Origin: a bacterium
Lineage (GTDB): Bacteria; RBG-13-61-14; DATKZS01
NCBI GenBank assembly: GCA_963674965.2
Contig: CAXXFL010000001.1
Location: 512,001-576,000 of the forward strand
DNA length: 64,000 bases
Direction of reading: 5' to 3'
Both the position numbers and the translations under genes were made by a program. Shown piece after piece: positions 1 through 64,000 of the stretch. The notes beneath the pieces were generated by a model that made no database searches, was not told the DNA's origin, and worked only from the letters and a program-made list of their open reading frames with translations. The stretch's first letter is position 1, and each line of letters begins with the position of its first letter.

Positions 1-2
1 TC

Positions 3-2093
3 GGCCTTCCCGGGTTGCTCTTCGGGGCATCGGTCGGCTTCGCGGCCAGGTATGAAGGCGAAAAGGACAAGTTCGAGAAGTGGGGATTGGCCGCCCTTTT
101 CTTCGGGATAGGCCTGGGGCTTTTCACGGTTGGGGGCTTTATTATTCCATCTCTGGGATACCAGCGTGCCATCGCCGCGGGAGCGTCTCTTTTTCTGATC
201 GGCGGCGCGGCCATGGCGGCCATATCCGGATCGAAGGTCTTGCTGAAAGTGGCGGCGCCGGCGGCTTGCGCCGCCGCCTTAGCCGCGCTTTTCATGTTGT
301 CTCCATCCCGCTCTCTTCTTCTTTTAAACGGCGGTCCTTACCTTTACTCCTCCGCCTTCGAGGGGAGCCTGGCCGCGGGGGAGGACGTCCGGGACTCTCT
401 TTCCAATTTTTACAGAATGCGTTTCTTCCAGGCGGGCGAGGAGGGGGCCGTTTCGGTCCTCGAGTTAAGGGTCTCGGAGGAAAAGCTGCTTCGCCTTGAC
501 GGCAGGACCATATATTCCAGCAAGGCCGACGTGGCGGGCGGCCTGCTTCGGGCCCACCTTCCCATCTTGGCCCATCCCGCTCCCAAGAAGATGGCCATCA
601 TGGGTCTGGGCTCGGGAGTCACGGCGGGAGGGGCGCTCCTTTATCCGCTCGAGCGGGTGGACGTGGCCGAGCCCTCTTCCGAGATGATTTATTCCCTGGC
701 GCATTTTCTCGAGGTCTCGGGGCTGGCCTCGAAAAACGACTCGCGCTTGAGAATAATCAAGGAGGGCTTCCTCGATTACCTGGCGGGAACCGATGAAACC
801 TACGACGTCATCAGCGCCAAGGGCCCCAGCCCTTCCATCAAGGGGGCCGGCGCTTATTATGGCCTCGAGTTTTTCGAGACGGCCAGGAACAGGCTCGAGC
901 CGGGAGGCGTGTTCTTTTTCTCGGTACCCCTTTACGAGTTCGATCCCGACTCGGCCATGGCCCTTTTGCGGACCTTCGCTTCCATCTTTCCCAACTGCTC
1001 GATGTGGGAGAGTTCCCCCGGCGGAGACGAGTTTTTACTGGGCAAAGCGGACGACTCGAAAATAGACCTCGCCAACTTTCTCAGGCGCTCCTCACTGCCC
1101 CAGGTAAGGGAAGACCTGGCCAGGATTAAGGTCAAAAGCGGCGAGGACCTTTTCGCCCGTTTCGTGATGGGTCCGATCAAGATGGCCCAGGCCGGCGGGC
1201 AAGGTCCGAGAATCTCGGGCGACCGGCGGGTGCTCGAGTATCTCACGCCGCGCTACTCGGTCTCCCAGGCCGGGCTGAGGTACGGATTTGTGGTCAAGGA
1301 CGTCCTGTCCCACCACGAGAGCGCCCAGGCCGCGGCCAAGGAGACGCCCGATGAATTGAAGGAGCTTTTCGATTCCTTTGACAGGACCCGGACCCTTTAT
1401 TACTGGGCGGCCTTCCGCCTGATCGACCCGTCCCAGGGAGGCGATCAGATTGACGTCTCGATCAACTCGCTGAGGGAAGCGCTTTCCATGGGCCAGGATT
1501 ATTATCCTCGGGAGTACGTGGGCGCCATGCTGGCCGACCGACTGATCGAGAGAGCGGAGACGCGGCTGGCCTCGGGCGACGCCGCCGGGGCGGTTAAGGA
1601 CTGGAGCGAGGCCTTCGAGGCGGATCAAGAAGGGTTCCTTGCCGGCGACAGGCTCATAGCCTACCACGTGGAGACCAAGAACTGGAAAGAAGCCGACCGC
1701 TGGTCCAGGAAAAACCTCTATCGCTTTCCCAAGGACCCCCTGGCCCTGGCGACTCAAGCCCAGATACAGTTCGACGGCGCCAGATACAAGGAGGCGATCG
1801 AGCTTTACAATATGGCCGTCGAGTCAGCGCCCTTTGATCCTCTTTTCAGATGGCGCCTGGCACTGGCTTACGCCTCCATCAAGGAACTGGACAAGGCCGA
1901 GAAGGAGTTGAGAACGGTACTTCAATCGCATCCGTCCAACGTGGAGGCCTGGATACTCTTGTCCAACGTGCTAAAGGACAAGGGCGAAATCAGAGAATCG
2001 GAGAAGTACAGGAAGAAGGCCGAGAAAGAAGCCCCCGACCATCCCATGCTCAACCCGCCTCCCGCGGGCCAGGTGGAACTCGAGGAACGGTAA
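3..2093 (+). CDS. Membrane-fused spermidine-synthase-like methyltransferase-fold protein with C-terminal TPRs (5' truncated by window edge)
   Basis: Hydrophobic N-terminal helices, LRLDG motif, SAM-binding GLGSGVTAG, VDVAE, LEPGG, and TPR-like helices at the C-terminus; frame is open to the window start. Confidence 0.75.
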   Translation, partial: GLPGLLFGASVGFAARYEGEKDKFEKWGLAALFFGIGLGLFTVGGFIIPSLGYQRAIAAGASLFLIGGAAMAAISGSKVLLKVAAPAACAAALAALFMLSPSRSLLLLNGGPYLYSSAFEGSLAAGEDVRDSLSNFYRMRFFQAGEEGAVSVLELRVSEEKLLRLDGRTIYSSKADVAGGLLRAHLPILAHPAPKKMAIMGLGSGVTAGGALLYPLERVDVAEPSSEMIYSLAHFLEVSGLASKNDSRLRIIKEGFLDYLAGTDETYDVISAKGPSPSIKGAGAYYGLEFFETARNRLEPGGVFFFSVPLYEFDPDSAMALLRTFASIFPNCSMWESSPGGDEFLLGKADDSKIDLANFLRRSSLPQVREDLARIKVKSGEDLFARFVMGPIKMAQAGGQGPRISGDRRVLEYLTPRYSVSQAGLRYGFVVKDVLSHHESAQAAAKETPDELKELFDSFDRTRTLYYWAAFRLIDPSQGGDQIDVSINSLREALSMGQDYYPREYVGAMLADRLIERAETRLASGDAAGAVKDWSEAFEADQEGFLAGDRLIAYHVETKNWKEADRWSRKNLYRFPKDPLALATQAQIQFDGARYKEAIELYNMAVESAPFDPLFRWRLALAYASIKELDKAEKELRTVLQSHPSNVEAWILLSNVLKDKGEIRESEKYRKKAEKEAPDHPMLNPPPAGQVELEER

Positions 2094-2154
2094 AGATTGT
2101 CGAAAATCACGCGGCCTGGGCGCCGCCGCTAACTGAAAGAAGCGGTAAAAAAGG

Positions 2155-2445
2155 TTAAGGCGCCCGAAAGTCAGGCGAGCAACCGGATACCCACCCTGTA
2201 AGGATATCCATGAGGCTCGGCCGCCGGGAGTTCTCACAGGAGGTCACCTCGGCAGCGTGACGGTTGCCGTCAGGCAATTCCGCGTAAAGAACGCCCTGCC
2301 TGCCAGGAGAGATGCCCGCCGAGCAGAAAGCGCCTATCGAACTTTCCTGAAAGTCCGAAATCTCGACGAAAGAAGCGGAGCCGTCTTTCGAAAAGATGGC
2401 CCTCACATTGCGAGACTTGTCACTAAAATTAATTTTTTCAGCCAC
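2155..2445 (-). CDS. Small hypothetical protein, possibly a degenerate PilZ-like beta-barrel
   Basis: GTG start directly abuts the sulfatase TAA; 96 aa. Confidence 0.4.
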   Translation of the reverse strand: MAEKINFSDKSRNVRAIFSKDGSASFVEISDFQESSIGAFCSAGISPGRQGVLYAELPDGNRHAAEVTSCENSRRPSLMDILTGWVSGCSPDFRAP

Positions 2446-4401
2446 TTACATTCCTCCCCGGATTTCTTTCGTCTTCCCGGCCTTTTTTCTTTGAGGCTTT
2501 TCATCCCCAATGTAGCCCAGAGACTTCATAAGATCGTCCACTCGATCAGGCGCCGGAGCGCCGGACTTCACAATCCTTTTTTGGGCGGCGACCGCCTCCA
2601 GTTTTTCCAGATCCTCGATCATCTCGCGGAGTACCTCGGTCCTGTCGCGGGACAAGTTGCGAAGCTCTCCCGGATCGGCCGCAAGATCGTAAAGCTCGAC
2701 TCGACTCGGGTTTTCCGAGACGATCAGTTTATAACGGCCCTTGATAAGGCTCCGGGCCGATCTGTCTTTTTCGAACAGATGCCGCGTTACGGCGTAAGCG
2801 GGACGGTCCTTTTCCGAGGATGGATCAATGAAGTAAGGCCTCAAGGACTGACCTTCCACGTCCGTCACCAAGGGCAGTCCGGCGAAATCCAATAAAGTCG
2901 GCAAAACGTCGATATGCCGGACGACCTCGTTTATTTTTTCTCCTCCCGCCGCGCCGGGGGCCTGAATCATCAGGACTACCCTCAGGAGCTCGTTATATAA
3001 AGTGTTGCCATGGCCATAGGCGCCATGCTCGACGAACTCCTCTCCGTGGTCGGAGGTGACTAAAAGTATATCCAATTCCGGGTCGAAATCAAGCGATTTT
3101 TTCAACCTGGTAAACAGCCCGTATACCGAGGCGCTCGAGCAGGCTATCTCCTCGTTATACCTGGACTTTAACATCTGGTAAGTGTCTCGTCCCACGCTTG
3201 CGTCAACGTCGAACAAGGTATCGAGTTTTATAAGTTTTTTCTCGTTCCACAAGGCCGACCCGTCCGGCGCCCGACTGAATTTGTCCTTGTAAGGCGGCCT
3301 TGGCTCGTAGGGGTAATGAGGGTCGAAAAACATAACGTAAAGCAGCAACGGACCGCCCCGGTAATCCGAGGCCCATTCCATGACCATGCGCTCCAAATTG
3401 GGCGCGTACTCGGTGTCGTCGAACCCGAAGACCTCGAATCCCTGGCCGAAGCCGAACTCGGGATGAATAAACGGGCTGGCGGAAAAGGCGGCCGTGGCGT
3501 AACCCGCTTGTTTGAAAATCTCCGCCATGGTCATATTTTCCTCGGCCAGGACCAGGCTGTCCCGTCCGATCGAGCCGTGCTGAGTAGGATAAAGAGAAGT
3601 GAAAAGGGAAGCCACCGAAGGCGGGGTCCATGACGCGTGAGCAAAGCAGTTCTGAAAGACCGCCATGTTGCCGGCCATGACGGCCATCTCGGGCGATGTA
3701 TCTCGAGTATAGCCGCCCTGGCTGGTATGGTCCGGTCTCAAGGTATCGACGCTGACGATAATGATAACGGGCTTTTTCCTCTTTTTATCCACGAGCCTCG
3801 GCGCCGATATGGCCGCGACAAGCTCGGGCTCGCCCGCTTTGAGGCTGGGCCGGCTGAGGATAAACTCCGCCGGAGAATCCGGCCTCCCGCTTTTTCCCGT
3901 CGAGTCTTCAAGCCAAAAGGGACCGGCCGCCAGGCATTGGCCGGACTGGACCGGAGGTATGGAAAAAGTGTTTCCACTACCAATGCCTTTTCCTTCACCC
4001 GGGAAAGCCATTTCCAGCTCGAGCCCGGAAAGCAGGGATGAAGGTTCCCCGGAACCGCCGGCCAGGGGAACGCATATCTCGAAGGTCAGGCCCTTTTTCT
4101 CATGGGACGAAAGTTTCTGAGTAAGCTCCGAGCCGGGACCCAGAATATAGCCTTCCCTGAAAATCGGACCCATGGAGAATTTTTTATAGGGGATTCTTCT
4201 CGCCCTGGCCGATTCGCTGAAAACGGGAGGGGCCGCCGAGTCGGGCCAGGCGGCGACGTCGGCCGTAGCCGCCGAACTGAGAGGGGCGCTTGCTTTTTCG
4301 TCGGAACAGCCAACGGCGAAAGCCGTAAAGCAAAGTAAGGCTATAAGCGCGGTTCGTTTTAGCAGGGATGGTAAAATTATTTTTTCTCCGGTTCGCGCCA
4401 T
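2446..4401 (-). CDS. Sulfatase-like (alkaline phosphatase superfamily) lipoprotein
   Basis: Lipobox FAVGC; SVDTLRPDH, DPHYPY, TSDHGEEF..HG and ELYDL..DP.E motifs; C-terminal SLGYI. Confidence 0.85.
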   Translation of the reverse strand: MARTGEKIILPSLLKRTALIALLCFTAFAVGCSDEKASAPLSSAATADVAAWPDSAAPPVFSESARARRIPYKKFSMGPIFREGYILGPGSELTQKLSSHEKKGLTFEICVPLAGGSGEPSSLLSGLELEMAFPGEGKGIGSGNTFSIPPVQSGQCLAAGPFWLEDSTGKSGRPDSPAEFILSRPSLKAGEPELVAAISAPRLVDKKRKKPVIIIVSVDTLRPDHTSQGGYTRDTSPEMAVMAGNMAVFQNCFAHASWTPPSVASLFTSLYPTQHGSIGRDSLVLAEENMTMAEIFKQAGYATAAFSASPFIHPEFGFGQGFEVFGFDDTEYAPNLERMVMEWASDYRGGPLLLYVMFFDPHYPYEPRPPYKDKFSRAPDGSALWNEKKLIKLDTLFDVDASVGRDTYQMLKSRYNEEIACSSASVYGLFTRLKKSLDFDPELDILLVTSDHGEEFVEHGAYGHGNTLYNELLRVVLMIQAPGAAGGEKINEVVRHIDVLPTLLDFAGLPLVTDVEGQSLRPYFIDPSSEKDRPAYAVTRHLFEKDRSARSLIKGRYKLIVSENPSRVELYDLAADPGELRNLSRDRTEVLREMIEDLEKLEAVAAQKRIVKSGAPAPDRVDDLMKSLGYIGDEKPQRKKAGKTKEIRGGM

Positions 4402-4584
4402 AATTAATCGACCGTGATTGTCGGATGAAGTTCACGGCCCCCAGGGCACAATACCCTATTTTGGCGAAAAATTCCTTTGGAAGCAAAGGCTTTTATTTTT
4501 TTCTTCCATGGGCGGCAAGTGCCTATGCCTCGCCTTTTCCGTGCAATTTGCCCGCGCCGGTCTTTTCCAGTATCCTTTATTGAA

Positions 4585-5865
4585 ATGGATTGGTTTATTT
4601 TAAGTGAAACCGCGTTCAAGGCCGCGGTGATTTTTTATCTTATCGCCGCGGGCCTTTATCTTTTATTTTTAGCCCGCCGGAACGAGAAAGTTGGTGGGAC
4701 CGCCACCCTGGTGGCGATGGCGGCGGTAATCTTTCACACGCTGGGCCTGGCTTTCAGGTGGATTCAGGGGGGGATCGCCCATCCGCCCTTTACCAACCTT
4801 TACGAGTCCCTTTTGTTTTTTTCCTGGGGAATCGCCGTTTTCTACCTGGCCATCGAGAGGAAATACAAGTTCAAGGCGGGAGGCGCCTTTATTATTCCCG
4901 TTTCTCTTGGCGCCATCGGCGCGGCCGTGCTCAATCCCGCCGGCTCGAAAGAGATTCAAAACCTCCTGCCCGCGCTTCAATCTTACTGGTTGCACGCGCA
5001 CGTGGCGGTGGCGGCCATGGCTTACGCCGCCTTCGTGGCCAGTTTCGGGGCGTCCCTCATGTTCCTTATCAAGGACGGAGTGGACAGGAAATGGCTCGGC
5101 CATTACTCCAACCTTTTCATGGCCTTCATGCTCCTTATCTGTGACCGCTTGAATATTATAAGACACGGGGTTTTCACGCTGAACCAGGTTTCTCCCGATG
5201 GGAGCGTGACGGGACAACTGGTCGGCCTGGCCGTGCCCGGAAAGCTCCTGGCCATGGCCGTGGTTTATTTCATTATCGCGGCCGTTCTTTACGTGTGGCT
5301 GGCGAAAAAGGACGCCGAGTCCGGAAACCGTCTTTCCATCCTGGGCGTGCCCTTCGCGCCCATGGTGACGCTGATCGGCTCGGCCTCGACCGCCCTGGCC
5401 CTTTTGTTCCTGGTGAAACAGGCCCATGCCCGACCCGACCTGGCCCTGTTCGGCAACCCCTTTAAAATCATTATATTGTGCCTCGTCATCTTCATGGGGG
5501 TGGCCACATCGGTAATCGATTTGGCCCTCGAGCGAATTCAGGAAATCCTGCCGCCGGCCGAGACCCTGGACTCGATGTGCTACTCGATAATCACCATAGG
5601 TTTCCCCCTTATGACCGCCGTGATCGTCACCGGCATGGTATGGGCCAAGTACGCTTTCGGCGAATATTGGCAATGGGACCCCAAGGAAACGGCCTCCCTT
5701 ATCACCTGGATAATCTACACTGGATACCTTCACGCCAAGGTCTCGCTGAACTGGACGCCGAGAAGGACGGCCGTAATTTCCATCATCGGCTTCGCCTCGG
5801 TGGTCTTTACATATCTTGGCGTAAACGTCATCGGTCCCGGGTACCACGCCTACGCGTCTTTTTAA
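4585..5865 (+). CDS. ccsA: System II cytochrome c biogenesis protein CcsA/ResC (CcsB in deltaproteobacterial naming)
   Basis: HPPFTNLYES, LPALQSYWLHAH, WWD motif FGEYWQWDPKET, GYHAY; ATG at 4585 preferred over upstream TTG. Confidence 0.9.
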   Translation: MDWFILSETAFKAAVIFYLIAAGLYLLFLARRNEKVGGTATLVAMAAVIFHTLGLAFRWIQGGIAHPPFTNLYESLLFFSWGIAVFYLAIERKYKFKAGGAFIIPVSLGAIGAAVLNPAGSKEIQNLLPALQSYWLHAHVAVAAMAYAAFVASFGASLMFLIKDGVDRKWLGHYSNLFMAFMLLICDRLNIIRHGVFTLNQVSPDGSVTGQLVGLAVPGKLLAMAVVYFIIAAVLYVWLAKKDAESGNRLSILGVPFAPMVTLIGSASTALALLFLVKQAHARPDLALFGNPFKIIILCLVIFMGVATSVIDLALERIQEILPPAETLDSMCYSIITIGFPLMTAVIVTGMVWAKYAFGEYWQWDPKETASLITWIIYTGYLHAKVSLNWTPRRTAVISIIGFASVVFTYLGVNVIGPGYHAYASF

Positions 5866-5923
5866 AAGGCCATCAATCATCTTATTCTTTAAACTCCCTT
5901 GATCATTAACGTTATTGGCTTAT

Positions 5924-5966
5924 CCGCCTCTTAGATCGGAGATGGGAAGAGGCGGTTTTCTCTTTT
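5924..5966 (+). terminator. Intrinsic terminator after ccsA
   Basis: ccgcctctt...aagaggcgg stem followed by ttttctctttt. Confidence 0.6.
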
Positions 5967-5987
5967 GAGACTTCGTGGTTTTCACTT

Positions 5988-6016
5988 TTGAAAAATGATC
6001 GGCCTTGTGCTATTAT
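5988..6016 (+). promoter_or_regulatory. Possible sigma70 promoter in the AT-rich region upstream of the chemosensory operon
   Basis: TTGAAA-N17-TATTAT with TG extended -10; lies far from the first gene. Confidence 0.3.
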
Positions 6017-6648
6017 TCGGTTAGTATTTCGTTAGCGGTAATACGCGCGGCGCATTATGCCATATTATTCCAATTTTCTTGCCTGGCATAATAATCGTAT
6101 CGGACGCGATCGATGCGTAACTTCTACTTTGTGCTTGCATCTTGACTTTTAACCGCAAAGTTATAATTTACTTTTTTCAGGGAACAGACTTCTTGCTTCA
6201 ATACGGATGAATCGAAGCGAGATGTGACCGTTTTATTTATAATCAGGTAGAAATCGATTCTGGGCCGTCCAGTGAACACTGGATATTGATAGGTCCGGCC
6301 ATATCGTAATTATTTTCTGGCTCGGAATCGAACCGATGGAAGGGGAAGGAGTTTGAATTGGCGTTGAATTTATTGCCAAAAGGAATATGAATTGCATGTT
6401 ATCGTTCAAGATAAGAAAAAAAATGGTCTTGGGAATAGCGAAAGTGGCGATAGCTGTCTTTGTAAATGAGGTTATTTAAAGATATAAGTAACCGAAGTTA
6501 ATAAAATTTTATCCTTACTATTTACGAGGATTCTTTGAGTTTGCCCATAAGCAAGGATGCAATTTGCATTCAGGATTGAAAGCGAAATGCAATTATTGAG
6601 GTATTTTGATAATTGGCCGCTTACGCGCCGCGCCTGGGGATACCGCAA

Positions 6649-7143
6649 ATGGTAGACTGGACCAAAGGCGTGGAACAGGCCTCTCCGGCCGCGAGCCAGT
6701 ATCTGGTGATCGGCCAGGGGGAGAGGTATGTAGGGGTGGCCATCGACAACATTGTCGAGATAATCCGTATGGTTGCGCTTAGCTCGATCCCGGAGTCCTC
6801 GGATAAAGTGGCGGGCGTGGTCAACTACCGGGGAGATATCATACCCATTATCGACCTGTGGAGTCTCCTTGGAATCGCGACCCCTCCCGTGACCCCGGAC
6901 ATGGGGATAGTGATACTCTCCAAGGACGACGAGCAATTCGGACTGATGGCGGAAAACGTGCTCGACGTCAGGTCCCTCGAGGTTAAGCCAAGGCCGGACG
7001 AACTAAAGGACGACGTGGTATGGCCCATCGTCTCGGGGGTTTCCTATCTCGATGACGAGAAGGGCCTTTTACTCGTGCTCAACGCCGAGAGATTGAAGCG
7101 GCAGCAGGCGAGCGTCGCTCAAAGCCTGAGGCCGGCGGAATGA
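6649..7143 (+). CDS. cheW: CheW adaptor (WspB-like)
   Basis: VGVAIDNIVEII, GVVNYRGDIIPIIDL motif; start at ATG 6649 or TTG 6613. Confidence 0.88.
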   Translation: MVDWTKGVEQASPAASQYLVIGQGERYVGVAIDNIVEIIRMVALSSIPESSDKVAGVVNYRGDIIPIIDLWSLLGIATPPVTPDMGIVILSKDDEQFGLMAENVLDVRSLEVKPRPDELKDDVVWPIVSGVSYLDDEKGLLLVLNAERLKRQQASVAQSLRPAE

Positions 7144-8600
7144 CGATCGCGGCCATGTCCATGGAATTCGACGCCGATCTCCTGAACGGGGCGCTCGAGA
7201 CCATCGAGCGTTCCTATGGGCTTGAATTCCCCGCCTATAAAAGGGAGGAGGTCAAGTACAAGCTCAAGCTGGCCCAGATGGAATCGAGCCATCCCACCAT
7301 GCCGTCCTTTCTCGAGGCGGTCCGCGGCGGGACCCTGTCAAGGAAAGACCTGGACGCCCTGCTTAAAAACGTCACCGTGGGCGAGAGCTACTTCTTCAGG
7401 CACGACGAACAACTCGACGACGTGGCCGACCTGGTCGTTCCCGACGTAAGCTCGTCCCTTCCCGCCAGGAACGAGACGCTGAAAATCTGGTGCGCCGGGT
7501 GCGCCACCGGGGAGGAACCCTACTCCCTGGCCATCAAGCTGGAACAGAGGGCCTACGCCATCAACCGCCCTTACGAGATAGTCGGCACCGACCTCAACCC
7601 CATGGCCATCGAGAAAGCCATAAAAGGGACCTACGAGGCCTGGTCCATGCGCGACCTCGATCCGGACGTCATCAACGGATTCTTCGCCAGAAAAAACGGA
7701 AAATACGCGCTCAAAAGAAAAATCCGGAACATGGCAAGGTTCGAGAGACAAAACCTGGCGGGCATAATGACCTCTTCCCCCTTTGGGCACGGACCATTCA
7801 CCCATCTCATCCTTTGCCGCAACGTGATCTATTATTTCTCCCCCTCCCACGCGGAGAGGGCGGTACAGCGCTTTTACGAGTGCCTCGCCCCGGGCGGATA
7901 CCTGGTACTCAGCCCCAGCGAGTCGCTTCTCGAGTTCGAGCATCCCTTTCAGACCCTCAACCTTCCCCACGCCGCGGTCTATAGAAAAATGACCGACGCC
8001 GAGGAAAGAGAGGCGGCAAAAGAAGCGCTTGGCCGGGGCCGGAAGCCGGGCCGGAACGGGCCGCGAGCGAGGAGACGGCCACTTCACGCCGTCTATAAAA
8101 GGAAAGGACCCGACGAGCTCGAGCCTTCCCTGGCCATAAGCAGGGCCATGTGTTTTTACGACGGCGGGCAATGGAACCAGGCCCTCAAGGAACTCGAGCC
8201 CCTGGCCGGGAACCTGGACGCGGACCTGGCCCGGCTGGAAATCCTTCAGTCCCTTCACAACTCGGCCCTTCTGGACAACCATTGCGAATGGATGATAAAG
8301 AACCACCCGAGCCACGTCTCGGGCTATTACTGCCGGGCCCTCCTGGCCGCCGATGACGGCGACCTCAAGGAGGCCCTGTCCTGGCTGGGCAAGGTCATGT
8401 ACCTGGACTCCGACTTCGTTCCCGGCCACCTGCAACTGGCCGCGGTGTACGGGGCCATGGGGAAGCAGGAGGAGGCGGGTCGGGCGTGGCGAAGCGCCAA
8501 GACCATTCTTTCCCGCCTCTCCGGCGAGGTGCGGATACCCTTTACCAGGGGCGAGACGGCCGGGGACCTGCTCCGGCTTATAAGCTCGAGGGAGGATTAG
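7140..8600 (+). CDS. cheR: CheR methyltransferase with C-terminal TPR (WspC-like)
   Basis: ESYFFR, WCAGCATGEEPYS, GTDLN, LILCRNVIYYF; TPR-like C-terminus; ATGA overlap with cheW. Confidence 0.92.
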   Translation: MTIAAMSMEFDADLLNGALETIERSYGLEFPAYKREEVKYKLKLAQMESSHPTMPSFLEAVRGGTLSRKDLDALLKNVTVGESYFFRHDEQLDDVADLVVPDVSSSLPARNETLKIWCAGCATGEEPYSLAIKLEQRAYAINRPYEIVGTDLNPMAIEKAIKGTYEAWSMRDLDPDVINGFFARKNGKYALKRKIRNMARFERQNLAGIMTSSPFGHGPFTHLILCRNVIYYFSPSHAERAVQRFYECLAPGGYLVLSPSESLLEFEHPFQTLNLPHAAVYRKMTDAEEREAAKEALGRGRKPGRNGPRARRRPLHAVYKRKGPDELEPSLAISRAMCFYDGGQWNQALKELEPLAGNLDADLARLEILQSLHNSALLDNHCEWMIKNHPSHVSGYYCRALLAADDGDLKEALSWLGKVMYLDSDFVPGHLQLAAVYGAMGKQEEAGRAWRSAKTILSRLSGEVRIPFTRGETAGDLLRLISSRED

Positions 8601-8603
8601 CGA

Positions 8604-9155
8604 GTGACGTCGGAGGAGTTCCTGAAAATACGTCTGGCCGACCCGGCCGACGAGGAGGTCCTGAAACGGAGGGCCGAGCAGCTCGCCAGGTCCTCCCGCG
8701 TGGAGGAGGAAAGGCAAGAGGGCGTTCACGCCCTGGTGCTCTCCGTGGGGGGCGAGAGATACGCCGTCGAGCTTCCCTATATATGGGAGGTCCTTCCCGC
8801 GGCCGAGTCCACGCCAGTTCCGGGAGTTTCCGACATGGTGAGGGGCGTAATAAAGTTCAGGGGAGAAGTGGTCCCCCTTTACGACCTCCTGGGCATAGTG
8901 ACGGGAAGGCCCCAGGAAAAAGAGCCCAAGGGCTCCCACGTGGTGTTCGGACTTGGCCAGATAGACTTCGCCGCGGCGGTGGACGGCCTCGAGCCGCCGG
9001 TAAGGATCAACCCCGAGACCCTGCGGGACTCGGTGAGCAGCCCCGGCGACAGAGGCTATTCCTACGTCCAGGGTTTCACCGAGGACGGTGTGGTGGTCCT
9101 TAACATGAAGGCCATTTTAAACGACGAGTCTCTAATCGTGGACGACGAGACATAG
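8604..9155 (+). CDS. cheW: Second CheW adaptor (WspD-like)
   Basis: [12 protein letters not shown]-terminal helix, [24 protein letters not shown]. Confidence 0.88.
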
Positions 9156-9178
9156 GACGTCCGGCAAGGAGAGGTAAT

Positions 9179-10756
9179 ATGTTATTACGGCTACTTAGAA
9201 AATTCTCGATCGTGACCCAGCTTCTGACGCTGGCCCTGACCATCGTGGCCCTGTTCGCGGTGCCCTCGGTCTGGTATTTCTATTACAAGTACAACGACCA
9301 GTCCATAGAAAGCCTCAAGAACAAGTCGAGTTCCATCGCCCGCATCCTGGCGGTGAACGTGTCCGCGGGGGTCGAGTTCTCGGATTCCCAGACCATCGAG
9401 CAGCTCGTGTCCGGCGTTTCCCAGGACCCCATGATAGCGGCCGTTTACGTGTTCGACGCCAAGGAGGTGCCTCTTGGGTCCTACGTCTCGGAGGGGGCCA
9501 AAGGGGCCCTTAGCCCCGAGGCCGCCTCCAACCTCCTGGGGGAAAAGGAAATAGTCTTCGACGAGACGAGGGGACTGGTAGTCGCGCAAAGGGACGTAAC
9601 CAACGCCAACGAGCGCATTGGAAGGCTCCTGCTTATCTCCTCGGCCGGCTTTACTCAGGAACAACTGCTCCAGACCCTTAAGGACGTGGGCGTGGTATAT
9701 CTCATCCTGCTGGCGGCCAACATGGTCATCGTGCTGATCCTGGCGCGGGCCTGGGTCAAGCCCATCGTGCAGGCCGCGGACATAGCCCACCGCATAGCGG
9801 AGGGGGACCTGAACGTTCCCAACCTGGAGGAGAGCGGCGACGACCAGATATCCAAGATGAGCGTGGCCATCAACGTGATGGTCAAGTCCCTTACCCATCT
9901 GCTGGCCAGGATCAACCAGTCCCACGAGTCCATCAAGAAAACCATCGCCGAAATCCAGACCTCGACGGTACAGCAAAGGCACGGCCTCGAGAACCAGGCC
10001 AGCGCCATCAGCGAGATAAGCACCACCATCAACCAGCTCAAGACCACCAGCAAGCAAAGCGCCTCCATCGCCCAGCGCGTGCTGGACGACTCCGAGCGCT
10101 CGGTCGAGGTGTCCAAGGAGGGACTGACCAGCAACGACAAGGCCGTCTCCGGCATGGACCTTATCAACGACCAGATGGAGTCCATCGCCGAGTCCATCCT
10201 CAGCCTCTCCGAGAGAAGCCAGCAGATAGTGGACATCGTGGCCACCGTCAACGACCTGGCCCAGCAGTCCAACTACCTGGCCCTTAACGCCTCCATCGAG
10301 GCCGCCAAGGCCGGAGAGCACGGCAAGGGCTTCGCCGTCGTGGCCATGGAGGTAAGGAACCTGGCCGAGCAAAGCCAGCAGGCCACCGCCCAAATAAGGA
10401 ACATACTGAACGAGATTCAAAGCAACATGAACGCCGCCGTGCTGGTCACCGAGAACGGGACTCAAAAGGTGACCGAGGGGGTCGACCTGATCCGAAGCAC
10501 CGGCGACGTCATCAACCAGCTCGCCAACGTGGTCAACCAGGGGGCGTCCTCGGCCCGGCAGATTTCTTCCTCCGCCAACCAGCAGTCGCTCGGCGTGGAC
10601 CAGATCGCCCAGGCCATTACCGCCATCAGCCAGACCATGAACGAGACCACCAACAGCGCCAAGCAGCTCGAGAGGGCCGCCGAGGGGCTATCCGAGGTGG
10701 CCGAGCTTATGACCGACGCCATTGAAAACTACGCCTCCAAGAGGAGCCAGAGCTGA
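9179..10756 (+). CDS. Methyl-accepting chemotaxis protein: TM-CHASE8-like sensor-TM-HAMP-signalling domain
   Basis: [30 protein letters not shown] hairpin tip; two TM helices; HAMP (IAEGDL...DQISKM); periplasmic [16 protein letters not shown]...[11 protein letters not shown]. Confidence 0.93.
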
Positions 10757-10760
10757 GTAA

Positions 10761-13061
10761 ATGAACGACGACGACATCATAAAGCAGCTTCTGCCCCTGT
10801 TCCGGGACTCGGCCGGCTCGGCCGTCCTCCAGGCCAACAGGACGCTGCTTCTGCTCGAGGCCTCCGAGCTGCCCGACTCGGTCAGGACGGACTCGACCAA
10901 CGAGCTGCTCCGGATACTGCACACCCTCAAGGGCGACTCGGGCTCCGTGGGCCTGGACGAGGTGGTGACCCTGTCCCATGAGATCGAGTCGTCCATGAAG
11001 GCGGTCAAGACTGAAAAGGGCATCCCCCCCGGCCTTCCCGTTTACGGGACCTGGTTCGCGGCCCTGGACAAGCTGGCCGAAATCGCCACCCAGGAATACG
11101 ACCGGGAAAGGGTCCAAAAAGAGATCGAGGAAATAAAGGAAAGACTGGCCGGGTCGGGGGGCGACGTCGCTGATCGAGGCGAGGCCCCCTCAGCCGCCGA
11201 GCGCAAAAGCGGGGAGGGACCCCCGTCGAAAACCCCGGCGGAAGAGAGCGGGCGCGAGCGCTTCCGCCGCGAGGCCCCGGAGCGGGGTGACGAGGTGGTG
11301 CGGGTGTCCTTTCGGCGCCTCACGGGCCTGACCGAGAGCATGAGCGAGTTGCTTTCCGCCCGTATTTTAAGCGAGCAGCGTCTTCACGACCTGCAGGAGG
11401 ACGCGCGCGAGCTTCTGTCCCGACACCAGGAATGGAGCAAAACGGGCCAGCGCTTCATGAACTCGATGAGCAGGTCCTACCGGCAGGGCTTCATGGACAA
11501 GGAGGCCTTCCAGGAACTGAAGGAAAAGTACAAGGAAATGGACGCCGCCGGCCAGGCTATAAAGAGGACCGGCCAGGGCATGCTGGGTTCCCTCCAGACC
11601 GCCCACAAGCAGGTGCGTCACACGGGGACGGTGATGAGGACGCAGGAGGAAAACCTGCGAGGTCTCCAGATGACGCCGGTGGCCGACCTTTTCGCCTCCT
11701 TCCACCGCTGGGTCCGGGACGCGGCCCTCGAGCTGGGCAAGAAGATCGAGTTCAAGACGGAGGGCGAGTCGGTCGAGCTCGACCGCTCCATCGTGCAAAG
11801 ACTGAGGGAGCCCCTTATACACCTTCTTCGCAACGCTCTTGACCACGGCGTCGAGACCCCCGAGGAAAGGTTGGCGGCGGGCAAGTCCGAGCGCGGCCTG
11901 GTGGCCCTCCGGGCCTTCGCCGCCGGCGGGGGCGTGGTGATCGAGGTCGAGGACGACGGCCGGGGCCTGGACACGGAGGTGATCGGAAGAGTAGCGGTCC
12001 AACGGGGCATGGTGGGGGAGGCGGAGGCGCGGAACATGAGCGAGAGGGCCGTGCAGTCATTGGCCTTCCAGCCCGGCTTCTCGACGCGGGGCAAGGTGTC
12101 CAAGATGTCGGGACGCGGCGTGGGCCTGGACGTGGTGACGGCCTGGGTCGAGGACCTTCGGGGCAGGGTCGAGTGGGATTCCAGCCCGGGCAAGGGACTC
12201 CTCATCAGGCTGAGGCTGCCCCTGACCATGGCCACCATCCAGGCGCTCATTACAAGAGTGGGCGGGCAGAAGTTCGCCATTCCCCACTCGGCGGTGGACC
12301 GGGTCCTCCGGGTCAAGACCAAGAGCCTGACCACGGTCGAGGGCAGGACCTCGATCATCCACGAGGGCCAGCCGGTCGAGCTTATTCCCCTGGCCGGACT
12401 TCTGGACATGGCGCCCAGCGAGGATGAGCACCCGGCCGAGATGGCGGTGGTTATCTCTTACGGAGCCCGCGGACCCAAGGGATGGATAGTGGACGATCTG
12501 CTCGGCGAGCAGGAGATCGTCATGAAGGACTTCACCCGCTTTTTTAAAAAGGTGAAGAACATGGCCGGCGCCGCTATCATCGGTAGTGGCGAGATAGTCA
12601 TGGTCCTCAACGCCGCCGACCTGCACCAGCGGAGCTCGGGCCTTCGGATGGACCCGGCGGGCCGGTCGGGCAAGGATCGCAAGGCGGGCGCGGCCAAGAA
12701 GGTTTTGGTGGTCGACGACTCTCTGATCACGCGGACCATGGAGCAACGCATTCTCGGCAAGGCCGGGTACGAGGTTGACGGGGCGCGCGACGGCAAGGAC
12801 GCCCTCGAGCGGATGGACAAAAACGACTACGACCTGGTGGTCAGCGACATGCAGATGCCCAGGATGGACGGGGCCGAGCTGACCCGCAATTTGAGAAAGG
12901 ACCCGCGTTACGCCGAGACGCCGGTCATCATCGTTTCCTTTTTGGACTCGGAGGAGGACAAGATGCGGGGCATGGAGGCCGGAGCCAGCGCCTACCTGAC
13001 CAAGAAACAATTCAACCAGGCCAGGCTCCTCGAGCTGGTCCAGCGCCTGATAGGTGGATAA
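10761..13061 (+). CDS. cheA: Hybrid CheA histidine kinase with C-terminal receiver (WspE-like)
   Basis: Hpt LHTLKG, HLLRNALDHG, DDGRG, GFST..VSKMSGRGVGLDVV, CheW domain, REC (VVDDS...DMQMP). Confidence 0.95.
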   Translation: MNDDDIIKQLLPLFRDSAGSAVLQANRTLLLLEASELPDSVRTDSTNELLRILHTLKGDSGSVGLDEVVTLSHEIESSMKAVKTEKGIPPGLPVYGTWFAALDKLAEIATQEYDRERVQKEIEEIKERLAGSGGDVADRGEAPSAAERKSGEGPPSKTPAEESGRERFRREAPERGDEVVRVSFRRLTGLTESMSELLSARILSEQRLHDLQEDARELLSRHQEWSKTGQRFMNSMSRSYRQGFMDKEAFQELKEKYKEMDAAGQAIKRTGQGMLGSLQTAHKQVRHTGTVMRTQEENLRGLQMTPVADLFASFHRWVRDAALELGKKIEFKTEGESVELDRSIVQRLREPLIHLLRNALDHGVETPEERLAAGKSERGLVALRAFAAGGGVVIEVEDDGRGLDTEVIGRVAVQRGMVGEAEARNMSERAVQSLAFQPGFSTRGKVSKMSGRGVGLDVVTAWVEDLRGRVEWDSSPGKGLLIRLRLPLTMATIQALITRVGGQKFAIPHSAVDRVLRVKTKSLTTVEGRTSIIHEGQPVELIPLAGLLDMAPSEDEHPAEMAVVISYGARGPKGWIVDDLLGEQEIVMKDFTRFFKKVKNMAGAAIIGSGEIVMVLNAADLHQRSSGLRMDPAGRSGKDRKAGAAKKVLVVDDSLITRTMEQRILGKAGYEVDGARDGKDALERMDKNDYDLVVSDMQMPRMDGAELTRNLRKDPRYAETPVIIVSFLDSEEDKMRGMEAGASAYLTKKQFNQARLLELVQRLIGG

Positions 13062-14108
13062 ATGATACGGGCCCTGGTAGTGGACGACTCCGATCTCATG
13101 CGCGAGATCATGACCCGCGCCCTCGAGACCGACCCGGACCTCGAGGTGGCGGCGGCGGCGGCGGACGGCAAGGAGGCCGTGCACATGGCCAAGAAATACC
13201 GTCCCGACGTCATCACCATGGACATCATGATGCCCCGCATGAACGGTCTCGACGCCACCCGGGTGATCATGGAGGAGACGCCCGTTCCCATCGTCATGGT
13301 CTGCGCCATCGGCGACAGCGAGGAGCAGCGCATCAGCTTCGAGGCCATGGAGGCGGGCGCGGTGTGGGTGGTCAAGAAACCCCGGGGACAGGCCACGGCC
13401 GACTGGGACACCTGGTCGCGCTCCCTTTGCCAGATCGTGAAGTCCATGGCCGAGGTCAAGGTGGTTTCCCGCCGCCCCTCCCGGGCTCCCAGGGCGGTGG
13501 ACGTCTCCACGGGGGTCGCGGTCGAGAAGACGCCCCGCGTCATAGCCATGGCCGCCAGCACCGGCGGGCCGACGGCCCTGAAAAGCGTGCTCGAGAAGCT
13601 GCCGGAGGACTTCGAGATACCCATTCTCGTCTGCCAGCACATAGCTCGAGGCTTCGTGGAGGGCATGGTCGAGTGGCTCAACTTCGACCTCGAGCTGCCC
13701 GTCCGGGTGGGGGCCACCAACGACGCGGTACGGCCCGGCGTCACCTTCGCCCCCGACCACGGCAACCTTCTCGTTACCAGGGACGAGAGGCTTATCGTGC
13801 AGCCGGCGGAGGGCGACGAGAAATATATTCCCTCGGCCGACGCGCTTTTCGAGTCGGTGGCCAGGCATTACAAGTGCGAGTGCGTGGGCGTCATCATGAC
13901 CGGAATGGGGACCGACGGAGCGGCCGGCCTCAAAAAGATATGGGACGAGGGCGGCATCACCGTGGCCCAGGACGAGGCGTCGTCTTTAATCTACGGAATG
14001 CCGGGGGCCGCCGTTAAGGCGGGAGGCGTCAAATATAAAATGGACCCCGAGGAAATAGCCCGGATGCTTATTAAGCTTCCGCGCACGGAGGACAGGAAAG
14101 CGGTTTGA
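13062..14108 (+). CDS. cheB: CheB methylesterase with N-terminal receiver (WspF-like)
   Basis: REC (VVDDS, DIMMP), ASTGGP, QHI, MTGMGTDG, QDEASS..YGMP. Confidence 0.95.
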   Translation: MIRALVVDDSDLMREIMTRALETDPDLEVAAAAADGKEAVHMAKKYRPDVITMDIMMPRMNGLDATRVIMEETPVPIVMVCAIGDSEEQRISFEAMEAGAVWVVKKPRGQATADWDTWSRSLCQIVKSMAEVKVVSRRPSRAPRAVDVSTGVAVEKTPRVIAMAASTGGPTALKSVLEKLPEDFEIPILVCQHIARGFVEGMVEWLNFDLELPVRVGATNDAVRPGVTFAPDHGNLLVTRDERLIVQPAEGDEKYIPSADALFESVARHYKCECVGVIMTGMGTDGAAGLKKIWDEGGITVAQDEASSLIYGMPGAAVKAGGVKYKMDPEEIARMLIKLPRTEDRKAV

Positions 14109-14203
14109 AAGAAGGAAAAAGCGCCGCCGGGAAAAACTCTCTTGCGGCTTGAAATAAAGGAACTTGGCAAAGCCTGATATTGCAATATGAAAAGGAGAAG
14201 GAA

Positions 14204-14773
14204 ATGAGGCTGAATTTACGTTTGGTAGTGGTAATGGCGACGCTCGCGGCCCTTGGCGCCGCGGCTGGCGCGGCGGCCGAGCAGTCGCTTCCCGCCGACC
14301 TTACCGCCGCTCTTACCCTGAAGGTCCTCACCTTCGACCGGAATTTGACGGAGCGGGCCCAGGGCGAGGTGCTGGTGGCGGTCGTGTACGCCGAGGCCGA
14401 CGCGGGCTACGCCGACGACCTGAAAAAGGGGTTCGAGGCCTTCGCGGACAAGAAGGTCAATGGGCTTTCGGTCCGCTGCGTGACCCACAAGTTCGTCGAC
14501 CTGGCCGAGCTGTCGGGATGGATGGAGACGCAAAAGGTTTGCGTGCTTTTCCTGTCGCCGGGAATGCTGGGGCAGGCGGCGCAGCTGCATGGACTGGCGG
14601 TCGAGAAGAAGTGCCTGACCGCGGGGGGCGACGCCCGCTTCCCGGAGAAGGGCACGGCGCTTGGGTTCGAGATAGCGGACGGCAAGCCCAAGATCGTGGT
14701 CCATCTTAACCGCTCCAAGGAGGAGGGGGTCAATTTCGCGGCGACCCTTCTCCAAATGGCGCGAGTCATCTAA
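14204..14773 (+). CDS. YfiR/HmsC-family periplasmic protein
   Basis: Signal peptide; GFEIADGKPKIVVHL and C-terminal VNFAATLLQMARVI are typical of the YfiR family; RBS aggag. Confidence 0.8.
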   Translation: MRLNLRLVVVMATLAALGAAAGAAAEQSLPADLTAALTLKVLTFDRNLTERAQGEVLVAVVYAEADAGYADDLKKGFEAFADKKVNGLSVRCVTHKFVDLAELSGWMETQKVCVLFLSPGMLGQAAQLHGLAVEKKCLTAGGDARFPEKGTALGFEIADGKPKIVVHLNRSKEEGVNFAATLLQMARVI

Positions 14774-14791
14774 GAGCAAAGGAGAATCGAC

Positions 14792-16897
14792 ATGGCGCGA
14801 ACCAAGGGTTGGATTCGCTTCCGGAGATGGTCTCTCCTCCTTGCCCTCGTCCTGACGCTGCCGGCTTTCGGCGCGGCTAAGGCTCAGGCGACGGCGGCGG
14901 AGGACGAGTTCGAGGACTTCTCGGAGATCGCCCTCGAGGAGCTTTTAAACGTCACGGTCATATCGGCGTCCAAGCTCGAGCAGGACTTGAGCGACTCGCC
15001 CAACGCCATCTGGGTGATCACGGCCGAGGACATCAGGCGGGCGGGCGTCCGTACCATTCCCGAGGCCTTAAGCCTGGCCCCCGGCGTCTACGTGGCCCGC
15101 ATGTACGGCACCAAGTGGGTCGTCACCATCGGAGGCTTCGCCTTCAACAACTACTCGAACAAGCTCCTGGTCCTGGTCGACGGGGTCAGCCAGTACGCCC
15201 CCCTCTTCGGCGGCGTCGAGTGGGAGTACTTCCCCGTGGGCATAGACGAGGTCGAGAGGATCGAGGTGATAAGGGGAACGGGCGGAGTGCTCTACGGGGC
15301 CAACGCGGCCAACGGCGTTATCAACATTATTACCAAGTCGCCCTCCCGCGAGCCCTCGAGCTACGTCAACGTGAGGGGCGGGACCCAAAGCCTGCGCGAG
15401 ACCAACGCGGGCGCCAACCTTTCCACCGACGACGGCGTGATATCGGCCCGGCTGGCCGTGACCTACACCGAGGACGAGGGGTTCGGCATGAAGAATGGAG
15501 AAACCATTCAGGACGGCAAGAACTTCCACGTCGTTTCCCTGCGGACCTCCATCGCCCCTACCGAGTCGGCACTTATCAGCCTGGACGCCAGGTACCGGGG
15601 CGGCCCCTTCGAGACGCCGAACGTTTCGACCGCCAAGCCGGAGGTGTGGAAAAACCTGGAGAACGCCTTTTACCGGGCCAGGTGGGACCAGACCCTGGAC
15701 TCGGGGGCCCAGTTCTATATCCAGTCCTATTACTGGCGCATGCTGCTCCAGGAAAGGGACGACACCGCCAGGTACGAGGACTCGGAGGACTCGGAAATCG
15801 CCGACGTCGAGTTCCAGGCCATGGTTCCCTTCGAGGCGGCCGGGTCGCACCGTTTCATCTTCGGCGGCGGCTACCGGACGATCAGGGACGAGCAGTTTAT
15901 CCTCAAGGACGGCGAGCAGGACTACACCGTGGCCAACGGTTATTTCCACGACGAGTGGAGCTTTAACGACCAGTGGAGCCTGAACGCCGGGCTCAAGTAC
16001 GAGTCCATAAGCCTGGTGGACCCGACCTGGCAGTGGAGAGGGGCAATACTGTACCAGCCCACCCGGGAACACGGCTTCAGGCTGGCCGCCTCGAACGCCT
16101 ACAGGTCCCCAGCCCTCACCGAGATGTACCAGAACATAGGGGCCGAGCTGCCCGACGCCCTGGTACCTCTCCTGGCTGGAAGCTGGCCCACTCCTCCTCC
16201 TTACTACATCGTGCAGGTGCTCGGGAACGAGGACCTGGAGCCCGAGCAGATACTTTCCTACGAGGCCGGCTACAGGGGCATTTGGTTCGACAGGATGAAA
16301 ATAGACGTGAGTTACGCCTACAAGCAGTACGACAACCTCATCTCCTTTTATCTGGCGGACGAGGGATTCTACGTGACTCCTCCTTTCCCGCCCACTCCCT
16401 TCGGGCCCTTCGGCCTGGTCTATGGCTATTCCCAGCAGGGAGAAGCCACCAGCCAGAACCTGGACGTGGGCATAAGCGCCAGGATTACGAGGTCCTTTAG
16501 GGTGCTGGCCAACTACTCTCACGTGGACATAGAAGTGGACGGGCCCAACGCCTTCGAGGGGTTCGAGAAGAACTCTCCCGAGAACTACGGTATGATCGGC
16601 CTGGGCTACACCCACGAGAGGGGCTTCATGGCCGACGTCTCGGCTTACTACGTGGACGAGATCGAGATTTTCAACGCCGAGGACCCGACGGCCCCTCCCT
16701 TCAAGATCGACGCCTACTGGCGCCTGGACGCCAGGCTGGCCCAGTCGGTGAAGATGAGGGACGGAGAACTCGAAATCGGCGTGGTGGGCACGAACCTTGC
16801 TGATGAATGGCATGAGGAATACGTGGATTTCTCACAGGACGTCGATCCATTTCAAGTCAGGACGGGATACTACGGGTATATCGAATACCGGAGGTAA
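14792..16897 (+). CDS. TonB-dependent receptor of the type found beside yfiR genes
   Basis: Signal peptide; ALEELLNVTVISASK; plug motif VERIEVIRG.GGVLYGANAANGVINIIT; beta-barrel with aromatic C-terminus. Confidence 0.92.
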   Translation: MARTKGWIRFRRWSLLLALVLTLPAFGAAKAQATAAEDEFEDFSEIALEELLNVTVISASKLEQDLSDSPNAIWVITAEDIRRAGVRTIPEALSLAPGVYVARMYGTKWVVTIGGFAFNNYSNKLLVLVDGVSQYAPLFGGVEWEYFPVGIDEVERIEVIRGTGGVLYGANAANGVINIITKSPSREPSSYVNVRGGTQSLRETNAGANLSTDDGVISARLAVTYTEDEGFGMKNGETIQDGKNFHVVSLRTSIAPTESALISLDARYRGGPFETPNVSTAKPEVWKNLENAFYRARWDQTLDSGAQFYIQSYYWRMLLQERDDTARYEDSEDSEIADVEFQAMVPFEAAGSHRFIFGGGYRTIRDEQFILKDGEQDYTVANGYFHDEWSFNDQWSLNAGLKYESISLVDPTWQWRGAILYQPTREHGFRLAASNAYRSPALTEMYQNIGAELPDALVPLLAGSWPTPPPYYIVQVLGNEDLEPEQILSYEAGYRGIWFDRMKIDVSYAYKQYDNLISFYLADEGFYVTPPFPPTPFGPFGLVYGYSQQGEATSQNLDVGISARITRSFRVLANYSHVDIEVDGPNAFEGFEKNSPENYGMIGLGYTHERGFMADVSAYYVDEIEIFNAEDPTAPPFKIDAYWRLDARLAQSVKMRDGELEIGVVGTNLADEWHEEYVDFSQDVDPFQVRTGYYGYIEYRR

Positions 16898-16899
16898 AA

Positions 16900-17373
16900 A
16901 TGTCTAAGTATTTTGACCTGAGCGGGGCGAGCGATCCCCTGGACCGGACCAAGGGGTTCGTGCCCAGACGAAACCCCGACTCGGCTGGACGGGAAAACCC
17001 TCAGGGAAAACTTAAAAAAGTCCTGATCGTCGAGGATTCCCAGATACAGGCCGAGATGTACAGGCTCGTGTTCGCGACGGACAAGTGCAAAATCATATTC
17101 GCGGAAAACGGAAAAGAGGCCCTCGAGGTCCTCACCCGCGAACTCAACGTCGATCTTATCATTACCGACATTAACATGCCGGAAATGAACGGGATCGACT
17201 TCTTGACCATGGTCAGGAGGACCGGCTTGGCCAAATGCCCCATCATCGTCACCAGCACGCCGGAAAACAAGGACCTGCTCGAAAAGGCCGTCGAGTCCGG
17301 GGCCTCCTCGTATATGGTCAAGCCATGGGACTTAAGGGAGCTTCGAGCTCTGGTTAAAAGACTGGTCGGCTGA
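16900..17373 (+). CDS. Single-domain response regulator with ~38-aa N-terminal extension
   Basis: VLIVEDS, TDINMPEMNG, VKP motifs; 2 bp after the receptor stop. Confidence 0.88.
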   Translation: MSKYFDLSGASDPLDRTKGFVPRRNPDSAGRENPQGKLKKVLIVEDSQIQAEMYRLVFATDKCKIIFAENGKEALEVLTRELNVDLIITDINMPEMNGIDFLTMVRRTGLAKCPIIVTSTPENKDLLEKAVESGASSYMVKPWDLRELRALVKRLVG

Positions 17374-17660
17374 AAAAATCTGGACGAGACTATGAAGTCC
17401 CCCTCCCGAGCGCCGTTCATTTTCGCGCCGATCGGGCGAAAAATCCTTTCGCGCGGTCGAAAGCAAGTCGCCCCCCGCTCGCTATATCAAAATAGGTAAA
17501 TTCATTTCCCGATTCTTCCAAATTTGAATAGTAGTCACATCGGTATATCCGGTTCCGTCCGCAATGAAACTGATTGTCTTTTGCATTTTCTATCATTACG
17601 GCGAGCGACGCTGGGGGAATTTTTTCGCGCGGACATAGGACGCCTTGATTATAAAGCGCT

Positions 17661-18179
17661 CTAGTAAAGCGACGTCTCCCAGGTGGCCGGGTCCGGTCCG
17701 TTATTGAAAAGGTTGCAATTGGAGATGGCGTTGGCTCTGGCGCTGGCCGTCAGCGTGCCCGTAGCCGATGTGTTTGAGGTATATTTCCCCTCGAAAGACC
17801 CGACTCCCACGCTTCCACATGTGCCTCCCGTCTCGGTCAGGGAGCCTTGAATATTCTTATCGGTCAGCGTTCCCGTTATGATAAAGGACCTCTCTATCCA
17901 AACCCCGCCTCCCGGAAAAGATATCTCCAAAGGTATGGTTATAGTCCCGGAGACGTTACCCTGGTCGTCAACCGTAAAGTTAAAGTTAGCGTCATCCGTA
18001 AATGGCGTATCTCTCCAGATAAAATGCACCGTCCCGGAATATGAGCCGGGTTGAGGCGTGATCTGAACTCCATTGTCTCCGCCGCTATCTCCTCCATCAT
18101 CCCCGCAACCCAATGCCAGGAAACAAACGCAAAACGCAAGGAACAAGAAAGACGCAAACCGTGCCGTGATAATTCTCAT
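17661..18179 (-). CDS. Hypothetical beta-rich lipoprotein
   Basis: Lipobox LALGC followed by a Gly/Asp linker; Gly/Thr-rich beta-strand pattern; RBS-like ggag upstream. Confidence 0.65.
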   Translation of the reverse strand: MRIITARFASFLFLAFCVCFLALGCGDDGGDSGGDNGVQITPQPGSYSGTVHFIWRDTPFTDDANFNFTVDDQGNVSGTITIPLEISFPGGGVWIERSFIITGTLTDKNIQGSLTETGGTCGSVGVGSFEGKYTSNTSATGTLTASARANAISNCNLFNNGPDPATWETSLY

Positions 18180-18367
18180 CGCCTCCACTCCTTTTGGTTA
18201 TGACCGTTATTTGCAGAAATTTTTCAATTCATTTGGGATTATTGCCCTCTATATTTCTTGGGAACCCAGGTAAAAAGAAATTCAAGCATAGGTGGCGTTA
18301 CTTGTCAATACAAATCACTATCAACAGAGCCTCTTGCAAAATTCCCGCTTTGGAGTGCGGCGGCTCG

Positions 18368-19815
18368 TGTACAGACCGGAGACATGCTTCACAAGTGTTC
18401 GGGCACATAGGTAACATATTTCCTCGCTTGCTCGCGCTCCTGCTATTGACCTATTTTTCCTCGACCTAAGTTTATCTATGCATCGATCACGTGGCCAGTC
18501 AAGGGCGGCGCAGCCGTCCCGCAGGGATTTACCCTTGACGGGCCTCGTGGAGATGCTATCGTCCTCATGGTCGAGAAAACCTTTTATCACGTTTGCCTCC
18601 AGCTATGGTCTCGCAGATCGACGACCATGATCCGTTGGCGGCAGTAATAAACCTCGATCACGCCGTCCACTTGTGTATTTCGCAAGCCGACCTTTTCACC
18701 AACGAAGGCCCGCCCCACCGGATAAAACTCGCCTTTGATTCTAACCGCCCCGCCCGGGTTCACCTTGCAAGTCGGCCAATCATCCCGATACCAGACTTCG
18801 GGCAGAGTCTCGGGATAGGCAAAGGGGCTCATCGCGTAACGGCTGGCCGGCGTGTTCATGTCCAGGGCCTCGTGGGGACGTTCATGGTTATAGCAGTCGC
18901 GAAAACGGTCGAAGGCTTTCTGACAGTCGTCCAGGTCGCCGAAGTTGCGTCCCCTTATCGCCTCCTCCTTAAGGGTCCGGTTGAACCGCTCGTTCTTGCC
19001 CTGGGTCTGGGGATGAAAGGGACGGCCGTGGCTGATGCCGACGCCGAGCCTGATCAGCCAGGCGCTCATGTAGTTGTAACGCGAGTTCGGCGCGCAGAAG
19101 CTCGATCCGTTGTCGGTAAGTATGCGGCTGGGCAGGCCGTAGCGCATGAAGACCGGCGCCAGGCTTGCCCGCACGGTGTCCGCCCGTTCGTTGGAGCAGG
19201 CGGTGACCGTCAACGCGAACCTGGAGTGGTCGTCCACCACGGTGAGAGGGTGACAGGAACCGGCCGCCGTCGGAAAATGTCCCTTGAAATCCATCTGCCA
19301 CAACTGGTTGGGAGCCTCTCGTTCGAAACGCTTCATGGGACCGCGAGCCTTGCGCTGGGCGTCCCGCAGCCTGCCGTTGCGGTCGAGGATCGCCGTGATC
19401 GTGCTCGGCCTTGGCACTTCGTCGTGACCAAGATCGATCAGCCGCCGCTCGATTTTGCGCCCTCCCCAGGTCGGATGCTCGTCGCGAACCGAAAGCACCA
19501 ACTGCTCGACCTCCGGGCAAACACGCTGGGGAGATCGCCTGGGACGGCGGGACCTGTCACATGCCCAGTCCTCTTCACCGCTTTGCCCACGGCTGATCCA
19601 CTTGTAGCCGGTGCGGCGACTGATACCGAATCGACGGCATAACTCGCTTATGTTGGAACCTGGCTGCATCGCTAAATAAACAAAATCCTTCCTCTGAGAC
19701 ACTTCGGTAACCTCATTCCATGGCATCTTTCTTCTCCTGTATTGACATACAGAAGAATGTACCAACTGTTACCCATGTCTCCGAACACCTGTTACCCATG
19801 TCTCCGGTCTGTACA
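18368..19815 (-). mobile_element. IS481-family insertion sequence, 1448 bp
   Basis: TGT...ACA ends; 19-bp perfect terminal IR tgtacagaccggagacatg extending imperfectly to ~50 bp; 4-bp target duplication CTCG at 18364-18367 and 19816-19819. Confidence 0.93.
18587..19726 (-). CDS. IS481-family DDE transposase
   Basis: MPW start, HTH (ELCRRFGISRRTGYKW), WQMDFKG, TDNG, PQTQGKNERFNRTLK, YNHERPH. Confidence 0.95.
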   Translation of the reverse strand: MPWNEVTEVSQRKDFVYLAMQPGSNISELCRRFGISRRTGYKWISRGQSGEEDWACDRSRRPRRSPQRVCPEVEQLVLSVRDEHPTWGGRKIERRLIDLGHDEVPRPSTITAILDRNGRLRDAQRKARGPMKRFEREAPNQLWQMDFKGHFPTAAGSCHPLTVVDDHSRFALTVTACSNERADTVRASLAPVFMRYGLPSRILTDNGSSFCAPNSRYNYMSAWLIRLGVGISHGRPFHPQTQGKNERFNRTLKEEAIRGRNFGDLDDCQKAFDRFRDCYNHERPHEALDMNTPASRYAMSPFAYPETLPEVWYRDDWPTCKVNPGGAVRIKGEFYPVGRAFVGEKVGLRNTQVDGVIEVYYCRQRIMVVDLRDHSWRQT

Positions 19816-20132
19816 CTCGACGCCGCTTTTCTTCCGAGCGGCTTGACGTGAGGCAAGCCGGCGTATTATTAGGCCTTGTCAAGCCAAGGCCATCGAAAGC
19901 GGTCTCAAGCGACCGCACTCCAAAGCGGCTATGCCGCAAAGAAAAGGACTTTTGCACAAAGCTCAACGTATAAATTATTCGACACAAAACGAAAATGACT
20001 TGGACCAGGTCTTTTTTACCGCTCCTGAATAAGCCCAAATTTTCTATTTCGCGTGATAAGCGAGGGATTCTATAACGCTTGTAAACGTCACCCCTCGAAG
20101 GAATTTCAAGTGACTCCACGAAAAAACCTTTT

Positions 20133-21545
20133 TCAGGATTTCCAGGTGGCGGATATCTTGAGGAAACGGATGAACAGCTCGGGGAGTTGGGCCTTATTGG
20201 GAAAGAGCCTCGCGATGCGCCATACGCGCCAAGGGCTAAGATAAAAACGCAAAAACGTCCGCTGGACCTTCTTCTTCAATACCGCGGCCGGCACCTCGGA
20301 CAGGTCGGTGGCGGGATCGAAATAATGCATGGCCTCGGCGTCCTCCTCGGTCTCGACGGGAGTAAGACCCATCTCGCGGGCCTGCTCGTATAGCTCGGTC
20401 CCCTTAAAGGGCGTGACGAACCAGAAGTTGGCCGTGTGAAGTCTGGACTCGAGCGCGTAGTCGAGGGTCAGGTCGATCTCGGCCTCGGTCTCGCCCGGGA
20501 AACCGACCATGAAAAAGCCGTCCACCATAATATCGAGACGGTCGGTCCACTCGATCACTTTTTTCAGCTTCTCGAGCTGCACGTGTTTCTTGATGAACTT
20601 CTGAAGGCGGGGAGAAGCCGTTTCCACCGCGTAGGTGATACGGTAGGTCCCGGCTTTCTTCAGCTTGCCCAAAAGCTCGGGCGTCATGATGTCGCCCCTG
20701 ATTCCGTTGGGGAAGGCGATGGTGAAATCCAGGCCCCTCTCGGCCACTCCATCGCAGATATCCACCAGTCTTTTCTTTTTCAGGTTGAAGCAGTCGTCCA
20801 CGAACAGGATTTCCCTCACCCCGAACCTGTCCCTTAGCTCGGCCATGTCGCTCAGCACCTTGTCCGCGCTCTGGGCCCGAAACTTCGTGCCGAAAATACG
20901 GTGGCAATAGGTGCACCGGTAGGGACAGGAGCGCGAGGTGGCCAGGCTGGCGTATTGCTTCCTGGCGTAGGTCGTGCCGAAGCGGGGCAGGTCCCAGTAG
21001 GCCTCGAGGTCGATGAGATCGTAGGCGGGGAGGGGAATCGCGTCCAGGTCCACCGTCTCCTCGCGCGGCTTGTTGACGACTATCTCGCCGCCGCTTTTAT
21101 ACCCGAGCCCCTCGATTTCCCCGGGCGACCCCTGGCCGGCGACGACGCGCTCGATCAGCTCGAGGGTCGTTATCTCCCCTTCCCCCTTGACCACGTAGTC
21201 CAGGTTGGGATCGAGCAGGGCCTTGTCGGGGGCCGTGCTGGCGTGAGGTCCTCCCGCGACGACGGGTACTTCCAGCTTAAGGCGCTTTACGGCCGCGCTT
21301 ACGTCGGCCATGTCCCTGGCCTCGTAGCTCATGGCCGATAGTCCGACCAGGTCGGGCTCGAACTCGAGCGCCTCTTTGGCCACGCTTTGGGCGGACATGT
21401 CGCGCTGGAGCATGTCGATAATCTTGATTTCCAGCCCGGGTACCCGGTCGCGAAGAAAAGCGGCCAGGCTCATGACCCCGAGCGGAGGCGCGTAATGCTG
21501 TCTAACCGACCTGTAACCGGCCTTGACGAGGACTATTCTGGCCAT
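20133..21545 (-). CDS. Cobalamin-binding radical SAM protein
   Basis: PPLG..SLAA, GGPHAS, GEGE, SRSCPYRCTYC, FMVGFPGET. Confidence 0.92.
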   Translation of the reverse strand: MARIVLVKAGYRSVRQHYAPPLGVMSLAAFLRDRVPGLEIKIIDMLQRDMSAQSVAKEALEFEPDLVGLSAMSYEARDMADVSAAVKRLKLEVPVVAGGPHASTAPDKALLDPNLDYVVKGEGEITTLELIERVVAGQGSPGEIEGLGYKSGGEIVVNKPREETVDLDAIPLPAYDLIDLEAYWDLPRFGTTYARKQYASLATSRSCPYRCTYCHRIFGTKFRAQSADKVLSDMAELRDRFGVREILFVDDCFNLKKKRLVDICDGVAERGLDFTIAFPNGIRGDIMTPELLGKLKKAGTYRITYAVETASPRLQKFIKKHVQLEKLKKVIEWTDRLDIMVDGFFMVGFPGETEAEIDLTLDYALESRLHTANFWFVTPFKGTELYEQAREMGLTPVETEEDAEAMHYFDPATDLSEVPAAVLKKKVQRTFLRFYLSPWRVWRIARLFPNKAQLPELFIRFLKISATWKS

Positions 21546-21560
21546 GGTGGGCGGGCTTTC

Positions 21561-23441
21561 CTATTTCTTTCCCTTGCCGATGGGCTTTCTCAGGGCCTGC
21601 CAAATCCGCTTGAAGAACCCCGGTTTTTCCGGCCCTTTCTTTGACAGGTCCGGAGGCGGGGGAGTGGCCGGGGCGGACGTCTTGGCCTGGGCGGACGCCG
21701 GGGGCACGTTAAAGGACAGGTCGCCCGCGCTATCCTCGAAATTGAGGGACGGTACCTTCTTGGCTGGAGGCGTCGCGGCGCCGGCGGCCTGTTTGGGAGC
21801 GGCCTTGGGCGGCGGGGTGGGAGCGGATATCTTTTTCTCCCGCGTGACCGTCGAGCCGATGACCTTTTGAACTTCCTTTTTCGGCGCCGGCTTCTTGGGC
21901 TGGATCAGGTCCTTTTTAAAGGTCTTCTGCATGGTGCTCGAGACCTGGAGCGTGCCGCTCTGCTCGACGCCGGTGTCCGGGTCCCGGGCCGTGACCTGGA
22001 GGATGCCCTCCATGTTGATGGTGAAAATGACCTCGACCTTGGCCTGGCCCTTGGCCGCCGGATGGATGCCCCGGAACACGAAGTCCCCGATGATCTCGCT
22101 TTTTGCCACCTGGTCCGTGTCTCCCTGCACCACCTTTATCTTGAGGGAGTCCTGGTTGTCACGCGAGGTGGTGAACACCTTCATCTTCTGGTTGGGGACC
22201 GGAGTGTTCCGTTTAAACACGTGCAGGACTTTTCCGCTTGGAAGACCGATGCCGATCCCGATGGGAAGAACGTCCAACAGCTGGATGTCGGACTGGTGGT
22301 TGACGATCGAGTCGGCCATCACCGCCGCGCCCAGGGCCACGGCCTCGTCGGGATGAACGTTCTTGGAGGGCTGCTTGCCGAAGAACTCCTCGACCCGCCG
22401 CGCCACGAGGGGAACGCGGGTCGAGCCTCCAACCAGCAGCACCGAGTCGATCTGGTCACTGGTCCAGCCCGAGTCGTCGATCACGTGCCGGGTCACCTCG
22501 AGCGTGTGATCGATAAGCGGGCCCAGCATGGCCTCGAACTGGTCGCGCGTCACCGTCACGTCCAGGTTGAGAGGGCCCTCCGGCCCCATGGCGATATATG
22601 GAATATGTAGCCTGGCCTCGCTCCGGGTCGAGAGGTCTATCTTGGCCCGCTCGCAGGCGTCCTTCAGCCGCTGGTGGCTCATGGGGTCCTTGGCCAGGTT
22701 GACGCCGTGGGCTTTCTCGAACTCGGCCACCACGTGCTCGACCAGCTTGTTGTCGAAGTCGACGCCGCCCAAAAAGGTGTTGCCGCCGGTGGCCTTGACC
22801 TCGAAGACGTTGTCCCGGAGCTCGAGGATGGAAACGTCGAAGGTCCCGCCGCCAAGATCGAATATGGCCACGCGCTGCTTGAGTCCCTTCCCGTAGCCGT
22901 AGGCCAGGGCCGCCGCCGTGGGCTCGTTGATGATCCGGAGCACCTCGAGTTGCGCGATGCGGCCGGCCTCCCGAACCGCCTGGCGCTGGCGGTCGTTGAA
23001 ATAAGCGGGCACCGTGACCACGGCCTGAGTGATCTCCTGCCCGAGCATGTCCTGGGCCGTGTTACGGATATGATCGAGGATCATGGCCTGGATTTCCTCG
23101 AGGGCGTACGAGTCCTTGCGGAGCCGGATCGAGACGTCGTCCGACTCGCCCTCCTCGATCTTGTATCTTACGTGTTTCTCGATCTCGTCGATTATGTTCG
23201 AATGGATGTCGCGGCCCACCAGCCGCTTCGAGCCGAAGACCGTGTTGATGGGGTTGATCTCGCTCTGGCGCTTGGCCGCCTGTCCCACCAGCCTGTTGCC
23301 CTTTTCGTCCACGGCCACGATGGATGGAATGGTGTAGCTGCCGCCGGTGTCCGATATGACTCGCGGCTTGCCATTTTCCACTATCGCGCAGACCGAGTAG
23401 GTGGTACCCAGATCTATTCCGACGACGGCGCCCTCGCTCAT
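21561..23441 (-). CDS. Hsp70/DnaK-family protein with a Pro/Ala-rich C-terminal tail
   Basis: GIDLGTT, TVPAYFND.QRQA, INEPTAAALAYG, DLGGGTFD, LVGGSTRVP. Confidence 0.93.
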   Translation of the reverse strand: MSEGAVVGIDLGTTYSVCAIVENGKPRVISDTGGSYTIPSIVAVDEKGNRLVGQAAKRQSEINPINTVFGSKRLVGRDIHSNIIDEIEKHVRYKIEEGESDDVSIRLRKDSYALEEIQAMILDHIRNTAQDMLGQEITQAVVTVPAYFNDRQRQAVREAGRIAQLEVLRIINEPTAAALAYGYGKGLKQRVAIFDLGGGTFDVSILELRDNVFEVKATGGNTFLGGVDFDNKLVEHVVAEFEKAHGVNLAKDPMSHQRLKDACERAKIDLSTRSEARLHIPYIAMGPEGPLNLDVTVTRDQFEAMLGPLIDHTLEVTRHVIDDSGWTSDQIDSVLLVGGSTRVPLVARRVEEFFGKQPSKNVHPDEAVALGAAVMADSIVNHQSDIQLLDVLPIGIGIGLPSGKVLHVFKRNTPVPNQKMKVFTTSRDNQDSLKIKVVQGDTDQVAKSEIIGDFVFRGIHPAAKGQAKVEVIFTINMEGILQVTARDPDTGVEQSGTLQVSSTMQKTFKKDLIQPKKPAPKKEVQKVIGSTVTREKKISAPTPPPKAAPKQAAGAATPPAKKVPSLNFEDSAGDLSFNVPPASAQAKTSAPATPPPPDLSKKGPEKPGFFKRIWQALRKPIGKGKK

Positions 23442-23477
23442 ATTGTTAAGACTCTTACCTCTCCGTAAAGATTTTTA

Positions 23478-23507
23478 ATTGTAGCAGGCGGTTATGATCC
23501 TTGTCAA
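23478..23507 (-). promoter_or_regulatory. Sigma70-like promoter for hsp70-radical SAM
   Basis: Minus strand TTGACA-N18-TACAAT with TG extension. Confidence 0.55.
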
Positions 23508-23623
23508 AACCATCAAGCCATGAGGCTTTCTATATAGTATAGCTGAATTGTCCCGTTTTTTTAATAAAGTTTTAATCTATTTTATAGAGGGCATGAAGTC
23601 AAGTAAAGTCCAAGCCGATGATA

Positions 23624-23809
23624 GAGCCTCTTGCAAAATTCCCGCTTTGGAGTGCGGCGGCTCGACGCCGCTTTTCTTCCGAGCGGCTTGACGCGAGGCA
23701 AGCCGGTGTATTAATAGGCCTTGTCAAGCCAAGGCCCTCGAAAGCGGTCTCAAGCGACCGCACTCCAAAGCGGCTATGCCGCAAAGAAAAGGACTTTTGC
23801 ATGAAGCTC
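23624..23809. repeat. 186-bp MITE/REP-doublet element, intact copy 2
   Basis: Imperfect TIR gagcctcttgcaaaa/ttttgcatgaagctc; flanking GATA direct repeat; internal inverted GGAG-REP pair. Confidence 0.9.
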
Positions 23810-23816
23810 GATAGAT

Positions 23817-23858
23817 AAAACAAGGCCCCGGGGAAAAACCGCCGGGGCCTTGATTTTT
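23817..23858 (-). terminator. Intrinsic (possibly bidirectional) terminator after atpE
   Basis: caaggccccgg...ccggggccttg stem with A/T runs on both sides. Confidence 0.7.
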
Positions 23859-23872
23859 GGTTGATGTTAAAG

Positions 23873-24202
23873 TTACGGAGACCACTTCGTAAGGATCATG
23901 ATCTCGACGACCAGCGAGTAGATGACCAGGGACTCGATAAGGACGAGACCCAAAATCATGGGAACGAACATCTTATCGGCCGCGCCGGGGTTTCTGGCGA
24001 TACCCTCGAGCGCCGACGAGGCGGTACGACCCTGCGCGATGGCGCCGCCCAGCGAGGCGATAGCCATGCCGAGGGCCGCCGCGAAGAGGGCGTAATCCAT
24101 GAATTTGCTGATGTTGCTTCCGCCGTCCTCGGCGAGAGCGTTTCCGCCGACCAGAAGGACCATAAGGGCCAGCGACATTACCGCGAAACGTTTCATTTTC
24201 AT
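23873..24202 (-). CDS. atpE: ATP synthase Fo subunit c with a signal-like N-terminal extension
   Basis: AQG...IARNP...LIESLVIY. Confidence 0.93.
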   Translation of the reverse strand: MKMKRFAVMSLALMVLLVGGNALAEDGGSNISKFMDYALFAAALGMAIASLGGAIAQGRTASSALEGIARNPGAADKMFVPMILGLVLIESLVIYSLVVEIMILTKWSP

Positions 24203-24297
24203 TTACTTCTACTCCTTTCCTTTTTTCACTCTTTTTCGATTTTTCGCTCGATTGTATTTTTTGCCGGGGCTGGAGCTATGCCCCCAACGCTAATAAC

Positions 24298-25053
24298 CTA
24301 GTGTTCCTCGCCCTCCTCGTGGTGAGTGGCGAGAGCGAAGTAGATGGTGGCCAAGATGGCGAAGATGAAGGCCTGGAGAACGCAGACGATGATCCCGAGG
24401 CCCGTGAAGAAGGCCGGCACGAGGGGGGCCACCAGCATGAGGAAAATGCCCACGACAGTGTGGTCGGCCGTCATGTTGGCCATGAGTCGGATGGTGAGGC
24501 TGAGCACCCTGGCCGCGTGTCCGATAAGCTCGATGACGAAGTAAAGGGGCATCATGATAATAAGGACTATGTTCGGCGGCCAGGACGGGCTGAGGAAGTG
24601 CTTGATGTATCCAAGACCGTGGGCCTGTATACCGTAGATATGCGTCGCGAAGAAGACCACCAGGGCCATGGAGACCGTGATCGAGGCCTTGTCCGTCCCG
24701 GGCGCGAAGAAGGGCACCAGACCCAAAAGGTTGGCGAAGAGTATATAGAACCAGAGCCCGCAGACGATGGGAACGTACTTTTTATAACCGTGGCCGATGA
24801 TGTCCTCCATGAGCTTCATCATGAACTCCATCAGGGCCTCGAAGAGGTTGCGCACCGAGAAGCCGTCGTCGGGCAGAACGTCTTCGCCCTTGCCCACTAT
24901 CTTCGACCTGACCGCCAGCACGAGAAGGAAAAGGATCAGGGCGGAACAGCAGGCGTGAAACATTGGAATGTACTGGAAGTGCGCGGCTACAAAGCCGGCT
25001 TCTTCATGCGCGGGACCGAACAGCAGGGTGGCCCAGGTAAATCCGTGCTCCAT
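24298..25053 (-). CDS. atpB: ATP synthase Fo subunit a
   Basis: NLLGLVP, LSLTIRLMANMTADH, LQAFIFAILATIY. Confidence 0.95.
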   Translation of the reverse strand: MEHGFTWATLLFGPAHEEAGFVAAHFQYIPMFHACCSALILFLLVLAVRSKIVGKGEDVLPDDGFSVRNLFEALMEFMMKLMEDIIGHGYKKYVPIVCGLWFYILFANLLGLVPFFAPGTDKASITVSMALVVFFATHIYGIQAHGLGYIKHFLSPSWPPNIVLIIMMPLYFVIELIGHAARVLSLTIRLMANMTADHTVVGIFLMLVAPLVPAFFTGLGIIVCVLQAFIFAILATIYFALATHHEEGEEH

Positions 25054-25081
25054 ACTAATTACTCCTTGCCTGAAATTACAT

Positions 25082-25450
25082 CTAATCGTCGCGGTTTTTT
25101 ATCGCCTCGCGGTGGCCCAAAAGGCCCCCGATAAGCGCCGCGGCCATTATACTTGAAAGACCGATGATAAAAGGTATCGGGGCGACCAACTTAAGAGCGA
25201 CCAGCGCGATAACGGCGGCGTAAAGAAACAGGACCTTGAGCGTCAGGTTGGCCGTGAATCCTTTCTTCGAGCTTGCCCCGGTAATTAAGCTCCTTATTAT
25301 ACGCGAAAGCCACAAGAAATTCAAATACACCAAAACGCCGCCCATAAGTACCCCGGCGACGAACTTTACGGCCGGGTCGAAACCCGACCTTAAATACTCG
25401 ACCGCCCCGCCGGCGACGCCCACCGCCATCGAGTAGACAAGGACGCTCAC
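25082..25450 (-). CDS. atpI: ATP synthase protein I
   Basis: Four-TM protein with G..MGG..VYLNF.WL, directly upstream of atpB. Confidence 0.7.
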   Translation of the reverse strand: MSVLVYSMAVGVAGGAVEYLRSGFDPAVKFVAGVLMGGVLVYLNFLWLSRIIRSLITGASSKKGFTANLTLKVLFLYAAVIALVALKLVAPIPFIIGLSSIMAAALIGGLLGHREAIKNRDD

Positions 25451-25491
25451 GGCGACGTATCTTACGATCCGTTCACGCTCGGGTCCAATCT

Positions 25492-25758
25492 CTACCGCGG
25501 CTCATCCTCCTTGTCCATGGTCTTTTCGCGAAGTTCTTTGGCCGCGCGAAAGAAAGCCCTCGCCCCGGCCGCGATCCCGCAGAAAAGAAAGAACAACGTA
25601 AACCAGGGGCTGCTCAAGCCGTCGAAAACCTTCATGTCAACGTACCAGCCGATCCCAACCCCGATAAGGACCGCGATGCCCATCTCGAGGCCAACGCTCC
25701 CGTACTGGAGCAGCTCGAAATATTGCTTGCGGTAGCTCGATTTTCCTTTCTTTTCCAA
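25492..25758 (-). CDS. AtpZ/AtpI-family membrane protein
   Basis: SVGLEMGIAVLIG.GIGWYVD...PWF; TTG start with aggaggg RBS. Confidence 0.75.
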   Translation of the reverse strand: MEKKGKSSYRKQYFELLQYGSVGLEMGIAVLIGVGIGWYVDMKVFDGLSSPWFTLFFLFCGIAAGARAFFRAAKELREKTMDKEDEPR

Positions 25759-25831
25759 CGGCTCCCTCCTTGGCCCGGAACCGCCCCGGAAAACCGTAAA
25801 CGCTGGGCCAAGCTTCGCGTAAGAGTCTATT

Positions 25832-25860
25832 TTTCTAACATGGAAGGCGGCCCCTGTCAA
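25832..25860 (-). promoter_or_regulatory. Sigma70-like promoter of the atp Fo operon
   Basis: Minus strand TTGACA-N17-TAGAAA with TG extension. Confidence 0.5.
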
Positions 25861-25933
25861 CAAAAGCGCGGCCGAATATGCGCCCCGTTTTAATATTATC
25901 CGTTCACTATCGGGCGGTTATAAAAAGTAAAAG

Positions 25934-27664
25934 TCACGCGATCAGGGCGGCCAGGCCGGCGATCAAAAAGGTCGCGTCGATCAGGGCCTCGGCCCCGAAC
26001 CCCTGCACCAGGGTCCGGCGGGTGAAAACGGGCACGCACGCGGCGGAGTAAAGGAGAGGAAAGAGCATGTAATACCCGAGCGGTGCATGGACCCATCCCA
26101 GGAACGTGGCCCCCGCGATCAGGATCGACGTCAGCGCCAGCGCCCCGATCAGGACCTCCCTGGTGCGGGTCACGCCCAGGACGATGGGAAGGGTTTCCCT
26201 CCCGATCATGCGGTCCGCCTGGATGTCCCGAAAGTCGCGAAGGAGAGCCCGAGCGAAGGCCAGCCCGCCGACCATGATAAGGGAAGCCAGGGCCGCGAAA
26301 AAATCGATATAGGCGAAGCCCACCTTGAAAAGGGGCAGAACCACTATAAGGGCCGACCAGCCAAAGGCCATGAAGATGTCCTTGCTGCCCGGAACGTCGG
26401 CCAGTCTACGGATGGGAACGCTTCCCGCGTCCTTTTTCGTCAGCTTCACCGGATATAGAAAACTCACGACGGCCAGGGCCACGAGAAACGCTCCTCCTCC
26501 CCGGCTTATGAAGAAGGAGATGAAGATGGCCAAAGCGGCGGCCGCCGCGCCGGCGCCCACCCACTTGTTCTTGTGCCTGGTGAAGCTCCTCGCCCGGGCC
26601 GGCACGTTGAAGGCCAGGGCCCTCGAGTCGGACATGAGGGTCATGGTATGGACGGCGAAGATAAAAAGCGCGCTGACCAGGGACTGGGCCATGGAGAAGT
26701 CCATGCCTTGCAGTTTCATGGACGCGTAGGTCAGGGCGGCTCCCCCGATGGCCACGTAAACGTTTCCCAGTATGGCCAGGCTTAAAAACCCGATCAGCCG
26801 ATGGAGGGGATCGCGGGAGGCCCCGATTTCATGGAGCCGGTCGTGTACCCTTCTTATCATCCAGTTGGGGGTGGACGCCCCGGCCGTGAGTCCGACCACC
26901 CTGTAGCGGGACATTTCCTCCGGGTCCAGTTCTTCCTCCGTCTCGACCTTGTAGGCCTTGATCCCCTCCTCCTGGGCCACCTCGGCCAGGCGGCCCGTGT
27001 TGGCGCTGGCCTTGCCCCCCACCACCACCATGGCCTCGACCTCCCGGGCCAGCCGCCGGACCTCGTCCTGGCGGTTGCGGGTCGAGTCGCAGATCGTGTC
27101 CGCCACGATCAGGTTTCCTTCCCCGAGGCCCGAGTACCTTTCCCGGATGGCCCGGGCCACGGCCTCGAAGCGCTCCCGCTCCTGGGTGGTCTGAGACACG
27201 AGGCAGACCTTTTCCGCGGCCGGAAGGTCGGCCACGTCATCCGGTCCCTGGACCAGCACGGCCTTGTCCCCCGAGTAGCCCAGGATGCCCTCGACCTCGG
27301 CGTGGCCCGGGTCCCCCAGCAGCACCACCAGGAAACCCTCGCCCGCCCGGCGCTTGGCAATGCCCTGCACCCGGGTCACGTTGGGACAGGTGGCGTTGAC
27401 GATGGGAAGGCCAAGCTCCCGCGCCTTCTTCTTTATCTCGGGACGGACCCCATGGGACCGGATAACCACGGCCCCATGGTCGGGCATGTCCCTGGCAACC
27501 TCGACGCCTCGCTCGCGGAACATGCTTATCACCTGCGGGTTATGGATCAGCGGTCCCAAGGTGTAGATGGGAGGAGGATACTCGCGGGAGGCGTCGACCG
27601 TGATCGCCACCGCCCGGCGAACGCCCATGCAAAAACCCGAGGTGTTGGCTACCTTTACTCTCAT
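25934..27664 (-). CDS. ispH: 4-hydroxy-3-methylbut-2-enyl diphosphate reductase fused to a UbiA-like membrane domain
   Basis: GFCMGV, LIHN, ATCP, SQTT, TIC, TAGASTP; C-terminal TM domain with RDFRDIQADRMIGRETLP. Confidence 0.9.
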   Translation of the reverse strand: MRVKVANTSGFCMGVRRAVAITVDASREYPPPIYTLGPLIHNPQVISMFRERGVEVARDMPDHGAVVIRSHGVRPEIKKKARELGLPIVNATCPNVTRVQGIAKRRAGEGFLVVLLGDPGHAEVEGILGYSGDKAVLVQGPDDVADLPAAEKVCLVSQTTQERERFEAVARAIRERYSGLGEGNLIVADTICDSTRNRQDEVRRLAREVEAMVVVGGKASANTGRLAEVAQEEGIKAYKVETEEELDPEEMSRYRVVGLTAGASTPNWMIRRVHDRLHEIGASRDPLHRLIGFLSLAILGNVYVAIGGAALTYASMKLQGMDFSMAQSLVSALFIFAVHTMTLMSDSRALAFNVPARARSFTRHKNKWVGAGAAAAALAIFISFFISRGGGAFLVALAVVSFLYPVKLTKKDAGSVPIRRLADVPGSKDIFMAFGWSALIVVLPLFKVGFAYIDFFAALASLIMVGGLAFARALLRDFRDIQADRMIGRETLPIVLGVTRTREVLIGALALTSILIAGATFLGWVHAPLGYYMLFPLLYSAACVPVFTRRTLVQGFGAEALIDATFLIAGLAALIA

Positions 27665-27846
27665 ATAGTCTCCCTTTCTTAAATTACGCCCCCTTACCCC
27701 CGATGGCAAGACGCGGGTGGAACGACTTCGACGAATGAATTGTCAGCTATAAGAAGATTGGCCTCGGGCGGCCTCTCGGAAGAATCCGGCCGCCGGAAAA
27801 ATAATCGGTTGAATCGGGGAGATTAGGGAGTAAAATTATAAATACC

Positions 27847-29244
27847 ATGGATACAATTCTGAAAATACTGGACACTGGCTTCTTTACCGTCGTTCCCTTC
27901 GTGCTGGTCCTCGGTTTCATGATCTTCGTGCACGAGCTGGGCCACTTCCTGGCCGGGCGCATTATCGGGGTGAGGATACTGACCTTCAAGCTCGGTTTCG
28001 GCCACTCGATCGTCAGCCATAAGCGGGGCCACACCGAGTACGCCATTGGCTGGATTCCCATCGGCGGTTACGTTCGCATGTTCGGCGACCCCACCGAGGT
28101 GGAGGAAGAGGAGGAGGTGGCCCTCGAGGACATCCCCGAGGAGGACAAAAAGGAAGCCCTTTTCTTCAGGCCCGCTCACCAGAAGATTTTCACCTTCGTG
28201 GCCGGCCCGGCCATGAACGTTATCGTCGCCTTCCTTCTGGCCCCCCTCGTCTACCTTATCGGTTACAACCGGCAGGTCGAGCCGGCCCCTCCCATACCCG
28301 CGGGCGTGATCGAGAAAGACTCTCCGGCTGACAAGGCCGGCGTCAAGATGCTGGATAAAATCCTCACCGTGGACGGGCGCAAGATCGAAAGCTACCACGA
28401 CCTGCAGATGATCGAAGCCCTGAACCCCGAGAAGACCCTCGATTACGAAGTCTCGCGGGACGGTGAGAAAATGTCCTTCCAGATCAAGCTCCGCACCAGG
28501 AAGGAACCGCCCGTCGGCGAGTCCGGTATCGGTCCTCCCCCGACGCCGGCTATAGTCGGAGGCATAGCTCCCGACTGGCCCGCCGCGGCCTCGGGCCTGA
28601 CCGTCGGCGACAGGATCGTCGCCATCAATGGAAACAAGGTGACGGTCTGGGAGGAAATGACCCAGCTCATCAACGACTCGGAGGGAAACACCATCGACTT
28701 CGGGGTCATAAGGGGAGACAAGGAAATAAGCCTGGCCTTAAAGCCCAGGTATAACGAGGATCACGATAAGTACCAGATAGGCATCGCCGCCAAGGTCGAG
28801 ACGGAGTTCGTGCGGGAGTCCCTGGGCGCGGCCATCGTGAAGGGCGCGGAGGACTGCGTCAGATACGTCAAGATGACCTATCAGGTCTTTTACAAACTCA
28901 TCACCTTTCAATTGTCGGGAAGGGCCGTTTCCGGTCCTCTCGGCATCGCGGCCATTACCAGCAGCGCCGCCCGGTCCGGGATCGTCGCCCTGATTCAGTT
29001 GACCGTGCTTATAAGCATAAACCTCGGCATCCTTAACCTCCTGCCCTTTCCTCCCTTGGACGGCGGCCACATACTGGTCACCGGCGTCGAGAGCGTCATC
29101 AGGCGGGAGATGAACGTCAAGTATAAGGAAGCCATGTTCAAGGCCGGTTTTTTCCTTTTGATTTTTCTTATGATCGCCGTCACGGCCAGCGACTTCTGGC
29201 GTTACAAGGGCAAGATGTACACTTTCTTCATGGACCTTTTCTAA
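27847..29244 (+). CDS. rseP: RIP metalloprotease RseP with two PDZ domains
   Basis: HELGH, PIGGYVRM, AGPAMN, NLLPFPPLDGGH. Confidence 0.95.
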   Translation: MDTILKILDTGFFTVVPFVLVLGFMIFVHELGHFLAGRIIGVRILTFKLGFGHSIVSHKRGHTEYAIGWIPIGGYVRMFGDPTEVEEEEEVALEDIPEEDKKEALFFRPAHQKIFTFVAGPAMNVIVAFLLAPLVYLIGYNRQVEPAPPIPAGVIEKDSPADKAGVKMLDKILTVDGRKIESYHDLQMIEALNPEKTLDYEVSRDGEKMSFQIKLRTRKEPPVGESGIGPPPTPAIVGGIAPDWPAAASGLTVGDRIVAINGNKVTVWEEMTQLINDSEGNTIDFGVIRGDKEISLALKPRYNEDHDKYQIGIAAKVETEFVRESLGAAIVKGAEDCVRYVKMTYQVFYKLITFQLSGRAVSGPLGIAAITSSAARSGIVALIQLTVLISINLGILNLLPFPPLDGGHILVTGVESVIRREMNVKYKEAMFKAGFFLLIFLMIAVTASDFWRYKGKMYTFFMDLF

Positions 29245-29281
29245 GCCGCTTCGCGGCCTTCTTAGCCTTGTTAATAGAATT

Positions 29282-29983
29282 ATGAGGACACTCGCCATAG
29301 ATACGTCCACCGAGGCCGCGTCCATCGCCGTCGTTATCGGAGATGGGCCTCCAGCCGAGGTGTCCTTTCCGGGCGGAAAGAAAAGGGGAGAAAAGCTCGT
29401 GCCCGCCGTACAGGCCACGCTCGAGGGACTCGGGCTTGCGCCCCGGGACCTCGAGGCCTACGTGATCGGACTCGGGCCGGGGTCTTTCACCGGACTTCGC
29501 GCCGGTCTTTCCTTTATCAAGGGCCTCCACCTGGCCAACCCCAGGCCCGCGGTGGGAGTTTCTTCCCTCCAGGCCCTGGCCTGCAACGCCCGTTCCTGGA
29601 GGGGCCGGATCGTGGCCGCCGTGGACGCGAAAAAGGACCAGGTCTTCGCGGCGGCCTTCAATTGCGACGGCTGCTCGGCCCCCGCTCGGGTCACCGAGGA
29701 CGAGGCCCTGGGTCCCCTCGAGCTGGTCGAGCTCGCGAGAGGAAACACCCTGGTGGTGGGCGATGGCCTGAAGAAATACGGCGAGATGATAAGGGACGCC
29801 CTTGGCGGATCGGCCTTTATCGCTCCCGAGCCCCTTTGGTATCCGCGCGCCGCCTGGCTGGCCGAGCTGGCCAAGCCCCGCCTGTTAAACGGAGAATCGG
29901 ACGACGTCGAGTCCATGGTCCCCTTTTACGTCCGTCATTCGGACGCGGAGTTGAAGCTGGGAAAGCGAGTGGATTTTTCCTGA
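29282..29983 (+). CDS. tsaB: tRNA t6A biosynthesis protein TsaB
   Basis: LAIDTST, GPGSFTGLR, P.Y.R.SDAE. Confidence 0.93.
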   Translation: MRTLAIDTSTEAASIAVVIGDGPPAEVSFPGGKKRGEKLVPAVQATLEGLGLAPRDLEAYVIGLGPGSFTGLRAGLSFIKGLHLANPRPAVGVSSLQALACNARSWRGRIVAAVDAKKDQVFAAAFNCDGCSAPARVTEDEALGPLELVELARGNTLVVGDGLKKYGEMIRDALGGSAFIAPEPLWYPRAAWLAELAKPRLLNGESDDVESMVPFYVRHSDAELKLGKRVDFS

Positions 29984-30117
29984 ACTTTTTCGCGCCGCGC
30001 CTTTTGCCCAACTCATCCATATCCCTCCCTTTGGCTTTCGACGGTCGGAAACGCCCGTTACTCCTTTCTCCATAATTTTTCTCTTAAAGGCCGTAAACTC
30101 CATTTTCAAAAAAAGCG

Positions 30118-30146
30118 TTGACATGCATATCCTCATAGATTATTCT
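30118..30146 (+). promoter_or_regulatory. Sigma70 promoter for the cyclase genes
   Basis: TTGACA-N17-TATTCT. Confidence 0.6.
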
Positions 30147-30182
30147 TAACTTGTCGATACTTATGATTGGCGGGATGACCAA

Positions 30183-32057
30183 ATGGCAAGAATATTATTG
30201 ACCAACGCGCCGGACCATCCGGCGTACGAATTGTCGGGAGACGTCTTTTCCATCGGCCGGCTGCCGGACAACAACCTCCCTCTGGCCGACGCCCTTGTTT
30301 CCAGGAGGCACGCCGAGATAAGGAAGGAAGGCGACAAGTATCGCGTAGTCGACCTCGAGAGCCTGAACGGCGTCTACGTGAACAACCTGAAAATCAAGGA
30401 CGAATATCTCACCCATGGCGACGTTCTTCACATCGGCGAGAGCAAGATGCTCTTCGAGGACTCTCCCTCCATCGAGGCCCCGCCTCCCATCACGGAAAGC
30501 GTGAACCCGCCGCCCCTGCCGGGATTGGCCCCGGGTCCGGCGGCGAAAAAGGAAGGTCCCGTCGATTCCTCCCTCGAGCCCGCCGCGGGATGGCTGGGAT
30601 ACGAGCCGGACGCTCCCGCTCCCGCCCCGCCGAGCCGGGGCCAGGCCGAGGCGGCCGGACCCGGGCCCATCAACCAGATGAAAATGCCCGCTCCGGACGT
30701 GGCGCCTCCCCCCGAGCCGGGACCCTCCGTTTCGGGGCCGTCTTTTCCGCCGAGCAACGCGGCCCGGGCGCCGGGCCTCGCGGGTCCGGAGATAATCAAG
30801 CCCCTTAACCAGGACAACCCCAACTTCGAGCTCGAGGCCATATCATTGGAGGAAGCCCTTAAACCTATCCGGGACGAAAGCCAGGTGCCCTACCGCAACG
30901 AGCCGGTGCGGGCGCGGAACTTCTTCATCCTCTACCAGGTGGCGCGGGCGCTGAACTCGACCAACTCCTTGAACGAGCTTCTCGATCAGACCATGACCCT
31001 GGTGTTCCAGGTGATCAACGCCGAAAGAGGGGTCATTTTCCTCTATAATGAAAAGGGCGAGATCACGCCCATGATCGCCCGCAACCGGGAGGGCGGCGAA
31101 CTGCCCGAGCTCAACGTCAGCAAGGGCATAACGCTTCGGGCCATCCAGGAAAAGGTCTCGATCATCACCTCGGACGCCCGTTACGATCCCCGCTTCCAGG
31201 CCGGGGCCTCGATAGTGACCTATAACATCCGCTCGGCCATCTGCGTTCCCCTTTGGGAGCACGGCCGCATAAGGGGGGCCGTCTACCTGGACAACCTGAT
31301 GGAGACCTACGCCTTCGGGGAGGACGACCTCGACCTTCTGACCGCCATCGCCAACCAGGTGGCCATCGCCATCAGGCAGGAGGAAATGCAGTCGAAGATG
31401 CGGGAGAACGCCGTGTTCCGGGCCAACCTCGAGCGCTTCCACAGCCCGGACCTGGTCAACCACATCATGCAGCAGTCCAGGCTGGACGACGGTTTCAGGC
31501 AGTCCCTCGAGGTCAAGGAGGTGACCGTGCTCTTCTCGGACATCGTCTCCTTTACGCCCATGCTCGAGAGACTCGACGCGCACGAGGCGGCGGACCTGCT
31601 TAAGAGCTACTTCGACAAGATGACCGAGATCATCTTCCGCTACAAGGGAACGGTGGACAAGTTCATCGGAGACGCCATCATGGCCATCTTCGGCGCGCCC
31701 GTGGCCCACGGCAACGACGCCGAGCAGGCCGTGCTCTCGGCCATCGAGATGATGCGCGAGCTCGAGCGCTTCAAGACGTCATGGTCCGAGGAGAAAAGGT
31801 TCGACGTCAGGATCGGCATCAACACCGGCAAGGTGGTGACCGGCTACCTGGGCAGCAAGCACAGGGTCGAGTACACCGTGCTGGGAGACCCGGTCAACGT
31901 GGCCTCCCGCCTCCAGTCCTTCGCCGACCCCGGCACCATACTGGTGGGACAAGCCACCTATGAAAAGGCCCGGGAGTCATTCAAGTTCAGGGACAGGGGA
32001 GCCACGAGACTGAAGGGAAAACAGGAGGAAACAAGGCTCTACGAGGTCGTCTTCTGA
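30183..32057 (+). CDS. FHA-(Pro-rich linker)-GAF-class III adenylate cyclase
   Basis: FHA IGR...SRRHA...SLNG; GAF SAICVPL...YLDN; LFSDIVSFT, DKFIGD, YTVLGDPVNVASRL. Confidence 0.92.
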   Translation: MARILLTNAPDHPAYELSGDVFSIGRLPDNNLPLADALVSRRHAEIRKEGDKYRVVDLESLNGVYVNNLKIKDEYLTHGDVLHIGESKMLFEDSPSIEAPPPITESVNPPPLPGLAPGPAAKKEGPVDSSLEPAAGWLGYEPDAPAPAPPSRGQAEAAGPGPINQMKMPAPDVAPPPEPGPSVSGPSFPPSNAARAPGLAGPEIIKPLNQDNPNFELEAISLEEALKPIRDESQVPYRNEPVRARNFFILYQVARALNSTNSLNELLDQTMTLVFQVINAERGVIFLYNEKGEITPMIARNREGGELPELNVSKGITLRAIQEKVSIITSDARYDPRFQAGASIVTYNIRSAICVPLWEHGRIRGAVYLDNLMETYAFGEDDLDLLTAIANQVAIAIRQEEMQSKMRENAVFRANLERFHSPDLVNHIMQQSRLDDGFRQSLEVKEVTVLFSDIVSFTPMLERLDAHEAADLLKSYFDKMTEIIFRYKGTVDKFIGDAIMAIFGAPVAHGNDAEQAVLSAIEMMRELERFKTSWSEEKRFDVRIGINTGKVVTGYLGSKHRVEYTVLGDPVNVASRLQSFADPGTILVGQATYEKARESFKFRDRGATRLKGKQEETRLYEVVF

Positions 32058-32128
32058 CGGCCCCGCGAGAAAGGAAACGACCATTCCACCACCGCGTCAG
32101 GCGGTTCAAAAGGCGGTCACCCACCGAA

Positions 32129-33709
32129 ATGGCCCGGCTTAAGTCAATCGCGGACCGATCCGCAATCGTTTGGGAAATAGACCAATATCCCTTTTTCATC
32201 GGCTCTCGGGGAAAAAGCTCCGCCTCGGGCGCGGTCATAGGCCGGGACGAAAAGGGCGCTTTTATCTCGGACAACGGCTCCGGGGAGCTTTTCGTCAACC
32301 ATCGGAAGATCGAGAGGAAGGAACTGGTCTCGGGCGACGTCATAGCGGTGGGAGGAGGCTCGTATCTCTTCGAGGAGGACGAGGCCGACGTTAGTGGCGA
32401 GACCCCGGCGTCGGACCCGGCCGCTCCGGATAAAGCCGAGTCCAAAGACGAAATGGAGTTAAAGGTCCTCTTTACGATGGACATGGCGAGGCCTCTACCC
32501 GGGCTCGACGCCCGGTCCGTCATCGCTAAAGCCAGGGGATCGAACTCCTACGCCATACTCCAGTTCGCCCGGCTGGTGGCCGCGGTCGATTCCGTCTCGG
32601 AGCTTCTCGCGCAGACCTTGAACCTCATTTTCGAGGTGGTTCACGCCGAGCGGGGCGTCATATTTCTTTACGGCGAGACGGGCCGCCTGGAACCCTCGGT
32701 GGTGAAGCGGATAAAGGGAGGGAAGCCCCCGGACGTCGATACGGCCCGGGCCGTCACGGGGAAGGCGATCAAGGACCGCTCGACCCTGGTCTGTTCGGAC
32801 GCGTGCCTCGAGGGCCCCGAGGAGGAGCCGTCCGGCCCGGAGACGGCCAGGGTCCGCTCGGCGCTGGTGGTCCCCATTTGGGATGAGGAGGAAGTACTCG
32901 GGGCGATTTACCTTGACAACACCATCGTGGGCGGCCTGTTTCACGAGGACGACATGGACCTGATAAACGTGATGGCCAACCTCGTGGCGCTCCGGATCAG
33001 GCAGGAGAAAGCGCGGGACCGGGCCCGCAAGGAGGAACTGCTGCGTTCGGCCCTCGAGCGTTTCCACAGTCCCGACGTGGCCGGCCTTATTTTAAGGCAG
33101 AGCGACTCGGGTCGCGGGTTCAAGGATTTCGTCAAGGAGAGGGAGGTGACGGTCCTTTTTTCGGACGTTTCCAGTTTCACGGGCCTTCTCGAGCGGCTGG
33201 ACGCGAGCGAGGCGGCCGGACTGCTTACCGAGTATTTCGACGTCATGACCGACGTGGTCTTCAAGTACAAGGGCACGGTGGATAAATTTATCGGCGACGC
33301 CGTCATGGCCACCTTCGGCGCGCCCATCTCCCATGGGAACGACGCCGAGCTGGCCGTGTTCGCCGCCATCGAGATGATGCGGAACATGGAGTGGTTCAAG
33401 GCCTCGAGGCCCGAGCGCCAGAAGTTCGACATCAGGATCGGGATCAACACGGGAGTGGTGATAGCCGGCTACCTGGGAAGCGGAAAGAGGATCGAGTATA
33501 CCGTGCTGGGAGACCCGGTCAACGTGGCCTCCCGCCTCCAGACCCTGGCCGAGCCCGGCCAGATACTGGTGGGCGAGAGCACCTACGCCAAGGTGAGCGG
33601 AATGTTCGAGTTCGAGGACAGGGGAGAGACGTTGCTCAAGGGCAAGAAGAAGAAAACGCGGGTCTACGAGGTCCGGTACTCGTTGGCCGGGGGACCCAGT
33701 CTCGCCTGA
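32129..33709 (+). CDS. Paralogous degenerate-FHA-GAF-class III adenylate cyclase
   Basis: LFSDVSSFT, DKFIGD, YTVLGDPVNVASRL; GAF SALVVPI...YLDN. Confidence 0.9.
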   Translation: MARLKSIADRSAIVWEIDQYPFFIGSRGKSSASGAVIGRDEKGAFISDNGSGELFVNHRKIERKELVSGDVIAVGGGSYLFEEDEADVSGETPASDPAAPDKAESKDEMELKVLFTMDMARPLPGLDARSVIAKARGSNSYAILQFARLVAAVDSVSELLAQTLNLIFEVVHAERGVIFLYGETGRLEPSVVKRIKGGKPPDVDTARAVTGKAIKDRSTLVCSDACLEGPEEEPSGPETARVRSALVVPIWDEEEVLGAIYLDNTIVGGLFHEDDMDLINVMANLVALRIRQEKARDRARKEELLRSALERFHSPDVAGLILRQSDSGRGFKDFVKEREVTVLFSDVSSFTGLLERLDASEAAGLLTEYFDVMTDVVFKYKGTVDKFIGDAVMATFGAPISHGNDAELAVFAAIEMMRNMEWFKASRPERQKFDIRIGINTGVVIAGYLGSGKRIEYTVLGDPVNVASRLQTLAEPGQILVGESTYAKVSGMFEFEDRGETLLKGKKKKTRVYEVRYSLAGGPSLA

Positions 33710-33735
33710 TTGGACCCTTTGGTAAAGGCGAAGGT

Positions 33736-33763
33736 TTGACAGATTTAGGAAACTTTTTATAAT
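33736..33763 (+). promoter_or_regulatory. Consensus sigma70 promoter for DUF465-ilvDBN
   Basis: TTGACA-N16-TATAAT. Confidence 0.75.
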
Positions 33764-33799
33764 GTTAATTATACCCGACGCGGTAAGGAGATCGATTTA

Positions 33800-34048
33800 A
33801 TGCCGAACATGGCCCCTGAAGACATCGAGATAGCCAACGCCCTTTGCGAAAAGGACGAGGAATTCAAGAAGCTTTGGAACGAGCACGCCGACTTTAAGGC
33901 CCGGCTTGACGACCTGAAGCTCAAGACCTACCTGACGGCCGAGGAAGAGGCCGAGGTCAAGCGACTTAAAACCCTCAAGCTTCAGGGCAAGGACAAGATC
34001 GCTCTGAAGATTAAAGAATACAAGGTAAACGTACTTTCGACGGCGTGA
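33800..34048 (+). CDS. DUF465/YdcH-family small helical protein
   Basis: EFKKLWNEH...LTAEEE.EVKRLK.LKL.GKDKI pattern; RBS taaggag. Confidence 0.85.
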
Positions 34049-34066
34049 CCGGCCACTAAGGATGAC

Positions 34067-34101
34067 AAAGCCTCGGTGGTCGCCCGCCGGGGCTTTTTTT
34101 T
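34067..34101 (+). terminator. Intrinsic terminator / candidate attenuator upstream of ilvD
   Basis: 11-bp stem agcctcggtgg/ccgccggggct, 4-nt loop, T8 run. Confidence 0.8.
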
Positions 34102-34142
34102 GGCCGCTCGGGAGAGGGGAAGGAATAAAGGAGGGCTTGTAT

Positions 34143-35798
34143 ATGCTAAGCGACAGGTCGAAAAAAGGGATTGAAAGAACGCCCAACCGGGCGCTTATCC
34201 GGGCAACGGGGGTGACCTCGAGGGACATGGGCAAACCCTTCATCGGGATCGCCTCGAGCTTCACCAACCTCATACCCGGACACGCGGGGATGAGGGAACT
34301 TGAGAGGGCCGTCGAGAACGGCGTGTTCGCCGGGGGGGGAAGGCCCTTTATCTTCGGCGTGCCCGGGGTTTGCGACGGTATCGCCATGGGCCACGAGGGC
34401 ATGAGGATGAGCCTTCCCAGCCGGGAGCTCATCGCCGACATGATCGAGGCCGTCGCCCAGGCCCACGCCCTGGATGGACTTTGCCTTTTGACCAACTGCG
34501 ACAAGATCACTCCGGGCATGCTCATGGCCGCGGCAAGGCTGGATATCCCCGCCATCGTGGTCACCGCCGGGCCCATGCTCTGCGGATACCACGAGGGAAG
34601 GCGGCTTACCCTCGTGCGCGACACCTTCGAGGCGGTGGGCCTTTATCAGGCGGGCAAGATCGGCGAGACCGAGCTGGCGGCCATCGAGGAGGAGGCCTGC
34701 CCCGGGCCGGGGTCGTGCCAGGGCCTGTACACGGCCAACACCATGGCCTGCCTGGCCGAGACCATGGGCATGAGCCTCACCGGGTGCGCCACCTCCCTGG
34801 CCGTCTCGGCCAAAAAGCACCGCCTCGCCCAGGAGAGCGGCGAGAAAATAGTCGAGCTGGTCAAAAAGGGAGTGAACGCCAGGAGCATCATTAACCGGGC
34901 GTCCATCGAGAACGCCATCCGGATCGACATGGCCCTGGGCGGTTCGTCCAATTCCGTGCTCCATCTTACCGCCATCGCCCATGAGGCCGGGGTCAAGCTT
35001 CCGCTCAAGACCTTCGACTCCATCTCCCGGGTAACGCCCAACCTCACCAGGTTGCGGCCCGCGGGGGACCACGCCATGGAGGACCTGGACCGGGCCGGCG
35101 GAGTGCTGGCGGTCATGCGGCTCCTGCGGGACTCGATGAGCGACAACCCCACGGTGAACGGCAAGAGCTTGAAGTCCGTGCTTTCCGGCCGGGGATGGTA
35201 CGACCCGGCGGTCATACGCTCGCCCGAGGACCCGTACATGAAGGAAGGCGGCATAGCGGTGCTAAGCGGCAACCTGGCCCCGGAGGGGTCGGTGGTCAAA
35301 CAGTCGGCCGTCTCGGAGAACATGAAGCGCTACGAGGGCAAGGCCAAATGTTTCGACTCCGAGGAGGCGGGCATGGCGGCCATCCTGAGCGGCAAGATAA
35401 AGGCGGGCGACTTCGTGGTCATCAGGTACGAGGGCCCGAAGGGCGGGCCGGGCATGAGGGAGATGCTCTCGCCCACCTCGGCCCTGATGGGCATGGGCCT
35501 GGGCGAGTCGGTGGCCCTTTTGACGGACGGCAGGTTCTCGGGCGGCACGAGGGGCCCCTGCATCGGCCACGTCTCCCCCGAGGCGGCCTCGGGAGGGCCC
35601 ATCGCGCTGGTAAAGAACGGCGACCTCATTTCCATCGATATCCCGAGGCGGAAAATCCAACTCAAGGTAAGCGCGTCCGAGCTCAAGGCCAGGGCCAGGT
35701 CGCTCAAGCCGAGGCCGGCCAAGGTGAAGTCGGGCTACCTGGCCCGTTACGCCCGGCTGGTGGGAAGCGCCTCGAGCGGCGCGGTTTTCGAGGAATAA
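34143..35798 (+). CDS. ilvD: Dihydroxy-acid dehydratase
   Basis: [51 protein letters not shown] aaggaggg. Confidence 0.97.
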
Positions 35799-35815
35799 GG
35801 AAGGAGGAAATCCAG

Positions 35816-37543
35816 ATGACGGACATGAGCGGCGCGGAAATCCTGGTCGACTCGCTCGAGCGCGAGGGCGTTGACGTGATGTTCGGGTATCCCGGCGGGG
35901 TGCTCCTTGGCATCTTCGACGTGCTTTTCGACTCGGAGATCAACTTCATCCTCACCCGGCACGAGCAGGGGGCGTCCCACGCCGCCGACGGCTATGCCCG
36001 GAGCACGGGAAAGACCGGCGTCTGTCTGGCCACCTCGGGTCCCGGCGCCACCAACCTGGTCACGGGGATCGCCACGGCCTACATGGACTCGGTGCCCATG
36101 GTCGCCATGACCGGCCAGGTGCCGACCTCGATGATCGGGGGGGACGCCTTCCAGGAGGCCGACATCGTGGGCATAACCCGTCCCATCACCAAGCACAGCT
36201 ACCTGGTCAAGGACGTGAGGGACCTGGCCCGGACGGTCAAGGAGGCTTTCCACATCGCGAGCACGGGCAGGCCCGGCCCGGTCCTTATCGACCTGCCCAA
36301 GGACGTGATGGCGGCCAGGATGAAACACGCGCCTATCGACGGCGTCGAGCTTCGGGGCTACAAGCCCACCCTGGACGGCAACCCCAAGCAGATCGAGAGG
36401 GCGGCCAAGGCCATCGAGAAGGCCAACCAGCCGGTCATCTACGCCGGCGGTGGGGTCAACATCTCCGGCGCCTCCGAGGAAATGTTCAAGCTGGCCCAGT
36501 CGCAAAGGGTCCCCGTTACCATGACCCTCCTGGGCATGGGCTGCTTCCCCGGCTCTCACGAGCTGTCCCTTGGAATGCTCGGCATGCACGGGACCTACGC
36601 CGCCAACATGGCCATCAGCGACTGCGACGTCCTGATAGCCATCGGGGCCAGGTTCGACGACCGGGTCACCGGGAAGATTCAGGAGTTCGCGCCCAACGCC
36701 AGGATCATCCATATAGACATTGACCCGTCGGCCATCTCGAAGAACGTAAGCGTCCATATCCCCATCGTGGGCGACGTGAAACGGGTGCTGACCGAGCTTC
36801 TGAAGAAGATCAAGGCGCCCGACGACGTGAAGAAAAAGACCCGCGAGAAATGGGTCGGCCAGGTCAAGGAGTGGAAAACGGAACATCCGCTTGCCTATGA
36901 AAAAAGCGATAGCGTTATCAAGCCCCAGTTCGTGGTCGAGAAGATTTACGAGGTCACCGGGGGCGACGCCATCATCTGCACGGAAGTGGGTCAAAACCAG
37001 ATGTGGGCGGCCCAGTTTTACAAGTTCGAGAAGTCCCGCCGCTTCCTCAGCTCGGGAGGACTGGGGACCATGGGTTACGGCCTGCCCGCGGCCATCGGCG
37101 CCAAGATGGGCAACCCCGACGCGACGGTCATCGACATAGCGGGCGACGGCAGCTTCCAGATGAACGTCCAGGAGTTGGCCACGGCCGCGCAGCATTGCCT
37201 TCCCGTCAAGGTGGCCATACTGAACAACCAGTTCCTGGGCATGGTCCGGCAGTGGCAGGACATGTTCTTCAACAAGAGGTACTCCCATACCTGTCTGGCC
37301 GTCGAGCCCGACTTCAAGGCCCTGGCCGAGGCCTACGGCGCGAGGGGTTACCTGGTCACGGACCCCAAGGACGTCGTCCCCGTTTTGGAGGAGGCCCTTT
37401 TCTCGCCCGAGCCGTGCGTGATGGACTTCCGGGTGGACCGGGAGGAGAACGTATATCCCATGGTCCCGGCCGGGGAGGCCATCCGAAACATGATCCTCGG
37501 CCCGGAAAAGAAAAAAACGGGAAAGCTCCGGGCGGTCAAGTAA
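35816..37543 (+). CDS. ilvB: Acetolactate synthase large subunit
   Basis: [39 protein letters not shown] aggagg. Confidence 0.97.
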
Positions 37544-37603
37544 AAGATGAAAGCCGTCCAATCCAGGAGGAATCGGAACTCGACTCGCGCGGAGGGACTT
37601 TAA

Positions 37604-38089
37604 ATGAAGCACACTATATCGGTCATGGTGGAGAACAAGTTCGGGGTCCTGGCCCGCGTGGCCGGGCTCTTCTCGGGAAGAGGATATAACATCGAGAGTC
37701 TTTGCGTGGCGCCCATGATGGACCCGTCCGTCTCGGTCATGACCATAGTCACCCAGGGGGACGACCGGGTCATCGAGCAGGTCACCAAGCAGCTCAACAA
37801 GCTCATCGACGTCATCAAGGTCATCGACGTGACCGAGAGCGACTATATCGACCGGGAACTGATGCTGGTGCGGGTCTCGGCCGAGCGGGAAAAGCGCGAC
37901 GAGATCATGCGGGTGGCCCAGATATTCAAGTCCAGGGTGGTGGACGTGGGACCGAAAACCCTGACCCTCGAGGTCACGGGAACGGACGACAAGCTCGACG
38001 CGGTGCTCCGGATTCTGCGGCCCCTCGGGATAAGGGAACTGGTGCGCTCGGGCAAGGTCGCCATGCTCCGGGCCGACCCCAGGAAATAG
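37604..38089 (+). CDS. ilvN: Acetolactate synthase small subunit
   Basis: VENKFGVLARVAGLFSGRGYNIESL, KQLNKLIDV. Confidence 0.96.
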   Translation: MKHTISVMVENKFGVLARVAGLFSGRGYNIESLCVAPMMDPSVSVMTIVTQGDDRVIEQVTKQLNKLIDVIKVIDVTESDYIDRELMLVRVSAEREKRDEIMRVAQIFKSRVVDVGPKTLTLEVTGTDDKLDAVLRILRPLGIRELVRSGKVAMLRADPRK

Positions 38090-38092
38090 GCC

Positions 38093-38812
38093 TCAGGTCG
38101 GCCAGTGGGCCATGAAAATGTCCTCCCAGTGCTTGAGGTCGTCGGCCTCGATCGACATGGCCGTGATGTTGACGCCGGCGTTTAAAATAGTCACGGCGTT
38201 CAAGTTGGCGTCCCCATCCTCGTATCTCACCGCGCCCAGGCGGTTGAAAAAGGCGTTGTTCACCTCGTAGACCTCGTTGAAGAACTCGACCAGGCGGGAA
38301 AGGTCCCAGTCCGGCGCGCCCCCGTTCTTGTGCATGAAGTATTGGGCCATCATGTACATCGAGATCACGCGGTAGGTGGTTTCCTCCCAGGTGGCGAAGG
38401 GAAGATGGGTCTCGACCATGGGCCTCATCTTGTTCAAGATGGGGCAGCCGGCGCTGACCATGTATATTCCCATAAGAGAACTGGCCACCGTCTGGAGGGG
38501 GACTTTCTTGAAGTAATCCCTTTGCTCGGTCTCGATCCTTACCTCGACCTCCTCGAAGGACTTCGAGTGCTTGAAAAAATCTATCAGGTCGAAAAGACTG
38601 GCCGCCACCGGGCAACGCGGACTCGTGGCCGGATCGAGAGAGCAGTTGGGACACTTGTTGAACTCGAGGGCGGTCCATTCCGGAGCGTCCGTTGGCCTCT
38701 CGGAGACAAGGTCCAGACTGTCCCGGTCAAGCCTGACGGTGAAACGCTTCTGCCGCCCGTCGTCGAACTTGACGTCGTAAACGAAATTGATGGGTTCCGC
38801 GCCATCGCTCAT
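38093..38812 (-). CDS. Conserved hypothetical protein with a Cys motif (DUF6901-like)
   Basis: WT.LEFNKCPNC...CP, GCP....RPM...HLPFA; RBS aggagg. Confidence 0.7.
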   Translation of the reverse strand: MSDGAEPINFVYDVKFDDGRQKRFTVRLDRDSLDLVSERPTDAPEWTALEFNKCPNCSLDPATSPRCPVAASLFDLIDFFKHSKSFEEVEVRIETEQRDYFKKVPLQTVASSLMGIYMVSAGCPILNKMRPMVETHLPFATWEETTYRVISMYMMAQYFMHKNGGAPDWDLSRLVEFFNEVYEVNNAFFNRLGAVRYEDGDANLNAVTILNAGVNITAMSIEADDLKHWEDIFMAHWPT

Positions 38813-39088
38813 GATGGACTCCTCCTTGCATGTTTTTCATGGACGGCCGAGACGGCGTCCGCCCGGGTCCCCAGTGAAAGGCCGCGTCGGCTGAAATGAT
38901 TATAGAACGCCCCGTTCGTTTTGCAAAAGGAGATTCCTCGGCGAGGGCAAAAGCTCCACCTTAACGACGCGAGTTGTACTCCTCAGCCGCGTATACATCA
39001 TCTAAATCGTGAAGCGCTCTAATATAGATTAGAACCCGATTCCGTGCTACTATATCGAGTATCATGTAACGAAAAAGGAGAACGGCCA

Positions 39089-39280
39089 ATGTGCGAATCC
39101 ACCGCTTACCTCTTAAAAGGTGAAGACGAGGAACTCTTCCTCAAGGACGTGGTCAAGGTCACTCCGCAGGAAAACGGAAAACTCCTGGTAGAAAGCCTGC
39201 TTGGAGACCAGAAAGAACTGACCGGACATATCCGGGAGATCGACTTCATGCTCCATAAAATTACGCTTGTCGAGGCTTGA
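39089..39280 (+). CDS. CooT-family small nickel-binding protein
   Basis: MCES start and IDF..HKI C-terminus; RBS aggag. Confidence 0.85.
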   Translation: MCESTAYLLKGEDEELFLKDVVKVTPQENGKLLVESLLGDQKELTGHIREIDFMLHKITLVEA

Positions 39281-39346
39281 TCTCAAACAATAATTATTCC
39301 CGATAATGAGAAAATATCGCGGATTTCAGTTTCTTCGAGGGGATAA

Positions 39347-39502
39347 TCATTCCTCCATCTCCCGCTCGATATCCCTTCTTCCTCGCTTGCGGTCATAGCC
39401 CCTTTTGCCCTTGGGAGTGCCCAGGGGACGTCCGCTTTGGCGGGGAAGAGGCAGCCTGATCTTAATCCTTTTGCCTTTGCTCTTTTTTCTTTTCTTACGC
39501 AT
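39347..39502 (-). CDS. Small basic protein resembling ribosome rescue factor ArfA
   Basis: 51 aa; PLPRQ...KGKRGYDRK; ATG 2 nt after the upstream phosphatase stop. Confidence 0.55.
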   Translation of the reverse strand: MRKKRKKSKGKRIKIRLPLPRQSGRPLGTPKGKRGYDRKRGRRDIEREMEE

Positions 39503-39504
39503 GT

Positions 39505-40134
39505 TCACTCTCGCGGCTTGGGTGGGAAGGAACCGGGCCGGTGGTTCTTCACGAATTTCTCCAGGTCGTGCCATAACTCGTTATGGCCGAAGTATTCCAT
39601 CTCGGCCGCGGCCTCCTCATTGGCCCATCCGTCCCGCTCCATTCGGTACAGCCCGCTCATCATGCCCGTCCGGTCGATACCCAGGGTACAGTGGATGTAA
39701 ACGGGCCGCTTGGCCGGGTCGTCCACGATGGAGAAAAACTTTGCGATGAAATCAGGTCCCGGCGGCTCCGAGGGATTGATGGGCATCCAATAATACTCGA
39801 ACCCGGCGGCCCTGGCCTCATCCTCATAGTCGTGGGACTCCCGGTAGCGGAAATTGATTATAGTGCGGACGCCCAGCCTCTTGAGGACGCCCAGGTCGTC
39901 CTTCGGATATGCCCCGCGATAAAGTCCCGGGTTGATCCGGGCCACGTATTCTATGTCGCCTATATCCTTGATCTTCACCGCGTAGCGGTCCTGGCGGGGG
40001 GCCTGGAGAAAAGCGCGGTAAAAGGGAGTATAGCCGCCCAGGAGAATGGCGACGACGGCCGCCGCCAGGGCGAGGAGCAGACCGGCGACAAGGACCGGCC
40101 TTGGCCGTTTCTTTTTTTCTTTTTCAGGTTCCAC
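39505..40134 (-). CDS. Membrane-anchored tyrosine/dual-specificity phosphatase-family protein
   Basis: P-loop HCTLGIDRTG; N-terminal TM helix; LYRGAYP. Confidence 0.88.
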   Translation of the reverse strand: MEPEKEKKKRPRPVLVAGLLLALAAAVVAILLGGYTPFYRAFLQAPRQDRYAVKIKDIGDIEYVARINPGLYRGAYPKDDLGVLKRLGVRTIINFRYRESHDYEDEARAAGFEYYWMPINPSEPPGPDFIAKFFSIVDDPAKRPVYIHCTLGIDRTGMMSGLYRMERDGWANEEAAAEMEYFGHNELWHDLEKFVKNHRPGSFPPKPRE

Positions 40135-40137
40135 GCC

Positions 40138-41067
40138 TCACCCCAATATCAAGCCCTTCTCTATCGATCTCCCGGCCAGATATTCGGCCACCCTCATCAT
40201 CCTTTTTCCCGGCGGCTGAAGCTCGCCTATCAGCACGGCCCCTCGGCCGCAGCGGGCGAGCACTCCTCCCGGCCCGGCCTCGATAACCTCCCCCGGCGCT
40301 CCCGACTTTACGGCGTCCACTGCCGCCAGGCCCGAGACCTTGACCGTCAGGTCCCCGATCCGGGTGAATGAACCGGGCCAGGGATCGAAGGCCCGTGACC
40401 GGCGCTCGATCATGGCCGCGTCCATGGACCAGTCGATCCGGCCGTCCTCCTTTTTCAGCATGGGAGCGCAGCCGGCAAGGGACTCGTCCTGCGGCTCGGG
40501 CTTTATGGACCCGTCCTCCAGCCCCGCCAGGGTCTCGACCACCAGCTCCCCGCTGACCACCGCCAGCTCGTCGTGCAGGGACCCGCCCGTATGGTCGGCC
40601 CTGATCCCGACCTCCCGGCGGAGAAGGACGTCCCCCGTGTCCACGCCCTCGTTCATGAGCATGGTCGTGACGCCCGTCGTCTCGTCGCCGTTGGCGATGG
40701 CCCACTGGATGGGCGCCGCGCCCCGGTAGCGGGGAAGGAGGGAGGCGTGGGCGTTGACGCATCCGAGCCGGGGCAGCGAAAGCACGTCGGTTTTCAGTAT
40801 CTGTCCGAAGGCCACCACCACCACCGCGTCGGGCCGGAGCAAGGAAAGGCGCTCGAAGGCCCCCTCCTCGCCGAGCCTTTCCGGCTGGAACACGGGAACG
40901 CCCATCTCGAGCGCCGCGACCTTGACCGGCGGGGGACAAAGCGCTCGCTTTCTTCCCTTCGGCCGGTCGGGCTGAGTGACGGCCAGGACCGTGTCATGCC
41001 CGGCCTCGGCCAGGGCCCTTAAAGTGGGGACCGAAAAATCGGGCGTGCCCATGAATATTATTCTCAA
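40138..41067 (-). CDS. fmt: Methionyl-tRNA formyltransferase
   Basis: FMGTPDF, TQPDRPKGR, NAHASLLPRYRGAAPI. Confidence 0.97.
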   Translation of the reverse strand: MRIIFMGTPDFSVPTLRALAEAGHDTVLAVTQPDRPKGRKRALCPPPVKVAALEMGVPVFQPERLGEEGAFERLSLLRPDAVVVVAFGQILKTDVLSLPRLGCVNAHASLLPRYRGAAPIQWAIANGDETTGVTTMLMNEGVDTGDVLLRREVGIRADHTGGSLHDELAVVSGELVVETLAGLEDGSIKPEPQDESLAGCAPMLKKEDGRIDWSMDAAMIERRSRAFDPWPGSFTRIGDLTVKVSGLAAVDAVKSGAPGEVIEAGPGGVLARCGRGAVLIGELQPPGKRMMRVAEYLAGRSIEKGLILG

Positions 41068-41121
41068 AGCTCCTGCTCCATTGGACCGGTCTGAAAAGTC
41101 TTGCGGGACGCTCGGGAAGCG

Positions 41122-41853
41122 TCAGCGGTTAAAAAGCTCTCCCGTGAAATTGAGCCACTGCATATAATTGTGAATAAGGAAGAAGCGCCACCAGAAGGCC
41201 GTCCGATTCATTACCTCCAGCCGTCCTATATCCATTTCGTTAACCAGGTCTTCTCCGCCCAGGGCCAGGAGAATATCTCTCCACTTTTGCCGCTGCGCCT
41301 CCATGACCAGGCGCGGCCTGAAACCAAGGCGAAGATAATGCTTGATGGCGGGAAGACGGAAATCCTCGGTCTGAAGCATGGCCGACCGAAAGCCCTGCTC
41401 CCGGAATCTTTGCAAACAGGCCGCCGCCAGCCAGTAGCCGAGCCCGGCGCCGCAGTGGTCCTTTTTAATGCCCAGCATGTGGACGTAGCCGCGGCATCTT
41501 TCCACGCCTGGCCACCTGAAGGCGGAGGCCGAGCCAACGGGCGCGCCGTCCCTGAGCAAAAAGATCACCCGGTCGGGCCTGAAACCGAAGTGGGGCCTCA
41601 TAAGCCTCCGGAACCTTACGGCGCTCCAGTAAGGACTGAAGGCCTCGGTCATGATCTCTCCCCAGGCCTCCTCGTCTCCATCCCTGAAGTCGCGAAGCTC
41701 GAAACCCGAGGGCAGACAAAGCTTTGGCAGCCCCTCCAGGTCGTCCCTCACGAGCTCGAGCTGGGGAAACTGGTACTCGCTACGGCCGTGGACTTCCTCC
41801 CAGCCGCCCTTGCCGCCAAGGAAATACCCCTCGATATGGTCGCCTATTTTCAT
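41122..41853 (-). CDS. GNAT-family N-acetyltransferase
   Basis: VHMLGIKKDHCGAGLG (motif A), TEDFRLPAIKHYLRLGF. Confidence 0.85.
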   Translation of the reverse strand: MKIGDHIEGYFLGGKGGWEEVHGRSEYQFPQLELVRDDLEGLPKLCLPSGFELRDFRDGDEEAWGEIMTEAFSPYWSAVRFRRLMRPHFGFRPDRVIFLLRDGAPVGSASAFRWPGVERCRGYVHMLGIKKDHCGAGLGYWLAAACLQRFREQGFRSAMLQTEDFRLPAIKHYLRLGFRPRLVMEAQRQKWRDILLALGGEDLVNEMDIGRLEVMNRTAFWWRFFLIHNYMQWLNFTGELFNR

Positions 41854-41880
41854 GTCACCGGAAAAAGAGCGCGGCCCCGG

Positions 41881-43890
41881 TCAATCGAGACTGAACTCGA
41901 CAAGGCCAGGCGAGCGGCCTATTTCGACTTCTCCGCCCCCCACCGCCTTGACCACCATGCCGTAACGGCCCGGCTCGAGCATGGTCCCCATGGATTTGGA
42001 TATGTCGCCAAGGGGGGCCTCGTTCCGGTCGAAACGGGCGCCCTCGGTCATGACCGTCATGGCCCGGCCGCCGCCTCCATCACCCTCGATTTTATACAGG
42101 TCCACCTCGTAATGACTGGCCCCCTTAGCGGGCCTCCATTTAAGCTCGAAGTCCCGGGCCTCCCCAAAGGAAATCGACTGGCCGTTGTGGGGGGACAAAA
42201 CCTCGAGCCGCTCGACGAAGCCGGCCTCGAAGGCCAGCGGCCCATTATCGCCCTCCACCGCCTTGAAGGAACCGGGCGGTCCCGTGAGGTTGGTGAAATC
42301 GTAAAGATCCTCGAGGGCGCCGGGAACGTAAACCAAATCCGAAAGCGCCGGCTCGCTGGGACGAGGATAATTGATTATCCTGAGGCCGTTGTAAACGTAG
42401 TTGCCAGGAGGAAGACTCACCGTGAAAGAACCGTCCGTCCCCGCCTGGACCGGCGTGGTGGCGCGGGAACAGCCGTCGAGAATAAGCTGGACCTCGGCCC
42501 CGGAAAGGCCTCGGCCCGCGGCCGTCACTCTTCCACGGATAAGGGCCTTGCCCTTGTCAAGCCTTGCCGGAGCGTCGCACTGATCGATCTCTCCGATTAT
42601 CTCGAGGGCCTCCTCCTTGGCCGCGGCCGAGCCGAAGGTCGTCCTAGGCTTGAGGCTCGAGCCCTTTTCCTCCGCGCGATCGGCCTCCTCCGTTTTTCCC
42701 ATCGACCGGAGCACCCGGGCAAAGTCGAAATACACCCGGTAATTTTCAGGGTCGGCCTCGATTATCTCCGAGTAGGTATGGGCCGCGCCGCTTAAGTCGC
42801 CGGCCGTCTCCTGGGCCATGGCCAGGGGAAGCATGGCCGCGTGCCTGGCTATCCCGGGAGGACCCCCGTTGGCCAGGGACTTGGACAGGTACTCCGCCGC
42901 CTGGGAGGCGTCGGCCTTGTTCGCCTCCGCTTTCGAGCTATAGGCCATGCTGACGCCGAGGTAATAAAGGACCCGAGGATCGTCGGGCGTCACCTGGACC
43001 GAGGTCTGGAAAAAACGGCGCGAGGCCCGGTAGTCGCCGCGCTGCTCGAAAGCCACGCCCGCCGCCGCCAGGCGGCTCGAGTCGATCCTTTGCGCGGCCG
43101 TTCCGGACCTGGCCTCCTTGACCGCGTCAAGGTGCTCGATGACGAGCCGCGCCGCCTCGAGGCCCTCGTCGTCCTCGAGCGCGCCGTAGGCGCTCTTCCT
43201 GGCCCCCTCGAAATCGTCGGACATGTAGCGCCCCACCGCCAGGTAAAGGCCCTCACGGGCGCCGCCGCCCTTGTCCCAGGCCTTATCGAGAAAAGGCATG
43301 GCGTCGTTTATCCTGTCCATCTCGAGATAGAACCGTCCCACCGCCACGTTCCACTCGGCCGTGCCCGACACCGAGGAGGGAACACGGCCGATCATGGCGT
43401 CTCCCGCCTTTTCCGCCCGCATGAGGCGGTTGGCGTCCATCTGCCCGGCCCAGGCCGAGGCGTTGCCGCCGTCGATCTTCCAGGCCTCGGAAAAGTCCTT
43501 TAAGGCGGCCGACAGTATGGTCGCCCTCTCTTCCTCGGACTGGGAGGACGGCAGGGCCGGGTCCAGGACCACGAGACGGCATTTGCCGGAAAGGACAAGG
43601 TCGGAGGACGGAAGAGCGGAGCCGGAGGAGGCCGCCGCCTCGAAGCGCCGGAGGGCCTTCTCGGCGTTGTCCCTGGCGTTTTCCCTGTAGCCCTGGGACT
43701 TCTCCACGCTGGTGGGACCGCCGCCGGACATGGCCACGGCGTCGTAATACTTATCCATAAAGGCCAGCGCCTTGCCCGCGTAGGAGCGGGCCTGGGCAAG
43801 TTCCGCGCTCTCGGCGGCCAAGACCTTGCCCATAAAAACGGCCAGGAGTAGAACAAAAACCCCAATCAGTGATTTATTTAAGCGAGACAT
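41881..43890 (-). CDS. Secreted TPR protein with a C-terminal carboxypeptidase-regulatory-like beta domain
   Basis: Signal peptide; TPR helices; IRGRVT...GAEVQL...TDGSF...LPPGNY. Confidence 0.75.
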   Translation of the reverse strand: MSRLNKSLIGVFVLLLAVFMGKVLAAESAELAQARSYAGKALAFMDKYYDAVAMSGGGPTSVEKSQGYRENARDNAEKALRRFEAAASSGSALPSSDLVLSGKCRLVVLDPALPSSQSEEERATILSAALKDFSEAWKIDGGNASAWAGQMDANRLMRAEKAGDAMIGRVPSSVSGTAEWNVAVGRFYLEMDRINDAMPFLDKAWDKGGGAREGLYLAVGRYMSDDFEGARKSAYGALEDDEGLEAARLVIEHLDAVKEARSGTAAQRIDSSRLAAAGVAFEQRGDYRASRRFFQTSVQVTPDDPRVLYYLGVSMAYSSKAEANKADASQAAEYLSKSLANGGPPGIARHAAMLPLAMAQETAGDLSGAAHTYSEIIEADPENYRVYFDFARVLRSMGKTEEADRAEEKGSSLKPRTTFGSAAAKEEALEIIGEIDQCDAPARLDKGKALIRGRVTAAGRGLSGAEVQLILDGCSRATTPVQAGTDGSFTVSLPPGNYVYNGLRIINYPRPSEPALSDLVYVPGALEDLYDFTNLTGPPGSFKAVEGDNGPLAFEAGFVERLEVLSPHNGQSISFGEARDFELKWRPAKGASHYEVDLYKIEGDGGGGRAMTVMTEGARFDRNEAPLGDISKSMGTMLEPGRYGMVVKAVGGGEVEIGRSPGLVEFSLD

Positions 43891-43934
43891 GTCAATTTAT
43901 CCGCGCGGGATAAAGTTCTTTCCCCGTTTTTATA

Positions 43935-45365
43935 TCATACTTTTTTCAGCTTCCATTTGCCAGTCCACACCCTGAAGGTCATGATAAGTATCCTTAATAT
44001 CAGGTCCGGGAACATGGAAAGAAATACTATCTGCACCGGCGGATGAAAGACGGCGTAAACCGCGGCCGCCATGATCACTCGGCCGCCGTACATGCCCACC
44101 GAGGAGGCCACCAGGGGAGGAATGGTGTCGCCCGCGCCCCTCAGCCCGCCGGCGATGGGAAAGGACAGCCCCATAAGAGGCATAACCAGCATTAAAAGAA
44201 AAATGTATTCCCTGGCGTACTCGATGGGGTCCTCGAAGCCCGACGCGTGGAGGGACTCCCCCTGCAAGGACCCGAAAAGCCACTCGATCACTCCGGGCGT
44301 GGCGGCCTCGTAAAGACCAATGCCCATGACGGCCATCATCACGAACCCGAGCATGGCGCAGCGCCGGAAAGCCATCTCCGCCCTGGCGTGGTCTCCGGCC
44401 CCCAGCGACTGTCCCACTATGGTGGTGGCCGCCGTCTGCACGCCAAAGGCCGGGGTCTGTACCAGTCCCACTATCCCGAAACCGATGAAGTAGCCCGCCG
44501 CCGCCGTCTCGCCGTATTTGTAGACGATGCCAACGTAAACCAGGAGTCCCACCTGAATAAGTATCCACTCCATGGCGGAGGGAACGCCGATCTTGAAGAT
44601 GGAAACGCCGATCTCGTTTATGGGCCGCCAGCCGCGGCGAGGCAGCTTGAGAACGGCCTTGTTCAAGACGAAGACCAGGATGAGCAAGGCCGAGAAAACC
44701 CCGAAGGAAATTATTATGGCCAGGGCCGCGCCGAACACCTCGAGACGGGGCAGGCCAAAGCCCCCCAGGATCAAGCCGTAGGACAAAACGAGTGACAGAA
44801 CGCCCATGACCAGGCCCGCGAACATGGGGGTCCTGGTGTCGCCCGCCCCTCGAAGTCCGGAGCTTAAAAAAAAGCCCGGCACGATGACGGGAGCGGCCAG
44901 AAAAAGGGAGGTCATGAAAAGGGCCCCCTGCCTGGCCGACTCGGGTGAGGCCGTAATCAGATGGAAGATTACCCTCGAGAGGGGAACGCCCAGGATCGCG
45001 ATAAGCAGCGCCAAAAGCTCGCCGTAGATAAGGCTCTGCTGAAGTACCTCTCCTGCCTTGCGCCTGTCGCCCGCTCCCCAGTGCCTGGCCACCAGGGCCG
45101 TCGTGCCCACGCCCACCGCCGCGATGACCGTGATGATGACGAAAAATATCATCATGCCCACGTTCACCGCGTTAAAAGCCGTGGGCCCCAGTTTGCTGAC
45201 GATTATCCTCGAGACGAAACCAACCGCCGCGTTAAGTCCCTGCCCGATGAACACCGGCCAGGCCAGCCTCCATATCTCCCGGTAAAGCGCGGTAAGATCG
45301 CCCGCGCCGCCGCCGTCCCGAAACAACGAGGTCCGGATGGACGCGCTCGGAACGGGAACGGTCAT
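43935..45365 (-). CDS. MATE-family efflux transporter/flippase
   Basis: WRLAWP, LRGAGDTRTPM repeated in both halves, ~12 TM. Confidence 0.92.
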   Translation of the reverse strand: MTVPVPSASIRTSLFRDGGGAGDLTALYREIWRLAWPVFIGQGLNAAVGFVSRIIVSKLGPTAFNAVNVGMMIFFVIITVIAAVGVGTTALVARHWGAGDRRKAGEVLQQSLIYGELLALLIAILGVPLSRVIFHLITASPESARQGALFMTSLFLAAPVIVPGFFLSSGLRGAGDTRTPMFAGLVMGVLSLVLSYGLILGGFGLPRLEVFGAALAIIISFGVFSALLILVFVLNKAVLKLPRRGWRPINEIGVSIFKIGVPSAMEWILIQVGLLVYVGIVYKYGETAAAGYFIGFGIVGLVQTPAFGVQTAATTIVGQSLGAGDHARAEMAFRRCAMLGFVMMAVMGIGLYEAATPGVIEWLFGSLQGESLHASGFEDPIEYAREYIFLLMLVMPLMGLSFPIAGGLRGAGDTIPPLVASSVGMYGGRVIMAAAVYAVFHPPVQIVFLSMFPDLILRILIMTFRVWTGKWKLKKV

Positions 45366-45387
45366 GAAAGAGGACCTCTTTCAGCGC

Positions 45388-46062
45388 TCATCGCGTGGCC
45401 CACGATTGAAGGATCAAGAAAAAAAAGTTGCCGCCTCCGTGAGCCAGGGCCGGGACCAGGATCGAGCCCGACCTCTCCCTGAAAAGCCCGAAAAGGAGCC
45501 CGGGGAAAAACACCAGAAGATGGATGGGGTTGCTTCGCGAGATCAGGTGGCCTAAAGCAAAAAGGGCCGAGGCGATAAAAAGGCCCGGCCCGAACTCGGC
45601 CCCGAAAAGGGTCCACCTTTTGGGAAGAAGGCCGCTGAGTCTTTCCTGGAGCCAGCCCCGGAAAAAGACCTCCTCGGGAAGGGCCACACCTAACAGGTGC
45701 CACGTGGCCAGGCCCCAAAAGTTCTCGGGCGCCTTGGCCGCGAACTCGTGACCCAGGACGAAACGGAAAAGGACGTACCATCCAATCAGGAAAGCCGGAA
45801 GCACGGCAAGGAAAAAAACCGCCAACTCGAGGCCGGCGTCTCGCCAGTCGGGGAAACGAAGCCCGACCGTCTCCAGTCCGCGCCTTCCGATAAGGCACGC
45901 GGCGATGGGGGCGTACAGGAACGTCGCCGGTACCAGCCAGTATTTGGTTCTTCCCGCGGGGAAGAAGGAAAGGGCGGCCGCCGCCAGGGAAAGGACCAGG
46001 AAAATTTCCAGGAGTTTTTTTCCCGCCGGCCCGGTGACGGCCGGTGAAGGGTTATTCTCCAG
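45388..46062 (-). CDS. CPBP/Abi intramembrane glutamic protease, myxosortase-like; probable CTG start
   Basis: EEVFFRG, FALGH, FFPGLLFG.FRERSGS, AH...N; frame open for 79 codons upstream of TTG 45825, back to CTG 46062. Confidence 0.75.
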   Translation of the reverse strand: MENNPSPAVTGPAGKKLLEIFLVLSLAAAALSFFPAGRTKYWLVPATFLYAPIAACLIGRRGLETVGLRFPDWRDAGLELAVFFLAVLPAFLIGWYVLFRFVLGHEFAAKAPENFWGLATWHLLGVALPEEVFFRGWLQERLSGLLPKRWTLFGAEFGPGLFIASALFALGHLISRSNPIHLLVFFPGLLFGLFRERSGSILVPALAHGGGNFFFLILQSWATR

Positions 46063-46381
46063 TTATTGACTCCATGAACTTGGAAATAAAGCCCTTGGCC
46101 TTCCTGCCCTCGAGCAGGAGCTCGAGTTCGCCGTCGTCAAGGTACACGCCCTTGCACGACTTGCATTTATCGATAACCACGTCCGCGTAGCTCTTCTCTT
46201 CCATGTCGCCGCCGCACTTGGGGCACTTCATCCAGGTGTCGCACTTGTTCTCTTTTTGAGCCTCGCGTTTTTCGTTCAGCTTCTCGCGCAGGGCCTTGCG
46301 CTTGAGTTGTTCCTGCTCGGCGAAGTACTGCTCTTCCTGCTCGATTCTGTTCTTGGGTTTGGGTATTTTCTGATCCGCCAT
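46052..46381 (-). CDS. zf-TFIIB-like zinc-ribbon protein
   Basis: EEQYF, MKCPKCG...DKCKSCKGVYLD.GELE; RBS ggagg. Confidence 0.85.
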   Translation of the reverse strand: MADQKIPKPKNRIEQEEQYFAEQEQLKRKALREKLNEKREAQKENKCDTWMKCPKCGGDMEEKSYADVVIDKCKSCKGVYLDDGELELLLEGRKAKGFISKFMESITGE

Positions 46382-46493
46382 CGTAAACTTCCTCCAGGTT
46401 ACTATTCTATTTTTTTTCCGCCGGGGCGGATAATAAAATATACCATACCGGGCCGGAACTCGCCACCAAAGGCGACCCAAGCCGGGCCCAAAA

Positions 46494-48776
46494 TCAGTCC
46501 ACCAGGATAAGCGGAGCGTAAATGGCCAGAAATTTTTTCGTTCCTCTCGCGAACTTCACCACTACCCGCGTTTTATCTCCACTCTCCTCCAGGCGCTTGA
46601 CCACCCCCTCGCCGAAAGAGTCGTGGTAAACGCGGCAACCCGGAGCGAAAACCACGCCGTCGGGACGCTCGAAGCCCTCATCGCTCACGGGCTCGTCGTA
46701 AATAATCTCCGAGTCGCCGAAGTCCACCCGGCGCCCTTCCCTTTTCTTCTCCCTGGTCTTGGACTTGGCCCTGGCCCTGGCCGTGCCGCGCCCGGTCTCG
46801 AAAAGGCCGGCCTGGCTTGGCCGCGCCGCCCCGATCGTCTCGACCAGGTCCTCCGGTATCTCGGCGAGGAACTGGGAGGGCCTTTGGAACTCGAGTCTCC
46901 CCTTGATCACGCGCTGGAGGGCCCGCGTCATGGTCAACTCCTCCTTGGCCCTGGTCATGCCCACGTAGCAAAGGCGTCTTTCCTCCTCGAGGGCCCGCCG
47001 CTCGAAGCCCTCGGGCCCGTGGAATATGGACATCGAGTGGGGGAAAAGTCCCTCTTCCATGCCCACCATGAAGACCACGGGGAACTCGAGACCCTTGGCG
47101 CTGTGAATGGTCATGAGGGTGAGGTTTCCTCCCGAGGCGTCGAACCGGTCCATGTCCTGGGCCAGGGAAACCTTCTCGAGGAAACCGGCCAGAGATGGGT
47201 CGTCACTGCTGATGGCGTGGTCCGTGGCCGCGTTGATCAGTTCCTCCAGGTTCTCGAGCCTGGACTGGGCCTCGACTCCCCCCTCCTTCTCGAGCATGGC
47301 CGAGTAGCCGGAAAGCTCGATGGCGTCCCTTACCAGCCCCGGCAGGGAGGCGTCCATCTTGCCCTGGAGGACCCTGATAATTTTTAAAAACTCCTCGAGT
47401 CCCCCCCGGGCTTTCTTGCCCGCGGCCTCCCGGATGATCACCTCCTCGACCGCCTCGAGCCAGCCGATTTCCTCGAGCCTTTTTAGACCGGCCACGGCCT
47501 CGATGGTTTTGGCCCCCACCCCCCTGGCCGGCAGGTTGATCACTCGGAGAAGGGCCACCTCGTCCTCCGGGTTGAGGACCAGCTTCAGGTAGGCCAGAAT
47601 GTCCTTGATCTCCTTGCGGTCATAAAACCGGGTCCCCCCGTAGATAACGTAATGCAAGTCCCTTGCCCGGAGCGCGTCCTCGATGACCCGGCTCTGGGCG
47701 TGGGTGCGGTAAAACACCGCCATCTCGCTCAGGCCCCGGCCCATGCCCAGGCGCCTAAGGGCCTCCTCGATGACCCACCTGGCCTCCTCCCGGTCGTCAT
47801 TCGCCGTGTAAAGCCGGACCCGGGAACCGCGGGGACCGTCGCTCCAAAGTCTTTTGTTCTTGCGCTCCGAGTTATGAGAGATCACCGCGCTCGAGGCCTC
47901 GATGATCGACTTGGTGCTGCGGTAGTTCTGCTCGAGCATGACCACTTTGGCCTCGGGATAATCGGACTCGAAGTTCAGGATGTTGGTCAGGTCCGCGCCC
48001 CTCCACCCGTAAATCGACTGGTCCTCGTCCCCCACCACGCAGATCGAGCCGGAATCTCCCACCAGCTCCCGCACGATGAGGTACTGGACCCGGTTCGTGT
48101 CCTGGTACTCGTCGACCAGCACGTGGCGGAAACGGTCCCTATACTTCGCCAGGGTCTCGGGCGAGGTCTTGAAAAGCTTGTAGGTCAAAAATAGAAGGTC
48201 CCCGAAATCGACGGCGTTGCTGGCCTTGAGCCTTTCCTGGTAGGAGGTCAAAAGAGGCACGAAGGGCTCGATCCTCGGGTCCGGGAAAGTCGCCACGTCC
48301 TCCATGTCGATGGCCTCGCGCTTGACGGCGTCGACCCACGAGCGCAGGGACTTGGGCGTGACCTTTTTCGGGTCCAGGCCGCTGTCCTTGATGACGGTCT
48401 TTAAAAGAGATAATTGGTCCGAGTCGTCATAGATCACGAAGGAGGAAGGGTAGCCGATCGTCTCGGCCTCCATCCTCAGTATCCTCGCGCCCAGGCCGTG
48501 GAAGGTGCTGATCCAGGCCCCCGAGGCGTCCCTTCCCAAAAGCCCGCCTATCCGGTGGCTCATCTCCTCGGCCGCCTTGTTGGTAAAGGTCACGGCCAGA
48601 AGGTTCCAGGGATCGACGCCCACGGCCTTTATCAAGTGGGCCACCCGGTGGACTATGACCCTGGTCTTGCCCGACCCGGCTCCCGCGACTATTAATAGAG
48701 GCCCGCCCGAGTACTCGGCCGCCTCCCGCTGGGGGCCGTTAAGGCCCGCTAGCCATTCACTATCCGTCGAATTCAT
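46494..48776 (-). CDS. pcrA: UvrD/PcrA ATP-dependent DNA helicase
   Basis: AGAGSGKT, TFTNKAA, DEYQDTN, NYRST, TIHSAKGLEF, EERRLCYVGMTRA. Confidence 0.95.
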   Translation of the reverse strand: MNSTDSEWLAGLNGPQREAAEYSGGPLLIVAGAGSGKTRVIVHRVAHLIKAVGVDPWNLLAVTFTNKAAEEMSHRIGGLLGRDASGAWISTFHGLGARILRMEAETIGYPSSFVIYDDSDQLSLLKTVIKDSGLDPKKVTPKSLRSWVDAVKREAIDMEDVATFPDPRIEPFVPLLTSYQERLKASNAVDFGDLLFLTYKLFKTSPETLAKYRDRFRHVLVDEYQDTNRVQYLIVRELVGDSGSICVVGDEDQSIYGWRGADLTNILNFESDYPEAKVVMLEQNYRSTKSIIEASSAVISHNSERKNKRLWSDGPRGSRVRLYTANDDREEARWVIEEALRRLGMGRGLSEMAVFYRTHAQSRVIEDALRARDLHYVIYGGTRFYDRKEIKDILAYLKLVLNPEDEVALLRVINLPARGVGAKTIEAVAGLKRLEEIGWLEAVEEVIIREAAGKKARGGLEEFLKIIRVLQGKMDASLPGLVRDAIELSGYSAMLEKEGGVEAQSRLENLEELINAATDHAISSDDPSLAGFLEKVSLAQDMDRFDASGGNLTLMTIHSAKGLEFPVVFMVGMEEGLFPHSMSIFHGPEGFERRALEEERRLCYVGMTRAKEELTMTRALQRVIKGRLEFQRPSQFLAEIPEDLVETIGAARPSQAGLFETGRGTARARAKSKTREKKREGRRVDFGDSEIIYDEPVSDEGFERPDGVVFAPGCRVYHDSFGEGVVKRLEESGDKTRVVVKFARGTKKFLAIYAPLILVD

Positions 48777-48853
48777 CTTTGTCTTTCTATTTTATTCCTC
48801 GCGGACGCTCAGCCCTGAGGTGGATTTCTTTTTCGTTCCCTGAAACGCCTGGA

Positions 48854-49306
48854 CTAAACGCCCGTGTGTCCGAAGCCTCCGGCGGCCCGATCGGTTTCAT
48901 CCAGCTCTTTTGCCTCCTCCCACTTAGCCTCGATGACGGACGCCACCACGAGCTGGGCCACCCGGTCGCCGGGCCGAATGGTAAAGGGTTCGCCCCCCAG
49001 GTTCATCATGATGATCTTCAGCTCTCCCCGGTAGTCCGAGTCAATGGTGCCGGGCGAGTTGGGAAGGATTATCCCGTGCTTGAGCGCCAGTCCCGACCGG
49101 GGCCGGACCTGGACCTCGTATCCCGGCGGAATGGAGAGGGCCATGCCGGTGGGCACGGCGGTCCTTCCCCCCGGCTCGAGGGTAAAGGGACCGGCCAGGG
49201 AGGCCCGCACGTCGTAGCCCGCCGAGCCCCCGGTCTGTTTCTCCGGCATGGATACCGGCCCCGCGGCGTCCGCCAGCTTCAATACCTTTATCACGGTCCC
49301 GCTCAT
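48854..49306 (-). CDS. dut: dUTP diphosphatase
   Basis: SAGYD, RPRSGLA, GTIDSDYRGE, RAAGGFGHTG. Confidence 0.97.
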   Translation of the reverse strand: MSGTVIKVLKLADAAGPVSMPEKQTGGSAGYDVRASLAGPFTLEPGGRTAVPTGMALSIPPGYEVQVRPRSGLALKHGIILPNSPGTIDSDYRGELKIIMMNLGGEPFTIRPGDRVAQLVVASVIEAKWEEAKELDETDRAAGGFGHTGV

Positions 49307-49487
49307 TTATCCTCCTTACAAGCAGGGTATCTCGCGCTTCCGGACAATGCAATCCAGGAAATGTACCTCCGGCGGCCGGGAAGAGGCCCTCCAAAAGCCG
49401 CGCCGACTTGAGGCTGGCAATCCGGGATTCTTACTGGTAGACTCTACCTAACCCGCCCGGTGGCGGGAAACGACTCGGAGTACTCTC

Positions 49488-50081
49488 TTGAATAACGCAA
49501 ACGGCCAGGCGGCGTCGATCAGGGCTTTCATAGCCGTCGGCGTTCCCGACTCGATCAGGTCGCGCCTGGAGGACCTTCATTCCAAGCTTCGCCGCCTTGA
49601 CGCCGACGTCAAGTGGGTCAGACCCGGCTCGATGCACCTCACCCTAAGGTTCCTGGGCGATATCCCCGCCGGCCGGGTGGACGAGGTCCAGGAGGCGATG
49701 GACGCGGCCTTGAAGGACGTCTCGCCCGTCGAGATCGAGATCGGAGGAAGCGGCGCGTTTCCCAATTCCCGCCGTCCTCGTGTATACTGGTTAGGAATAA
49801 AAGGCGGCGCTCCCGAGTTGGAAAAAATGTTCGGCCTGCTCGATCCGGAGCTTTTCTCCCGAGGCTTCGGACACGCCGACAAGCGTTTCTCGGCCCACCT
49901 TACCCTGGGCAGGGTCAGGTCGGGAAGAGGATCGGAGAAAGTGGCGGGCCTTCTCGAGAGGGAGGCGGCGGGGACCATCGGGTCGTTCACGGCCTCGAGG
50001 GTGGTTCTCTACCGAAGCGAGCTCAGGCCGGAGGGAGCAAAGTACACGAGTCTCCGCGAGACGCTTTTGCGGGGTGGTTAA
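49488..50081 (+). CDS. thpR: RNA 2',3'-cyclic phosphodiesterase (2H family)
   Basis: RAFIA, two HLTL motifs; position upstream of recA. Confidence 0.92.
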
Positions 50082-50148
50082 AAGCGGTCCCCAAAGGGGG
50101 CGGCGACAATTCGGGCGTCGATGGACGCCGACGCGCATGGAGGACGAA

Positions 50149-51228
<1,080 letters not shown>

Positions 51229-51319
51229 ATCGGTTTCCAGATAGGGTAAAATAGATAATCAGTCGCGAGAATCCGTAGTGACGTGAAAAACGAAACTCGT
51301 TTAGAAAAAGGAGATCGCC

Positions 51320-52579
51320 ATGTCTCAACCGACACCTCCCAAGGCTTCGGCGCCGGGGGGCGGGGGGGGCGCCCGGCAGGGGACCTCGGACCTTAACCAG
51401 ATACTCAAGGTCGCCCTTAACGCGGGGTCCTCGGACGTCCACATCAAGGCCGGACTGCCGCCCATCTTCCGCATCGACGGGTCCCTTTACCCCTACAAGG
51501 AGTCCCCGCGGCTGACGCCCGACATGGTCAACCGCATCGCCTTCGGCATCATGAACAAGGGCCAGCAGGAAAAGTTCAGGAACGACTTCGAGATCGACCT
51601 GGCCTACGGCGTGCCGGGACTGGGAAGGTTCCGCGTCAACATCTTCCAGCAAAGAGGCACCGTGGGAATAGTGCTCCGGGCCATCCCCTTCAACATCCTG
51701 AACATAGAGCAGCTTTACCTGCCGCCGGTCATCGGCAAGATAGCCATGGAACAGCGCGGGCTTATCCTGGTTACGGGGACCACCGGCTCGGGAAAATCGA
51801 CCACCCTGGCCGCCATGATCGACCTCATCAACTCGACCCGGACCTGCCACATCGTCACCATCGAGGACCCCATCGAGTTCCTGCATCGCGACAAGAAAAG
51901 CATCGTCAACCAAAGGGAGGTCGGCTTCGATACCAAGTCCTTCGCGATCTCCCTCAAGAGCGCCCTCCGGCAGGACCCCGACGTCATTCTCGTCGGCGAA
52001 ATGAGAGACTTCGAGACCATCGAGACGGCCCTTACGGCGGCCGAGACCGGACACCTCGTGCTCTCGACCCTGCACACCATCGACGCCACCGAGACCATCA
52101 CCCGCGTGGTCACCGCCTTCCCGCCTTTCCAGCAAAAGCAGATTCGGCTCCAGCTCGCGGGCATCATTAAAGGCGTCATCTCCCAGCGCCTGGTACCCAG
52201 GTCCGACGGCAAGGGCCGGGTCCCGGCCGTCGAGATACTGGTCTCGACCGGCAGGATCAGGGAGTGCATCGAGGACAAGGACCGGACCAAGGAGGTAAGG
52301 GACGCCATCTCCACGGGCCATCAGATTTACGGGATGCAGACCTTCGACCAGTCCCTTATGCTCCTTTATCGCAGAAAGCTCATCACCTTCGAGGAGGCCC
52401 TTCGCCAGTCCACCAACCCCGACGACTTCAAGCTCAAGGTCAGTGGAATATCGGGAGGCTCGGACGCGGCGGCCTGGTCCGACTTCGCCGGGGAGGGCGG
52501 AGACGACGACGGAGGAGAAGGCGGCTCCAGCGGTGGAGCGGCCGGCGGTCCCGACGACCTCCAGATCGAGCGCTTCTAA
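51320..52579 (+). CDS. pilT: PilT/PilU-family type IV pilus ATPase
   Basis: GTTGSGKSTT, TIEDPIE, LRQDPDVILVGEMRD, TGHLVLSTLHT, GMQTFDQ; lacks the canonical AIRNLIRE. Confidence 0.88.
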   Translation: MSQPTPPKASAPGGGGGARQGTSDLNQILKVALNAGSSDVHIKAGLPPIFRIDGSLYPYKESPRLTPDMVNRIAFGIMNKGQQEKFRNDFEIDLAYGVPGLGRFRVNIFQQRGTVGIVLRAIPFNILNIEQLYLPPVIGKIAMEQRGLILVTGTTGSGKSTTLAAMIDLINSTRTCHIVTIEDPIEFLHRDKKSIVNQREVGFDTKSFAISLKSALRQDPDVILVGEMRDFETIETALTAAETGHLVLSTLHTIDATETITRVVTAFPPFQQKQIRLQLAGIIKGVISQRLVPRSDGKGRVPAVEILVSTGRIRECIEDKDRTKEVRDAISTGHQIYGMQTFDQSLMLLYRRKLITFEEALRQSTNPDDFKLKVSGISGGSDAAAWSDFAGEGGDDDGGEGGSSGGAAGGPDDLQIERF

Positions 52580-52590
52580 TCGGTATCAAA

Positions 52591-52628
52591 CCGGGCGTCG
52601 TGGCTTTGCGGCGCCCGGCTTTTCTTTC
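52591..52628 (+). terminator. Intrinsic terminator after pilT
   Basis: ccgggcgtcgt/gcggcgcccgg stem followed by cttttcttt. Confidence 0.7.
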
Positions 52629-52778
52629 CAGCGTCTTTTATCGGCGATAAATCCGTTATAAAATATAAATTTATGCCCGGCCGCGAAAAGGCGGGGCCGG
52701 GGCCTTTAACAAAAAACGAGACGTTGGCCGCCTCGAGGGGATCGGCCTCGCCTTGAAATTCATTTATGGAAGCGTCAG

Positions 52779-55598
52779 ATGAAACTAGATGAAATCAGGA
52801 AAAAATTCCTGGATTATTTCGCCGGCCAGGGCCATGAGGTCGTGTCCAGTTCCTCCCTGATTCCGCAGGGAGACCCCACCTTGCTCTTCACCAACGCGGG
52901 CATGAACCAGTTCAAGGACGTGTTCCTGGGCGCCGAAAAAAGGAGCTACGTCAGGGCCGCGACCTCCCAGAAGTGCTTCCGGGCCTCGGGCAAGCATAAC
53001 GACCTCGAGAACGTGGGCCGGACCGCCCGTCACCATACCTTCTTCGAGATGCTTGGCAACTTCAGCTTCGGGGACTACTTCAAGGAGGACGCCATCCGAT
53101 ACGCCTGGGAGCTGTTAACCGTCGAGTTCGCGCTTCCCAAGGACAGGCTTTGGATCACGGTTTTCCGCGACGACGACGAGGCGGAGGAACTGTGGAAAAA
53201 GGTGGCCGGCGTTCCGGCAAGCCGGGTGGTCCGCATGGGAGAGAAGGACAACTTCTGGTCCATGGGCGACGTGGGTCCCTGCGGGCCCTGCTCCGAAATC
53301 CACATCGACCAGGGACCCGAGGTCGGTTGCGGCCGACCCGACTGCAAGCTGGGATGCGAGTGCGACCGCTACCTCGAGCTTTGGAACCTGGTGTTCATGC
53401 AGTTCGACCGTGACGCCTCGGGGACCATGACGCCCCTTCCCCGCCCCAGCATCGACACGGGCATGGGGGCCGAGAGGATCGCCGCCGTCCTGCAAGGCAA
53501 ACACAACAACTACGACATCGACCATTTCCAGACGATTATCCGGAGGGTCGGAGAGCTGACCGGGACCGAGTACGGACGTGATGAAAAAACCGACGTCTCC
53601 CTGCGGGTTATCGCCGACCATGCCCGGGCCATGTCCTTTTTGATCGCCGACGGCATCCTTCCCTCCAACGAGGGCAGGGGCTACGTCCTGCGCAGGGTCA
53701 TGAGAAGAGCGGGCAGGCACGCGAAGATGCTGGGCAAGGACGAGCCGGCCCTTTTCGGCGTGGCCGAAACGGTGGTCGATCTCATGGGACCGGCCTATCA
53801 TGAGCTTCTGGACAAACGCGCCTTCATAAGCGAGGTGGTGAGAAAGGAGGAGGAAAGGTTCCTCGAGACCCTGGACGCCGGCCTCAAGATACTGCAAGAG
53901 GAGATTTTCAAGAAGACCGCCCGCGGCATGGTGGAGGACAAGGTCCTTCGCATGGCTAAAAAGGCGCGGGCCGAGGAGGAGATCGACGAGGAAACCCGCA
54001 AGATCATGGAGGAGACCGGCACGACCGCCGCGGCCAACGAATCCTATGAGGAGGCCCTCGAGGACATCCAGAAAAGGGCGGCCGAGGGCGCGGCCATCAA
54101 GCAGATGTGGAAGGTCTCGGGAGAGTTGGCCTTCAAGCTCTACGACACCTACGGGTTCCCCCTCGACCTGACCCAGACCATCGCCGCCGAGGAGGGCGGA
54201 GACGTGGACGTCGAGGGCTTCGAGAAGGCCATGGAGGCCCAGCGGGAAAGGGCGCGCGAGCACTGGAAAGGCTCCGGCGAGGAGGTGGTCGAGTCGGTCT
54301 ATAAGGAGATTCTCAACTCGAGCGGCCCGACCGAGTTCCTCGGCTACAAGACCACCCGCGCCTCGGCCAAGGTGGTCGCCCTTATTCAAGACGGAAGCCT
54401 TGTCGATTCCGCGGACAAGGAAGGGGCGGCTTTCCAACTGGTTACCGACCGCACTCCCTTTTACGGCGAGTCCGGCGGCCAGGTGGGGGACCGGGGGACC
54501 ATCACCGCCGGGGGACTCGAGATTGAAGTCACCGACTCTACCCGTCCTGCCTCGAGCCTTTTCGTTCATCACTGCCTGCTTAAAAAAGGCTCGGTCTCGC
54601 TCGGCCAGACCGTTAACCTCGCCGTTGACGAGGAACGCAGACTGGACACGGCCCGGAACCACAGCGCCACGCACCTTCTCCAGCACGCCCTTCGCCGAGT
54701 GGTCGGCGACCACGTGCACCAGAAGGGTTCCCTGGTCACGCCCGACCGCTTCCGGTTCGACCTGACCCACTTCTCCCCCCTTGGCAAGGACGAGCTTGCC
54801 GGCATCGAGATCATGGTCAACGACCTGATCCGTGAGAACCACGAGATCAAGGTCCACAACTTAAACTACAAGGACGCCGTCTCGAGGGGGGCCATCGCGC
54901 TCTTCGGTGAGAAGTACGGAGAAAAGGTCCGCATGATCGAGATGGGCGACTTCTCGCGGGAGCTATGCGGAGGCACTCACGCCTCCCGTACCGGAGACGT
55001 GGGCTCCTTCAAGATACTCTCCGAGTCAGGAGTGGCATCGGGCGTGCGGCGGGTCGAGGCCGTCACCGGAAGGGCCGCGGTCATTCACTTTCAGGAGACG
55101 GAAAAGAACCTTCTCGAGGCGGCCGAGCGACTCAAGGCCAAGCCGGATGAAGTGGCCGACCGGGTCATCAAACTTCAGGAGGAGATAAAAGCCCTCAAGC
55201 GGGACTTCAAGCAAAAACTCGAGAAGAGGCTGATGGAGGGAGAGGGGGACGTCATGTCCCGCGCCGTCGAGGTTGGCGGCGTCAAGGTCATCGCCCACAA
55301 GGTCGAGGTCGAGGACGGCAAGGACCTGCGCGGGCTGGGCGACGAGATCAAGGCCAAGATAGGGAGCGGGGTCGCCGTTATCGGCGCCGAGGCGGGGGGC
55401 AAGGCCCATCTTCTCGCCGTGGTCTCGCCGGACCTGGTAAAAAAGGTCAAGGCCGGCGACCTTGTCAGGGAACTCGCGCCCATCGTGGGCGGCAAGGGCG
55501 GCGGTAGGCCGGACTTCGCCCAGGCCGGCGGACCGGACCCCGAAAAACTGGACGAGGCCCTGGCCAAGGTAATCGACCTGGTTAAACAAAGACTTTAG
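52779..55598 (+). CDS. alaS: Alanine--tRNA ligase
   Basis: LLFTNAGMNQFK, HHTFFEMLGNFS, YDTYGFP, NHSATH, ELCGGTH, GGKGGG. Confidence 0.98.
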   Translation: MKLDEIRKKFLDYFAGQGHEVVSSSSLIPQGDPTLLFTNAGMNQFKDVFLGAEKRSYVRAATSQKCFRASGKHNDLENVGRTARHHTFFEMLGNFSFGDYFKEDAIRYAWELLTVEFALPKDRLWITVFRDDDEAEELWKKVAGVPASRVVRMGEKDNFWSMGDVGPCGPCSEIHIDQGPEVGCGRPDCKLGCECDRYLELWNLVFMQFDRDASGTMTPLPRPSIDTGMGAERIAAVLQGKHNNYDIDHFQTIIRRVGELTGTEYGRDEKTDVSLRVIADHARAMSFLIADGILPSNEGRGYVLRRVMRRAGRHAKMLGKDEPALFGVAETVVDLMGPAYHELLDKRAFISEVVRKEEERFLETLDAGLKILQEEIFKKTARGMVEDKVLRMAKKARAEEEIDEETRKIMEETGTTAAANESYEEALEDIQKRAAEGAAIKQMWKVSGELAFKLYDTYGFPLDLTQTIAAEEGGDVDVEGFEKAMEAQRERAREHWKGSGEEVVESVYKEILNSSGPTEFLGYKTTRASAKVVALIQDGSLVDSADKEGAAFQLVTDRTPFYGESGGQVGDRGTITAGGLEIEVTDSTRPASSLFVHHCLLKKGSVSLGQTVNLAVDEERRLDTARNHSATHLLQHALRRVVGDHVHQKGSLVTPDRFRFDLTHFSPLGKDELAGIEIMVNDLIRENHEIKVHNLNYKDAVSRGAIALFGEKYGEKVRMIEMGDFSRELCGGTHASRTGDVGSFKILSESGVASGVRRVEAVTGRAAVIHFQETEKNLLEAAERLKAKPDEVADRVIKLQEEIKALKRDFKQKLEKRLMEGEGDVMSRAVEVGGVKVIAHKVEVEDGKDLRGLGDEIKAKIGSGVAVIGAEAGGKAHLLAVVSPDLVKKVKAGDLVRELAPIVGGKGGGRPDFAQAGGPDPEKLDEALAKVIDLVKQRL

Positions 55599-55642
55599 CG
55601 GCAAAGGCTCATCCCTGAAGCCGCTGGAAAGGAAGGTTTGAA

Positions 55643-56071
55643 ATGGAAAATATGAACGATCCCGGACCAGAAGAACAAGCGCCCATGGGAGGAAATCCTC
55701 CAGCGAGTCCGCCCGCGGCGGGAGGCGGACTTTCACAAGAAAACGAGCGGCTCCTGGCGCTGATTATGCACCTATCCATGATAGCGGGGTTCTTCGTCCC
55801 CTTTACCAATATCATCATTCCGCTCGTCATCTGGCTGCTTAAAAAAGACGAGAGCCAGTACATCGACGTTCACGGCAAGGAAGTGGTTAACTTCCAGATC
55901 AGCCTGCTGATTTACCTTATGATCTCGGGAGTGCTTACCATCGTGCTGATAGGTATCATCGGCCTTGTCGGGTTCAGCATTTTCGGCTTGATCGTGGCCA
56001 TCATGGGCGGCATTAAGGCCTATAACGGGGAATACTACCAGTATCCTCTTTGCATCAGGTTGATTAAATAA
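55643..56071 (+). CDS. DUF4870-family membrane protein
   Basis: LALIMHLS, PLVIWLLKKD, HGKEVVNFQIS, YQYP. Confidence 0.88.
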   Translation: MENMNDPGPEEQAPMGGNPPASPPAAGGGLSQENERLLALIMHLSMIAGFFVPFTNIIIPLVIWLLKKDESQYIDVHGKEVVNFQISLLIYLMISGVLTIVLIGIIGLVGFSIFGLIVAIMGGIKAYNGEYYQYPLCIRLIK

Positions 56072-56141
56072 TCCGGTAATTTTCAGTTCTCATGACGGGG
56101 CCGGAGTTTTCCGGTCCCGTTTATAATGAATAATAGGCTGA

Positions 56142-57185
56142 CTATGAAATGGCGCGACGAATTCCCTTGGTCGCCCTGGCGTAGGCCATCTCTAAAAGAT
56201 ATTCTGACCTGGTGATAAATATATTGTCCTTGTGATGCATGGCGCAGACGGAAAGGCAATCGTTGCACGAGACAAGACCCTCTACGGTATCCCTGTACCT
56301 CGGGTCGCTTACCAGGTCCTCCAGTTTGCCCTGGGCCAGGTTCCCGAACCACTCGTAATCCCTGTCAAACCATTTGCCGCAACTCTGTACCCTGCCGTCC
56401 CACTCGAGAGAGATAACGAATAGGGGCGAATTACATCTGAAAGGTTTTCCTTCCCTGAAAATATTCAAGGAACTAAAGGAGTTCGCCACGGGAAAACCCC
56501 TCAGTTTAAGGCTCGCTATTTCGTCTATCGACGCTTTATATTCAGCGTCTCGCTCCGGGACAAGGTCTTCGTTGTAACCCTTTACCAGCCAACTGGGTAT
56601 AAACTCGACCCAGACGTCCAAGTCGTCGGCCAGCCTTATTACCTTCTCGACGCCGCCCATAGTCGCCTTGTTAAGCTGAGACCACAAAACCACGTCCAGC
56701 TTTTTTTTCTTCTTTCTTATGGACTCGATACCTTTCATGGCCCTGTCAAAGGCGCCGGGGAAACCTTTGAGCTTGTCATGGTCCTCGCCGACGGCGTCGA
56801 TGGACAACAGGAGCAGGCCCAGGCTGGGGGCTATATCGGGTCCCCTTTCCTCCAATAGGGTCCCATTTGTACAAACGGTCGTATACATATCCAGGCTGGA
56901 GGCCAGCGCCAGGATTTTATCCACTTCCGGATGCATTAGCGGCTCCCCTCCCCATAAGGAGTAGGTCGTTACCCCAAAGGAAGCGGCGTCGTGGAGAATC
57001 GATCGCATGTCCTGGTAATCGAGTTCTCGGGAGGGATCGTAGCCCTCCGCCTTCCACCAGTCGCATATCCGGCATCGGCAGTTACAGCGGAGAGTGATCC
57101 TGTGCAAGATGAAATAGGGCCTGTGCCTTACGTGAGTCATCCGCGCGTTGAGAAAGGCCCTTTTCAATGTGGTGGAAATGTCCAT
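56142..57185 (-). CDS. Radical SAM protein with a SPASM/twitch-like C-terminus
   Basis: CNCRCRIC, GGEPL, TNG, SID; C-terminal C..DG.V.SC...CNDC...C. Confidence 0.88.
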   Translation of the reverse strand: MDISTTLKRAFLNARMTHVRHRPYFILHRITLRCNCRCRICDWWKAEGYDPSRELDYQDMRSILHDAASFGVTTYSLWGGEPLMHPEVDKILALASSLDMYTTVCTNGTLLEERGPDIAPSLGLLLLSIDAVGEDHDKLKGFPGAFDRAMKGIESIRKKKKKLDVVLWSQLNKATMGGVEKVIRLADDLDVWVEFIPSWLVKGYNEDLVPERDAEYKASIDEIASLKLRGFPVANSFSSLNIFREGKPFRCNSPLFVISLEWDGRVQSCGKWFDRDYEWFGNLAQGKLEDLVSDPRYRDTVEGLVSCNDCLSVCAMHHKDNIFITRSEYLLEMAYARATKGIRRAIS

Positions 57186-57290
57186 GAAATCATTGCCGCG
57201 AGTAACAAAACCTTATTGGGCGTAACCAGAAGTAAAGGCTATCATGGCCTTGGCCGGCGGACAAATCTGTGGACCGTTTCGAGCTGGCGC

Positions 57291-58046
57291 TCAGCGTCCC
57301 GACGTTACCTGGACTATGCAAAGGGACTGGTTCCTGTCCTCGAGGCGGATGGCGTCCTCCAGGGTGGTCCCGCCCGTGTTGATATCGATCGCCTCCTTGG
57401 TCAGGCGAAGGCCGAGGGGAGACTTGCTCGCCATGGTCTTGGCCAGCTTCATGGCCTCGTCCATCAGGACTTCCTTGTCGTATATGGCCTGAACCATGCC
57501 TATACGAAGGGCCTCGTCGGCCGGGAAAAGATCGCCCGTCATCATGTAGCGCGCCGCGTTAGCCGCGCCCACCGCGCGGGGGAAGAGCCAGGACGAGCCC
57601 ATGTCCGCGCCGCCCACGCCGATGTTTATATAAGCGGCCGAGAACTTGGCCTCAGGCGCCGCGTAGCGCACGTCGCTGGCCAGGGCGAAGGAAAAACCCG
57701 CCCCCGCCGCGGGACCGTTTATCGCCGCCACTATCGGCTGGGGGACCTTGCGCATAAGCAGGATAATGTCCGAGTAGCTCCGCTGCCTCTCGTAGGCCAG
57801 CTTGGGCGCGTAGCCGCCCTCCGGCACGTCGGCCATGGTTTCCTTCATGTCCAGGCCCGCGCAAAAACCCCGGCCGGCGCCGGTTATGATCAGCACTCTC
57901 GTATCGAGATCATCGAGCCGCTCGAGGAAGAAATTCCTCAACTCGACGCTCATGGCCTTATTGACCGCGTTCAAGCAATCGGGGCGGCTAAGCGTCAACA
58001 CGCCCACCGGACCCTCGACCTGATAACTTATCGTCTCGTAACCCAT
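57291..58046 (-). CDS. Enoyl-CoA hydratase/isomerase-family protein
   Basis: RPDCLNA, GRGFCAGLD, NGPAAGAG; RBS aggagg. Confidence 0.92.
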   Translation of the reverse strand: MGYETISYQVEGPVGVLTLSRPDCLNAVNKAMSVELRNFFLERLDDLDTRVLIITGAGRGFCAGLDMKETMADVPEGGYAPKLAYERQRSYSDIILLMRKVPQPIVAAINGPAAGAGFSFALASDVRYAAPEAKFSAAYINIGVGGADMGSSWLFPRAVGAANAARYMMTGDLFPADEALRIGMVQAIYDKEVLMDEAMKLAKTMASKSPLGLRLTKEAIDINTGGTTLEDAIRLEDRNQSLCIVQVTSGR

Positions 58047-58221
58047 GCTCTCCTCCTTGATAATTTTTTTGACTTTATATAACCGGTTGGAAGGGCCCCG
58101 CCGAGCATAAATCCTTGGGCCGTGAATTATCTTTATCGCCACGCTGTATTATAAAACCGCCAGGTGGTCAATGGGAAGAGTTCTAATAAATGGAGGATAG
58201 GGGAATCGAGAATCGGGTAGT

Positions 58222-58905
58222 TCACCCGTCCACTCTTTCGTATCTTAGCAGGGTGTCGCCGATCTCGATGAGGGAGTCGCTTCTGAGCTCGAGTTCGCGC
58301 ACGGGGCTGGAGTTGATGACCACGGGGTTGTCCGGGTCGAGGGACACGAGGAAGGTCACGCCCGTGAAGTACTCGATCCTGGCGTGGCGGGGAAGTATCT
58401 TGGGGTCGTAGATTTTAAAGTCGATGTCTTCCGATTCCTTGCCCGCGAAACCGATGATGAACTCCTGGGGGACCAAAAGCCAGGCGTCGGTGCCGCTGGC
58501 CAGGCGGACGGAGCTGATTTCCTCGTTGCGGTGGACGATGCGGACCTCGTAGGTTTTCGAGCGGCCCATCACGATGACGTCGCCCGTCTCGACGATGATC
58601 TCCTCGGTGACCTGCTCGCCGTTTCGGGTGGTGCCGTTTGTGCTTCCCAAATCGGAGAGCCGGACCGCGTCGGGGTCGATCCTGAGAAGCGCGTGTTTGC
58701 GGGATATCCTGTCGTCGTCCTGGAAGATTTCGCAGGTCTTGTCCCGGCCCACCAGCATCTGGTTGCCGAAGAGGAGGTTGATCTTTTCTCCCTCCACGGC
58801 CCTGCCCATGCGGCGCTCTATCGATATGACGGCCCTGGCCGGCTTGATCGCGCTGGCGGCCGGTCTTCCAGAGCTTACCCTGGTGGTGTTGCCAATGTCA
58901 TCCAT
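58222..58905 (-). CDS. Tandem FHA-domain protein
   Basis: First FHA VGR...SRKHA...STNG; second, degenerate FHA IIG...PRHA; TGATG overlap with nuoN. Confidence 0.82.
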   Translation of the reverse strand: MDDIGNTTRVSSGRPAASAIKPARAVISIERRMGRAVEGEKINLLFGNQMLVGRDKTCEIFQDDDRISRKHALLRIDPDAVRLSDLGSTNGTTRNGEQVTEEIIVETGDVIVMGRSKTYEVRIVHRNEEISSVRLASGTDAWLLVPQEFIIGFAGKESEDIDFKIYDPKILPRHARIEYFTGVTFLVSLDPDNPVVINSSPVRELELRSDSLIEIGDTLLRYERVDG

Positions 58906-60488
58906 CAGTGAAGGTATCTTGTCCCCGTTTCAAGGGCCCTGATGACCTGGTAGGCCAAGTCGATCGCGACTTGGGGAAACAAGCCGAGAAGGATGACCGC
59001 CGAGGCCATTACAATGTTTGACACCGAAGTGCCTGAAACGAGTTCCTTCTCGGTGACCGGCTTGATTTTCTCGGGCTGCATGTACATGACCACCAGGACT
59101 CGCAAATAGTAATAAGCGCTTACGACCGAGTTTAGCACGCCTATGATCGCGAGTAAATAGAGGTGGTTGGCAATGGCCGACTGGAAGACGTAGAACTTGG
59201 CGGCAAATCCGACCATGGGCGGAATGCCGGCGAGGGACAACATGCAGATGGCCATGATGGCGGCCAGGCCCGGACGCCGAAATCCCAGTCCCGCGAAGCC
59301 CTCGAGGGTCTCGCCGTCCTTTTTCTCCCTGGACACGGAGACGATGACGCCGAAGGCGCCCAGGTTCATGAAGGTATAGGCGAGCAGGTAGAACAGGATC
59401 GAGGAGGACGACATTTGCCGTGCCATCTCGAAGTGGCCGCTGGCCACCTGCTGGGGGTTGTTGTACTGGACCGAGGCCACCAGGGCGGTGAGTCCGACCA
59501 GGAGGTAGCCGGCGTGGGCGATGCTCGAGTAGGCCAGCATGCGCTTTATGTTCTTTTGCGCGATGGCCACGAAGTTGCCCACGCTCATGGTCAGGATGGC
59601 CAGGGCCGTGAGCACCGCGAGCAGGGGGGCGTCGGCGCCCCAGATGGGACCCGAGGCGAGGGTAAGCCGGAGCAGCGCCGCGAAGGCCGCCGCCTTTACG
59701 CCCGTGGCCATGAAGGCCGTTATCGGGGTCGGCGCCCCCTCGTAAACGTCGGGCGTCCACATGTGGAAAGGAACGGCCGCGATCTTGAAGAAAAGGCCTG
59801 TAAACAAAAAGGCCACGCCGAACCACATAACCAGATAGTTCATGGTGTCGGCCTTGTTCACGCCGAACAGGCCCGCGTTGATCTCGCCGTAGCCGAGACC
59901 GCCGGAGATGCCGTACACCAGGGCCATGCCGTAGAGCATGATGGCAGAGGCGAAGGCGCCCAGCAGGAGGTATTTCATCGAGGCCTCGCCGCTCTTCAGG
60001 TTCCGCCGCTCGATGCCCACCAGGATGTAAATCGAGATCGACATGGTCTCGAGGCCGATGAAAAGGATCATAAGGTCGTTGGCCGCCGCCATCATGCACA
60101 TGCCCATTACCGCGATGACGAGAAGGATGTAGTACTCGGGACGGTGGTCCTTGCTCTTGGCGAAGCGGGTCAGGGACGATATGGCCGCGAAGGCCGCCGC
60201 GCCTAAAAAGATGTAATTGAAATAGGCGCTGAAGAAGTCGAAGTTGTATTGCCTGTCAAAGGCCACGGCCGAAAGCGCGTTTCCCGTCTCCGTCCTCAAC
60301 TGGTAAACGTGCATAAGCCACTGGAGGAAAAGCACAATAACCACGCCGGCGAAGACGTAAATCCCCATGGCGCGCGGGCGCTTTTTAAAGGCCGTCATGT
60401 CCAGGACGAGACCGCCCAGCGCTATCAATCCCAGCATCAGGGGAATGGAAATCGCGAACAATTCAATGGATGTTATCTCTACGTTCAT
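58905..60488 (-). CDS. nuoN: NADH-quinone oxidoreductase subunit N
   Basis: [38 protein letters not shown]. Confidence 0.96.
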
Positions 60489-62119
60489 TGGCCATCACGC
60501 TCGTGTTTTTCTTTTTCCACCGGAACGGCCGGGCTTAGCGAGGCCAGGCCCAACTCCCTTTCTTCCGTTATCTTGCGTCCCCGCTCGACCACCGAGATAA
60601 AATTCTCGACCGACTTCTTCGAGCGGGAAAGGAACGTGGACGGGTAAACTCCAAGCCAGACCACGAACACCATGATTATGGTCAGGTATACGACCTCCCT
60701 GGCGTTCAGGTCTTTAAGCTTCTTGTTGGCTTCCTTGGTAACCGGGCCGAACATGACCCGCTGGAACATCCAGAGCAGATAGCAGGCCGCGAATATGACG
60801 CCCGTCGCCGCCAGCACGGCGTATATCTTGGGATGAGCGAAAAGCGGAACGTTTTGACCCGCCTCCGCCGTATATGTTCCCACCAGTATGAGGAACTCCC
60901 CGACGAACCCGTTCAAGCCGGGAAGGCCCACCGAGCTCAGCACCGCCAGCATGAAGAACACGGCGTAAAGGGGAATGACCTTCGAGAGGCCGCCGAACTC
61001 GGAAATCTGACGGGTGTGACGGCGCTCGTAAACCACGCCCACCAAAAGGAACAAGGCCCCCGTGCTGAGACCGTGGTTCACCATCTGAATAAGCGAGCCC
61101 TGCACCCCCGCCTGGGTAAGCGCGAAAAGGCCCAGCATGACGAAGCCCAAATGGCTGACCGAGGAATAGGCCACCAGCTTCTTCACGTCCTCCTGCACCA
61201 TGGCCACCAGGGCGCCGTAAATGATGCCGATGATGGCCAGGATCGAAATAATGGGCACGGCCTCGTAGGCGGCGTAGGGGAAGAGGGGCATGGCGAAGCG
61301 CATGAACCCGTAAGTTCCCATCTTAAGGAGGACCCCCGCCAGGATGACCGATCCCGCGGTGGGGGCCTCGACGTGGGCGTCGGGAAGCCACGTGTGGAAC
61401 GGGAACATGGGGACCTTGATGGCGAAGGCCAGGGCGAAGGCCGCGAAGCACACGAACTGCACCGTGGGCTTGAGCGGGTTGCTCGACAGGTTGTTGGTAA
61501 GCAGGACCAGGTCGAAGGTCGAGTTGCCCGGGGTCATGTAAACCAGGTATATGATGGCCAGGAGCATGAGGACCGAGCCGGCCATGGTAAAAAGGAAAAA
61601 CTTGATGGCCGCGTAAATCCTTCTCTGCCCGCCCCATACTCCAATAAGGAAGTACATGGGGATGAGCATTAACTCCCAGAACACGTAAAAGAGGAAAAGG
61701 TCGATGGCCGTGAAGGCGCCCAGCATTCCCGTCTGCAGGAGAAGCAGGAACACGTGGTATTCCTTGACCTTGTCGGTCACGGCCGACCATGAGGACAGGA
61801 TCACCACCGGTCCCAGCAAAAGGGTCAGCTCGACCAGAAGAAGGCTGATGCCGTCAAGGCCAAGGCTGTATTTGATCCAGACCCCGGCGATGGCGATCCA
61901 CTCGACCGGCGGGTTCTGGAACTGCATTTGCGCGGTGGCCGGATCGAAGGCGAACCAGAGCCAGACGCCCAGGACGAGGCCGAGGAGCATGGTGATGAGG
62001 GCCACCAGACGAATGGCCGTCGCCCGAGCGTTGGGCATGAAAATAATGACCAGCGCCCCCACAATGGGGAGGAGCACCACGTGGGAGAGTATTCCTTCTT
62101 TAAGAGTAAAAATCCACAC
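60485..62119 (-). CDS. nuoM: NADH-quinone oxidoreductase subunit M
   Basis: [37 protein letters not shown]. Confidence 0.96.
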
Positions 62120-62130
62120 GGCTTTTATCC

Positions 62131-63999
<1,869 letters not shown>

Positions 64000-64000
64000 G

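Follow-up and report, generated by a model that had tools for sequence, protein, structure and literature searches.

The window, a 64,000-nucleotide stretch of bacterial contig CAXXFL010000001.1, contains nine genes between positions 6649 and 17373, all on the + strand, which Pfam assigns in order to CheW, CheR-TPR, CheW, CHASE8-HAMP-MCP, CheA-REC, CheB, a YfiR-like protein with DUF4154, a TonB-dependent receptor (TBDR) and, last, a stand-alone receiver (Table 1). An initial annotation, made from the letters and translated ORFs, had described this run of same-strand genes. That observation is confirmed: 9/9 ORFs are present, the small gaps and overlaps that it reported are as described (-4, +3, +23, +4, 0, +95, +18 and +2 bp in operon order, from the ORF coordinates), and its domain assignments all proved correct in the Pfam HMM scan. 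Nine co-directional genes that combine a full Che domain set with the trio of CHASE8 sensor, YfiR-like protein and TBDR are not a chance pattern, and no paralogues of the MCP, CheW, CheR, YfiR-like or TBDR genes occur elsewhere in the window.

Table 1. Features of the chemosensory locus, in window coordinates
Feature	Position	Strand	Basis
Upstream intergenic region, AT-rich, ~730 bp	5881..6612		Sequence read
CheW-like coupling protein 1	6649..7143	+	Pfam CheW, E 6e-25
CheR methyltransferase with C-terminal TPR region	7140..8600	+	Pfam CheR, E 2.7e-41
CheW-like coupling protein 2	8604..9155	+	Pfam CheW, E 1e-19
Methyl-accepting receptor: TM1, periplasmic CHASE8, TM2, HAMP, MCP signalling	9179..10756	+	Pfam, hydrophobicity
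MCP periplasmic sensor domain, residues 37-168	9287..9682	+	Between two hydrophobic segments
CheA kinase with fused C-terminal receiver	10761..13061	+	Pfam Hpt, HATPase_c, CheW, Response_reg
CheB methylesterase, REC + esterase	13062..14108	+	Pfam methylesterase, E 1.7e-50
YfiR-like periplasmic protein, divergent DUF4154, signal peptide	14204..14773	+	Pfam DUF4154 'YfiR/HmsC-like'
TonB-dependent receptor (TBDR)	14792..16897	+	Pfam Plug E 2.2e-21, barrel E 1.4e-35
Stand-alone receiver, 157 aa	16900..17373	+	Pfam Response_reg 41-152, E 2e-26

Operon boundaries and the Che core

The longest ORF for the first cheW begins at TTG 6613, and 6649 is an in-frame ATG within it; the start of cheR overlaps the end of this gene by 4 bp. 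The upstream intergenic region is likely to hold the promoter and regulatory region of the operon. Consensus scanning found two sigma-70-like sites on the + strand, 5988-6016 and 6286-6313, which is weak evidence, since six sites were found versus 3.4 expected. Rfam searches of the whole window and of the upstream region returned nothing meaningful, and a riboswitch or small RNA in this gap was rejected because no Rfam family matches. The spacing between cheB and yfiR is +95 bp with the ATG start and +71 bp if yfiR begins at TTG; the same type of scan detected no + strand promoter-like or terminator-like site there, and an internal promoter that it overlooked could sit in the 95-bp gap. The receiver gene begins 2 bp past the TBDR gene, so that the yfiR-TBDR pair is flanked by Che genes on both sides. 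An IS481-family transposase lies at 18587-19765, 1.2 kb downstream of the operon.

Within CheA, Pfam delimits Hpt (residues 10-81), HATPase_c (349-489), CheW (494-623) and Response_reg (648-760) domains, and the translation contains an HTLKG histidine motif. CheB exceeds the cut-off of NF001965 (322.6 bits; cut-off 293). The TPR signal of CheR is weak, with TPR_2, TPR_17 and TPR_11 matching at residues 386-441, each under its own Pfam cut-off. The stand-alone receiver has no second Pfam domain, neither GGDEF nor kinase, and is likely the phospho-acceptor output of CheA. Its candidacy as an orthologue of cassette-linked receivers was discarded: the ~30% identity to each REC of the REC-GGDEF protein at locus L074 is generic.

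The designation "Wsp-type" in the initial annotation stands for composition only. An MCP, two CheW proteins, CheR, a CheA-REC fusion and CheB are shared with Wsp systems as far as these are described in the accessible text of PMC8552884, according to which synteny is high in the Wsp operon and every Wsp system terminates in either WspR or WspH. The gene order does not fit, being cheW-cheR-cheW-mcp-cheA-cheB rather than wspA-B-C-D-E-F; the terminal output is a bare receiver instead of WspR (REC-GGDEF) or WspH (REC-kinase), and the sensor is CHASE8.

Sensor, periplasmic protein and outer-membrane receptor

The receptor has hydrophobic segments at residues 8-36 and 166-200. Its CHASE8 domain (residues 45-152) is well over the Pfam cut-off (E 7.4e-11, 42.6 bits; cut-off 27), and is followed by HAMP (188-239) and MCPsignal (317-485, E 7.5e-41) domains; the output is thus MCPsignal, with no GGDEF in the Pfam scan. 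The N-terminal part also matches the NCBIfam models NF053592 (sensor histidine kinase, YfiR-like protein-associated; E 1.6e-15, 57.3 bits, under the cut-off of 194) and DgcN/YfiN (E 1.7e-9), and it aligns with the kinase sensors of cassette loci (alignment A3); the CHASE8-like sensor named by the initial annotation is borne out. The nearest named clusters in the ESM Atlas are ordinary HAMP-MCPs, mostly of Myxococcota, with no CHASE8-MCP cluster, and plasmid tblastn with the sensor part, or with the YfiR-like protein, gave no match. We propose that residues 37-168 are the target of the YfiR-like protein. A complex prediction for this segment with YfiR-like residues 27-189, run with separate alignments and without control runs, scored 0.00, which speaks neither for nor against binding.

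The longer YfiR-like ORF begins at 14180 (TTG), whereas the database copy begins at ATG 14204 and encodes 189 aa with a hydrophobic N-terminus at residues 3-26. DUF4154 is recognized by Pfam (E 1.5e-7, 32.1 bits; cut-off 24.9), and NF053591 matches at E 2.4e-6 and 27.6 bits, under its cut-off of 125. Searches of the PDB with the single sequence returned no solved YfiR at E <= 1, and a profile search returned no YfiR and only weak binding-protein matches. Foldseek comparison of the AF2 model (pLDDT 93.8) with Pseudomonas aeruginosa YfiR (4yn7, 4yn9, 5eb1 and 4zhu) gave TMq of 0.60-0.62 and TMt of 0.74-0.75 at ~16% identity in the structural alignment; the best E-values went not to YfiR but to single-domain substrate-binding proteins (5z6v and 6k1x, E ~4e-8). 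Based on the model, the small periplasmic protein is predicted to have the YfiR fold.

The TBDR has a signal peptide (hydrophobic N-terminus, residues 13-33), a Plug domain at 66-176 and a TonB_dep_Rec_b-barrel at 283-654 (Pfam). An N-terminal signalling extension is lacking: no STN match was obtained at E <= 0.01, and residue 66 is where the plug begins. The best NCBIfam family is NF053590 (TOL_0244) at 282.2 bits, under the cut-off of 645 and ahead of a runner-up at 122 bits, and the closest solved structure is Cir (69.6 bits). FastTree places the TBDR in a 15-row clade of its own (support 100), whose other 14 members have no visible gene context, separate from an 82-row clade that includes all rows labelled yfiR-adjacent except L002_4681_6978. 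A contig profile search with the TBDR alignment A1 retrieved relatives that are 26-34% identical and, in addition, one fragment with 49% identity (L074), which lies at a contig end downstream of a triple-REC-GGDEF gene, not a che gene.

The trio in other genomes and in known systems

A same-strand YfiR-like ORF adjoins the TBDR relative in 50/75 loci fetched and is absent from the other 25, some of which are cut by contig ends. Pfam detected DUF4154 in 41/59 scanned loci and a neighbouring CHASE8 sensor in 39/59; with 3 more from a further scan, the 42 CHASE8 sensors comprise 38 histidine kinases, 1 GGDEF protein, 3 truncated proteins and no MCP. The sensor part of the window MCP alone matches sensors in 34/76 loci. 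Pairs of TBDR and yfiR are tandemly duplicated as units in four loci (L002, L062, L069 and L070), and in L046 the pair accompanies a CHASE8-HAMP-GGDEF protein, which indicates a module that can be moved from one output to another. Record titles for the kinase-linked cassette name Acidobacteriota, Verrucomicrobiota, Planctomycetota, Nitrospirota and Bacteroidota, as well as Armatimonadota, Methylomirabilota, Desulfobacterales/Geobacter and several Proteobacteria classes; its carriers include cultured strains, such as Methylomonas sp. TEB (L035), Lysobacter sp. CFH 32150 (L009) and Endozoicomonas atrinae (L040), so it is open to study. TBDR, YfiR-like protein and CHASE8 sensor are therefore a widespread trio, conserved in many phyla, whose sensor is normally a (hybrid) histidine kinase, and the initial annotation was right to treat them as one set.

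The Che-coupled form is a different matter. The neighbourhoods of TBDR relatives showed the trio with its CHASE8 sensor repeatedly, but MCP signalling domains, CheW or CheR in 0/76 related loci, which leaves conservation of this form unsupported; one CHASE8-MCP besides that of the window was found. Coupling of the trio to an MCP and Che core is thus rare. Gene order differs as well: 48/50 loci elsewhere have TBDR-yfiR-sensor, while the window has the sensor first and then yfiR-TBDR.

The input module itself is not new, because the trio is widespread and NCBIfam already models a kinase-linked version of it through three linked families, NF053590 (TOL_0244 family TBDR), NF053591 (TOL_0243 family YfiR-like periplasmic protein) and NF053592, a type of trio found in about 50 loci. 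Like that trio, the window combines TBDR, DUF4154 protein and CHASE8-type sensor in one same-strand cluster (within 9179-16897), and its three proteins match these models best or specifically, yet all fall under the cut-offs. The window further differs in having an MCP in a Che operon in place of a kinase, yfiR preceding the TBDR gene, the sensor 3.4 kb upstream, and a TBDR from a separate clade. Our literature search found no publication on the trio and agrees with the earlier statement that no characterized system merges the two pathways.

YfiBNR of P. aeruginosa (YfiB, YfiR and YfiN/DgcN), as presented in the accessible part of PMC4655355, similarly unites a periplasmic DUF4154/YfiR-fold protein, an inner-membrane CHASE8-HAMP sensor and an outer-membrane partner. 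The output there is the GGDEF domain of YfiN rather than MCP/Che, the partner is the Pal/OmpA-like lipoprotein YfiB rather than a TBDR, and the window protein is only ~16% identical to YfiR in the structural alignment. Scans of the nine genes and of flanking ORFs detected no OmpA-like domain.

Signalling from an outer-membrane TBDR across the periplasm to an inner-membrane protein is familiar from FecA-FecR-FecI, and transducers of the FecA type use an N-terminal TBDR signalling domain together with an anti-sigma factor. The window TBDR is without such an extension, and its go-between would be the soluble YfiR-like protein. MBP and Tar offer another parallel, in which an MCP receives the stimulus at its periplasmic domain from a soluble periplasmic protein; the window would share such a go-between but has another fold and another receptor domain, and no dedicated TBDR stands alongside MBP-Tar. 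For a TBDR acting upstream of a chemotaxis response, Alcanivorax dieselolei OmpS and Thalassolituus oleivorans TOL_0244 together form a precedent; on n-C28 the latter was sevenfold up, and it has been compared with OmpS (40.3% similarity; PMC6304351). The accessible portion of that source mentions no YfiR-like or CHASE8 partner, and the window TBDR scores under the TOL_0244 family cut-off; for a ligand, TOL_0244 points to long-chain alkanes as one lead.

Proposed signalling route and its alternatives

On balance we favour, with moderate confidence, a non-flagellar-type chemosensory operon whose sole receptor is fed by the TBDR, the YfiR-like protein and its own CHASE8 domain as a trans-envelope module; the initial interpretation is in this sense partly supported. 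Since the trio elsewhere usually feeds histidine kinases, the envelope-sensing module here appears to be wired to the Che pathway. An event at the TBDR would alter the hold of the YfiR-like protein on the receptor; this protein would bind the CHASE8 domain and set the receptor's signalling state, by analogy with YfiR and YfiN. The MCP would then control CheA via the two CheW proteins, CheA would pass phosphate to its fused REC, to CheB and to the stand-alone receiver, and CheR and CheB would supply methylation-based adaptation. For the input step, we consider delivery of a TonB-dependent substrate to the periplasm, where the binding-protein-like YfiR fold would sense it, a likelier event than a TBDR that simply sequesters YfiR. 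Several observations weigh against the model: all three proteins score under their NCBIfam cut-offs (282 vs. 645, 27.6 vs. 125 and 57.3 vs. 194), the TBDR falls outside the yfiR-adjacent clade, the gene order is unlike that of 48/50 loci, 0/76 loci have MCP/CheW/CheR and 25/75 no adjoining YfiR-like ORF, the 95-bp gap may hold an internal promoter, and the YfiR-like protein has no sequence match to a solved YfiR at E <= 1 and scores its best Foldseek E-values against binding proteins.

The sequestration reading, which follows the initial annotation literally and which we consider rather unlikely, gives the TBDR the part of YfiB: once activated, it would hold the YfiR-like protein captive at the outer membrane, lifting the repression of the CHASE8-MCP, and no YfiR ligand would be needed. 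YfiBNR provides the precedent, since outer-membrane YfiB sequesters YfiR there (PMC4655355, accessible part); no YfiB/OmpA-like gene is present in the operon or the flanks scanned, and TBDR-yfiR adjacency in 50/75 loci with co-duplication of the pair in 4 would fit a specific protein pair. However, the TBDR has neither a signalling extension nor STN, its plug starting at residue 66, where the signal peptide and TonB-box region have just ended, and the likeness of the YfiR-like fold to ligand-binding proteins is no weaker than its likeness to YfiR; TBDRs and YfiB share no common fold, so the analogy between them is functional only. It is still less probable, indeed very doubtful, that the YfiR-like protein itself senses redox or envelope stress in the periplasm, a role that has been suggested for YfiR of P. 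aeruginosa, with the TBDR as co-expressed cargo or a downstream beneficiary (e.g., uptake co-induced with a behavioural response). The PDB holds oxidized and non-oxidized forms of YfiR (4yna and 4yn7) and the window translation has three cysteines, but the 70-sequence alignment A2 has no cysteine among its nearly invariant columns, and the tight, phylogenetically broad pairing of TBDR and yfiR, together with their pairwise duplication, argues that the TBDR is an input part and not cargo.

The yfiR-TBDR pair could also be a passenger, a nutrient-uptake pair that landed in or beside a che operon whose CHASE8 domain senses something unrelated. The 95-bp gap ahead of yfiR, the IS481-family transposase 1.2 kb downstream, the lack of che genes in all 76 related loci and the distance of the window TBDR clade from the cassette clade would all suit such an origin. 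We nevertheless hold it to be highly improbable: the MCP has the exact sensor type seen with TBDR-yfiR pairs elsewhere (42 CHASE8 sensors, and the NF053592 match), which makes a chance meeting of all three unlikely, and the receiver gene, starting 2 bp beyond the TBDR gene, shows the pair to be embedded in the operon rather than appended to it.

Beyond the favoured model for this operon, we tentatively raise a broader possibility, for which our confidence is low: TBDR, YfiR-like protein and CHASE8 may form a general trans-envelope signalling route distinct from FecA/anti-sigma signalling, in which the TBDR would inform CHASE8 receptors of the inner membrane about substrate passage or occupancy, with a soluble protein of YfiR fold as messenger. 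In most lineages such a route would drive hybrid kinases, next to which c-di-GMP enzymes or lone receivers are encoded, and here a complete, adapting Che pathway; the window version adds CheR/CheB methylation adaptation to the trio input, which the kinase versions are without. If this general reading is true, the organism would mount a behavioural response to substrates unable to diffuse across the outer membrane. If the trio works as we suggest, it would offer a testable explanation of how compounds that depend on TonB to cross the outer membrane are perceived by sensors of the inner membrane, among them chemoreceptors, and the YfiR paradigm would reach far past c-di-GMP control in Pseudomonas.

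Operon Layout and Compartments

ORF listing and Pfam confirm the nine-gene set read in the initial annotation, cheW-cheR(TPR)-cheW-mcp-cheA(REC)-cheB-yfiR-TBDR-REC (Table); the CHASE8, DUF4154 and TonB-dependent receptor (TBDR) domains expected from it were likewise recovered by HMM scans. Intergenic spacings along the genes are -4, +3, +23, +4, 0, +95, +18 and +2 bp. A consensus scan of the cheB-yfiR gap found no promoter-like or terminator-like site on the + strand, which weakly favors a single transcript across this gap. The operon is preceded by an AT-rich gap of 730 bp and, before it, a cytochrome c assembly gene; on the 3' side lie a convergent ORF and then an IS481-family transposase.

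Hydropathy scans place residues 37-168 of the methyl-accepting chemoreceptor (MCP) between membrane segments at 8-36 and 166-200 and reveal N-terminal signal-like segments, at 3-26 in the YfiR-like protein and at 13-33 in the TBDR. A signaling extension is a feature of FecA-type TBDRs; the plug of the window TBDR begins at residue 66 (Pfam), and the protein therefore lacks such an extension. The translation of the stand-alone receiver shows the usual acidic pocket and the threonine and lysine positions.

Elsewhere in the window, the 591-aa ORF carries in its C-terminal region a weak UbiA prenyltransferase match (27.7 bits, cut-off 34.2) and may, from its sequence, be an IspH/LytB-UbiA fusion. 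The extra N-terminus of the acetolactate-synthase-like ORF is either a long extension or a too-early start call.

Table. Features of the window and of genome loci recovered with TBDR relatives (L handles)
Source	Position	Strand	Feature	Details
Window	6649-17373	+	Nine-gene operon	
Window		+	Gene 1, CheW	Pfam
Window		+	Gene 2, CheR	Pfam; C-terminal TPR region weak
Window		+	Gene 3, CheW	Pfam
Window		+	Gene 4, MCP	Pfam; CHASE8 (residues 45-152; 42.6 bits, cut-off 27), HAMP, MCPsignal
Window		+	Gene 5, CheA	Pfam; Hpt, HATPase, CheW, fused REC
Window		+	Gene 6, CheB	Pfam
Window		+	Gene 7, 'YfiR/HmsC-like' protein	Pfam; DUF4154, 32.1 bits, cut-off 24.9
Window		+	Gene 8, TBDR	Pfam; plug and barrel
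Window		+	Gene 9, stand-alone receiver	Pfam; 157 aa
Window	17661-18188	-	Small unassigned ORF	near transposase
Window	18587-19765	-	IS481-family transposase	rve, rve_3, LZ_Tnp_IS481, HTH domains; 1.2 kb past operon end
Window	19769-20119	-	Small unassigned ORF	near transposase
Window	25934-27709	-	591-aa ORF	full IspH/LytB domain (18-292), C-terminal region
Window	30183-32057	+	Adenylate/guanylate cyclase, first of tandem	FHA-GAF-cyclase
Window	32129-33709	+	Adenylate/guanylate cyclase, second of tandem	GAF-cyclase
Window	35195-37543	+	Acetolactate-synthase-like TPP enzyme	~210 residues ahead of first TPP domain
L070	7283-14999		Tandem TBDR-yfiR pairs	
L002	4681-15482		Tandem TBDR-yfiR pairs	
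L069	9977-15416		Tandem TBDR-yfiR pairs	
L062			Tandem TBDR-yfiR pairs	
L046 (Geobacter sp. UBA4074)	2038-7266		CHASE8-HAMP-GGDEF (YfiN-like) gene and TBDR-yfiR pair	
L074	2549-4045	-	PilZ fused to sigma-54 activator	PilZ, Sigma54_activat, HTH_8
L021, L031, L032, L035, L054, L074			REC-GGDEF neighbors	
L001, L009, L064			REC...GGDEF-EAL neighbors	
L038, L065, L075			REC-HD (HD_5) neighbors	
L008, L011, L034, L043, L047, L051			Lone receiver neighbors	

The TBDR, YfiR-Like Protein and CHASE8 Sensor Form a Widespread Cassette

NCBIfam holds three linked models, the TOL_0244 family TBDR, the TOL_0243 family YfiR-like periplasmic protein and the "sensor histidine kinase, YfiR-like protein-associated." Against the first, the window TBDR reaches 282 bits (next family, 122 bits); the YfiR-like protein matches the second at E 2.4e-6, and the MCP N-terminus matches the third (E 1.6e-15) as well as DgcN/YfiN (E 1.7e-9); none of the three reaches the curated NCBIfam cut-offs.

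A contig scan with an alignment of 27 TBDR homologues matched 610 stretches, 591 of them relatives, and the best 80 of these relatives gave 76 loci. Within this set, a YfiR-like ORF detected by an HMM of the YfiR-like alignment is adjacent and on the same strand in 50 of the 75 loci with a TBDR hit (47 at E < 1e-5), and in 48 of these 50 the TBDR gene precedes yfiR. Looser criteria give 54 of 76, and Pfam contributes L037, L050 and L071. Pfam analysis covered 107 downstream ORFs, drawn from 59 loci, of which 41 have DUF4154 and 39 a CHASE8 sensor; the other 17 loci are 9 whose TBDR ORF was lost to an overlapping ORF during ORF selection, 1 without a TBDR hit and 7 (mostly contig ends) without a downstream + strand ORF. 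With three further sensors (L046, L048, L062), the 42 CHASE8 sensors are 38 kinases (many of them hybrids carrying REC and Hpt), one CHASE8-HAMP-GGDEF protein (L046) and three cut by contig ends. The trio is thus a known, widespread cassette, and the earlier view of the input module as unprecedented was wrong, although literature searches on YfiR with TBDR or CHASE8, DUF4154, CHASE8 with chemoreceptors, and TOL_0243/TOL_0244 found no study of the trio.

Tandem TBDR-yfiR pairs precede one CHASE8 kinase, e.g., TBDR-yfiR-TBDR-yfiR-HK in L070, which suggests several inputs into one sensor. L046, where the GGDEF gene lies 1.5 kb 5' of the TBDR-yfiR pair, is a diguanylate-cyclase form of the cassette with the TBDR in place of YfiB; its GGDEF match ends at profile position 81 of 161, and the ORF may be broken. 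All three Endozoicomonas loci (L015, L040, L057) carry a subtilase (Peptidase_S8) gene immediately 5' of their cassette TBDR; in L015 a cadherin-repeat protein is also encoded on the 3' side. The PilZ fusion of L074 is encoded near REC-GGDEF and TBDR genes.

Rarity of the Che-Coupled Version and Divergence of the YfiR-Like Protein

The neighborhood recurs as TBDR, yfiR and CHASE8 sensor but not with an MCP as that sensor, which Pfam found in 0 of the 42 (loci from the best 80 of 591 relatives). By phmmer, the MCP sensor part matches sensors of 34 of the 76 loci, and the MCP signaling part, both CheW proteins and CheR have no match in these loci from the best 80 of 591 relatives. A word-indexed search with MCP residues 1-240 returned one other protein only, P0273, a CHASE8-HAMP-MCP of 521 aa with 45% identity over that region. 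In an unrooted tree of 102 TBDRs built by the quick method FastTree, the window TBDR groups only with database proteins, none with visible gene context, in a clade of 15 rows (support 100); a separate 82-row clade (support 99) takes in 55 of the 56 rows labeled with an adjacent yfiR. The contigs of P0003 (YfiR-like) and P0007 (TBDR) are both 4922 bp, which hints at a second window-type yfiR-TBDR pair, and P0006, a 49% paralogue, sits on the window's own 1.6-Mb contig. Judged by sequence, the MCP/Che coupling of the trio appears to be a rare new variant.

Three close relatives share 53-57% identity with the YfiR-like protein, and an exhaustive HMMER search returned 1744 representatives at E <= 1e-3, only 4 of them at E <= 1e-30. 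DUF4154 is matched by 69 of its 70 closest relatives, weakly (best E 3e-15, Pfam), whereas E values for the YfiR-like proteins of the loci are mostly 1e-51 to 1e-28, with a few much weaker; this difference argues for membership in a divergent subfamily. A single-sequence search found no sequence-level match in the PDB, and a profile search with a 70-sequence alignment gave binding-protein matches only, all weak. The AlphaFold2 model from the same alignment is confident (pLDDT 93.8), and Foldseek matches it both to P. aeruginosa YfiR structures (E ~1e-4, TMq 0.60-0.62, TMt 0.74-0.75) and to single-domain substrate-binding proteins from Rhodothermus marinus (E ~4e-8, TMt 0.64). On this dual match the protein has a YfiR fold, and that fold is itself binding-protein-like.

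Proposed Signal Path

Sequence analysis establishes the components, the compartments they occupy and the fact that TBDR, YfiR-like protein and CHASE8 sensor are conserved together; on the model of YfiBNR (PMC4655355), the YfiR-like protein would bind the CHASE8 domain and set the sensor state. For the step from TBDR to YfiR, the initial annotation gave the TBDR the role of YfiB, so that by analogy it would sequester the YfiR-like protein. We favor delivery of a substrate to the binding-protein-like YfiR fold, because this fold resembles ligand-binding proteins and the TBDR has no signaling extension, both of which argue against sequestration; the pairwise duplication of TBDR and yfiR is compatible with either. 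The proposed input trio was right in spirit, but "Wsp" and YfiB-like sequestration were over-specific. PMC6304351 reports a sevenfold rise of TOL_0244 on n-C28 and likens this protein to Alcanivorax dieselolei OmpS, which PMC9788540 describes as the alkane sensor and chemotaxis trigger.

Beyond the delivery step that we favor, the Che paradigm and the description of Wsp in parts of PMC8552884 suggest that the MCP and the two CheW proteins would govern CheA, which would phosphorylate CheB and a receiver, with receptor adaptation through CheR and CheB; the output of the pathway would be the lone receiver.
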